A stretch of DNA of 64,000 nt from contig MU008160.1 in the NCBI GenBank assembly GCA_010909165.1, positions 1,488,001 to 1,552,000 on the forward strand. The letters run 5' to 3'. Below, one piece after another: positions 1-64,000 of this stretch; position 1 is the first letter of the stretch, and every line of letters begins with the position of its first letter. Source of the stretch: Anthoceros angustus (Eukaryota; Plantae; Anthocerotophyta). The position numbers and the translations under genes were made by a program. The notes under the pieces were generated by a model that worked only from the letters and a program-made list of their open reading frames with translations, was not told the origin of the DNA and searched no databases.

Positions 1-3000
1 GACCTGGCCAGCCTCTTGGACCCTGCGCAAGCGGGAGTTGGCATCTGTACCCTCGAACACATGGGAGCTTCTGTGGCCGGCACCGGCACCATGGCCGTCT
101 GTTCTCCTGCTTGTGCTGCAGTCATGTGGGCCCTGCATCAACAGGCAGCCGTGAGGGTACCGTTCTTCTTCTACCACGCCATGGGTTGCCAACAGAACCA
201 CACCGCTGTTTGCCAGCCCGTCCAGCACAGCTTTCTTGGTCATGTTCCGACCCACGCAGGGCTGGACGTTGAAGTACGAGGCCACAGTGATGGCTTCGTG
301 CAGCGAGAAGTCCAGCTGGGGCCAGCCCAGGCCCATGGGTTCTGGGTTGCCAGCTATGAAGGCAACCTGGCCCTTGCTGAGCTGCTTGCTTCGATGGAGT
401 GGCTCGACGGCGTGCATTCCTTGGGCAGGTAAGCTGACCGACTGCAGGGAAGAAACGTCGTCCACGAGACCCGGGAACTGCATCCTGGCCTGGAACTTGT
501 CCTGCCGCTGTAAGCATCTGTACAAAGTTGTGATGGAAGGGATGACAGCCACACCTCTGGTTGCTTGCAGTTGGACCAGGAACTTGCCCTTCCTCTCGTC
601 ATACAAAGCGGCAAAGGGCACCTGAGACAAGCACCCGTGCCCTGGTGCGAAAACGAGAGTGTCACAGCCCTCCAGGTCTGCCTCTATGAACTGCACCAGG
701 AGTGCGTGCAGAGTGGCCAAGGCTTTGATGGGCCTCCGGCTCCTCGTGTCTTCCTCATTCTGAATGTCAGTCCGAGCCTGGCTTATCAGTCCCTCCAGAC
801 TAGTTGTGGGTGACTCGCCTGCATCCTTAAACCAGGTTCTCAGGTGACAGATCGTGCAAAACTGGTTCACGAGCGCGAGGTTGGGAGATTCGGCTGATTG
901 TCTGATGACATAAATGTACAACAACCCCAGCCATGTGTTGTAGACATAGTGGATGATGGCAGTCTTGGGGCTTAGCGATTGTGCAGTGGCCCAGATTATG
1001 CTCTCCAACAAAGTGTCGCACTGGTCCAATGCCATGGGCTTGAAAAATGGTTCCTCCCCTCCTTTGATATGGATCTGGTGCAAGAGAAAGCGCACGTTGG
1101 CCCTTTCCGCCCAAATCAAGCCTCGCGTAGGATTTCGAAGGCCGTTGATCCACAAATCCTGCAGGAGCCAGTAGACCATCTCCATCTTCTGATCGAAAAA
1201 CAGAACCCAAGCTAGGGGTTTACTGTCTTGATAACAAGTCTCCCGTTGTTCCACAGCGGCAAGTACAGCAGCCTCCTCAGCCACCATAGCAGCCCTCACC
1301 CATTCCTGTCGCTCTTCAATTTCTGATGACTCAGCCCTCTCCATGTTCTGTTGCTCTTCAATTTCTGTTGACTCAGCCCTCTTCAATTTCTGTTGATCCC
1401 GTAGGACACGGGCTTTCTGCCGCAGGACAAGGGCTTGCTCGAATTTGGCCAGGACCAGGTAGACACCATCATTGGCTGCCAATGTTACTGCTTCCTCGGT
1501 ATAGGTCCATGCTGCTGCCGGATCCCCGAGCCTCAAGGCTGCTCTGGCCTGCAGCAAGCGCACCTGCAAACCAGACACAGTGTGACCAGTCATATCCTGC
1601 GACACTGTCGTCCCCAGCTCTGCATCGAGCTTTTCGTACTGTTTCAATCTCTCGAGAGCCAGGCACAAAATGACGCGCACATTCATCTCCAAGATCTTCG
1701 CCTTGTGGAAGGTCACCTCAGTGCTCTTAACCTTTTGAAGCGCTTTCAGTGCCTGCTGAGATTTCCTCTCGGCCATCTTCCAGTTACCATTCTTAATGTG
1801 GAGCCCAGCAGTCACCTTCATCAACACCAACTCATGGAAAAGTGGACCACGACCTGTTTCCACCTGATCCGTCCCAGCTAGTGCCTCCTTCATGTATTTA
1901 AGAATGGTTTCAGCCTGCTTGAGGTCGCCCATGTCCTCTGCTATAACTGCCTTCAAAAGGTTCCAACGATTCCATAGCAACCTCCCTTCCACCCTCCCTT
2001 CCAGAAGTTTGTCCACGTATGCATCCATTACATCCACCAACTCGTAGGCTGAAGACCATCTCCTGCAATCATGGTGATTATCGAGGAGAGACAGCATCCT
2101 CTCGACAATGCGCTCGGAAAGGGATTCATCTAGCCGCTGGGATGCTAACATGACATCCTTCATCATCAGAACGAATCTCTCGGAATCCCCAGCCCTGTGC
2201 CAGTACATTGCTGCTTGGGACTGCAACCAAGTCTTTGAAGGGGAGTCCCAAAACAGTGACTGCAGGAAGAGGACTTCAGCAGCAGAGCTGTAAGCAGCTG
2301 CACGATCATAGATGTCCAAAAGCAGCTGCAACGTATCCAATATCCGTGGATATATTTGTGCTGGCGGCGATCGCCGGTGGCTGTTAGCAAGCCAGAGGCC
2401 CAACTCCTCCTGTGCATTGGGCCTATCAGCTGGTTTGCCCAATATCATGACGCAAAGTGCGTAACACACAACATCCACGGAGTCTGCGTCTCTTGGAGAA
2501 GCCGGCTTCTGAGGGTAGCACATAGCAGCCAACTTGAATATGCATTCACAAAGAGCCCAGACCTTCACCGGTCCGGTATCGCCTTCAGATCCCTTCACTA
2601 CGGCAAACCAAAGCGCTCTTGCGGAGTGAGTTAGCATCCATGCGTACTCTTCACGCTTGAGCGCCGGTGCGTAGGCTTCAGGCACGAAATCCACATCACC
2701 TAGCCCTGCCCGCATAGAGATCTCCAGAGAGGGAGTCTCGAGTGCATCAGGCATGTGCAACCCTGCCAGCAAAGTCTCACCTAATCTGGATGCACACTCC
2801 GACTCCACAAATGCCTCGGCAACCTTGTAGTACGCATGGACACATGCGCATCTAGCGTCAGGTCCCTGAGGAACTGATTCCTCACATTCCACCACATCAC
2901 TGACTGGATGAGATTCATCGCTGCCAAGGATAAGGAATGGATAAAACGCGTGCCGGTCTGGGCAATCTGCAGGTACCCTGGGATCAATGGCATGGATCAT

Positions 3001-3552
3001 GAGGTACCCCAGACTCTCTGCGACCAGGCAGACTACGAACTGATGGAAGAAGCGGGAGCCCACACAGGCCTGCTCCACCTGGATAGCTCTAGAAAGGTAC
3101 AATTCGGCGGCTGCCCAGTCCCCTTTGGAAGCGTAAATCAGCCCCTTGAATCCTGCAACCCAGGCTTTTCCTTGCGGGAGGCTTTCAGATTCCGCCTGCA
3201 CCTGTAGCTCCACTTCTGCGCAAGCATCCAAAGCAATTTCGTGATAACACTCAAGGGCCTTCACCCCTGCCGCTGCAAGATTCATACAAACTCGCCGTCG
3301 GACAGCAACCTTTTCACAGCCATTTTCAGTCAGCCTGTACTCCTCAACCTTGTTCATCACGTCTTCAACAGTCAAGCACTCCCGCACAGGCATCTCCTCT
3401 AACAACCCCGGTGTGTGAAGAGTAGCCGCTCTCAATTGGCGGACAAAATACGGCGTGAATAGCTCATGATCATGCCGTGTTCCCGACCCATGGCCACTTG
3501 CCATCTGCACATTCTGCATTTCGTGCTCGAGGTACAAGATGGCTCCAGTCAT
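1..3552 (-). CDS. TPR-repeat + CHAT (caspase-like, clan CD) protease, paralog A; 3' end runs off the left edge of the window
   Basis: Manual translation: ATG at 3552 (MTGAILYLEHEMQNVQMASGHG...). No stop was found in the frame-checked stretches, and the frame is consistent at 3552, 3000, 1212 and 1, giving about 1184 codons in the window. It is absent from the ORF track because its stop lies outside the window. It is collinear with the 43968 ORF and contains WAERANVRFLLHQI and the CHAT His motif VLLATHG (His codon 181-183). Confidence 0.9.
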   Translation of the reverse strand, partial: MTGAILYLEHEMQNVQMASGHGSGTRHDHELFTPYFVRQLRAATLHTPGLLEEMPVRECLTVEDVMNKVEEYRLTENGCEKVAVRRRVCMNLAAAGVKALECYHEIALDACAEVELQVQAESESLPQGKAWVAGFKGLIYASKGDWAAAELYLSRAIQVEQACVGSRFFHQFVVCLVAESLGYLMIHAIDPRVPADCPDRHAFYPFLILGSDESHPVSDVVECEESVPQGPDARCACVHAYYKVAEAFVESECASRLGETLLAGLHMPDALETPSLEISMRAGLGDVDFVPEAYAPALKREEYAWMLTHSARALWFAVVKGSEGDTGPVKVWALCECIFKLAAMCYPQKPASPRDADSVDVVCYALCVMILGKPADRPNAQEELGLWLANSHRRSPPAQIYPRILDTLQLLLDIYDRAAAYSSAAEVLFLQSLFWDSPSKTWLQSQAAMYWHRAGDSERFVLMMKDVMLASQRLDESLSERIVERMLSLLDNHHDCRRWSSAYELVDVMDAYVDKLLEGRVEGRLLWNRWNLLKAVIAEDMGDLKQAETILKYMKEALAGTDQVETGRGPLFHELVLMKVTAGLHIKNGNWKMAERKSQQALKALQKVKSTEVTFHKAKILEMNVRVILCLALERLKQYEKLDAELGTTVSQDMTGHTVSGLQVRLLQARAALRLGDPAAAWTYTEEAVTLAANDGVYLVLAKFEQALVLRQKARVLRDQQKLKRAESTEIEEQQNMERAESSEIEERQEWVRAAMVAEEAAVLAAVEQRETCYQDSKPLAWVLFFDQKMEMVYWLLQDLWINGLRNPTRGLIWAERANVRFLLHQIHIKGGEEPFFKPMALDQCDTLLESIIWATAQSLSPKTAIIHYVYNTWLGLLYIYVIRQSAESPNLALVNQFCTICHLRTWFKDAGESPTTSLEGLISQARTDIQNEEDTRSRRPIKALATLHALLVQFIEADLEGCDTLVFAPGHGCLSQVPFAALYDERKGKFLVQLQATRGVAVIPSITTLYRCLQRQDKFQARMQFPGLVDDVSSLQSVSLPAQGMHAVEPLHRSKQLSKGQVAFIAGNPEPMGLGWPQLDFSLHEAITVASYFNVQPCVGRNMTKKAVLDGLANSGVVLLATHGVVEEERYPHGCLLMQGPHDCSTSRRTDGHGAGAGHRSSHVFEGTDANSRLRRVQEAGQV

Positions 3553-3725
3553 ATTCGAGCTCCTTGTCCACACTTCACCTGCATCAATTGCTCAAGTCCC
3601 AACCAGTCTGCATATTCCAGCGCTTTGTCCACACTTCACCTGCATCGACTGCTTAAGTCCCAACCCCAGTCATATTCCAGCTCTTTGTCCACACTTCACC
3701 TGCATCAATTGCTCAAGTCCCAACT
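3550..3725. repeat. Three ~60-bp tandem units overlapping the start codon of paralog A
   Basis: Units begin with catatt at 3550, 3611 and 3671 and contain ttgtccacacttcacctgcatc; seen directly. Confidence 0.9.
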
Positions 3726-4029
3726 GTGAGGGAATGGAGAATGCAGACCTATCTGAAGAGGATGTCGAATGTGTCCCGATCACGCAGAGTCTCTTTGCCT
3801 GAAGCTTTCCTCATCAGTATTTTATTTCTGCCTGCACCAGCGTTGTCTGCACAGCACAACTCCACGTCACGGAGCCGTACATCAACCCAGTCCCCCGGTA
3901 TTTTACTTTTGTTCACGCAAGAAGAATCCCGGTCAAAGACGGCGGAGGACAAGTGGTTTTTGCGGACGGTATCTTCTGCACATGCCACAGTTTCCGGAAA
4001 CACAACGGTGAAGAAAGGCGTCAGGGAGC
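3553..4029. promoter_or_regulatory. Putative shared bidirectional promoter/5' UTR region between TPR-CHAT A and the RPW8-like gene
   Basis: 477 bp between two divergent ATGs. Promoter function is inferred from geometry only. Confidence 0.4.
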
Positions 4030-5440
4030 ATGGCAGATGTTACAGCAGGTCTGGTAGGCTATGGAGTGTCCAAAGCGTTGGATCGGGTGCTGGATTATGT
4101 AGGCAAAGCGTTGAAATTGTTTGACTACTGCGAGGATCTGCAAACTCTTCTACGCTGGGTCAAACCGGGGGTTGCATTTGCGGAGGCAAAGAAGTCCTCA
4201 ACGGCACTTGAAGCATCGGGCGAGGCAGTGGAGAACTGGCTGGAAGCCTTGGGCTCTCTGTTGAAGGACGCAGAACAAGCGCTTACCCGAGCTCTAAAAT
4301 CTGTTCCTAAGAAGTCTTTCAACCTGGTGAAGCGGAAGAAGCATTCAGACCGGATCCGAAAGCTCACAGAACAGATTAGAAAAGTAGGGGATGGCTGCCC
4401 GTTCGCAATCTTGTCTGTAGTCACAGACATCAAGAGTGATACTACAGCCATCAAGTGTGATACTACAGCCATCAAGAGTGATGCTACAGCCATCAAGAGT
4501 GATACTACAGCCATCATCAGCCATCTCAGAATCCAGCGTTTGTCGCAGCAGGGGAAGGCTGCTCCCCAGCACCCATTGGTCCAGAAATTGAAGGAACTGA
4601 GGAGAAGCACCAGACGTGACGAGAGGTGCCCCGTGGGGCTGAAGGTAGCAGACACGCATACCCGGCAGTTTCACGTTCCTGGAGAGAGTTTAGGTTCTGG
4701 ATCTGCCGATCAGGAGGAAGAGGCCAACCATCGAGGTAAGGTTGTGAAGGGAGGTATCGAAGTGAACAATGCCACAAAGCTCCGACTCACCATGGAACCT
4801 AAATTTGGAGGAGACTGGTTCTTCTACATTTTGTTTCTGGACCACTTCGAAGGCACCCCGTCTATCTACTTCCCGGAGGAATCGGGTCACGACAACACGC
4901 TTGTCAGGCAAGTGGAGGGGAGAGACAGGCCTGTTTGCAAATCTGGCTCTCTTCTTAAGTACTTTCTTTCTTTCTGTCTTTCTGTCTGAGGAGAACTACA
5001 TCTCATTTCAAGGAGTTGTTCAGGTCCGAAAGAGTCTTCCCAAACAATGACGACTATGACGATGATCCAGAGACCATGAAACTGGAGAAGCAGCAACGGC
5101 CCCTCAGATGCTTGCGAGCGAGTTACCTTGTACCTTGTTGTGGTCGACACTCGCGTGGAACCAGGTACGGTATGTCATAACATGTTGAGGAACATTGTTT
5201 TGTTAAGACGGGAAAATGTAGTGGACTGCAGTGGAAGAATGCACACCGGTTGTACTCATAGCTCCTACTTCTGCAGAGGATCCCTCCGGAAGCATCACCC
5301 TTGAAGATGTGGAGAGGCACTTGCAATCTCCTGCTCTAGACGCTATCATCAAGCATTGGATTTTTGACATACGGCCTCCGCGGTTTTGAGGCTCACAATG
5401 GAGGAGTAGTTTGGACTGCGATCAATCATGGACAGTCGAA
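4030..5440 (+). CDS. RPW8-like (four-helix-bundle) domain protein with heptad repeats and a DUF4384-like C-terminal domain; predicted exons 4030-4958, 5024-5164, 5277-~5440
   Basis: N-terminus MADVTAGLVGYGVSKALDRVLDYV...LGSLLKDAEQAL...SFNLVKRKKHSDRIRKLTEQI...VVTDIK follows the RPW8 pattern (hydrophobic MADA-like helix 1; L..LL..A..L; NL.K+.+Y..+I+.L; DIK). Predicted GT-AG introns are 4959-5023 and 5165-5276. The frame across exons 2-3 is restored with the consensus of the three copies, because copy 1 has a 2-nt deletion near 5085 and an extra T near 5361. The 3' boundary against the LINE is uncertain. Confidence 0.72.
4428..4515 (+). repeat. Coding 21-bp x4 tandem repeat (IKSDTTA heptads)
   Basis: catcaagagtgatactacagc and variants, four times in frame directly after the RPW8-like domain. 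Confidence 0.95.
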
Positions 5441-6154
5441 TTGTCTCGGTGTTCACAGGACTATTGTCGACGAGGCTCGATTTCAAAAGAAACATGTCTA
5501 TTGTTGTTTTGTAGACTTCAACATACTCTTCAACTCTGTGCCTTGGGACAAGCTCTTTGATAGGTTGAATTCTTTGAATATGCCTCCAAAGCTCTAGCAT
5601 GCTGCCATTCTTTTGTATTCTTGTGTCTGTACTCATGAAGACTCTCTGGCCTGGCTGCTCACCAGATTCTCATCGAGCTTGACGTGAGAGAGGGTGATAC
5701 TCATGAAGACTCCTGGCCTGGCTGCTCACCAGATTCTCATCGAGCTTGACGTGAGAGAGGTGATACTCATGAAGACTCCTGGCGTGGCTGCTCACCAGAT
5801 TCTCATCGAGCTTGACGTGAGAGGGTGACCCATTATCTTCTAATCTCTTTGATTTCTATATTGATGAACTTGAGGAGTGGCTTCTTGCAACAGGTGATAG
5901 CGGTGCGAGCCTGATTATTCCTTAACAGTATTCCGATCCTACTTTATGCTAATGATATTGTCCTTTTCTCCTATATGGCTGAAGCGTGATGTGCTCTCTG
6001 ACTTTTGCAATGCCTAGGGTGTTAATCTTCGCAAGACAAAGATCATGAGTTACAATTCTAGGGACTACAACGACATGAGTAAATTCTACTATCAAGAAGA
6101 GGAGGTGGAAATGGTTCACTCTTATACTTACCTTGGAGTCACAATTTTCGATCC
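5440..6154 (+). mobile_element. Degenerate non-LTR retrotransposon (LINE) reverse transcriptase fragment
   Basis: Translates with frameshifts to HRTIVDEARFQKKHVYCCFVDF..FNSVPWDKLF, REGDPLSSNLFDFYIDEL, LLYANDIVLF (YADD-like), KTKIM and VHSYTYLG. It is cut at 6155 by an LTR. Copies lie at ~29367-30080 (-) and ~31470-32190 (+). Confidence 0.78.
5630..5830. repeat. ~62-bp x3 tandem repeat inside the LINE fragment
   Basis: actcatgaagactc(t)ctggc(c/g)tggctgctcaccagattctcatcgagcttgacgtgagagagggtgat three times. Confidence 0.9.
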
Positions 6155-7949
6155 TGTCATGCCATGTGACACTAATTTTTGCACTTGGGTTTAGTGTTTG
6201 ATTAGCATTAATTAATGTAGTTACTTATCTTTAAGTTAATAATTAGCATTAATTAATCTAAAGCACTTATGTTAATCAAATATTGATTAGTATTAATTAA
6301 ACATGGTTAGCAATAGCTAAGTGGATAAGCTCTAGAAAATGCTCAAAGATATTCCTTGCATTATAGTGTATTCTTAGAATATTTAGGCGTATCTTGATGT
6401 CGATAGGATATCTTGGGAATATACCAAATGCCAAGGCTAGTATATAGACCCTTTAGAGGACAGCTCGGATCGCTTGTCCCCCAAATATACAACGCAAGAG
6501 TGTTGTGAGGAGGCCAAAAGCTATGGCAGAAGCGATGTGTGAGGAATTTGCGCGTTGTTCGTGGGAGAATGTGTTTTGTGCCATACAACGTTACCACTTC
6601 TATCATGATCCGTGTGCACGCTAGATAGCATAGAATTGATAAGATTGCTGGGCTTGGTATCTTTGGCGATGCTAAGCCGTGTCGAACAGTGTGCTGGCGA
6701 TCTTGGCGGCTAGCGCTTTAAGCAGTAGGCAAGGACCTCTAAGTGTGCAAAGCCCAAGTCAAGGAGAGGAGGAGGGTGTGAGCATGGTAAGGTGACACTA
6801 ATTTAGGAAGCAGTGGCAGTCTCTAAGTGGTGTTTTGCATTACGTCAGATTTTAATAATTGAAATTATGCATTTATTAGATATTTTTAGGGCTATTCGTT
6901 TTTAACTTCATAGATATATTGAAGGGCTAAAATTTTTAGGGATAAAATTAATTTATTTGATATATTAGCAGATTAAGTCTTGCTATATATGCTAGGAACA
7001 ATTTATTATCCAAACTCGTAAGTGACCAAATGATGAAGCGAGGCGGAAGCAGCGGGATGTATTGACCTTTTAGGGTGATAATAAGGTTATCCACTTCCAT
7101 CGTGCTCTAATGTTGAGACTCACAAGCATTCGTTTTGTGCATGCATCACACCGAATCTGAGCTCAAACTTGGGCCGGCGATGAGGGCGGTTGGCGGCCAT
7201 GAGTCCCTACATGGCTTCGCTAGAGCTAAGGTCGACAAGGGCAATAGGGCGTGATAAGGGCGGACTATGCTAAGTCGCTGAGTGAACTAGGTTCTTACGG
7301 CGGTTGGGAGCTTGGTGCAGGCGATGGCGATGGCTTTGTGCGGCTGCTGTTTGGCCACGTCGGTGCTTTCCCGAACGAGGAGCTTTGTGGTGCGGCCAAA
7401 AGGCAGTGGGTGCGCGCGGCGAACGCGATAGGCAGCCAGCATCTTCAGAGGTTTTTTGTGTGAGCGTGTGTGAGGGAGGGCGTGTGCGACTATTGCTATT
7501 GCACCGTGAGGTGCAGACACTTGCTTGAAGCCTGTTTGGTTTGTTTGGAGACTGTGCTGGGTTCACTATAAGGCTCCTTAACTTGTGCTCAACGTTTCTG
7601 GTAACAGCTCCCAGACCAATCCCGACAGTTTGACAACAAGCTAAGATTCTTTACATAGGTGAGGGAGGAAGCCGTCCGTGAGGGAGGGAAGCTGGCCGTG
7701 AGGGAGGGAAACAAATTCTGGGAAACCCATCAATTGTTCTATCCCCTTTCTTTCTAGTTAGTATTGAGTCTGACGGCTATCTCTGCACTCATTTTCCTCT
7801 GTACAGACACGAGCACATGACTGATTTGTGTGTGCTTGTGGTTGTTTGTCTTTCCTGTACTGCTGTCATCATGGGGAGGTGGTGGCACTGCTCATTTACG
7901 CGCTTGGACTATTAACCTGACCTGTGTAAAGGTGAAATGCTCCTTTCAC

Positions 7950-10180
7950 GCTACTTTCCTTCGCTGTTGCTACATGTGTATTACCATTTAAGTGTCCTGG
8001 TTCTGAGGAATGTGGTGGGTTCAGGTCAAGTTGAGGACACCATGTCACTAGCAACGAGCAGGGTGAAGGCTCAGCAGCGTGTGGCGGGAGATCTTCTTGG
8101 CGATAATTCCGGTGGTGTGTCAAGCGCCTCCTGTGCAACCAAGATGGACAAGAACGCTGGGCGCCTGCTGAAGGCTAGGTTGGATAGATTTGCAAAAGTG
8201 AATGCGGCTCTGCAAGAACACGACATTCCTGAAAAATTCAGGGGGGAGCATTGGTGCCGCACTGGATATGGAATTGTCAACTCGGATATGAGCGTCGGAT
8301 GTCGAACTACAGTTGGACTAAAGGAGGCTATTGAGGTGAAGATGAGATCAAGAGGCATTTTGAGGATGTCACTAATGGACATGATGGATACCTCTTGGGG
8401 ATCACGGACCTCTTGTCGACATAGAGGGACGACGTGCCTTCCCAACTCTGGAGAGCTCCGAGATTGCTATGAGGAACGCCTTGTGGTGTTTCCTGGCTCC
8501 CGATGTGAGTAGAACACTCTTCCAAATCAACCTCGCTCTGCGTCATCACCTGCCACCACAACAAGTTGCGAAGAATCGTTTGTATAATCTCGAAGGGACT
8601 TCCACAACTGTAATTTCTTCTCCAACGATCGCCTTATCCGCTTCCTCTTCTCAACCTAAATAGTACAGGACCAATTCACACGCCAAGCTTCTTCTCGATT
8701 AGGAACCCAAGTGCCACAAACCATGGCACCCTCTGCGATGCAACAGCTGTGGGAGCCCAGGGAAGCACAGAAGGCCATGAAGAAGGACGGACCTCCGGCT
8801 GCAAAGAAGGTAGAAGAGGAGGCCGGCAAGAAGGGAGACGAGCAGTCTCCAAATCAGATTGCTACAGTGGCGGTAAGAAAAGAATCAGCAAGCCAGCCTA
8901 TGTGTACTGAGCCATGGGCACCAAAGGTTGTCATGGATGAGGTCTGTGGAAAAATTCGTGCAGAGTTGGAAGCTTGTGCTGCAGAGGAGGCTGTTTTGTC
9001 AAAAGATGGGGAGGAGGCACTCTTGGATTTGGGCAACACCAAGGTCCAGCTTGCCGACATGGTCATGAACAGTGGAGGGCTTGACGAGAGAGTGTTCGCG
9101 AGACTTTGTACAGCATTCATAATTCTGTGCTTGACAAAACTAAGTATTCTGAGGGTGTTTCTGACCAGTTAAAGGAGAAAATAATTGTGAGGGACAAGCT
9201 CCGTGAGACCTTGGCCGGCCTTGAAAACATGAAGGATGTTCTCCGGCGTGTTCAACAACTGGGCACAGAACATGGATCACCTACGTGGGTGTCGGCTCCC
9301 TGCCTCTCCCGCCAAGTCATGCCCCCGTCTGTAACGGCGTGTAGTGTTTGTACGCGGTAAGTATGGATTCTTCACAACACACGGGACACCACCGTGGTAA
9401 GTGTGGATTCTTCACAACACACGGGACGTGGTGTCCGCACTGATGTCTGAAGTAGCATGGCCTTGCCCCTCCTCATCCACGGTATTCGGCCGGAGGAGTT
9501 TCTCCTGGTGGATGTAGGCCTCATACATGATAGTTCCCCAATCCGGCTTGGCTCCTCACGAAATCTTCCACAAGAATTGAAGGAAATTGGTGCTGAAATA
9601 GGAAGTGCGTTGGTAATTCACCAATCCCAAGACGATCTTGGCAAAGAGCCTCCACTTCAGCTCCTTGATGCTGTCCGTCTTCCTGCCGTTCTTGGCGTGG
9701 GCTTTCACTCCCCCATCCATCATGTCTAAGACCTCCTGTGGAATTTCCGAAATGGAAATCCTCTTCCCTCCGTTCGTCCTCTCGAGGAGAGCGATTCCTG
9801 AGCTCTCCTCCTCCGGTCTCCCATACACCTGGCGAATGCTTGAGGCCCAACAACAACGGCCGGGCCGAGCATTCCGAAGGCGGCAGGGCGCCTCGATTGA
9901 TGGAGGTTGATGTAACACTCCTCAATCAACTCCAAATTGGTGTAGGCCTATTGACGCCCATACACCCATCTCAATTGGATGTTCTCCTCTTACGCCCATT
10001 GCTGAAATCCACCAAGTCTCGGGATTGAGTTGCCACAAACATGTAAATTGGGGCATCTCGAAATCTCCTCGCTGCCTCCGGCTGCTGCCTTCTTGCCTTT
10101 TCCTCCTCCGAGTCGAGCCCTTGGCGCCGCCTTCCTTGCCCTTAGTTTCCGAGTCATGGCGCCTTCTCGCTCTCCAAGCG
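7950..10180 (-). pseudogene. Frameshifted antisense accessory ORF of the LTR element (plant-transposon-protein-like domain plus charged coiled-coil region)
   Basis: Peptides KGKGKAAPAKG...GGDFEMPQF; LELIEECYINL; WRLFAKIVLGLVNYQRNSYFSTNFLQFLWKISRGAKPDWGTIMYEAY (best preserved in copy 3, 35255-36152), followed by E/K/L-rich segments. Split across frames in all three copies. Confidence 0.55.
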
Positions 10181-13110
10181 CTTCCAAGGAAACTGTCTGT
10201 TCAAAGGGTTTCTCCTGTCAAAGGGGTTTTGGAAAAATCCCAACCCTATTTTGCCGGAAGAAGTTGGTTTGGTTTTGTTGGTTTTGTAGGTGTTCATCCA
10301 TCGGTTTCGCATTCTGGCCCACCACTTCGTCGAGTCATTTACACGCCGGGCGCCTTTATACTCGTGTTCATGGCGATTTAGTCGGTGTGATGAAGGGCCA
10401 GTGACCTCATTGTTCCATAATTTCGCCATGTCCGTAGTTTCGTGATTTTGTGTGGTTTTGTATGTTTTTATATACCAGAGGGCCTAGGCGCATAAGTGCG
10501 CCTAAACAACATATGTGCAAACTTGTGCATGCACTGTGCAAAAAGAACGCGAAAAATGATCTTCTAATGGGGAAGCATGTCCTTTTGGCGGTCTGAGGAT
10601 GTGCCGGAACTCCCGACAAAATAACAAGTAGCAGACATCGGCGGAGGTTCACCTAGACCACTCTTATATACCTATCCTATGCCCTAATGCGACGAAGAAC
10701 ACCCTATCCCCTTTTTATTCTTTACGGTGTTTCCGTCTCTTTCGGCGGTGACCTAGTACCGGGTTATCATCAAACATGCTAGGGGCCCACTGGTGAACAA
10801 GTGCATGCACCGTGGCGGCGCACCACGGCAGGGGCCCGGATGTGCACACCAGGAGGAGGTGCGCGCACCCAGCGCGCACCAGGTGGCAGCGCGCGGCACC
10901 GTGGCAGTGCGCGCACTGTGGCAGGATGTGCCCAGTGACTTGTGCGCCGCACTGGGCAAGGAGGCGCAAGTGTGCACACAAGCACACGCACCCAAGGTCA
11001 AGAAGGGAGCATGAACCCAAATGGTTCATGCCTCCTAGTGCATTCCGCATTGGGTTCATCCAAAGAAAAAAGAGCAAAAGTCTTAAAACTTAAAACCCCT
11101 TAAAAATTACAAAAAGTCCAGTTTTTGAGGCAAGTGTGACTTGCTCTAAAATTTGACAAATTTTTGCATTTTTTGTATTTTTTGATATTTTGTTGTTTTA
11201 AAGGGTTCCTTTCGACGCTTTTCAACCTTTTTGTGCAGCACCCTAGTGTGGATATGTTCTTATCTTTACTTAACCCTCATCTTTTTCTAGTAGTTAAAAC
11301 TTTGAACTAGTAGTGAGAACCTTTTGCATCTTTTGAATCTTGAGGCGTTTGGCGTGGGCCCGACTCTAAGTCGGACCATGCCACTCTCATTCTCGCACTA
11401 GACGTGGATCAAGAGCATCGAGGCCAAAGAAGATATTATTGTCCCAATGTCTAAGGAACAAAGTCCTGAAAATTCTGGAGAGTATAGTCATAGGATTGAC
11501 TAGTATGAATGAAAGGTAGGTGCGAAACAAGTTTGATGGACTAGAATTAAAGCAAGCCCTAAAAACTCTAAATATTTAGTACGTCAACACCGCAATGATT
11601 GCCGATGTTGAGACTGCTTAGATGGGCGCGATAAGTTTGCGCAATTTTGTGTCTTTGAAAAAAGCCGAACGAGAATGGGACTTTAGGTTTTGCCACTTTG
11701 CAATCTACATCTCAAATAACGTGTATCAAAAAATTATTATTCAAAAGGTTGTAACATGTCTGCAGAGAAATATCAAAAAGCCCGATTATAATGCGGATTT
11801 TTCAAGTGCAAAAGGGGTCCGGTCAAGTCCGGTAGGCAAAAGGGTGTGGAGAAACCCCTTTCTAAACAGACAAGAGTAAATTACTTCCCAATTCCAGACA
11901 CTAGCAACCTCGGGCTTAGCCTCAAACGCCTCTCCTCACAAGAAACCCCAACCGAGACACAATTCCACGTTAGTCGGTTGGTGCTTCCGATTCTTAATTG
12001 CTCGCCACCTCCTTCCAGGCCAAGGCGCCGCCAGCTTGGGCTTGTGTCCTTCTCGCCCTCCCTCTGTGGCGGACACCCTCGATGTCTGCCTCACGGCGTC
12101 TTCCTCGATGCTTCCTAGCCACGCAAGGCCGTCTTCTCACGCTCCGAATTGGTCCGTCCTCTCCTCTACCTCCTTCTCCTTTTCTTCCTTCTCTTCTTGC
12201 CGCCTTGAGCTAGGGCTTCCTCCCAATCTTCAGCTCGCGCCACTGTTTCCTTCACGCTTTCCAGCGATGGCGACGATGACCTTCCTTCTCTTTTCCTCTT
12301 CCTCTACGCTCCATTGATCCTCACGAAGTGAAGATGTCTCGTCAAGAGAGAGAGTTGGTGCTGAGCGCACTTTGCCTCTTTGGATTGCACACCGGAAGCC
12401 TCTCAACCTAGATTTGATTAAGCTCCTAAAATACCTAGCCACTAAGTTGCCTATTTCCTGTCCTATTTTCAGCCCCTAATTGATTACCTTCTAATTAATC
12501 CTATTTATTCATTCCCTATTGGTAGGCATATATAGTGGATATACCCTTATCCTAAGTTCTCTTTTTAGTCGAGATGTTGTCGACCTACGCGGTGATGACC
12601 ATCATGTGAGTCCCCTCCCGACCTCTCCGTGGGGTGGCGACCTCACTAGTCTGACCCACCGCCCCTTCCACTTCTTACGCCTCACAAAAGTCATTTTGAC
12701 CCGCTTTTGTCCCTAAGCATCATCTTTACACGCCCATCGACACCTAACAACTCCAACTCTGGAGAATCGAAAAAATTTGCATGTCTCTTCCCACTCGTTT
12801 CTAGCCAAAAAATCGGTCCGTTCCACGGTAGCTCGTTTAGGCGGGTTGCCCAAACTTTTCCCACACACTTGTACACGCTGGGTTCCCGAGGAGGCTATCT
12901 TGGGCGAAGCCTTGTGCGAGGCGTGCCTCACCGGACATGTACTTGGGTGCTTACAGAGTGTGGGGGAGCAAGAGGTCGAATGAGGTGACATCATGGAGAT
13001 AAAAAAGGTATGTTTATTATCACCTTGTAGGGGACACAATATGATTGGTTTGTACCTATACTTGTTGTTTGTTGAGGAAGTGCTTATATAAATTCAAGCA
13101 CTTAAGTACA

Positions 13111-13737
13111 TGTCATGCGTGACACTAATCTTTGCACTTGGGTTTAGTGTTTGATTAGTATTAATTAACACTAATTACTTATCTTTAAGTAAATAAGTAG
13201 TGTTAATTAATCTAAATCACTTATGTTAATTAAGAGTGGATTCTTGTTAATTAAACATGGTTAGCAATACCTAAGTGGATAAGCTCAAGTAATATGCTTT
13301 AGCGTATTCATTGCATATTATAGTGTATTCTTAGGATGCAATAGCTATGGCTAAGTTCTAGTAATGTGCTTTAGCATATTCCTTGCATATTATCTTGTAT
13401 TCTTAGGATGTTTTCGCATATGCTAACGCAATAGGATATCTTAGAATATGCCGATGCCAAGGGCTAGTATATAGACCCTTTCATAGAGGACAAGCTCAAA
13501 TCATAGCTTGTCCTCTAGATATGCTAATGCAAGAGTGTTGTGAGGAGGCCAAAGCTATGACTCCGAGGCGATGTGTGAGGAATTTGGCGTTGTTCTTGTG
13601 GGGAGTGTGTTCGTACGGCGATGCGAGCTACCCTCCTATTGTCATTGGTTTGCACCTATACTGCATATTAGATTAGTTTTGCTAGGTTGTTTGTTGAGGA
13701 AGTGCTTATATGGATTCAAGTGCTTACTTGATGCACA
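13111..13737 (+). repeat. Right-hand LTR (~630 bp)
   Basis: TGTC...CA termini; the first ~420 bp are similar to 6155-6580. Confidence 0.65.
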
Positions 13738-13739
13738 AT

Positions 13740-16700
13740 GGAAACACTCTTTCAATAGAAGGCGAAGGAAATGAAGAGATGATCCGCTTGCAACCTGATT
13801 TCTTGACCTTCTGTGGCCGGCTTCAAAGGCAACAGAAGGCGATACCTTGAGGTGGCTTCACGTGGTCTGACCACGCCCATCATCGAGACTTGGTCACGGA
13901 TGAGATGCAAGTCGGCCCGAGCGCGCAATGCACGAAAAGTGTACCGCTCTCTACAAGCCATGTAGTTGCTTTTGCTAACTATAGTGGACATGGCGTGCGA
14001 ATGGCATTGTGGGTGGCGATCGTTGACTCCATGGGGGCAGCAGGGATGAATCCTAGAGTCGTCGAGGGTAAAGCGCAATTGTAGGTAAGAAGGAAAAGCC
14101 ACAGTGCTGGACTAGGCAAAGACGGAATCATATCGTGCAGTGAAAGAGGTCGGTGCGATGTGAAAACGTCGTATGCATGGACGAGCCCGAAGCCAAGCAC
14201 TTGCACCTTTCCCGGAATAAGAAACAGGATAATATTTGAAGGGGCTTAATATACATGAAGGGCTTTTGGGCCTATTCTGAGATAAGGGGTTTCGATGGGG
14301 CCTTGGACATAGCATTTTGGGCACATCCAAAAAAATCTGAAAATTAGGGCGCAATTGATTAGAGTCGAGGTATTTGCCTGCGGAAACCCTTTTAAGGTTC
14401 TACAGTTGGACGCCCATCCTTGTTTATGCTGTTTTGATGCCCATGTTCGGTCACCAGTTCTGGAGGTATATAATTAGAAAAATATAAAAATATACAGCAC
14501 GAGTAATAGGTTTCAGTGCTCATACGGTTCAAAAGTCATAGGCACTTGCTGCCATGGGCATGATGCTCGTGTTAACGGAGAAGTGGACCTTAACGAAGTA
14601 GACCGTTTCAAGAGGCAATAGGGCAATTGGATGCGGGCATGCCGGCGCTAGTGGGTCCACAAGTAGGTATGTGCGATTCACTAGAAATGTCCGGTGCCTA
14701 AGTACACACATGTAAGGGCGTGGGCATGCCGGGGATAAAGCATTTATGATTTGAATACTGGATAAGGGCGCGAGCATGCCAGTGCCTTTGGAGGGACTTT
14801 GAGGGGATAAAGGGCATGAGGGAGCATAAGGGCACATGAGTGCTGGCATGCCGGCACCCTCATTTCAACATATACTTTATGCTTCTCTACTTGATACAAA
14901 GGAAGCTGATGAAGCGATGAGATATGAGGTCTATGGGTAGGAGGTCTTGGGTTCAAACCTTTAACAATATAGTATATGTTTTGAAGTTGATTAGCTGGCC
15001 ATTTTTTAAGGCCGATATACAAGCGCCCATTAAATGTATTTTTTTCTAGTATTTAGGAATAGGTAATATGGTTTAAAATCAGAGATAAAAATCCGAGGTT
15101 ACTAGTTTGAGTAGTCTAAGTTTTTAAGTTGATTAGCGCCATTTTTTAAGGCCGCCTTTTAAATGTAATTTTTCCGGTGTTTGGAATAGGTAATAGGGTT
15201 TGAAATGAAAGATAAAAATTTGAGGTTACTAGTTCGATAATGCTTCTTTTTTTGGCTAGCATCGGCATCTGCCGGTTGTCATGATTCAAACTCATGAAAG
15301 AAATGCATCTAGGGCATGAACCTTCTTCTATATCAAAATGGCAAAGGATTGATGGATGTGCAAAGCCGAGATGCCGGTGCTTGCAAGCAAGCATATGGTC
15401 TAATGTAGGTCACCATAATGTGCATTGGTGCACGATAAGTGGTTATAAGCCCTAGCGAGGATAAGTGGTTATAAGCCCTAGCGGTAATGTGGATGCACAC
15501 CGACGCTCACAAAAACCTAGCTAATGGAGGGAGCATAAGGGCATAGGGTGCTAGCATATTGGCGCATTTGTATATATTATTATGCATTATAAAGTTTTAT
15601 TATCTCTTAGAGTTGGTAAAGTGGTTATAAACTTGGCTAAGAGTCATAAGTCATGAGTTCGAGATCCAAATTGAGTTTTAAACTAGTTAAGTTGAGTTTC
15701 ATGTAGAGCACATGCCCATGCCCTTTCAAGTAAGTAAAAGCCGTGGTAGAGCCCGGCATGCAGCACCACACACCAGACTCAGCCTTCTACCGTAAAACAC
15801 ATAAAGATTCCAAATCTACTAGCTAGTGCTCACCGCCTTATATCAAAAATTGCCTAAAATCATGATTTAGTTCTGTACATGTGCGGTTTGTGGAAGCGGC
15901 TTTAATTACGGAAGAGGGTTTGTATGTGTGTCAAAGATTATCATATGAGCCGAGCTCCTGTGGACACGAGGATGGAGGCATCCGAGAGGACCGACTAAAA
16001 GCTCGCCAAGTTGCTTGATCAACGATACCGCAACCCCTAAATCCATCGGAGAGGAAGGTGGTGGAAGGGGAAGTCCGCATATCCATTGATAACATGTCCC
16101 TGGCACGCCATAAGAACATGTCGTAAAGGATAAAGCGGATGCTAAAGGCGGATAGGGCCCAGGTAAATGTTGTCGGGAAGATATCTCCATCGGGAGCAAA
16201 CCAAGACCCATGCCAGAGGGACGCCTGGGTCGATCGCAAGACACTCAAAGCCCTCGCCTCGTTATGTCTCCCAAGGTGTCCATGATCTTCTGTCAAACCC
16301 CATGGCCGGGACGTGAGACGGAGGCCACGATAAAATAACAAGGCACCTCGCAAAGCAAGAGGAAAGCATACCACTTGAGCATCCTCCGACAAATATAGGT
16401 CTTTGATGTGGGAGAGGTGTTGCCCGAGCCTAGTTCAAGAAGCTCTCGAAAGTCGGGGAATTGAAGGGACCCCAAAGTCCGTAGAACCAAGGCCGAGGGA
16501 CCCCAAAGTCCAGAGACCCAAGGCGCAATCTCCCTTGAGAAACTACAAAGTAGGAAAGATCCCGATGGAGACCGGACACTTGGACAACTTGACCTTTAAG
16601 CCCACGCAGGAGAGCTCATAAGAGAAGAGCTCAAGGTCCCGCTTGACCTTGTCCCGGGCCCGAGGATGTGAGAGTCGCCCGTGAAGGGGAAGACACGTGC

Positions 16701-17200
16701 GTTGGGAGGTGGCCTTGGAGAACCTTGTATGAGCGATGACAAAGAGAGCACCACCCAAAGGGTCGCTTTGCTTGATACGTATGGCGATTCCAAAATGGAA
16801 TAGCAAAACCCGATAAAGCACCCCAAGACTCCACGGCGTCCGAGCTTGAAGATCACCCGGAATTGGTGTTGAAGGCATTTTCCACATCCACCTTCTTCAA
16901 GACCACTCACTCCGGATGAGTTTGGAGGCATACCTTTACTTCGAACACCACGAACTTGCAATACCCCGGTAGGAATGCCGAATTAAAGGGGATTGAAATG
17001 CTGCCGGAGAGGAATGGCAGTCCAATAACTTATAAGGTGCAGGGCTCCACTTGCTACAAAATCAGGTGAGATAAGGTGCAGGGCTCCACTTGCTACAAAA
17101 TCAGGTGAGATCTTTCTGCCTGCGACTAAGATATTTATGCAGCTTCAGCTCCCCGTACTGCGCTGAGTGCGCTCACCCCATGGCTTCTCGATGCAACTGG
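13740..17200 (-). mobile_element. CRE-clade (restriction-like endonuclease) non-LTR retrotransposon, degenerate and interrupted
   Basis: RT motifs PL.FGIPTPG, HPE.VVLKKVDVENAFN, Q(S/G)DPLGGALF, SLADDSHILG and GLKVKLSKC. Linker QASL.VASGGAGLLP and SGKGASAWLRARP. Zinc knuckle H...CPHG.QRIATHNAIRDV. RLE core RADLYLIRGDQVSMADVVVTDP...AAALKVKKYSGL...HLFISFG (clearest in copy 3, 39699-40307 and 42941-43339). Confidence 0.8.
14240..15890. mobile_element. Unclassified ~1.65-kb non-coding insertion splitting the CRE-like ORF
   Basis: CRE protein motifs stop at ~14240 and resume at ~15900. The intervening DNA has recurring gcatgccggc motifs and short tandem duplications (e.g. gataagtggttataagccctagc x2); no clear TIR or TSD. 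Confidence 0.4.
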
Positions 17201-17532
17201 CCAAGGTACGACCATGTCAGTGCAGTGCACTCCACATTATATGTACATTTCTTTCTTTTCTTTCTTCTTGCGGAATAAAATATTGGGGGTAGGTTGACCG
17301 CAATGCGCAGTGCTCCCTGACCTGACGTGGAGTTTGCTGCAACTTGACTTGACCCGTGCAACAACGCGGGACATGAAGGAAATAAGATACGAATGAGGAA
17401 AGCTTCATGCAAACAGACTCTGCGTGATGCGCACACATTCAACACCTGCTTCAGACAGATACGCATTTCCATTTCCACTTCCTTAGGGTTGGGACTTTAG
17501 CAATTGATGCTGATGATTGAAGTGTCTGCAGT

Positions 17533-17879
17533 ATGACTGGAGCCATGGAGGGCCTCGAGCACGAGGTGCAGAATCTGCAGGTGGCAAGTGGCCATGGGTC
17601 GGGAAGACAGCATGATCATGAGCAACTCACGCAGTATTTTACCCACCAATTGAGAGCGGCTACTCTTCAGACACCGGGGTTGTTAGACGAGGTGCCTGTG
17701 GGCGACTGCTTGACTGTTGAAGACGTGATGAGCAAGGTGGAGGTACAGGCAGACTGAAAATGGTTTTGTAAAGGTTGCTGTACGATGGCGAGCTTGTATG
17801 AATCTTGCAGCGGCAGGTTGAAGGCCCTCGAGGGTTGTCACGAAATTGCTTTGGATGCTTGCACAGAAGTGGAGCTACA
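17533..17879 (+). pseudogene. 5' fragment of TPR-CHAT B, truncated at the fold-back junction (mirror copy at 17875-18213, minus)
   Basis: MTGAMEGLEHEVQNLQ... is identical to 43968 except a 2-nt deletion (gaggtac vs gaggagtac); it ends at the hairpin centre. Confidence 0.85.
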
Positions 17880-18559
17880 CTTCTGTGCAAGCATCCAAAG
17901 CAATTTCGTGACAACCCTCGAGGGCCTTCAACCTGCCGCTGCAAGATTCATACAAGCTCGCCATCGTACAGCAACCTTTACAAAACCATTTTCAGTCTGC
18001 CTGTACCTCCACCTTGCTCATCACGTCTTCAACAGTCAAGCAGTCGCCCACAGGCACCTCGTCTAACAACCCCGGTGTCTGAAGAGTAGCCGCTCTCAAT
18101 TGGTGGGTAAAATACTGCGTGAGTTGCTCATGATCATGCTGTCTTCCCGACCCATGGCCACTTGCCACCTGCAGATTCTGCACCTCGTGCTCGAGGCCCT
18201 CCATGGCTCCAGTCATATTCGAGCTCCTTGTCCACACTTCACCTGCATCAATTGCTCAAGTCCCAACCAGTCTGCATATTCCAGCGCTTTGTCCACACTT
18301 CACCTGCATCGACTGCTTAAGTCCCAACCCCAGTCATATTCCAGCTCTTTGTCCACACTTCACCTGCATCAATTGCTCAAGTCCCAACTGTGAGGAATGG
18401 AGAATGCAGACCTATCTGAAGAGGATGTCGAATGTGTCCCGATCACGCAGAGTCTGTTTGCATGAAGCTTTCCTCATCAGTATTTTATTTCTGCCTGCAC
18501 CAGCGTTGTCTGCACAGCACAACTCCACGTCAGGTCAGGAGCACTGCGCATTGCGGTCA

Positions 18560-21500
18560 ACCTACCCCAATATTTTATTCCGCAAGAAGAAAGAAAAGAA
18601 AGAAATGTACATATAATGTGGAGTGCACTGCACTGACATGGTCGTACCTTGGCCAGTTGCATCGAGAAGCCATGGGGTGAGCGCACTCAGCGCAGTACGG
18701 GGAGCTGAAGCTGCATAAATATCTTAGTCGCAGGCAGAAAGATCTCACCTGATTTTGTAGCAAGTGGAGCCCTGCACCTTATCTCACCTGATTTTGTAGC
18801 AAGTGGAGCCCTGCACCTTATAAGTTATTGGACTGCCATTCCCTCTCCGGCAGCATTTCAATCCCCTTTAATTCGGCATTCCCACTCCGGGGTATTGCAA
18901 GTTCGTGGTGTTCGAAGTAAAGGTATGCCTCCAAACTCATCCGGAGTGAGTGGTCTTGAAGAAGGTGGAAAATGCCTTCAACACTTGGTGATCTTCAAGG
19001 TTTCAAGGTTGCTCTCCATTTTGGCCACCTCCCCAGTCTTTTGGTGTGTCAGCACCCTTGTTGTGAACGACTCTCACATCCTCGGGCACAGGGACAAGGT
19101 CAAGCGGGACCTTGAGCTCTTCTCTTATGAGCTCTCCTGCGTGGGCTTAAAAGGTCAAGTTGTCCAAGTGCTGTATCTGGTCTCCATCGGGGATCTTTCC
19201 TACTTTGTAGTTTCCTGAAGGGGAGATTGCTTCGGCCTTGGGTCTACAGACTTTGGGGGTCCCTCGGCCTTGGTTCTACGGACTTTGGGGGTCCCCTTCA
19301 ATTCCCCTGACTTTGTCGAGAGCTTCTTGAACTAGGCTCTGGGGCAACACCTCTCCCACATCAAAGACCTATATTTGTCGGAGGATGCTCAAGTGGTATG
19401 CTTTCCTCTTGCTTTGCGAGGTGCCTTGTTATTTTATCGTGGCCTCCGTCTCACGTCCCGGCCATGGGGTTTGACAGAAGATCATGGACACCTTGGGAGA
19501 CATAACGAGGCGAGGGCTTTGAGTGTCTTGCGATCGACCCAGGCGTCCCTCTGGCATGGGTCTTGGTTTGCTCCCGATGGAGATATCTTCCCGACAACAT
19601 TTACCTGGGCCCTATCCCGCCTTTAGCATCCGCTTTATCCTTTACGACATGTTCTTATGGCGTGCCAGGGACATGTTATCAATGGATATGCGGACTTCCC
19701 CTTCCACCACCTTCCTCTCCGATGGATTTAGGGGTTGCGGTATCGTTGATCAAGCAACTTGGCGAGCTTTTAGTCGGTCCTCTCGGATGCCTCCATCCTC
19801 GTGTCCACAGGGAGCTCGGCTCATATGATAATCTTTGACACACATACAAACCCTCTTTCGCTTCCACAAACCGCACATGTACAGAACTAAATCATGATTT
19901 TAGGCAATTTTGATATAAGGCGGTGAGCACTAGCTAGTAGATTTGGAATCTTTATGTGTTTTACGGTAGAAGGCTGAGTCTGGTGTGTGGTGCTGCATGC
20001 CGGGCTCTACCACGGCTTTTACTTACTTGAAAGGGCATGGGCATGTGCTCTACATGAAACTCAACTTAACTAGTTTAAAACTCAATTTGGATCTCGAACT
20101 CATGACTTATGACTCTTAGCCAAGTTTATAACCACTTTACCAACTCTAAGAGATAATAAAACTTTATAATGCATAATAATATATACAAATGCGCCAATAT
20201 GCTAGCACCCTATGCCCTTATGCTCCCCTCCATTAGCTAGGTTTTTTGTGAGCGTCGGTGTGCATCCACATTACCGCTAGGGCTTATAACCACTTATCCT
20301 CGCTAGGGCTTATAACCACTTATCGTGCACCAATGCACATTATGGTGACCTACATTAGACCATATGCTTGCTTGCAAGCACCGGCATCTCGGCTTTGCAC
20401 ATCCATCAATCCTTTGCCATTTTGATATAGAAGAAGGTTCATGCCCTAGATGCATTTCTTTCATGAGTTTGAATCATGACAACCGGCAGATGCCGATGCT
20501 AGCCAAAAAAAGAAGCATTATCGAACTAGTAACCTCAAATTTTATCTTTCATTTCAAACCCTATTACCTATTCCAAACACCGGAAAAATTACATTTAAAA
20601 GGCGGCCTTAAAAATGGCGCTAATCAACTTAAAAACTTAGACTACTCAAACTAGTAACCTCGGATTTTTATCTCTGATTTTAAACCATATTACCTATTCC
20701 CTAAATACTAGAAAAAAATACATTTAATGGGCGCTTGTATATCGGCCTTAAAAAATGGCCAGCTAATCAACTTCAAAACATATACTATATTGTTAAAGGT
20801 TTGAACCCAAGACCTCCTACCCATAGACCTCATATCTCATCGCTTCATCAGCTTCCTTTGTATCAAGTAGAAGCATAAAGTATATGTTGAAATGAGGGTG
20901 CCGGCATGCCAGCACTCATGTGCCCTTATGCTCCCTCATGCCCTTTATCCCCTCAAAGTCCCTCCAAAGGCACTGGCATGCTCGCGCCCTTATCCAGTAT
21001 TCAAATCATAAATGCTTTATCCCCGGCATGCCCACGCCCATGTGTACTTAGGCACCGGACATTTCTAGTGAATCGCACATACCTACTTGTGGACCCACTA
21101 GCGCCGGCATGCCCGCATCCAATTGCCCTATTGCCTCTTGAAACGGTCTACTTCTCCGTTAAGGTCCACTTCGTTAACACGAGCATCATGCCCATGGCAG
21201 CAAGTGCCTATGACTTTTGAACCGTATGAGCACTGAAACCTATTACTCGTGCTGTATATTTTTTATATTTTTCTAATTATATACCTCCAGAACTGGTGAC
21301 CGAACATGGGCATCAAAACAGCATAAACAAGGATGGGCGTCCAACTGTAGAACCTTAAAAGGGTTTCCGCAGGCAAATACCTCGACTCTAATCAATTATG
21401 CGGCCCTAATTTTCAGATTTTTTTGGATGTGCCCAAAATGCTATGTCCAAGGCCCCATCGAAACCCCTTATCTCAGAATAGGCCCAAAAGCCCTTCATGT

Positions 21501-21978
21501 ATATTAAGCCCTTCAAATATTATCCTTGCTTATTCCGGAAAGGTGCAAGTGCCCAGCCGGGCTCGTCCATGCATCGCGTTTCACCTCTTTCACGATATGA
21601 TTCCGTCTTTGCCTAGTCCAGCACTGTGGCTTTTCCCTTCTTACCTACAATTGCGCTTTACCCTCGACGGCGACTCCCAGGATTCATCCTCATGGAGTCA
21701 ACGATCGCCACCCACAATGCCATTCGCGTCACTATAGTTAGCAAAAGCAACTACATGGCTTGTAGAGAGCGGTACACTTTTCGTGCATTGCGCGCTCGGG
21801 CCGACTTGCATCTCATCCGTGACCAAGTCTCGATGATGGGCGTGGTCAGACCACGTGAAGCCACCTCAAGGTATCGCCTTCTGTTGCCTTTGAAGCCGGC
21901 CACAGAAGGTCAAGAAATCAGGTTGCAAGCGGATCATCTCTTCATTTCCTTCGCCTTCTATTGAAAGAGTGTTTCCAT
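18560..21978 (+). mobile_element. CRE-like element, copy 2
   Basis: Inverted duplicate of 13740-17200. Confidence 0.75.
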
Positions 21979-24900
21979 TGTGCATCAAGTAAGCACTTGA
22001 ATCCATATAAGCACTTCCTCAACAAACAACCTAGCAAAACTAATCTAATATGCAGTATAGGTGCAAACCAATGACAATAGGAGGGTAGCTCGCATCGCCG
22101 TACGAACACACTCCCCACAAGAACAAACGCCAAATTCCTCACACATCGCCTCGGAGTCATAGCTTTGGCCTCCCTCACAACACTCTTGCATTAGCATATC
22201 TAGAGGACAAGCTATGATTTGAGCTTGTCCTCTATGAAAGGGTCTATATACTAGCCCTTGGCATCGGCATATTCTAAGATATCCTATTGCGTTAGCATAT
22301 GCGAAAACATCCTAAGAATACAAGATAATATGCAAGGAATATGCTAAAGCACATTACTAGAACTTAGCCATAGCTATTGCATCCTAAGAATACACTATAA
22401 TATGCAATGAATACGCTAAAGCATATTACTTGAGCTTATCCACTTAGGTATTGCTAACCATGTTTAATTAACAAGAATCCACTCTTAATTAACATAAGTG
22501 ATTTAGATTAATTAACACTACTTATTTACTTAAAGATAAGTAATTAGTGTTAATTAATACTAATCAAACACTAAACCCAAGTGCAAAGATTAGTGTCACG
22601 CATGACATGTACTTAAGTGCTTGAATTTATATAAGCACTTCCTCAACAAACAACAAGTATAGTAAACCAATCATATTGTGTCCCCTACAAGGTGATAATA
22701 AACATACCTTTTTTATCTCCATGATGATGTCACCTCATTCGACCTCTTGCTCCCCCACACTCTGGTAAGCACCCAAGTACATGTCCCGTTGAGGCACGTC
22801 TCGCAATAAGGCTTCGTCCAAGATAGCCTCCTCGGGAACCTGCAGCGGTGGTACAAGTGTGTGGAACGTAAAAGTTTGGGCAACCCGCCTAAACGAGCCG
22901 GCTGTGGAACGGACCTGATTTTTTTTGGCTAGAAACGAGTGGGAAGAGACATGCCGAAATTTTTTTCGATTCTCTGAGAGTTGGAGTTGTTAGGTGTCGA
23001 TGGGCAGGTAAAGATGATGCTTAGGGGACAAAAAGCGGGTCAAAATGACTTTTGTGAGGCGTAAGAAGTGGAAGGGGCGGTGGGTCAGACTAGTGAGGTC
23101 GCCACCCCACGGAGAGGTCGGGAGGGGACTCACATGATGGTCATCACCGCGTAGGTCGACAACATCTCGACTAAAAGAGAACTTAGGATAAGGGTATATC
23201 CACTATATATGCCTACCAATAGGGAATGAATAAATAGGATTAATTAGAAGGTAATCAATTAGGGGCTGAAAATAGGACAGGAAAAATAGGCAACTTAGTG
23301 GCTAGGTATTTTAGGAGCTTAATCAAATCTAGGGTTGAGAGGCTTCCGGTGTGCAATCCAAAGAGGCAAAGTGCGCTCAGCACCAACTCTCTCTCTTGAC
23401 GAGACATCTTCACTTCGTGAGGATCAATGGAGCGTAGAGGAAGAGGAAAAGAGAAGGAAGGTCATCGTCGCCATCGCTGGAAAGCGTGAAGGAAGCAGTG
23501 CGTGAAGATTGGGAGGAAGCCCTAGCTCAAGGCGGCAAGAAGAGAAGGAAGAAAAGGAGAAGGAGGTAGAGGAGAGGACGGACCAATTCGGAGCGTGAGA
23601 AGACGGCCTTGCGTGGCTAGGAAGCATCGAGGAAGACGCCGTGAGGCAGACATCGAGGGTGTCCGCCACAGAGGGAGGGCGAGAAGGACACAAGCCCAAG
23701 CTGGCGGCGCCTTGGCCTGGAAGGAGGTGGCGAGCAATTAAGAATCGGAAGCACCAACCGACTAACGTGGAATTGTGTCTCGGTTGGGGTTTCTTGTGAG
23801 GAGAGGCGTTTGAGGCTAAGCCCGAGGTTGCTAGTGTCTGGAATTGGGAAGTAATTTACTCTTGTCTGTTTAGAAAGGGGTTTCTCCACACCCTTTTGCC
23901 TACCGGACTTGACCGGACCCTTTTGCACTTGAAAAATCCGCATTATAATCGGGCTTTTGATATTTCTCTGCAGACATGTTACAACCTTTTGAATAATAAT
24001 TTTTGATACACGTTATTTGAGATGTAGATTGCAAAGTGGCAAAACCTAAAGTCCCATTCTCGTTCGGCTTTTTTCAAAGACACAAAATTGCGCAAACTTA
24101 TCGCGCCCATCTAAGCAGTCTCAACATCGGCAATCATTGCGGTGTTGACGTACTAAATATTTAGAGTTTTAGGGCTTGCTTTAATTCTAGTCCATCAAAC
24201 TTGTTTCGCACCTACCTCATTCATACTAGTCAATCCTATGACTATACTCTCCAGAATTTTCAGGACTTTGTTCCTTAGACATTGGGACAATAATATCTTC
24301 TTTGGCCGATGCTCTTGATCCACGTCTAGTGCGAGAATGAGAGTGGCATGAGTGCACTTGGGCCCAGCGTCTCAAGATTCAAAAGATGCAAAGGTTCTCA
24401 CTACTAGTTCAAAGTTTTAACTACTAGAAAAAGATGAGGGTTAAGTAAAGATAAGAACATATCCACACTAGGGTGCTGCACAAAAGGTTGAAAAGCGTCG
24501 AAAGGAACCCTTTAAAACAACAAAATATCAAAAAAATACAAAAAATGCAAAATTTGTCAAAATTTTAGAGCAAGTCACACTTGCCTCAAAAACTGGACTT
24601 TTGTAATTTTTAAGGGTTTTAAGTTTTAAGACTTTTGCTCTTTTTCTTTGGATGAACCCAATGCGGAATGCACTAGGAGGCATGAACCATTTGGGTTCAT
24701 GCTCCCTTCTTGACCTTGGGTGCGTGTGCTTGTGTGCACACTTGCGCCTCCTTGCCCAGTGCGGCGCACAAGTCACTGGGCACATCCTGCCACAGTGCGC
24801 GCACTGCCACGGTGCCGCGCGCTGCCACCTGGTGCGCGCTGGGTGCGCGCACCTCCTCCTGGTGTGCACATCCGGGCCCCTGCCGTGGTGCGCCGCCACG

Positions 24901-27900
24901 GTGCATGCACTTGTTCACCAGTGGGCCCCTAGCATGTTTGATGATAACCCGGTACTAGGTCACACGAAAGAGCGGAAACACCGTAAAGAATAAAAGGGAT
25001 AGGGTGTTCTTTCGCATTAGGGCATAGGATAGGTATATAAGAGTGGTCTAGGTGAACCTCCGCCGATGTACTACTTGTTATTTTGTCGGGAGTTCGGCAC
25101 ATCCTCGGACCGCCAAAGGACATGCTTCCCATTAGAAGATCATTTTCGCGTTCTTTTTGCAGTGCATGCACAAGTTTGCACATAAGCGTTGTTTAGGCGC
25201 ACTTATGCGCCTAGGCCCTCTGGTATATAAAACATACAAAACCACACAAAATCACGAAACTACGGACATGGCGAAATTATGGAACAATGAGGTCACTGGC
25301 CCTTCATCACACCGACTAAATCGCCATGAACACGAGTATAAAGGCGCCCGGCGTGTAAATGACTCGACGAAGTGGTGGGCCAGAATGCGAAACCGATGGA
25401 TGAACACCTACAAAACCAACAAAACCAAACCAACTTCTTCCGGCAAAATAGGGTTGGGATTTTTCCAAAACCCCTTTGACAGGAGAAACCCTTTTGAACA
25501 GACAGTTTCCTTGGAAGCGCTTGGAGAGCGAGAAGGCGCCATGACTCGGAAACTAAGGGCAAGGCGGGCGCCAAGGGCTCGACTCGGAGGAGGAAAAGGC
25601 AAGAAGGCAGCAGCCGGAGGCAGCGAGGAGATTTCGAGATGCCCCAATTTACATGTTTGTGGCAACTCAATCCCGAGACTTGGTGGATTTCGCAATGGGC
25701 GTAAGAGGAGAACATCCAATTGAGATGGGTGTATGGGCGTAATAGGCCTACACCAATTTGGAGTTGATTGAGGAGTGTTACATCAACCTCCATCAATCGA
25801 GGCGCCCTCCGCCTATCGGAGAGGGAATGCTCGGCCCGGCCGTTGTTGTTGGGCCTCAAGCATTCACCAGTGTGGAGCCGGGAGGACCGAGGAGAGCTCG
25901 AGAATCGCTCTCCTCGAGAGGACGAAACGGAGGGAAGAGGATTTCCATTTGAAATTCCACATGAGGTCCTCGATATGATGGATGGAGGAGTGAAGGCCCA
26001 CGTCAGAACGGCAGGTGGACAACATCAAGGAACTCAAGTGGAGGCTCTTTTGCCAAAATTGTCTTGGGATTGGTGAATTACCAACGCAACTCCTATTTCG
26101 GCACCAATTTCCTTCAATTCTTGTGGAAGATTTCGAGAGCCAAGCCGGATTGGGGAACTATCATGTATGAGGCCTACATCCACCAGGAGAAACTCCTCCG
26201 GCCGAATACCGTGGATGAGGAGGGGGCAAGGCCATGCTACTTCAGACATCAGTGCGGACACCACGTCCCGTGTGTTGTGAAGAATCCACACTTACCACGG
26301 TGGTGTCCCGTGTGTTGTGAAGAATCCATACTTACCGCGTACAAACACTACACGCCGTTACAGACGGGGGCATGACTTGGCGGGAGGCGAGCCGACACCC
26401 GTAGGGTGATCCATGTTGCAGGTTGAACACGCCGGAGAACATCCTTCATGTTTTCAAGGCCGGCCAAGGTCTCAGACTTGTCCCTCACAATTATTTTCTC
26501 CTTTAAGCGGTCGAAACACCCTCGGGAATACTTAGTTTTGTCAAGCACGAATTATGAATCTTGTACAAAGTCTCATGAACACTCTCGTCAAGCCCTCCAC
26601 TGTTCATGACCATGCAAAGGACCTTGGTGTTGCCCAAATCCAAGAGTGCCTCCTCCCCATCTTTTGACCAGCAGCCTCCTCGCAGCACAAGCTTCCAACT
26701 CTTGCAATTTTTCCACGGACCTCATCCATGACAACCTTTGGTGCCCATGGCTCAATTACACATGGGCGGCTTCTTGATTCTTTCTTACCGCCTAGTAATC
26801 GGTTGGACCGCCTCTCCCTTCTTGCCGCCTCCTCTTCTACCTTCTTTGCGAGGTCCGTCCTTCTTCATGGCCTTCAGGCTTCCACAGGCTCCCAGTGCAT
26901 CGCAGAGGGTGCCATGGTTTGTGGCACTTGGGTTCCTAATCGAGAAGAAGCTTGGCGTGTGAATTGGTCCTGTACTATTTAGGTTGAGAAGAGGAAGCGG
27001 GATAAGGCGGATCGTTGGAGAAGAAATTACAGTTGTGGAAGTCCCTTGGAGATTATACAAGCGATTCTTCGCAACTTGTTGTGGTGGCGGTGATGGCGGA
27101 GCGGAGGTTGATTTGGAAGAGTGTTCTACTCACATCGGGAGCCAGGAAACACCACAAGGCGTTCCTCATAGCAATCTGGAGCTCTCCGAGTTGGGAAGGC
27201 ACGTCGTCCCTCTATGTCGACAAGTGGAGTGCATGATCCCCAAGAGGTATCCATCATGTCCATTAGTGACATCCTCAAAATGCCTCTTGATCTCATCTTC
27301 ACCTCCAATAGCCTCCTTTAGTCCAACCTGTAGTTCGACACATCGGCGTTCATATCTAGTTGACAATTCCATATCCAGTGCGGCACCAATGCTCCCCAAT
27401 TTTTCGAATGTCGTATTCTTGCAGGCCGCATTCACTTTTGCAAATCTATCCAACCTAGCGCCGGCGCCCAGTTCTTGTCCATCTTGGTTGCACAGAGGCG
27501 CTTGACACACCACCGGAATTATCGCCCGATCTCCCGCCCGCACGAGCCTTCACCGTTCTAGTGACATGGTGTCCTCAACTTGACCTGAACCCACCACATT
27601 CCTCGTGACACTTAAATGGTAATACACATGTAGCAACAGCGAAGGAAAGTAGCGTGAAAGGAGCATTTCACCTTTACAGTCAGTTAATAGTCCAAGCGTA
27701 AATGAGCGGTGCCACCACCTCCCATGATGACGATGCGGAAAGACAAACAACCACAAGCACACAAATCGGTCATGTGCTCGCTTTGTCTGAGGAAAATGAG
27801 CGCAGAGATAGCCGTCAAACTCAATACTAACTAGAAAGAAAGGGGATAGAACAATTGATGGGTTTCCGAATTTGTTTCCCTCCCTCACGGCCAGCTTCCC

Positions 27901-29366
27901 TCCCTCACGGACGGCTTCCTCCCTCACCTATGTAAAGAATCTTAGCTTGTTGTCAAACTGTCGGGATTGGTGCAGGAGTATGTAAACGCGTTGAGCACAA
28001 GTTAAGAGCCTTATAGTGAACCAGCCACAGTCTCCACAAACCAAAGCGGGCTTCAAGCAAGTATGCACCTCACGGTGAGCAATAGTCGCACGCCCCTCCC
28101 TCACACACGCCACACAAAACCTCTCAAGATGCTTGCTATCGCGTTCGCCCAGCACCGCCTTTGGCCGCACCACAAAGCTCCTCGTTCGGGAAAGCACCGA
28201 CGTGGCCAAACAGCAGCCGCACAAAGCCATCGCCTCGCACCGCAAGCTCCCAAACCCGTAAGAACCTAGTTCACTCAGCGACTTAGCATAGTCCGCCCTT
28301 ATCACGCCCTATTGCCCTTGTCGACCTTAGCTCTAGCGAAGCCATGTAGGGACTCCCATGGCCACCGTCCTCATCGCCTGGTCCAAGTTTGAGCTCAGAT
28401 TCGGTGTGATGCATGCACGAATGTGAGTCTCAACAGGAGCACGGCCCGATGGAAGTGGATAACCTTATTATCACCCTAAAGGTCAACAAATCCTCGTTTC
28501 CGCCTCGCTTCATCATTTGGTCACTTACGAGTTTGGATAATAAATTGTTCCTATAGCGAGACTTAATGCGCTAATATATCAAATAAATTAATTTTATCCC
28601 TAAAATTTTAGCCCTTCAATATATCTCATGAGTTAAAACAGAGCCCTAAAATATGTCAAAAAAATGGGCATAATTTCAATTATTAAAATCTGACGTAATG
28701 CAAAACACCACTTAGAGGGCTGCTTCCTAAATTAGTGTCACCTTACCATGCTCACACCCTCCTCCTCTCCTTGGACTTGGGGCTTTGCACACTTAGAGGT
28801 CCTTGCCTACTGCTTAAAGCGCTAGCGTCGCCTAAGCTCGCTTCTGGCACACCCGACACGCCAGCATCGCCCAACTAAGCTTAGCAATCTTATCAATTCT
28901 ATGCTATCTAGCGTGCACACGGATCATGATAGAAGTGGTAACGTTGTATGGCACAAACACATTCTCCCCACGAACAACGCAAATTCCTCACATCGCTTCT
29001 GCCATAGCTTTGGCCTCCTCACAACACTCTTGCGTTGTATATTTGGGGGACAAGCGATCCGAGCTGTCCTCTAAAGGGTCTATATACTAGCCTTGGCATT
29101 TGGTATATTCTAAGATATCCTATTGACATCGATATGGAATATTCTAAGAATACACTATAATGCAAGGAATATCTTTGAGCATTTTTCTAGAGCTTATCCA
29201 CTTAGCTATTGCTAACCATGTTTAATTAATACTAATCAATATTTGATTAACATAAGTGCTTTAGATTAATTAATGCTAATTATTAACTTAAAGATAAGTA
29301 ACTACATTAATTAATGCTAATCAAACACTAAACCCAAGTGCAAAATTAGTGTCACATGGCATGACA
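21979..29366 (-). mobile_element. LTR element, copy 2
   Basis: Inverted duplicate of 6155-13737; LTR starts read catgaca ending at 22607 and 29366. Confidence 0.68.
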
Positions 29367-32190
29367 GATCGAAAATTGTGACTCCAAGGTAAGTATAAGA
29401 GTGAACCATTTCCACCTCCTCTTCTTGATAGTAGAATTTACTCATGTCGTTGTAGTCCCTAGAATTGTAACTCATGATCTTGTCTTGAAGATTAACACCC
29501 TAGGCATTGCAAAAGTCAGAGCACATCACGCTTCAGCCATATAGGAGAAAAGGACAATATCATTAGCATAAAGTAGGATCGGAATACTGTTAAGGAATAA
29601 TCAGGCTCGCACCGCTATCACCTGTTGCAAGAAGCCACTCCTCAAGTTCATCAATATAGAAATCAAAGAGATTAGAAGATAATGGGTCACCCTCTCACGT
29701 CAAGCTCGATGAGAATCTGGTGAGCAGCCACGCCAGGAGTCTTCATGAGTATCACCTCTCTCACGTCAAGCTCGATGAGAATCTGGTGAGCAGCCAGGCC
29801 AGGAGTCTTCAGAGTATCACCCTCTCTCACGTCAAGCTCGATGAGAATCTGGTGAGCAGCCAGGCCAGAGAGTCTTCATGAGTACAGACACAAGAATACA
29901 AAGAATGGCAGCATGCTAGAGCTTTGAGGCATATTCAAAGAATTCAACCTATCAAAGAGCTTGTCCCAAGGCACAGAGTTGAAGAGTATGTTGAAGTCTA
30001 CAAAACAACAATAGACATGTTTCTTTTGAAATCGAGCCTCGTCGACAATAGTCCTGTGAACACCGAGACAATTCGACTGTCCATGATTGATCGCAGTCCA
30101 AACTACTCCTCCATTGTGAGCCTCAAAACCGCAGGCCGTATGTCAAAATCCAATGCTTGATGATAGCGTCTAGAGCAGGAGATTGCAAGTGCCTCTCCAC
30201 ATCTTCAAGGGTGATGCTTCCGGAGGATCCTCTGCAGAAGTAGGAGCTATGAGTACAACCGGTGTGCATTCTTCCACTGCAGTCCACTACATTTTCCCGT
30301 CTTAACAAAACAATGTTCCTCAACATGTTATGACATACCGTACCTGGTTCCACGCGAGTGTCGACCACAACAAGGTACAAGGTAACTCGCTCAAGCATCT
30401 GAGGGGCCGTTGCTGCTTCTCTCCAGTTTCATGGTCTCTGGATCATCGTCATAGTCGTCATTGTTTGGGAAGACTCTTTCGGACCTGAACAACTCCTTGA
30501 AATGAGATGTAGTTCTCCTCAGACAGAAAGACAGAAAGAAAGAAAGTACTTAAGAAGAGAGCCAGATTTGCAACAGGCCTGTCTCTCCCTCCACTTGCCT
30601 GACAAGCGTGTTGTCGTGACCCGATTCCTCCGGGAAGTAGATAGACGGGTGCCTTCAGTGGTCCAGAAACAAAATGTAGAAGACACGCATACCCGGCAGT
30701 TTCACGTTCCTGGAGAGAGTTTAGGTTCTGGATCTGCCGATCAGGAGGAAGAGGCCAACCATCGAGGTAAGGTTGTGAAGGGAGGTATCGAAGTGAACAA
30801 TGCCACAAAGCTCCGACTCACCATGGAACCTAAATTTGGAGGAGACTGGTTCTTCTACATTTTGTTTCTGGACCACTTCGAAGGCACCCCGTCTATCTAC
30901 TTCCCGGAGGAATCGGGTCACGACAACACGCTTGTCAGGCAAGTGGAGGGGAGAGACAGGCCTGTTTGCAAATCTGGCTCTCTTCTTAAGTACTTTCTTT
31001 CTTTCTGTCTTTCTGTCTGAGGAGAACTACATCTCATTTCAAGGAGTTGTTCAGGTCCGAAAGAGTCTTCCCAAACAATGACGACTATGACGATGATCCA
31101 GAGACCATGAAACTGGAGAGAAGCAGCAACGGCCCCTCAGATGCTTGCGAGCGAGTTACCTTGTACCTTGTTGTGGTCGACACTCGCGTGGAACCAGGTA
31201 CGGTATGTCATAACATGTTGAGGAACATTGTTTTGTTAAGACGGGAAAATGTAGTGGACTGCAGTGGAAGAATGCACACCGGTTGTACTCATAGCTCCTA
31301 CTTCTGCAGAGGATCCCTCCGGAAGCATCACCCTTGAAGATGTGGAGGCACTTGCAATCTCCTGCTCTAGACGCTATCATCAAGCATTGGATTTTGACAT
31401 ACGGCCTCCGCGGTTTTGAGGCTCACAATGGAGGAGTAGTTTGGACTGCGATCAATCATGGACAGTCAATTGTCTCGGTGTTCACAGGACTATTGTCGAC
31501 GAGGCTCGATTTCAAAAGAAACATGTCTATTGTTGTTTTGTAGACTTCAACATACTCTTCAACTCTGTGCCTTGGGACAAGCTCTTTGATAGGTTGAATT
31601 CTTTGAATATGCCTCCAAAGCTCTAGCATGCTGCCATTCTTTTGTATTCTTGTGTCTGTACTCGTATGAAGACTCTCTGGCCTGGCTGCTCACCAGATTC
31701 TCATCGAGCTTGACGTGAGAGAGGGTGATACTCGTATGAAGACTCCCTGGCCTGGCTGCTCACCAGATTCTCATCGAGCTTGACGTGAGAGAGGGTGATA
31801 CTCGTATGAAGACTCCCTGGCGTGGCTGCTCACCAGATTCTCATCGAGCTTGACGTGAGAGAGGGTGACCCATTATCTTCTAATCTCTTTGATTTCTATA
31901 TTGATGAACTTGAGGAGTGGCTTCTTGCAACAGGTGATAGCGGTGCGAGCCCGATTATTCCTTAACAGTATTCCGATCCTACTTTATGCTAATGATATTG
32001 TCCTTTTCTCCTATATGGCTGAAGCGTGATGTGCTCTCTGACTTTTGCAATGCCTAGGGTGTTAATCTTCAAGACAAAGATCATGAGTTACAATTCTAGG
32101 GACTACAACGACATGAGTAAATTCTACTATCAAGAAGAGGAGGTGGAAATGGTTCACTCTTATACTTACCTTGAGTCACAATTTTCGATC

Positions 32191-35100
32191 TGTCATGCCA
32201 TGACACTAATTTTTGCACTTGGGTTTAGTGTTTGATTAGCATTAATTAATGTAGTTACTTATCTTTAAGTTAATAATTAGCATTAATTAATCTAAAGCAC
32301 TTATGTTAATCAAATATTGATTAGTATTAATTAAACATGGTTAGCAATAGCTAAGTGGATAAGCTCTAGAAAAATGCTTCAGCATATTCCTTGCATTATA
32401 GTGTATTCTTAGAATATTTCCGGCATATGCTGATGTCAATAGGATATCTTAGGAATATCAATTTGAGTATATATAGGCCTTTAATGAGGACAGGATGTGC
32501 TTGTCCACAAATATCTCTGATCTGAGTGTTGTGAGGAGGCGAAGGCATGGCTCGGGCGATGTGTGTGAATTTTTGCGTTGTTCGTGGGAGAATGTGTAGC
32601 GTGCATTCTTCTGTTATTGTTCGATGATGCGTGTGTATGTATTTAATGGGCGTCTTTGGAATTGATAAGATTGCTGGGCTTATCTTTGGCGATGCTAAGC
32701 CGTGTCGAACAGTGTCTGGCGATCTTGGCGGCTAGCGCTTTAAGAGTAGGCGAGGACCTCTAAAGTGTGCCCAAGTCCAAGGAGAGGAGGAGGGTGTGAG
32801 CATGGTAAGGTGACCACTAATTTAGGAAGCAGTGGCAGTCTCTAAGTGGTGTTTTGCATTACGTTCGATTTTTAATAATTGAAATTATGCCCATTTTTAG
32901 ATATTTTTAGGGCTATTCGTTTTAACCATAGATATATTGAAGGGCTAAAATTTTTAGGATAAAATTAATTTATTTGATATATTAGCGATTAAGTCTTGCT
33001 ATATATCTTAGGAACAATTTATTATCCAAACTCGTAAATGTGGCCAGAGCGGGCGGGCGGAAGCAGCGGGATGTATTGACCAAGGGTGATAATAAGGTTA
33101 TCCACTTCCATCGTGCTCCTAATGTTGAGACTCACAAGCATTCGTTTTGTGGCATCAGAGCTGCGAGCTCAAACTTGGGCCGGCGATGAGGGCGGTTGGC
33201 GGCCCTACATACCGCTGAAAACTATATCGTATAGGCAATAAGCGGTGTGTGGCGGTGGTCGTGTTTTGCTGGAGTGAACTAGGTTCTTACGGGTTTGGGA
33301 GCTTGGTGGTGCAGGCGATGGCGATGGCTTTGTCTGGCGTTTGGCTTCGTCGGTAGTGCGGCGAGCTTTTCTGGGCGAGGCTTTGTGGTGCGGCCAAAAG
33401 CGGTGGAGTGCAGCGAGACGATAAGGCGGCATCTTGAGAGGTTTTGTGTGGCGTGTGAGGAGGCGTGTGCGACTATTGCTATTGCACCGTGGTCAGACAC
33501 TTGAAGCTTTGTTTGGTTTGTTTGGAGGCTGTCTTTGGGTTCACTATAAGGCTCCTTAACTTGTGCTCAACGCGTTTAGTACAGCTCCCGGACCAATCCG
33601 ACGGTTTGACAACAAGCTAAGATTCTTTACATAGGTGAGGAGGAAGCCGTCCGTGAGGGAGGAAGGCGGCGTGAGGGAGGGAAACAAATTCTGGGAAACC
33701 CATCAATTGTTCTATCCCCTTTCTTTCTAGTTAGTATTGAGTTTGACGGCTATCTCTGCGCTCATTTTTCCTCTGTACAGGCGCGAGCACATGAGATTGT
33801 GTGTGCTTGTGGTTGTTTGTCTTTCTTCTTTGTCATCATGGGGAGGTGGTGGCCTTGCTCATTTGGCCTTGGACTATTAACTGACTGTAAAGGTGAAATG
33901 CTCCTTTCACGCTACTTTCCTTATTTGTTGCTACATGTGTATTACCATTTAAGTGTCCTGGTTACGAGGAATGTGGTGGGTTCAGGTCAAGTTGAGGACA
34001 CCATGTCACTAGCGGCGGTGAAGGCTCGGCGTGTGGCGGGAGATCTTCTGGCGATAATTCGGTGGTGTGTCAGCGCCTCTGTGCAACCAAGATGGACAGA
34101 AACTGGCGACTAGGTTGGATAGATTTGCAAAAGTGAATGCGGCTCTGCAAGAACACGACATTCCTGAAAAATTCAGGGGGGAGCATTGGTGCTGGCACTA
34201 CAGTGATATGGAATTGTCAACTACAGATATGAACGTCAGATGTGCTGAACTACAGGTTGGACTAAAGGAGGCTATTGGAGGTGAAGATGAGATCAAGAGG
34301 CATTTTGAGGATGTCACTAATGGACATGATGGATACCTCTTGGGGATCACAGACCTACTGTCTGACATAGAGTGGACGCACGTGGACAGTCTTCCCAACT
34401 CTGGAGAGCTCCAGAGATTGCTATGAGGAACGTCTTGTGGCTGTTCTCTGGCTCCGCCTGACAGGAGTAGAACACTCTTCCAAATCAACCTCCGCTCCTG
34501 CGTCATCACCTGCCACCACAACAAGTTGCGAAGAATCGTTTGTATAATCTCCAGAAGGGACTTCCACAACCTGTAATTTCTTCTCCAACGCATCTGCCTT
34601 ATCCTGCTTCCTCTTCTCAACAGCTAAATAGTACTCAGACCAATTCACACGCTTGCCAAGCTTCTTCTCGATTAGGAACCCAAGTGCCACAAACCATGGC
34701 ACCCTCTGCGATGCAACAGCTGTGGGAGCCCAGGGAAGCACAGAAGGCCATGAAGAAGGACGGACCTCCGGCTGCAAAGAAGGTAGAAGAGGAGGCAGAA
34801 GGAGAGAGGCGGTCTCCAAATCAGTTACTACGGTGGCGGTAAGAAAAGAATCGACAAGCCATTGTCATGTGAGCCATGCCATGGCACCAAAGGTTGTCAT
34901 GGATGAGGTGCATGGAAAAATTAGTGCGAGTTGGAAGCTTGTCTTTGGAGGAGGTTTTGTCAAAAGATGGGGAGGAGGCACTCTTGGATTTGGGCAACAC
35001 CAAGGTCCGGCTTGAGCATGGTCATGAGCAGTGGAGGGCTTGACGAGAGTGTTCATGAGACTTTGTCAGCATTCATAATTGTGCTTGACAAAACTAAGTA

Positions 35101-38100
35101 TTCGAGGTGTTTGACCCGGTTAAAGGAGAAAATAATTGTGAGGACAAGCTCGTGAGACCTTGGCCGGCCTTGAAAACATGAAGGATGTTCTCCGGCGTGT
35201 TCAACAAGCTGAGAACATGGATCACCTCGTGGTGTCGGCTCCTCTCCCGCCAAGTCATGCCCGTCGTAGCAGGCGTGTAGTGTTTGTCAGTAGTATGGAT
35301 TCTTCACAACACACGGGACACCACCGTGGTAAGTGTGGATTCTTCACAACACACGGGACGTGGTGTCCGCACTGATGTCTGAAGTAGCATGGCCTTGCCC
35401 CCTCCTCATCCACGGTATTCGGCCGGAGGAGTTTCTCCCTGTGGTGGATGTAGGCCTCATACATGATAGTTCCCCAATCCGGCTTGGCTCCTCTCGAAAT
35501 CTTCCACAAGAATTGAAGGAAATTGGTGCTGAAATAGGAGTTGCGTTGGTAATTCACCAATCCCAAGACAATTTTGGCAAAGAGCCTCCACTTCAGTTCC
35601 TTGATGTTGTCCGTCTTCCAGCCGTTCTTGACGTGGGCCTTCACTCCTCCATCCATCATATCGAGGACCTCATGTGGAATTTCCGAAATGGAAATCCTCT
35701 TCCCTCCGTTCGTCCTCTCGAGGAGAGCGATTCCTGAGCTCTCCTCGGTCCTCCGGCTCCACACTGGTGAATGCTTGAGGCCCAACAACAACGGCCGGGC
35801 CGAGCATTCCCTCTCCGATAGGCGGAGGGCGCCTCGATTGATGGAGGTTGATGTAACACTCCTCAATCAACTCCAAATTGGTGTAGGCCTATTGGCGCCC
35901 ATACACCCATCTCAATTGGATGTTCTCCTCTTCTGCCCATTGCCTGAAATCCACCAAGTCTCGGGGATTGAGTTGCCCTGCGAAACATGTAAATTGGGGC
36001 ATCTCGAAATCTCCTCCGCTTGGCGGCGCGGCCTCCGCTGCTGCCTTCTTGCCTTTTCCTCCTCCCGAAGTCGAGCCCTTGGCAGGCGCCGCCTTCCCCT
36101 TGCCCTTAGCAGCTCGAGTCATGGCGCCTTCTCGCTCTCCAAGCGCTTCCAAGGAAAACAGCGTCTGTTCAAAAAGGGGTTTCTCCTGTCAAAAGGGGTT
36201 TTGGAAAAAATCCCAACCCTATTTTGCCGGAAACTGAAGTTGGTTTGGTTTTGTTGGTTTTGTAGGTGTTCATCCATCGGTTTCGCATTCTGGCCCACCA
36301 CTTCGTCGAGTCATTTACACGCCGGGCGCCTTATACTCGTGTTCATGGCGATTTAGTCGGTGTGATGAAGGGCCAGTGACCTCATTGTTCCATAATTTCG
36401 CCATGTCCGTAGTTTCGTGATTTTGTGTGGTTTTGTATGTTTTTATATACCAGAGGGCCTAGGCGCATAAGTGCGCCTAAACAACGCTTATGTGCAAACT
36501 TGTGCATGCACTGCAAAAAGAACGCGAAAAATGATCTTCTAATGGGAAGCATGTCCTTTTGGCGGTCGAGGATGTCGGAACTCGACAAAATAACAAATGT
36601 AGACATCGGAGGTTCACCTAGACCACTCTTATATACCTATCCTATGCCCTAATGCGACGAAGAACACCCTATCCCTTTTTATTCATGCGGTGTTTAGTCT
36701 CTTTCGTGATGACCTAGTCGGGTTATCATCAAACATGCTAGGGGGCCATTTGGGTGAACAAGTGCATGCACCGAGGGCAAGGGGCAGTGCGCGCACTTGT
36801 GCGCGCACCGAGGGCAAGGGGCACTGGATGTGCACACCGAGGCAGGAGGGCGGTGCGCGCGCTGCGCACAAGGGGCCGGTGCGCACTTGTGCGCGCACCG
36901 AGGGCAAGGGGCAGTGCGCGCACTTGTGCGCGCACCGAGGGCAAGGGGCAGTGCGCGCACTTGTGCGCCGAGCAGAGGCGCAAGTGTGCACACAAGTGCA
37001 CGCACCCAAGGTCAAGGAAGCATGAACCCAAATGGTTCATGCCTCCTAGTGCATTCAGACAGTTCATCAAAGAAAAAAGAGCAAAAGTCTTAAAAATCCT
37101 AAAAACATCTTAAAAATTACAAAAATTCCAGTTTTTGAGGCAAGTCAGACTTGCTCTAAAATTTTGACAAATTTTGCATTTTTTGTATTTTTTTGATATT
37201 TTGTTGTTTTAAAGGGTTCCTTTCGGCGTTTTCAACCTTTTTGTGCAGCACCCTAGTGTGGATATGTTCTTATCTTTACTTAACTCTCATCTTTTTCTAG
37301 TAGTTAAAACTTTGAACTAGTAGTGAGAACCTTTTGCATCTTTTGAATCTTGAGGCGTTTGGCGTGGGCCCGACTCTAAGTGCGAGACCATGCCACTCTC
37401 ATTCTCGCACTAGGCGTGGATCAAGAGCATCGAGGCCAAAGAAGATATTATTGTCCCAATGTCTAAGGAACAAAGTCTGTAAAATTCTCGGGCGAGTATA
37501 GTCATAGGATTGACTAGTATGAATGAAAGGTAGGTGCGCAAACAAGTTTGCGGACTAGAATTCTGACAAGCCCTAAAAACTCTAAATATTTGTATCGTCC
37601 AACACGGCAATGATTGCGGATGTTGGGATTTAGATGTAAGTGCGCGCATAAGTTTGCGCAATTTTTGTGTCGATTTGAAAAAAGCCGAGCGAGAATGGGA
37701 CTTTAGGTTTTGCCACGTACTTGCAATCTGATCTCAAATAACGTGTATCAAAAATTATTCAAAGGTTGCGGGTAACATATGCAGAGAAATATCAAAAGCC
37801 CGATTATAATGCGGATTTTTTCAAGTGCAAAAAGGGGTCCGGTCAAGTCCGTGTGCAAAAAGGGGTTTCAGGAGAAACCCCTTTCTAAACAGACGCTGTT
37901 GGAAGTAAATTACTTCCCAATTCCAGACACTAGCAACCTCAGGGCTTCGCCCTCAAACGCCTCTCCTCCTGTCAGCAAACCCCCAACTGAGACACAATTC
38001 CACGTTAGTCCAGGTTGGTGCTTCCCAGTTGCTGCCAATTGCTCTCGCCACTCCTCCTTCCAGGCCAAGGCGCCGCCAGCAGCTAGGGCTTGTGTCCTTC

Positions 38101-39891
38101 TCCGCGCCCTCAGCCTCTGTGACCGTGACACCCTCGATGCTCCAGCCTCACGGCGCCGGTCTTCCTCGATGCTTCCTAGCCACGCACAGTGCCGGCGTCT
38201 TCTCACGCTCCACAGCAATTGGCACCGTCCTCTCCTCTACCTCCTTCTCCTTTTCTTCCTTCTCTTCTTCGCCGGCCGCCTTGAGCTAGGGCTTCCTCCC
38301 AATCTTCAGCTCGCGCACAGCCTGTTTCCTTCACGTTTCCAGCGGCGATGGCGACGACAGCCTTCCTTCTCTCTTTTCCTCTTCCTCTTACGCTCCAGCT
38401 TCAGTCCGTCACGAAGTGAAGATGTCTCAGTTCGAAGAGAGAGTTGGTGCTGCCTGAACTGCACTTTGCCCTCTTTGGATTGCTGCCACCTGGAAGCCTC
38501 TCAACCCTAGATTTGATTAACTGTCCTAAAATACCTAGCCCTGCCTAAGTTGCCTATTTCCCTGTCCTATTTTCAGCCCCTAATTGATTACCTTCTAATT
38601 AATCCTATTTATTCATTCCCCTATTGGTAGGCATATATAGTGGATATACCCTTATCCTAAGTTCTCTTTTTAGTCGAGATGTTGTCACCTACGTAGTCCG
38701 CTACTTACGAGTGCTCCTCCCGACCTCTTGGCGTGGCGACACTCTGAGTGCCTACCGCCTTTCTACTACTTACGCCTCACAAAAGTCATTTTGACCCGCT
38801 TTTTGTCCCCTAAGCATCATCTTTACCTGCCCATCGACACCTAACAACTCCAACTCTCAGAGAATCGAAAAAAATTTCGGCATGTCTCTTCCCACTCGTT
38901 TCTAGCCAAAAAAAATCAGGTCCGTTCCACGGTAAGCTCGTTTAGGCGGGTTGCCCAAACTTTTACGTTCCACACACTTGTACCACCGGTTCTGAGGAGG
39001 CTATCTTGGGCGAAGCCTTGTGCGAGGCGTGCCTCAGCGGGACATGTACTTGGGTGCTTACCAGAGTGTGGAAAGACGGGAGCAAGAGGTCGAGCGCATG
39101 AATGGTGACATCATGGAGATAAAAAAAGGTATGTTTATTATCACCCCTTGTGAGGGGGACACACACAACAGTTGGTTTGTACCTATACTTGTTGTTTGTT
39201 GAGGAAGTGCTTATATAAATTCAAGTGCTTACCTCGTGCGACAGCTGTCATGCCGTGTGACACTAATCTTTGCACTTGGGTTTAGTGTTTGATTAGTATT
39301 AATTAACACTAATTACTTATCTTTAAGTAAATAAGTAGTGTTAATTAATCTAAATCACTTATGTTAATTAAGAGTGGATTCTTGTTAATTAAACATGGTT
39401 AGCAATACCTAAGTGGATAAGCTCAAGTAATATGCTTTAGCGTATTCATTGCATATTATAGTGTATTCTTAGGATGCAATAGCTAAGTGGCTAAGTTCTA
39501 GTAATGTGCTTTAGCATATTCCTTGCATATTATACTGTATTCTTAGGATGTTTTCGGCATATGCTAACGCCAATAGGATATCTTAGGAATATGCCGATGC
39601 CAAGGGCTAGTATATATAGACCCTTTCATAGAGGACAAGCTCAAATCATAGCTTGTCCTCTAGATATGCAATGCAAGAGTGTTGTGAGGAGGCCAAAGCT
39701 ATGACTCCGAGAGCGATGTGTGAGGAATTTGCGCGTTGTTCTTGTGGGGAGAGTGTGTTCGTACCACGACGTGCGAGCTACTCCCTCCTATTGTCATTGG
39801 TTTGCACCTATACTCGCATATTAGATTAGTTTTGCTAGGTTGTTTGTTGAGGAAGTGCTTATATGGATTCAAGTGCTTACTTCGTGCGACA
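32191..39891 (+). mobile_element. LTR element, copy 3
   Basis: Starts tgtcatgcc at 32191, second LTR starts at 39246, ends gtgcgaca at 39891. It includes a ~35-bp tandem array (gcgcaccgagggcaaggggcagtgcgcgcacttgt) at ~36770-36970. Confidence 0.68.
33150..33161 (+). promoter_or_regulatory. tRNA-Met primer binding site-like motif
   Basis: tggcatcagagc, one mismatch to the canonical TGGTATCAGAGC. Garbled in copies 1 and 2, and not directly preceded by a clear LTR CA end. Confidence 0.45.
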
Positions 39892-42800
39892 CAATGGAAA
39901 CACTCTTTCAATAGAAGGCCGAAGGAAATGAAGAGATGGTCTGCTTGCAACCCGCTGTATTTCTTGACCTTCAAAGCCGCTGCTCCAGCAGCAGCCCAAC
40001 CTAGACGCTTGGCGATACCTTGGGCAGAGGTGGTCTTACGTGCAGGGTCAGTGACCACCACGTCCGCCATCGAGACTTGGTCACCGCGGATGAGATACAA
40101 GTCGGCCCTGAGCGAGCGACCTGTACGAAAAGTGTACCACTGCTCTCTACAAGCCATGTAGTTGCTTTTGCTAACTATAGTGGACATGACGTCGCGAATG
40201 GCATTGTGGGTGGCGATGCGTTGACTCCCATGGGGGCAACGAGCGGGATGAATCCTAGAGTCGTCGAGGGTAAAGCTGCAATTGTAGGTAAGAAGGGAAA
40301 AAGCCACAGGCTGGACTAGGCAAAGACGGAATCATATCGCGGTAGTGAAAGAGGTCGGTGCGATGTGAAAACGTCGTATGCATGGACGAGCCCGAAGCCA
40401 AGCACTTGCACCTTTCCCGGAATAAGAAACAGGATAATATTTGAAGGGGCTTAATATACATGAAGGGGCTTTTGGGCCTATTCTACAGATAAGGGGGTTT
40501 CTGATGGGGCACTGGACATAGCATTTTGGGCACATCCAAAAAAAATCCCCTGAAAATTAGGGCCGCAATTGATTAGAGTCGAGGTATTTGCCTCTGCGGA
40601 AACCCTTTTAAGGTTCTACAGTTGGACGCCCATCCTTGTTTATGCTGTTTTGATGCCCATGTTCGGTCACCAGTTCTGGAGGTATATAATTAGAAAAATA
40701 TAAAAAAATATACAGCACGAGTAATAGGTTTCAGTGCTCATACGGTTCAAAAGTCATAGGCACTTGCCACATGGGCATGATGCTCGTGTTAACGGAGAAG
40801 TGGACCTTAACGGAGAAGTAGACCGTTTCCAAGAGGCAATAGGGCAATTGGATGCGGGCATGCCGGCGCTAGTGGGTCCACAAGTAGGTATGTGCGATTC
40901 ACTAGGAAATGTCCGGTGCCTAAGTACACACATGTAAGGGCGTGGGCATGCCGGGGGATAAAGCATTTATGATTTGAATACTGGATAAGGGCGCGAGCAT
41001 GCCAGTGCCTTTGGAGGGACTTTGAGGGGATAAAAGGGCATGAGGGAGCATAAGGGCACATGAGTGCTGGCATGCCGGCACCCTCATTTCAACATATACT
41101 TTATGCTTCTCTACTTGATACAAAGGAAGCTGATGAAGCGATGAGATATGAGGTCTATGGGTAGGAGGTCTTGGGTTCAAACCTTTAACAATATAGTATA
41201 TGTTTTGAAGTTGATTAGCTGGCCATTTTTTTAAGGCGCCGATATACAAGCGCCCATTAAATGTATTTTTTTTCCTAGTATTTAGGGAATAGGTAATATG
41301 GTTTAAAATCAGAGATAAAAATCCGAGGTTACTAGTTTGAGTAGTCTAAGTTTTTAAGTTGATTAGCTGGCCATTTTTTTAAGGCGTCGGCGCCTTTTAA
41401 ATGTAATTTTTTCCCGGTGTTTAGGGAATAGGTAATAGGGTTTGAAATGAAAGATAAAAATTTGAGGTTACTAGTTCGAGTAATGCTTCTTTTTTTTGGC
41501 TAGTATAGCATCGGCATGCCGGCGCGAAGTTGTCATGATTCAAACTCATGAAAGCTGAAATGCATCTAGGGCATGAACCTTCTTCTATATCAAAATGGCA
41601 AAGGATTGATGGACAGGCAAAGCCCAGAGATGCCGGGTGCTTGCACAAGCAAGTGACATATGGTCTAATGTAGGTCAGTCATAATGTGCATTGGTGCACG
41701 ATAAGTGGTTATAAGCCCTAGCGGGATAAGTGGTTATAAGCCCTAGCGGTAATGTGGATGCAAGCACACCGACGCTCACAAAAAACCTAGCTAAGGACGT
41801 CGGCATGCCGGTTTCCTATGGAGGGAGCATAAGGGCATAGGGTGCTAGCATATTGGCGCTTTCATTTGTATATATTATTTGCGCATTATAAAGTTTTATT
41901 ATCTCTTAGAGTTGGTAAAGTGGTTATAAACTTGGCTAAGAGTCATAAGTCATGAGTTCGAGATCCAAATTGAGTTTTAAACTAGTTAAGTTGAGTTTCA
42001 TGTAGAGCGCCGACATGCCCATGCCCTTTCAAGTAAAAGTAAAAGCCAGGGGTAGAGCCCCGGCATGCCGGCACCTACACACCAGGACTCTCAGGCCTTC
42101 TACCAGAAAACACATAAAGATTCCAAATCTACTAGCTAGTGCTCACTGCCTTATATCAAAAATTGCCTAAAATCATGATTTAGTTACTGTACATGTGCAG
42201 TTTTGTGGAAGCGGCTTTAATTCTGCCGGAAGAGGGTTTGTATGTTCAGCGGCTTCAAAGATTATCATATTAAGAGCGGAGCCGAGCTCCTGTGGACCTG
42301 AGGATGGAGGCATCCGAGAGGACTGACTAAAAAGCCTGGCCAAGTTGCTTTTCGATCAACGATACCTGCAACCCCCTAAATCCATCGGAGAGGAAGGTGG
42401 TGGAAGGGGGGAAGTCCTTCTGTGCATCCATTGATAACATGTCCCTGGCCTGCCATAAGAACATGTCGTAAAGGATAAAGCGGGATGCTAAAGCTGGGGC
42501 GGATAGGGCCCAGCTGTCCAGAAATGTTGTCGGGGAAGATATCTCCATCGGGAGCAAACCAGCACCCCCCGATGCCACTGAGAGGGACGCTTTCCAGCGG
42601 GTCAGATCGCCTGCAAGACACTCAAAAGCCCTCAGTCTCGTTATGTCTCCCAAGGTGTCCATGATCTTCCTGTCAAACCCCTGTAGCCGGGACACAGGAT
42701 CAGAGACGGAGGCCACGTACAGATAAAATAACAAGGCACCTCGCAAAGCAAGAGGAAAGCATACCACTTGAGCATCCTCCGACAAATATAGGTCTTTGAT

Positions 42801-43640
42801 GTGGGAGAGGTGTTGCCCCAGAGCCTAGTTCAAGAAGCTCTCGACAAAGTCAGGGGAATTGAAGGGGACCCCCAAAGTCCGTAGAACCAAGGCCGAGGGA
42901 CCCCAAAGTCCAGAGACCCAAGGCCGAAGCAATCTCCCCTTCAGGAAACTACAAAGTAGGAAAGATCCCCGATGGAGACCAGATACAGCACTTGGACAAC
43001 TTGACCTTTTAAGCCCACGCAGGAGAGCTCATAAGAGAAGAGCTCGAAGGTCTGCTTGACCTTGTCCCCAGGCCCGAGGATGTGAGAGTCGTCCGCCAGC
43101 GAAGGGAAGACACAGTCGTGCGTTGGGGAGGTGGCCTTGGAGAGAACCTTGTATGAGCGATGACAAAGAGAGCACCACCCAAAGGGTCGCTTTGCTTGAT
43201 CTGTGTGGCAGATTCCAAAATGGAGATAGCAAAACCCGATAAAGCACCCCAAGACTCCACCGGCGTCCCTGAGCTTCTTGAAGATCACCCCGGAATTGGT
43301 GTTGAAGGCATTTTCCACATCCACCTTCTTCAAGACCACTCACTCCGGATGAGTTTGGAGGCATACCTTTACTTCGAACACCACGAACTTGCAATACCCC
43401 GGAGTGGGAATGCCGAATTAAAGGGGATTGAAATGCTGCCGGAGAGGGAATGGCAGTCCAATAACTTATAAGGTGCAGGGCTCCACTTGCTACAAAATCA
43501 GGTGAGATAAGGTGCAGGGCTCCACTTGCTACAAAATCAGGTGAGATCTTTCTGCCTGCGACTAAGATATTTATGCAGCTTCAGCTCCCGTACTGCGCTG
43601 AGTGCGCTCACCCCATGGCTTCTCGATGCAACTGGCCAAG
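39892..43640 (-). mobile_element. CRE-like element, copy 3 (best preserved reading frames)
   Basis: ORF-track peptides at 39699-40307, 42327-42785 and 42941-43339. Confidence 0.8.
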
Positions 43641-43967
43641 GTACGACCATGTCAGTGCAGTGCACTCCACATTATATGTACATTTCTTTCTTTTCTTTCT
43701 TCTTGCGGAATAAAATATTGGGGGTAGGTTGACCGCAATGCGCAGTGCTCCCTGACCTGACGTGGAGTTTGCTGCAACTTGACTTGACCCGTGCAACAAC
43801 GCGGGACATGAAGGAAATAAGATACGAATGAGGAAAGCTTCATGCAAACAGACTCTGCGTGATGCGCACACATTCAACACCTGCTTCAGACAGATACGCA
43901 TTTCCATTTCCACTTCCTTAGGGTTGGGACTTTAGCAATTGATGCTGATGATTGAAGTGTCTGCAGT

Positions 43968-46900
43968 ATGACTGGAGCCATGGAGGGCCTCGAGCACGAG
44001 GTGCAGAATCTGCAGGTGGCAAGTGGCCATGGGTCGGGAAGACAGCATGATCATGAGCAACTCACGCAGTATTTTACCCACCAATTGAGAGCGGCTACTC
44101 TTCAGACACCGGGGTTGTTAGACGAGGTGCCTGTGGGCGACTGCTTGACTGTTGAAGACGTGATGAGCAAGGTGGAGGAGTACAGGCAGACTGAAAATGG
44201 TTTTGTAAAGGTTGCTGTACGATGGCGAGCTTGTATGAATCTTGCAGCGGCAGGGTTGAAGGCCCTCGAGGGTTGTCACGAAATTGCTTTGGATGCTTGC
44301 ACAGAAGTGGAGCTACAGCTGCAGGCGGAATCTGAAAGCCTCCCGCACGGAGAAGCCTGGGTTGCAGGATTCAAGGGGCTGATTTACGCTTCCAAAGGGG
44401 ACTGGGCGGCCGCCGAAAACTCCCTTTGGAGAGTTATCCAGGTGGAGCAGGCCTGTGTGGGCTCCCGCTTCTTCCACCGGTTCGTAGTCTGCCTGTTTGC
44501 CGAGAGTTTGGGGTACCTCATCATCCATGCCATGGATCCCAGGGTACCCACAGATTGCCCGGAATCGTCGGGGTTTTGCAGAAACAGCCACGCTTTCTAT
44601 CCATTCCTTTTGCTTTGCAGCGGTGAATTTCATCCAGTCAGTGATAGTGATTTCTTGCTGGAATGTGCGAAATTAGGTCCTCAGTGGCCTGAAGCTAGAT
44701 GCGCATGTGTTGATGCGTACTACAAGGCTGCCAAGGTTTTTGCGGAGTCGAAGAGTGCAACCAGATTACGTGAGAGTCTTTTGGCAGGGTACCTCATGCC
44801 TCATGCACTCAAAGTTCCCTTTCTGGAGATCTCGATGTGGGAAGCGCTAGGTGATTTGGAGTTCGTGCAGGCAGAATACCAATCGGCGCTAATTCACTTT
44901 ACAGGAGCGCTTAGGGTTGCCTTGATGGAGGGCGAGGAAGACGATCCGGTGAAGGTCCGGGCTCTTTGTGAACGCATATTGAAGTCAGCTGCTTTGAGCT
45001 ACCCTACACTGCCAAGACCTCCAAGAGACGCAGACTCCGTAGATGTTATGTGTTACGCCCTTTGCTTCATGACTAGGGTGCAACAAGCTGATTGGCCCAA
45101 CGCCGAGGATTGGAAGAAAACGAGTTGGGAAGAGGTGAGACACCTGCTTGCTACCAAGCACCAGCAATCGGCACCAGCACCAATATATCCGTGGATAACC
45201 GAGGCTTTGGAGGGGCTTGTGGACATCTATGATCGTGCTGGTGCTTACAGCTCTGCTGCTGAAGTCTGCCTCCTGCACTCAAGATTGGTGGATCTCCAGT
45301 CTCAGATAGGTAAGCTGTCCTCTGTTGTAAATTACTGGTACAAGGCGGGGGATATGGGCAGAGCCCTTGAGGTCATGGAGGCAGCGGTATCAGCATCCCA
45401 GCGGCTAAATGAATCCGATTGGGAGCTTCGAGCCCACATCCAAATTAGCGCTGCCATGGTGTGGCAGAAAGACGGCCAGACGGACAGGGCAGTTGCTGCA
45501 AGGGAGGAGGCGTGGCGTCTCTTTTCGACCAGGACAAACTTGGACGAGTTCAACAATCCCGGGGAAACCATCATCAAGGGGATGGTGGCTCTCCTCGAGA
45601 ATTACCGGGTGCGCAAGAGCTGGTCTTCAGCCTACGAGTTGGTGGGCTCCGTGGATGCCTACATGGACAAGCATCTGGAAGGGAGCCTGCTATGGGAGAT
45701 GTGGAACACTTCGAAGGCATACCTAGCGCAAGAGGTTGGCGACCTCCAGCAGGCTAGAACAATTCTTAGAGACATGCAAGAGATACTAGGGAAGGATCCG
45801 GTACAAACAGGTCATGGCCCAACTCGCCGTGAGTTACAGTTGCTCCAGGCGACCGCTGAGCTCCACTTAAGGAATGGTCACTGGAAGCTGGCTGTGAGGA
45901 CATCTGAGGGGGCACTGAAAGCCGTTCAAAAGGTTTCTATGAAGAGATTTGAGATGCGCATGCGCGTCAATTTGTGCTTTGCTCTCTGGTGTTTGGGACG
46001 GCACCAAAAGCTCGATGCAGAGCTGGAGACGGCATTGTCGCAGGAGGTCTCGGGTGTGGCTGATATAAATTTGGAGCTAACGAAGGTGCGCCTGCTGCAG
46101 GCCAAAGCCGCCTTGAGGCTCGGGGATACTGCCGCAGCATGGACCTATACCCAGATAGCAGAAACATTGGCAGCCAACGATGGTGTCCACCTGGTCCTGG
46201 TCAAATACCATCAAGCCAGTGTCCTGCAGGCGCAACAGCAATGGATGAGCGCTGCTAAACTGGCTAGGGAGGCTGCTGAACTTGCCGCTGCGCAACAACG
46301 GGAGACTTGTTATCAAGACCATGAACCCACAGCTTGGGTTCTGTTTTTCGATAACAGGATGAAGTCGGTCTACTGGCTTCTGCAGAATTTGTGGATATAC
46401 CACCTCCGACGCCCTGAGCAAGGCTTGCTTTGGGCGGAAAGGGCCAATGTGCGCTCTCTCTTGCACCAGATCCATAGGAAAGGATCTGAGGAGGACCCGT
46501 TTTTCAACCCCGTGGAATTGGAGCACTGCGACACTTTGTTGGAGAGCATAATCTGGGCCACTGTGAAATCGCTAAGCCCCACGACTGCCATCATCCACTA
46601 TGTCTACGACACATCGCAGGGCCAGTTGTACATGTATGTGACCAGATACTCAGCCAAATCTTCCAACGGGGTTTCCATCTTGTGCACTATCTGTGTGCTT
46701 AGCACCTGGTTTAAGAATGCAGGTGAGCCACCCACAACTCGTTTGGAGGAACTGATAAGCAAGGCTCGGACTGACATCCAGAATGAGGAAGACTCGAAGG
46801 GACCCATCAAAGCCCTGGTCACTCTGCACGCACTCCTGGTGCAGTTCATCGAGGCAGATCTGGAGGGGTGCGACACACTTGTCTTCGCACCAGGGCACGG

Positions 46901-48077
46901 GTGCTTGTCCCAGGTGCCCTTTGCTGCTTTGTATGACGAGAGGAGGGGCAAGTTCCTGGTCCAACTGCAAGCAACCAAGGGAGTGGCTGTCATCCCTTCC
47001 ATCACAACTTTGTACAGATGCTTACGACGGCAGGAAAAGTTCCACGCCAGGATGGAATTCCCGGATCCCGTGGACGTTCCCTTCCTGGACTCAGTCACCT
47101 ACCCTGCAGGATTCCTGCAAGAGCCGCGTCATCAACAGGGTAGCTGGCAGCTCAGCAAGGTGGCCTTCATAGCTGGCAACCCAGAACCCATGGGCCTGGG
47201 CCGGCCCCAGCTGGACTTCTCGCTGCTCGAAGCCATCACCGTGGCCTCTTACTTCAACGTCCAGCCTTGCGTGGGTAGGAACATGACCAAGAAAGCTGTG
47301 CTGGAAGGGCTGGCAAACAGTGGTGTGGTTCTGTTGGCAACCCATGGTATTGTCGATGCGGACCGGTACCCTTACGGCTGCCTGGTGATTCAGGGGCCAG
47401 ATAAATGCAGCACAGGCAGCGAAACAGATGGCCATGGTGCTGCCAGGAGCCACAGAAGCTCTCGTATCTTCCAAGGGACTGATGCCAACTCTCGCTTGCG
47501 CAAGGTCGAAGAGGCTGGCCAGGTCCTCACTGCTTCAGAGATTGCGAACCTGGAAGGTGGTATTGCTGCTGGATTGGTGGTGCTGAGTACGTGCGAATCG
47601 GGGCTGGGTGAGGTCACCCGAAGTGAAGGGTTGGTGGGAATGGGTCGCGCTCTGCTGCAGGCCGGTGCGCCAACGGCAGTCCTTACCATGTGGGAGGTCC
47701 AAGATCAACAGCAAATGCTTCTGATTGCAGGTCGCATATACTTTCCGCTCCTCACATTCCTGCTGTTTTTTCATTTATTCCTAACTTCGTCGTCCCTTCA
47801 TTTTTTCTCCTGCGTTTCAGTGACTTGTTTTTCAGTGACTTGTTGTTTACCTATTCCAGAACTATTTCATGTTTTATACATTGATTCCCGCACACGTGGT
47901 ATGACCATCTGCGAGGCATTGCAAAGCATAATGGAAGGTCATATCCAGAGGGGTAGCCCTATCCATCTTTGGGCATCCTTGAATATTGTTGGTTCTCCAC
48001 TTTTATATCTCCGGAGACCGGAATTTTCTTATTCTCATATTTCTTATTTTAAAACTTTATATGACCGTGGGTGTTAG
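43968..48077 (+). CDS. TPR-repeat + CHAT (caspase-like, clan CD) protease, paralog B; probable intron 47731-47859
   Basis: 1369-codon ORF with TPR-like helices (LGDLEFVQAEYQSALIHFTGAL; YWYKAGDMGRALEVM). CHAT hallmarks: WAERANVRSLL, LSQVPFAALYD, IAGNP, VLLATHG (His1126), LVVLSTCESGLGEV..EGLVGMGRALLQAGAPTAVLTMWEV (Cys1209) and WASLNIVG. The architecture resembles TTC28-like and bacterial TPR-CHAT proteins. Confidence 0.93.
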   Translation: MTGAMEGLEHEVQNLQVASGHGSGRQHDHEQLTQYFTHQLRAATLQTPGLLDEVPVGDCLTVEDVMSKVEEYRQTENGFVKVAVRWRACMNLAAAGLKALEGCHEIALDACTEVELQLQAESESLPHGEAWVAGFKGLIYASKGDWAAAENSLWRVIQVEQACVGSRFFHRFVVCLFAESLGYLIIHAMDPRVPTDCPESSGFCRNSHAFYPFLLLCSGEFHPVSDSDFLLECAKLGPQWPEARCACVDAYYKAAKVFAESKSATRLRESLLAGYLMPHALKVPFLEISMWEALGDLEFVQAEYQSALIHFTGALRVALMEGEEDDPVKVRALCERILKSAALSYPTLPRPPRDADSVDVMCYALCFMTRVQQADWPNAEDWKKTSWEEVRHLLATKHQQSAPAPIYPWITEALEGLVDIYDRAGAYSSAAEVCLLHSRLVDLQSQIGKLSSVVNYWYKAGDMGRALEVMEAAVSASQRLNESDWELRAHIQISAAMVWQKDGQTDRAVAAREEAWRLFSTRTNLDEFNNPGETIIKGMVALLENYRVRKSWSSAYELVGSVDAYMDKHLEGSLLWEMWNTSKAYLAQEVGDLQQARTILRDMQEILGKDPVQTGHGPTRRELQLLQATAELHLRNGHWKLAVRTSEGALKAVQKVSMKRFEMRMRVNLCFALWCLGRHQKLDAELETALSQEVSGVADINLELTKVRLLQAKAALRLGDTAAAWTYTQIAETLAANDGVHLVLVKYHQASVLQAQQQWMSAAKLAREAAELAAAQQRETCYQDHEPTAWVLFFDNRMKSVYWLLQNLWIYHLRRPEQGLLWAERANVRSLLHQIHRKGSEEDPFFNPVELEHCDTLLESIIWATVKSLSPTTAIIHYVYDTSQGQLYMYVTRYSAKSSNGVSILCTICVLSTWFKNAGEPPTTRLEELISKARTDIQNEEDSKGPIKALVTLHALLVQFIEADLEGCDTLVFAPGHGCLSQVPFAALYDERRGKFLVQLQATKGVAVIPSITTLYRCLRRQEKFHARMEFPDPVDVPFLDSVTYPAGFLQEPRHQQGSWQLSKVAFIAGNPEPMGLGRPQLDFSLLEAITVASYFNVQPCVGRNMTKKAVLEGLANSGVVLLATHGIVDADRYPYGCLVIQGPDKCSTGSETDGHGAARSHRSSRIFQGTDANSRLRKVEEAGQVLTASEIANLEGGIAAGLVVLSTCESGLGEVTRSEGLVGMGRALLQAGAPTAVLTMWEVQDQQQMLLIAGRIYFPLLTFLLFFHLFLTSSSLHFFSCVSVTCFSVTCCLPIPELFHVLYIDSRTRGMTICEALQSIMEGHIQRGSPIHLWASLNIVGSPLLYLRRPEFSYSHISYFKTLYDRGC

Positions 48078-48883
48078 TCACGTTGTACACAATCATATTG
48101 TATCGTATGCGATCGCTAGATTAAGACGCTATTACATACGAGGAGGTTATTACACGAGTGTCACATTAGGAAGTTACACGTCGACTTCAAAGAGGTTATA
48201 GTCATTGACAAAGAGTGAAACGCAATGTGGAAGGTAGCCTTGTGTCGAAACATGATGAAACACATTCTAATATAGTATTGTTTCGAAGTTACTAGGAACA
48301 TGTATAGATTTTTGCCTATGTATGTATATTTTTCCTTCTTTCCTATGCAAGATAGTTGGTTATGTTATACCAAAAACACGCGCAAATGTCTTTCTAAAAG
48401 TTATTTTCAAATGAAACGAATCTTAGAGTGTAGTTGCTATCCCATCGGAGCAGTTCCAGCCGAAAGATAATGCCGCAATTTTCCAACGCCTTCAAGGCTC
48501 TCTAAGTTATGGATTTGCGCATGGTTATGCAGCACTTTAGAAAGTTCCACCCACATACTACAGCGCTCTTCCGGATCCACTTTGAAGTCCTTGCTTCTCG
48601 AAAGTCGTGTCTTGGACGTCTTTTATGGTGCATATTTCGAGGGAACCCCGCGGTTTCACGCATCCCTATCTTCCTCACCTCTTTCACCTCTGCCGACGCC
48701 AAGGCATCTGTGGAGGTGTCTGAGAGAAATAAATAATCCACACTTTCAAGCCCCATCACCACACCACAGTCACGAGGGCCTTGATTTCCTGCTCAAGATG
48801 GCACTCTCCTCGCAACCGCTGCGGCTCCACAGCAACCGGGCACATTGTGCGTAAAAGCCATGCGCGCATCTTCAGTTCACCAC

Positions 48884-48995
48884 AATTTTGTATGCACAGA
48901 TACATCGTGGGATTTGTTTTGTGGAATCTTTAGTTAAGGAATTTTGTATGCACAGATACATCGTGGGATTTGTTTTGTGGAATCTTTAGTTAAGG
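48884..48995. repeat. 56-bp x2 tandem duplication
   Basis: aattttgtatgcacagatacatcgtgggatttgttttgtggaatctttagttaagg twice. Confidence 0.95.
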
Positions 48996-49006
48996 GTCTC
49001 AGGGTG

Positions 49007-49076
49007 GCTGGAGTAGCTCAGACGGTTAGTGCATGCTGGCTCATGATATGAGCCTGAGTTGTTTTCGCACTCTACC
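49007..49076 (+). pseudogene. tRNA-derived sequence (CAT anticodon-like; pseudo-tRNA or SINE head)
   Basis: ggagtagctcagacggttagtgc (A box/D arm), ctcatga loop and a 3' ctctacc that could pair with ggtggag. The T arm is degenerate. A partial repeat lies at 49118-49148. Confidence 0.5.
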
Positions 49077-49268
49077 CTAACGCCAGAGGGAAACCCCGAA
49101 CTCCGAGAGGCGAGCTCGACGGTTAGTGCATGCTGGCTCATGATATGAATGTCGGAGTTGAGTTTCCCCTGCTGGGCACCGAACGCTAGAGGGAAACTCA
49201 ACTTCGAGGCCTAACCTGCTCAGTGGCAGCTGGTTCCCCGTTTCGGCCGGTGGATGATCACAAGACTA

Positions 49269-49332
49269 GGTGGAGTAGCTCAGTAGCTTAGGGGCATGCT
49301 GGCTAACGACCACATGGTTGGAGGTTCTCTTC
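49269..49332 (+). pseudogene. tRNA-derived sequence (AAC anticodon-like; pseudo-tRNA or SINE head)
   Basis: ggtggagtagctcag...tgctgg ctaacga ccaca tggtt ggaggttc; related to the 49007 unit, 3' end missing. Confidence 0.5.
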
Positions 49333-49350
49333 GGGTTTTGAGCAGGGATC

Positions 49351-49725
49351 TATCAGGAAAAGAGCTTAGCCTTTATAGAGAGGGAACACAACACTCCCAT
49401 ACAATATGGGTTATATGCACTAGGCACATTAGATACTAGCACACAAGCACACAAGAACACTTGCACACACCACACATTACAAGTAGGTGGGCTTGGCCTT
49501 ATGTAGTCCTAGCCTTGGATCCTACTGGTCACTTGACCTTGAATCGTGTTGGTTACTTGACCTTGCCCTTTACTTTTGGACTTTCTAGAAGATACTTTCT
49601 AGGAGATACTTTCTAGAAGATGCCTGACTTTTCAAGTATGTTATTTTTAGGGCACTCTTCATAACCTGCTTTTAGGGCACTCTTCATAACATATTTTGAT
49701 ATTTTGTAATAAATCACTTCTAACA
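49351..49725. mobile_element. Probable solo LTR (375 bp) with 5-bp TSD GGATC
   Basis: ggatc at 49346-49350 and 49726-49730 flanks a segment tatca...taaca (TGTTAG start on the minus strand), with short internal repeats (ctagaaagtat; ttagggcactcttcataac x2). Confidence 0.55.
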
Positions 49726-49931
49726 GGATCCTGGTTTCTTCTCGAATCTTCATGCTACCCGGTATCGTAATCATGAATCAGCTTCATGGACATGCCGGTG
49801 GATGATCACATCCATGTCCTTCGTGTTTGTCCCGGGATGGAATGTGAACTCCGCGAGGCCTTACCACTGTAGTGGGAGAGAGGCGGAGTAGTAGTGTTGT
49901 GGGATCACGTTTTGGGGGCGGCGCACGTACG

Positions 49932-50175
49932 TACATGAGGTGCCGTCTCCGTCGTTTGTGAGAAACCCTTCTTCTCCCATTCATTTCGGATGCTTAAATA
50001 AATTAGATTTTTCTTAATTTTCTTTTTTACCATTTAGCTTCACCACTTCACCATACATGAGGTGCCGTCTCCGTCGTTTGTGAGAAACCCTTCTTCTCCC
50101 ATTCATTTCGGATGCTTAAATAAATCAGATTTTTCTTAATTTTCTTTTTTACCATTTAGCTTCACCACTTCACCA
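49932..50175. repeat. 122-bp x2 tandem duplication
   Basis: tacatgaggtgccgtctccgtcg...cttcaccacttcacca at 49932 and 50054. Confidence 0.95.
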
Positions 50176-50749
50176 TAATATCAGTTCCACATGCATGCCT
50201 GCAATGTGACCGTCCACCTACTTCACTCATGAAAATGACCTAGCAATTTCTACGCCTCCATCCACTCTTTTTGGTCGGCTCTCATTCATTATTTCTCCCC
50301 CGGGTCACAGTGTGAAAATCCATGACTATAGTCATGAAAATTGAGGGTTTTGACTTGTCTCAATGCTCTGTGGTCGAATCCCCCATACATACATATGTCT
50401 CCGACAGATTCCCCTGTCAACCATCCTCCTCACACACATCTCCTCTGCCTCCTCATAGATGTGGGCATTGCTATGTACACAGGTCTACCAACAAAACACT
50501 TGCTCAAGATCTTGTCTCATCTACTCTCGCAGCTACCTTCTCGCAGCTACCTTCTCGGCTTCATCAACACCATGAAGTCCCACCTCTACGATTGCTCCAA
50601 ATTTAACATGCACCGCAAGAGTAACCCAATCTCCACCACCCATAAACCTTGTCCTCACCACCGAAAGTGCATCATCACATTCCCCTCTGACTCCATACTC
50701 CTCTTACCGCATGTATCCCAAAGTCAAAGAGAGCACTTCACTTCACTTC

Positions 50750-50909
50750 TGCCTCCCCACACCTAATGCTCAATTCACTTCACTGTACAATACACTGCAA
50801 AACAGTGTGAAGTATTAGACATACATAACCTTTGCCTCCCCCCACCTAATGCTCAGTTCACTTGTACAATACACTGCAAACACTGTGAGGTAGTAGACAT
50901 ACATAACCT
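50750..50909. repeat. ~80-bp x2 imperfect tandem duplication downstream of the TolB-like gene
   Basis: gcctcccc..acctaatgctca..tcact..tgtacaatacactgcaaa..tagacatacataacc twice. Confidence 0.85.
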
Positions 50910-50982
50910 CAACCATACTTCTGAAACTTGCAACATCAAAGCTCTGCGAGCCAAATCTATCCCCTATCTCCAAGCTACAGAA

Positions 50983-53244
50983 CTAACGGCATCCAGTGGA
51001 TCGAATGGGAATGCGAAAACCAACAGAAGGGATCCCCATCCAATGCACATCATCAAAGGAGCAATCCACCGGAGAGCCCTCGGACGACAGCTGCCGTGTA
51101 CCAGGTGCAGGCAAGCCCCAGGTCGGGGTGCCGTCTTCATACGCGTTGTGGGTGAGACGCTGCAGCCCCGTTCCGTCCACGCCAATCACAAAGATCTCGC
51201 CGTAGGGTTGGAACTGGTGCGGCATGGAAACAGGCTCCGCGGAGTTCCCCGCCAGATTGGACGTGAACACTAAGTGCCTCGAGTCGGGGCTGAAGCAGGG
51301 ATGGTTCATCCGACCGTCCACCTCCGGCAGTAGCCGACGCAGCCCGCTCCCGTCCGGTCGCACCAGCCAGATGGCGAACGACCCCGACCCCGGCGCATGC
51401 CGGTCGGACGAGAAGGCGATCCACTCCCCGGACGGCGACCAGCAGGGCATGGTGTCCGTCCAGGCGCCGTCTGTCAGACGCCGCAACCCGCTCGCCTCCC
51501 CCTCCGAGTCCATGATGTAGAGGTTCTTGTGCCCCGACCTGCCCGACCGGAACACCACCTCGCGCCCGTCCGGCGACGCGGCCGGGAACGCGTTGTTCCC
51601 GGTCCCCTCCGCCGTCAGCACGCTGTAAGAGGCGGTCGCCGCCTGCTGGTCGCCGCCCTCCCTGAACGCCTTCTCGTCGAAGGAGACGGCGATCACCTGC
51701 ACCGGAGCCGGAGCTGACGCGAAGATAGCCCCCAACGTGGTGTACACCCGGCCTGCCCGCTGCCGATCCCAGCTCGTCCCGAACACCAGCCCGGAGAAAA
51801 CCTTCTTCCGTCCCGTCCCGTTCCGGTGCATCACGAACAGGCCGCTGGAAGCTGAGAGGTCCGGGATGTAGGCGATGAGGGACCCGTCGGGGGAGATGGC
51901 GGGGAAGTCGCCGTCGGCGCGCAGCAAATCCAGCCCGGGGAGAGTGGTTTCAATCCGCTCCAGCCGCGGGATGGCGTTCAAGTCCGAACCCTGGCCCCTG
52001 CACTTGTGGTAGCCGATGAAGGAAGCAGAGATGAAGGGACTGTAGTGGTGCGCATCGGGCTGGATCACCTCTGTTACCTTGGAGAAGGAGGAGGTCTCGA
52101 GGTCGAAGATCTCGATGTGCCGGAAGCTGGAATCCCCGGGCCGACGCGTGGCCACGGCCAGCCAGTTCCCCGAGGAGGCAGCAGGAGTGAAGGCATGGAC
52201 TCCGGGAGGAGTGACTCTCTCAGGTTGGAGGTTGAGATCGCCTTCCCAGGTTGCCAGATCTGGAGGAAGAGTGATCTTGAAGATGCTCCACCAGCCGTCG
52301 CCTGCGAGCCGGTGGAAGAAGACGGTGGATTCGTCCTTCCAAGTTGGCCAGCCTCCGTTTGCGACAGCTATCCTTCGCCGGGATCCGTCACTTGCCTTGA
52401 AGATGTAGAGATCCAAGTCCATCACGCTGGTCTCCAGGCCCTGGCACTCCTTACCCTGGTTGGAGGCCACCATGATCCATTCTCCGGAAGGGGAGATGGC
52501 GGGGCTGTAGTCGCTCACTCCCCGCGGGGTGAGCCGCTGAGTGAGTCCAGTCTCCAGGCTGACGGAGTAAACCGCCGTCCATGACTGCAGCAATTTCTCC
52601 GCAGGCTCTCTCGTGGAGGCAAAGTAGACAGTGTTGTTGGCCAAGAGCGGGCGGTCCGCCATGCTGATCCTCTCTTGGCCCACAGTGGAGCATCCCTGCA
52701 GGCTGGAGCTTTGCTTAGATCCTATGAGAGAGCTCAGTGGCAGGATCACCTCTCTTCTTTCACCAGCTTCTTCACCTTCCTCCACCACTTCCTTGATCTT
52801 CAGGTCCTGCAGTTTCTGCTCCACCGGCTCAATGGCATGCCCTTGAGAGAGGCGGACAAAGCACTCAACGTTGCCGAGCCTCTCCGAGATGAAGAGCAGC
52901 ACATCCACTGTCGGCCATCCAGCCACCACATCGGCCAAGGGTCCCGACCACCCGAGAGCGGTAACGTTGAGCCCCTCCAGCAACTGAGCATTGTAATTCA
53001 CCGACACGCCATCTGTGAGCCGAATTTCCCAGATTGCGGACCCCGACAGAGGATGAGGAGTAACGAAGACATCGAATGCGTACTGAACTCGGCCCACGAT
53101 GCTGAAGGCTATGGTGCCTTCAATCTCACTGTCCTGCAGAACACTGAAGGCAGTTGGGAGCATCGCTAGTGCAACAAAAATGGAAGCAGCCAGGCGATTC
53201 GACATCAACGACATGCAAAGAATTATGCCTGCCAGCGACAACAT
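50983..53244 (-). CDS. TolB-like / PD40 (WD40-like beta-propeller) repeat secreted protein, plant DPP6-N/TolB-related family; intronless
   Basis: The first in-frame ATG is at 53244 (the ORF track start at 53328 is TTG), followed by a hydrophobic signal-like N-terminus. Family motifs: IAFSIVGRVQYAFDVF, RLTDGVSVNYNAQ, DYSPAISPSG, NAFPAASPDGREVVFRSGRSGHKNLYIMD, WTDTMPCWSPSGEWIAFSSDR, FQPYGEIF and RLTHNAYEDGTPTW. Confidence 0.92.
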   Translation of the reverse strand: MLSLAGIILCMSLMSNRLAASIFVALAMLPTAFSVLQDSEIEGTIAFSIVGRVQYAFDVFVTPHPLSGSAIWEIRLTDGVSVNYNAQLLEGLNVTALGWSGPLADVVAGWPTVDVLLFISERLGNVECFVRLSQGHAIEPVEQKLQDLKIKEVVEEGEEAGERREVILPLSSLIGSKQSSSLQGCSTVGQERISMADRPLLANNTVYFASTREPAEKLLQSWTAVYSVSLETGLTQRLTPRGVSDYSPAISPSGEWIMVASNQGKECQGLETSVMDLDLYIFKASDGSRRRIAVANGGWPTWKDESTVFFHRLAGDGWWSIFKITLPPDLATWEGDLNLQPERVTPPGVHAFTPAASSGNWLAVATRRPGDSSFRHIEIFDLETSSFSKVTEVIQPDAHHYSPFISASFIGYHKCRGQGSDLNAIPRLERIETTLPGLDLLRADGDFPAISPDGSLIAYIPDLSASSGLFVMHRNGTGRKKVFSGLVFGTSWDRQRAGRVYTTLGAIFASAPAPVQVIAVSFDEKAFREGGDQQAATASYSVLTAEGTGNNAFPAASPDGREVVFRSGRSGHKNLYIMDSEGEASGLRRLTDGAWTDTMPCWSPSGEWIAFSSDRHAPGSGSFAIWLVRPDGSGLRRLLPEVDGRMNHPCFSPDSRHLVFTSNLAGNSAEPVSMPHQFQPYGEIFVIGVDGTGLQRLTHNAYEDGTPTWGLPAPGTRQLSSEGSPVDCSFDDVHWMGIPSVGFRIPIRSTGCR

Positions 53245-53886
53245 GAATTTCAGAACCTCTCCTTGATGAGCAAAATCAGAAGACCACCAACAGACATAGT
53301 CACCTTCTCGCACTAGCGTGCACAACAACCATATCCGGAGCGTGGCACCTGCTACAGGTTTGAGTTCTTAGCCGTACGATGATCCAACAGGCACATGCCT
53401 AGCCGTGCGATCATCCATGGTGTCCAGAGATGTTGTCCGTCTGCCAACTCACCATTGCCTCCGCGGGGGGCGTTGCCGCGCGCGAAGCTTCCTTTCTTTG
53501 GAAAGAAAAGACAGCTCCAATTGTATGTACTTCACTTAACCCCTTGACGCAAAGCGATTCTTTGTAGCGATTGCTGGCCAAATTTTTAGACAAATAGATA
53601 GACATTCAGAATGACCAGAAGCACAAAACTGCACACTCACATCGGAGAGAATATTCTGTCCAATTGTTAAATTCCCAAAACAGAAGCCTCTAAAGGCTCA
53701 ATTTCAGCTCCCCGGTCCTTGTGGGACTAAGGCTTCTATACACTTAAGTCTCAGTGTGACGACACAAACGCTTTGTGACACAACAAGCAAAGACTCGAAG
53801 GAACCACCTCACCCTGCTTGCTTGGTTGGCTTCCTGTGACGGGGAAGGACTCTTCGATGTCCAGAGGACACATCGGGTTCTAAGGT

Positions 53887-64000: not shown

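Follow-up and report, generated by a model that had tools for sequence, protein, structure and literature searches.

Animals, fungi, and bacteria all have well-established death effectors that proteases release; in fungi and bacteria, CHAT or caspase-like proteases cut neighbouring gasdermins. Plant CC/RPW8-type bundles are known in two settings, at the head of NLR receptors, where they act as executioners, and as RPW8/HR proteins that stand alone. CC, CC-R, RPW8, and MLKL bundles oligomerise at membranes, and those of plants are switched on by NLR oligomerisation and are not known to be switched on by proteolysis. The locus described here lies in a window of 64,000 nucleotides from Anthoceros angustus, by which the whole stretch of analysed DNA is meant. 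It is lineage-restricted and fast-evolving, and it holds two genes for TPR-like/CHAT caspase-fold proteases, one of them (CHAT-a) divergent to a partner gene and the other (CHAT-b) a paralog.

Csx30 proteins are cut by the TPR-CHAT protease Csx29, and one group of them ends in a DUF4384 domain, which is also the best match of the partner's C-terminal part. The pair further resembles Craspase (Csx29-Csx30) in setting a protease with TPR and CHAT regions beside a two-domain protein with a flexible linker. Unlike Craspase, the locus is eukaryotic and plant nuclear, consists of spliced genes, and includes neither a CRISPR effector nor a guide RNA; and whereas the released N-terminal part of Csx30 sequesters a sigma factor, the N-terminal part here is a plant CC/RPW8-like bundle. 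Sequence similarity between the window's CHAT and solved Csx29 chains was not detectable, and by analogy the pair would be Craspase-like in its working at most, not a member of Craspase.

Among fungi, 19% of gasdermin genes have a CHAT protease gene as neighbour, and in Podospora the TPR-CHAT protein Q2L-6 processes Q1-6, which is encoded beside it (PMC8851545). Fungal HET-Q2-like/HET-Q1-like clusters share with the present locus a eukaryotic TPR-CHAT gene beside the gene of a death protein, which in the plant is a candidate one. The neighbour in the fungal clusters is a membrane-targeting death protein that is kept inactive by its C-terminal part and processed by CHAT, but this executor is a gasdermin, a beta-pore former, not a four-helix bundle. 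The fungal clusters also recur in hundreds of species, whereas the window's pair was found in a single lineage only.

Bacterial and fungal caspases or orthocaspases with a C-terminal DUF4384 likewise tie a similar beta-sandwich to a caspase-fold protease; these are single chains, whereas the present locus has two divergent genes and a sandwich fused to a plant CC bundle. RPW8/HR proteins, the CC-R domains of NRG1/ADR1, and the Rx-type CC domains of CNLs resemble the partner in that their N-terminus is a four-helix bundle some 130 aa long. Unlike them, the partner has no NB-ARC or LRR, carries a C-terminal beta-sandwich instead, and does not reach the Pfam cut-offs. When expressed on their own, CC domains from non-flowering plants induce cell death (PMC11218826).

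Layout and expression of the divergent pair

The preliminary description of this DNA placed a TPR-CHAT gene head-to-head with an RPW8-like gene at a spacing of 477 bp, and the open reading frames confirm it: CHAT-a begins at an ATG at 3552 on the minus strand and the partner at an ATG at 4030 on the plus strand, 477 bp apart and divergent (Table 1). The interval between them is probably a promoter common to both genes. A 60-bp unit stands there in three tandem copies, at 3545-3724 by tandem-repeat analysis; the whole interval aligns with the intergenic region of a related, diverged contig, L001, which has one copy of the unit. Among the RNA contigs listed, coverage stops at 3593 and resumes at 3922, leaving 3594-3921 bare.

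Table 1. Coordinates of features in the window
Feature	Position	Strand	Remarks
CHAT-a	1..3552	-	partial CDS, 1184 codons; TPR-like helical region and N-terminal two thirds of CHAT domain
Divergent intergenic region	3553..4029	.	477 bp
Partner exon 1	3922..4907	+	RNA contig; CDS from ATG 4030: four-helix bundle (4030-4434), heptad linker, start of beta-sandwich
Linker 21-nt tandem repeat	4423..4516	+	4.5 copies; TAIKSDT-type heptads between the two domains
Block copy A	4642..17879	+	starts in partner codon 205; ends with CHAT upstream region and first 117 codons
Partner intron 1	4908..5023	+	GC..AG, 116 nt; RNA joint 4903>5020, 5 ambiguous letters
Partner exon 2	5024..5164	+	middle of beta-sandwich
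Partner exon 3	5277..5561	+	CDS end (stop 5387-5389, ...FDIRPPRF), then 3'UTR
Reverse-transcriptase fragment	5340..5594	+	Pfam RVT_1, E 5.6e-4, below cut-off; overlaps partner 3'UTR
Partner 3'UTR intron	5562-5663	+	GT..AG
Block copy B	19068..30683	-	inverted; self-blastn
Block copy C	30673..44317	+	opens with promoterless 3' partner fragment (codon 205 on), runs into full CHAT-b
CHAT-b	43968..48074	+	complete TPR-like/CHAT gene, 1369 codons if read straight through

Transcripts of CHAT and of the partner were both found in one RNA run, at a depth of 21 for the spliced partner contig, 14 for the CHAT-a contigs, and 57-67 for CHAT-b variants. Contigs of this run match CHAT-a at 1-354 and 560-3593 with zero differences; at 1-600 all variant letters, at the depth of 57-67, are those of CHAT-b.

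CHAT-a lies in a minus-strand frame of 1197 stop-free codons that extends from 3591 to the window start. It had been called apparently intact, but the window edge truncates it at residue 1184, so that its His (H1124, in LLATHG) falls inside the window and its catalytic Cys beyond the edge. The residues H1126 and C1209 that had been assigned to it belong to CHAT-b, in which both motifs of the His-Cys dyad are present (H1126 in LLATHG, C1209 in LSTCESG). The two proteases are 60% identical along the entire length of CHAT-a and about 85-90% identical in the visible part of the CHAT domain. CHAT-b, in which an in-frame intron of 129 nt is predicted from sequence at 47731-47859 and would give a protein of about 1326 aa, stands without a partner gene alongside: upstream it is flanked by block copy C, and in the assembly ~39 kb separate it from the intact partner gene.

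The label "TPR-CHAT" holds up in its second half. CHAT-b matches Pfam CHAT (PF12770) with E 9.1e-29 and 101.2 bits, well above the cut-off of 24, while window-truncated CHAT-a has no Pfam CHAT match of its own. Pfam TPR models stay below threshold in both, the best being TPR_12 in CHAT-b (26.1 bits, cut-off 30.1) and TPR_8 in CHAT-a (18.1 bits, cut-off 25.7). Language-model features group CHAT-b with TPR-CHAT clusters (0.95-0.96), and the N-terminal region of both genes is most safely described as "TPR-like helical repeats".

Architecture and relatives of the partner protein

The partner had been read as a single open reading frame of 319 aa. An RNA contig instead joins 3922-4907, 5024-5164, and 5277-5561 and extends to at least 5664, which makes the product a spliced protein of 376 aa with two coding introns (CDS 4030-5389) and the last 27 residues of the single frame intron read-through. 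The protein runs from a CC/RPW8-like bundle through the heptad linker encoded by the 21-nt repeat, a segment reduced or missing in homologs, to an Ig-like beta-sandwich whose best match is DUF4384. A beta-sandwich joined to an RPW8/CC-type bundle is unreported in the literature searched, and the combination of CC and DUF4384-like domains is absent from those searched papers that mention DUF4384.

The N-terminal ~135 aa are modelled by AF2 as four long helices forming a four-helix bundle (pLDDT 70), with NRG1.1 CC-R, NRC2 CC, and Rx CC as best PDB matches. The comparison with NRG1.1 CC-R gives TM 0.58/0.66-0.73 and a VIA Z of 11.4 over 108/109 residues, and those with NRC2 CC and Rx CC give Z of 10.9 and 10.3, values near 11 being common among helical bundles. 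In Swiss-Prot models, the top 17 matches are plant RPW8 or CC N-termini (HR1-3, RPW8.2, ADR1, NRG1, and CC domains of CNLs), all aligned at their own N-termini, with Arabidopsis RPW8/HR proteins among the best, and language-model features group the domain with Rx_N clusters (0.93). On these models the domain qualifies as a CC/RPW8-type four-helix bundle at the level of the fold.

The designation "RPW8-like" holds for the fold but not for Pfam, where neither RPW8 nor Rx_N is matched at cut-off. RPW8 (PF05659, cut-off 30.4 bits) has no match in the window protein and only sub-threshold ones in the homologs P0002 (17.9 bits, E 0.0025), P0003 (16.2 bits, E 0.0086), and P0005 (12.2 bits, E 0.14); Rx_N (PF18052, cut-off 27.7 bits) is likewise sub-threshold in the window protein (14.1-14.3 bits, E 0.04-0.05) and in P0001 (19.9 bits, E 8e-4).

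DUF4384 is present in 83 of the 100 feature clusters nearest to the C-terminal domain (best score 0.88). Foldseek, run with a poor query model (pLDDT 50), puts DUF4384 proteins at the top, with E of 6e-4 to 1e-2 and TM of about 0.4, together with the C-terminal domains of caspase/Peptidase C14 proteins; the PDB matches are generic Ig-like sandwiches, and Pfam DUF4384 (PF14326) finds no match in the partner protein even at E 5. Homology of this domain to DUF4384, as suggested by the models, is only a lead.

Few proteins belong to the partner family: 1.84 billion cluster representatives include four relatives. Down to its last residues, the spliced model is colinear with P0002 (a transcript of 370 aa) and P0003 (Pteridium aquilinum, 349 aa), both of which share the C-terminal motif ...FDIRPPRF and show 37-45% identity in the N-terminal domain; the fern homologs are known as transcripts only. 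Conservation of the neighbourhood, proposed earlier as a check, was found in part: the divergent pair recurs in L001 at a spacing of about 456 bp (480 bp if counted to the called ORF start), but the homolog of the N-terminal domain in Diphasiastrum lacks a beta domain, and the 10 kb around it contain no CHAT gene. Between the window's pair and L001, dS is 0.22-0.34, and the L001 pair probably arose by duplication from the same ancestor and is not an independent case, so that the linkage of CHAT and partner has effectively been seen once. The L001 partner looks broken: FHVP is followed by an in-frame TGA, and other sequence replaces the end of the beta domain. Its CHAT neighbour is open for 807 codons. 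Values of dN/dS are 0.80 in the bundle, 1.03 in the TPR-like region, and 0.48 in CHAT; such high values fit both immune-type diversification and relaxed constraint.

Possible working of the pair

By analogy, the pair fits a protease-triggered cell-death switch. The evidence that ties CHAT to the partner in function is circumstantial: the pair recurs in L001, DUF4384-like domains are found fused to caspases, DUF4384 is the C-terminal domain of some Csx30 proteins, and fungal TPR-CHAT proteases cut the gasdermins beside them. The best explanation, which is put forward tentatively and as possible rather than probable, is that CHAT releases the CC/RPW8-like bundle from the DUF4384-like protein, with an NLR-independent death or defence output. 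The beta-sandwich would be the module by which CHAT recognises or holds the partner, and would keep the bundle inactive; a trigger acting on the helical-repeat region of the protease would activate CHAT; CHAT would then cut the partner in its variable linker or in a disordered insert of the sandwich; and the freed bundle may oligomerise at the membrane to give the NLR-independent output, after the pattern of Csx30 cut by Csx29 and of gasdermins cut by the proteases next to them. Against this reading weigh the single effective occurrence of the linkage, the broken L001 partner, the lack of a CHAT gene near the Diphasiastrum homolog and of a partner beside CHAT-b, the high dN/dS, the Pfam scores below cut-off for RPW8, Rx_N, TPR, and DUF4384, the poor model of the C-terminal domain, the commonness of Z near 11 in helical bundles, and the frameshift in exon 2 as assembled.

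Somewhat doubtful, yet the strongest of the alternatives, is that two lineage-specific, fast-evolving genes share a divergent promoter by chance and act in separate pathways, L001 being a segmental duplication of both. The single effectively independent occurrence of the pair agrees with this, as do the abundance of segmental rearrangement in the region, the L001 CHAT that stays open beside a broken partner, and the Diphasiastrum homolog that lacks a CHAT gene within 10 kb. Against chance speak the recurrent and independent ties of DUF4384-like domains to caspase-fold proteases, substrates of a TPR-CHAT protease included, and the joint transcription of the two genes, which reach similar depth in one sample.

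It is distinctly unlikely that the CC/DUF4384 protein is instead an adaptor or regulator that binds CHAT by its sandwich, its bundle either restraining the protease or recruiting it to an oligomer or a membrane, while the real substrates are other proteins. DUF4384-like domains do also occur as accessory parts fused to caspases, and not in substrates alone, and CC domains do serve as interaction modules, as in the pairing of RanGAP2 with the CC of Rx, one of the structural matches. Of the parallels studied by experiment, however, the closest are cleavage-release systems.

If CHAT does release the bundle, the logic of protease-released effectors would extend to the plant kingdom, caspase-fold proteases would gain a concrete death substrate in plants, and DUF4384, a widespread and uncharacterised domain, would gain a testable role as a protease-recognition module. 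A wider version of the same proposal, unlikely on present analogies, is that seed-free plants have an NLR-independent, protease-gated death switch in which CHAT recognises the DUF4384-like domain and frees the bundle, a counterpart of Craspase and of the protease-gasdermin systems; the protease/DUF4384 unit may then be ancient and the effector head swapped.

The repeated block and the assembled sequence

The preliminary description had the second CHAT paralog separated from the pair only by transposon DNA. The paralog exists, but the 39 kb between the pair and CHAT-b is a block of ~13 kb present three times in direct, inverted, and direct orientation (self-blastn), and the transposon-derived sequence recognised among the ten long open frames scanned in the block is one RVT_1 remnant. 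The block carries fragments of both the partner and the CHAT gene, with breakpoints at codon 205 of the former and codon 117 of the latter. Copies A and B are joined by a near-perfect palindrome centred near 17875, and 17870-18532 holds a 5' CHAT fragment with intergenic sequence.

Over 4642-5700 the three copies differ almost solely by indels of 1-2 bp, and along the full 13 kb the alignments open gaps roughly as often as they show mismatches, a pattern typical of long-read sequence left unpolished in a repeat to which reads map at several places. The window assembly lacks, after 5084 in the partner's exon 2, a GA that is found in the RNA, in copies B and C, and in L001. The window's own frame breaks in this exon because of the missing GA; once it is restored, the frame stays colinear with P0002 and P0003. 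The absence is probably an assembly indel of the unpolished kind.

That the locus is decaying or misassembled, with the partner a pseudogene (2-bp frameshift) of a drifting family and its architecture a functionless relic, would suit the assembled exon 2, the stop codon of the L001 copy, and dN/dS of 0.8-1.0, but is very unlikely, given that the RNA contig agrees perfectly with the window at 3922-4903 as well as in exon 3, where copies B and C read otherwise, and yet has the GA, that B, C, and L001 have it too, that the copies differ in the manner of unpolished long reads, that the CHAT frames are open for 1184+ and 1369 codons, and that full-length homologs persist in ferns.

The neighbouring genes are of plant type, examples being those for a hybrid histidine kinase and for a PI4K-gamma/ubiquitin protein.

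A divergent gene pair and its transcripts

Start codons at 3552 and 4030 open two divergent genes, 477 bp apart, which bears out the head-to-head layout claimed in the preliminary description. One is CHAT-a, a TPR-like/CHAT gene cut by the window edge, and the other is the partner gene, with a putative CC/RPW8-like bundle, a heptad linker, and a candidate DUF4384-like domain. Contigs from one public RNA run, X1, were compared with window positions 1-6000; those listed leave off at 3593 and resume at 3922, the pattern that two divergently transcribed genes should give. CHAT-a, the partner gene, and CHAT-b, a CHAT-a paralog, are all present in this single RNA sample, at depths of 14, 21, and 57-67 (CHAT-b variants), respectively. 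The divergent promoter region contains a 60-bp unit in three copies (3545-3724), which occurs once in L001, a related contig with a second divergent pair, and in three-copy form in a duplicated fragment at 18204-18532.

A 1444-nt X1 contig joins 3922-4907, 5024-5164, 5277-5561, and the sequence from 5664 onward, across introns with GC..AG, GT..AG, and GT..AG ends, in that order. The spliced coding sequence specifies 376 amino acids with the C-terminus ...FDIRPPRF. These RNA joints and the colinearity of two related proteins, P0002 and P0003, rule out a single-exon gene of 319 amino acids, leaving three coding exons. Transposon read-through was suspected as the source of the C-terminal domain since the reading frame enters a repeat at 4642, but it was rejected because L001, P0002, and P0003 have the same domain; the repeat is therefore a segmental copy that includes the 3′ part of the gene. 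The 5′ untranslated region holds a short upstream open reading frame at 3982-4011 (ATG plus nine codons, then TGA). L001 is one base shorter there, which puts this upstream ATG and the main start in one reading frame.

The 376-residue frame requires a GA dinucleotide carried by the RNA after 5084, and the window frame, which lacks it, breaks in exon 2. Both partial copies of the partner gene within the window have this GA, and so does L001. The RNA contig matches the window exactly over 3922-4903 and agrees with it in exon 3, where the two other copies differ. Over 4642-5700, the differences among the three copies of the repeat (blocks A, B, and C) are almost solely indels of 1-2 bp, and across the full 13 kb, A and C differ by 445 gap openings versus 454 mismatches, a ratio of small indels to substitutions that looks like unpolished long-read sequence. 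Relative to the window, X1 contigs carry insertions of 1-2 bp at 5084, 5702, 5711, and 5818, with zero differences over 991-3073, 3138-3593, and the exactly matching 3922-4903, which suggests local deletion-type assembly errors; the insertion at 5084 is the one that breaks the partner-gene frame. Jointly, the GA in other copies, the RNA match, the indels between copies, and the clustered RNA insertions lead us to read the missing GA as an assembly error, probably an indel left unpolished in a repeat where reads map to several places, although it may instead represent a null allele.

Domains of the partner and CHAT proteins

Residues 1-135 of the partner protein were searched with HMMER against 1.84 billion cluster representatives, yielding four true relatives: P0001, encoded on L001 (72% identical); P0002, a 370-aa transcript; P0003 from Pteridium aquilinum (349 aa); and P0005 from Diphasiastrum complanatum, which aligns in the N-domain only. 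A collection of 5.8 billion proteins held P0001 and P0002 and no further family members, and exact look-ups of window ORFs gave zero matches. P0002 and P0003 have the full architecture and C-terminal motif in common with the partner protein.

The N-terminus had been described as RPW8-like, and this stands at the level of fold but not of Pfam family, as matches to Pfam were sub-threshold only (RPW8 in three homologs, Rx_N in two) and membership in either family was not found. The AF2 model from a five-sequence alignment is a four-helix bundle (pLDDT 70), with best solved-structure matches to the NRG1.1 CC-R domain, NRC2 CC, and Rx CC, and best Swiss-Prot models comprising HR1-3, RPW8.2, ADR1, NRG1, and many CNL CC domains, all N-terminally aligned. 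Language-model features scored 0.93 for Rx_N, 0.80 for RPW8, and 0.78 for MLKL_N, and a profile search of solved-structure sequences returned helical noise only (top match apolipophorin III, E 0.025). In fold, the modeled N-domain is a CC/RPW8-like bundle of the plant-NLR type. The linker includes heptads encoded by 4.5 copies of a 21-nt repeat and is variable among homologs. The C-domain model is a poor beta-sandwich (pLDDT 50). DUF4384 accounted for 83 of 100 matches in a feature search (top score 0.88), and Foldseek matched DUF4384 proteins along with C-terminal domains from caspase/Peptidase C14 proteins (E 6e-4 to 1e-2, TM ~0.4). Pfam did not detect DUF4384 in this domain and a profile search of solved-structure sequences gave no meaningful match, so that the DUF4384-like assignment is offered as a lead from modeling.

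The second TPR-CHAT paralog proposed earlier was found: CHAT-b is 60% identical to CHAT-a over the entire visible length of the latter (1184 residues from its first ATG) and matches Pfam CHAT at 101 bits (E 9e-29, cut-off 24). The proposed catalytic residues H1126 (LLATHG) and C1209 (LSTCESG) exist in CHAT-b and not in the partner-facing CHAT-a, where His 1124 is seen and the window edge at residue 1184 falls before the Cys position. The TPR designation is likewise divided, since language-model features group CHAT-b with TPR-CHAT clusters (0.95-0.96) but Pfam TPR matches in the CHAT genes stay under the cut-off; "TPR-like helical repeats" is a defensible term. On sequence alone, an in-frame intron of 129 nt is predicted in CHAT-b at 47731-47859. 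Searches with CHAT-b gave zero matches among solved-structure sequences and, as the sole protein match, a weak one to a bacterial protein, P0006, whose gene neighbourhood proved uninformative.

Indels and dN/dS values near 1 in the CHAT genes cluster in the helical-repeat region. A TPR-like unit of 46 residues, within which the best TPR_12 match of CHAT-b falls, is present in CHAT-b and L001 and missing after residue 477 of CHAT-a, which has an extra Glu/Gln-rich insertion of 35 residues near residue 714.

Features of the window
Feature	Position	Strand or orientation	Description
CHAT-a frame	3591 to window first base	-	stop-free, 1197 codons
Partner gene	ATG 4030, stop 5387-5389	+	divergent from CHAT-a
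Block A	4642-17879	+	self-comparison
Block B	19068-30683	inverted	self-comparison
Block C	30673-44317	+	self-comparison
CHAT-b	43968-48074	+	paralog of CHAT-a
Long open frame	50986-53367	-	PD40/DPPIV_N beta-propeller protein
Long open frame	53890-56340	-	hybrid histidine kinase (PAS, HisKA, HATPase, receiver)
Long open frame	60630-62861	-	PI3/PI4-kinase + ubiquitin-like domain

The triplicated block between the pair and CHAT-b

The pair and CHAT-b are separated by three copies of a unit of ~13 kb in direct-inverted-direct order. The earlier description of this DNA as transposon only is right in part: a scan of ten long open frames from the block yielded a single weak reverse-transcriptase fragment (5340-5594). 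The breakpoints lie inside both genes, at partner-gene codon 205 on the left and CHAT codon 117 on the right, so the block holds promoterless 3′ partner fragments and 5′ CHAT fragments; copy C continues into the complete CHAT-b. Near 17875, blocks A and B meet in a near-perfect palindrome, as a missed-adapter long-read artefact would produce, but the 178-bp offset at the B/C junction (30673-30683) does not fit that origin. One of four sampled junction words was found in X3, a DNA run from the same sample as X1, the junction sequence being rich in indels. Either a real fold-back rearrangement or an assembly product may account for the triplication, a question that leaves the pair unaffected because RNA spans the 4642 junction. 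The X3 contigs total only ~98 million letters, pointing to a small genome of about 100 Mb. The long open frames beyond CHAT-b are ordinary plant-type neighbours.

Pairing and possible mechanism

The pair observed in the preliminary description is real, with corrections, and its domain identities hold at fold level. Its linkage elsewhere is mixed. The same divergent pair recurs in L001, where the CHAT homolog shows 49-57% identity and the ATGs lie ~456 bp apart (480 bp to the called ORF start), which favors pairing; against it, L001 is close (dS 0.22-0.34) and probably goes back to a duplication of one ancestral pair, the partner gene there is interrupted by an in-frame stop and has had its 3′ end replaced, and the Diphasiastrum homolog is without the beta domain and has zero CHAT genes within 10 kb. 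In L001, a Ty3-type retrotransposon gag containing a zinc knuckle (4390-5799, minus strand) directly follows the truncated partner gene and may account for the missing 3′ end. The CHAT domain has a dN/dS of 0.48, against 0.8-1.0 elsewhere, a pattern compatible with immune-type diversification and also with relaxed constraint.

Several known systems were counted as precedents for pairing. Kato et al. describe a flexible linker in Csx30, which is cut by the TPR-CHAT protease Csx29. Clavé et al. (PMC8851545) found CHAT protease genes adjoining 19% of fungal gasdermin genes and demonstrated that a Podospora TPR-CHAT processes the protein of the gene beside it. Expression of CC domains from non-flowering plants on their own triggers cell death (PMC11218826). 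A literature search found no paper connecting CHAT or DUF4384 to RPW8 or CC domains in plants.

On our analysis, the best single mechanism, put forward tentatively, would be release of an executioner, the partner protein, by the CHAT protease. The CHAT and partner genes could instead be unlinked neighbours, a reading only slightly less likely, which the Diphasiastrum homolog favors. It is less likely again that the partner protein acts as an adaptor or regulator. Decay or artefact is improbable for the locus; the in-frame stop in L001 and the missing GA would speak for it, and the GA carried by the RNA speaks against it. If the CHAT protease does release an executioner, the locus would be a variant of a kind of system already known from bacteria, fungi, and animals, in which a protease gates a death module.
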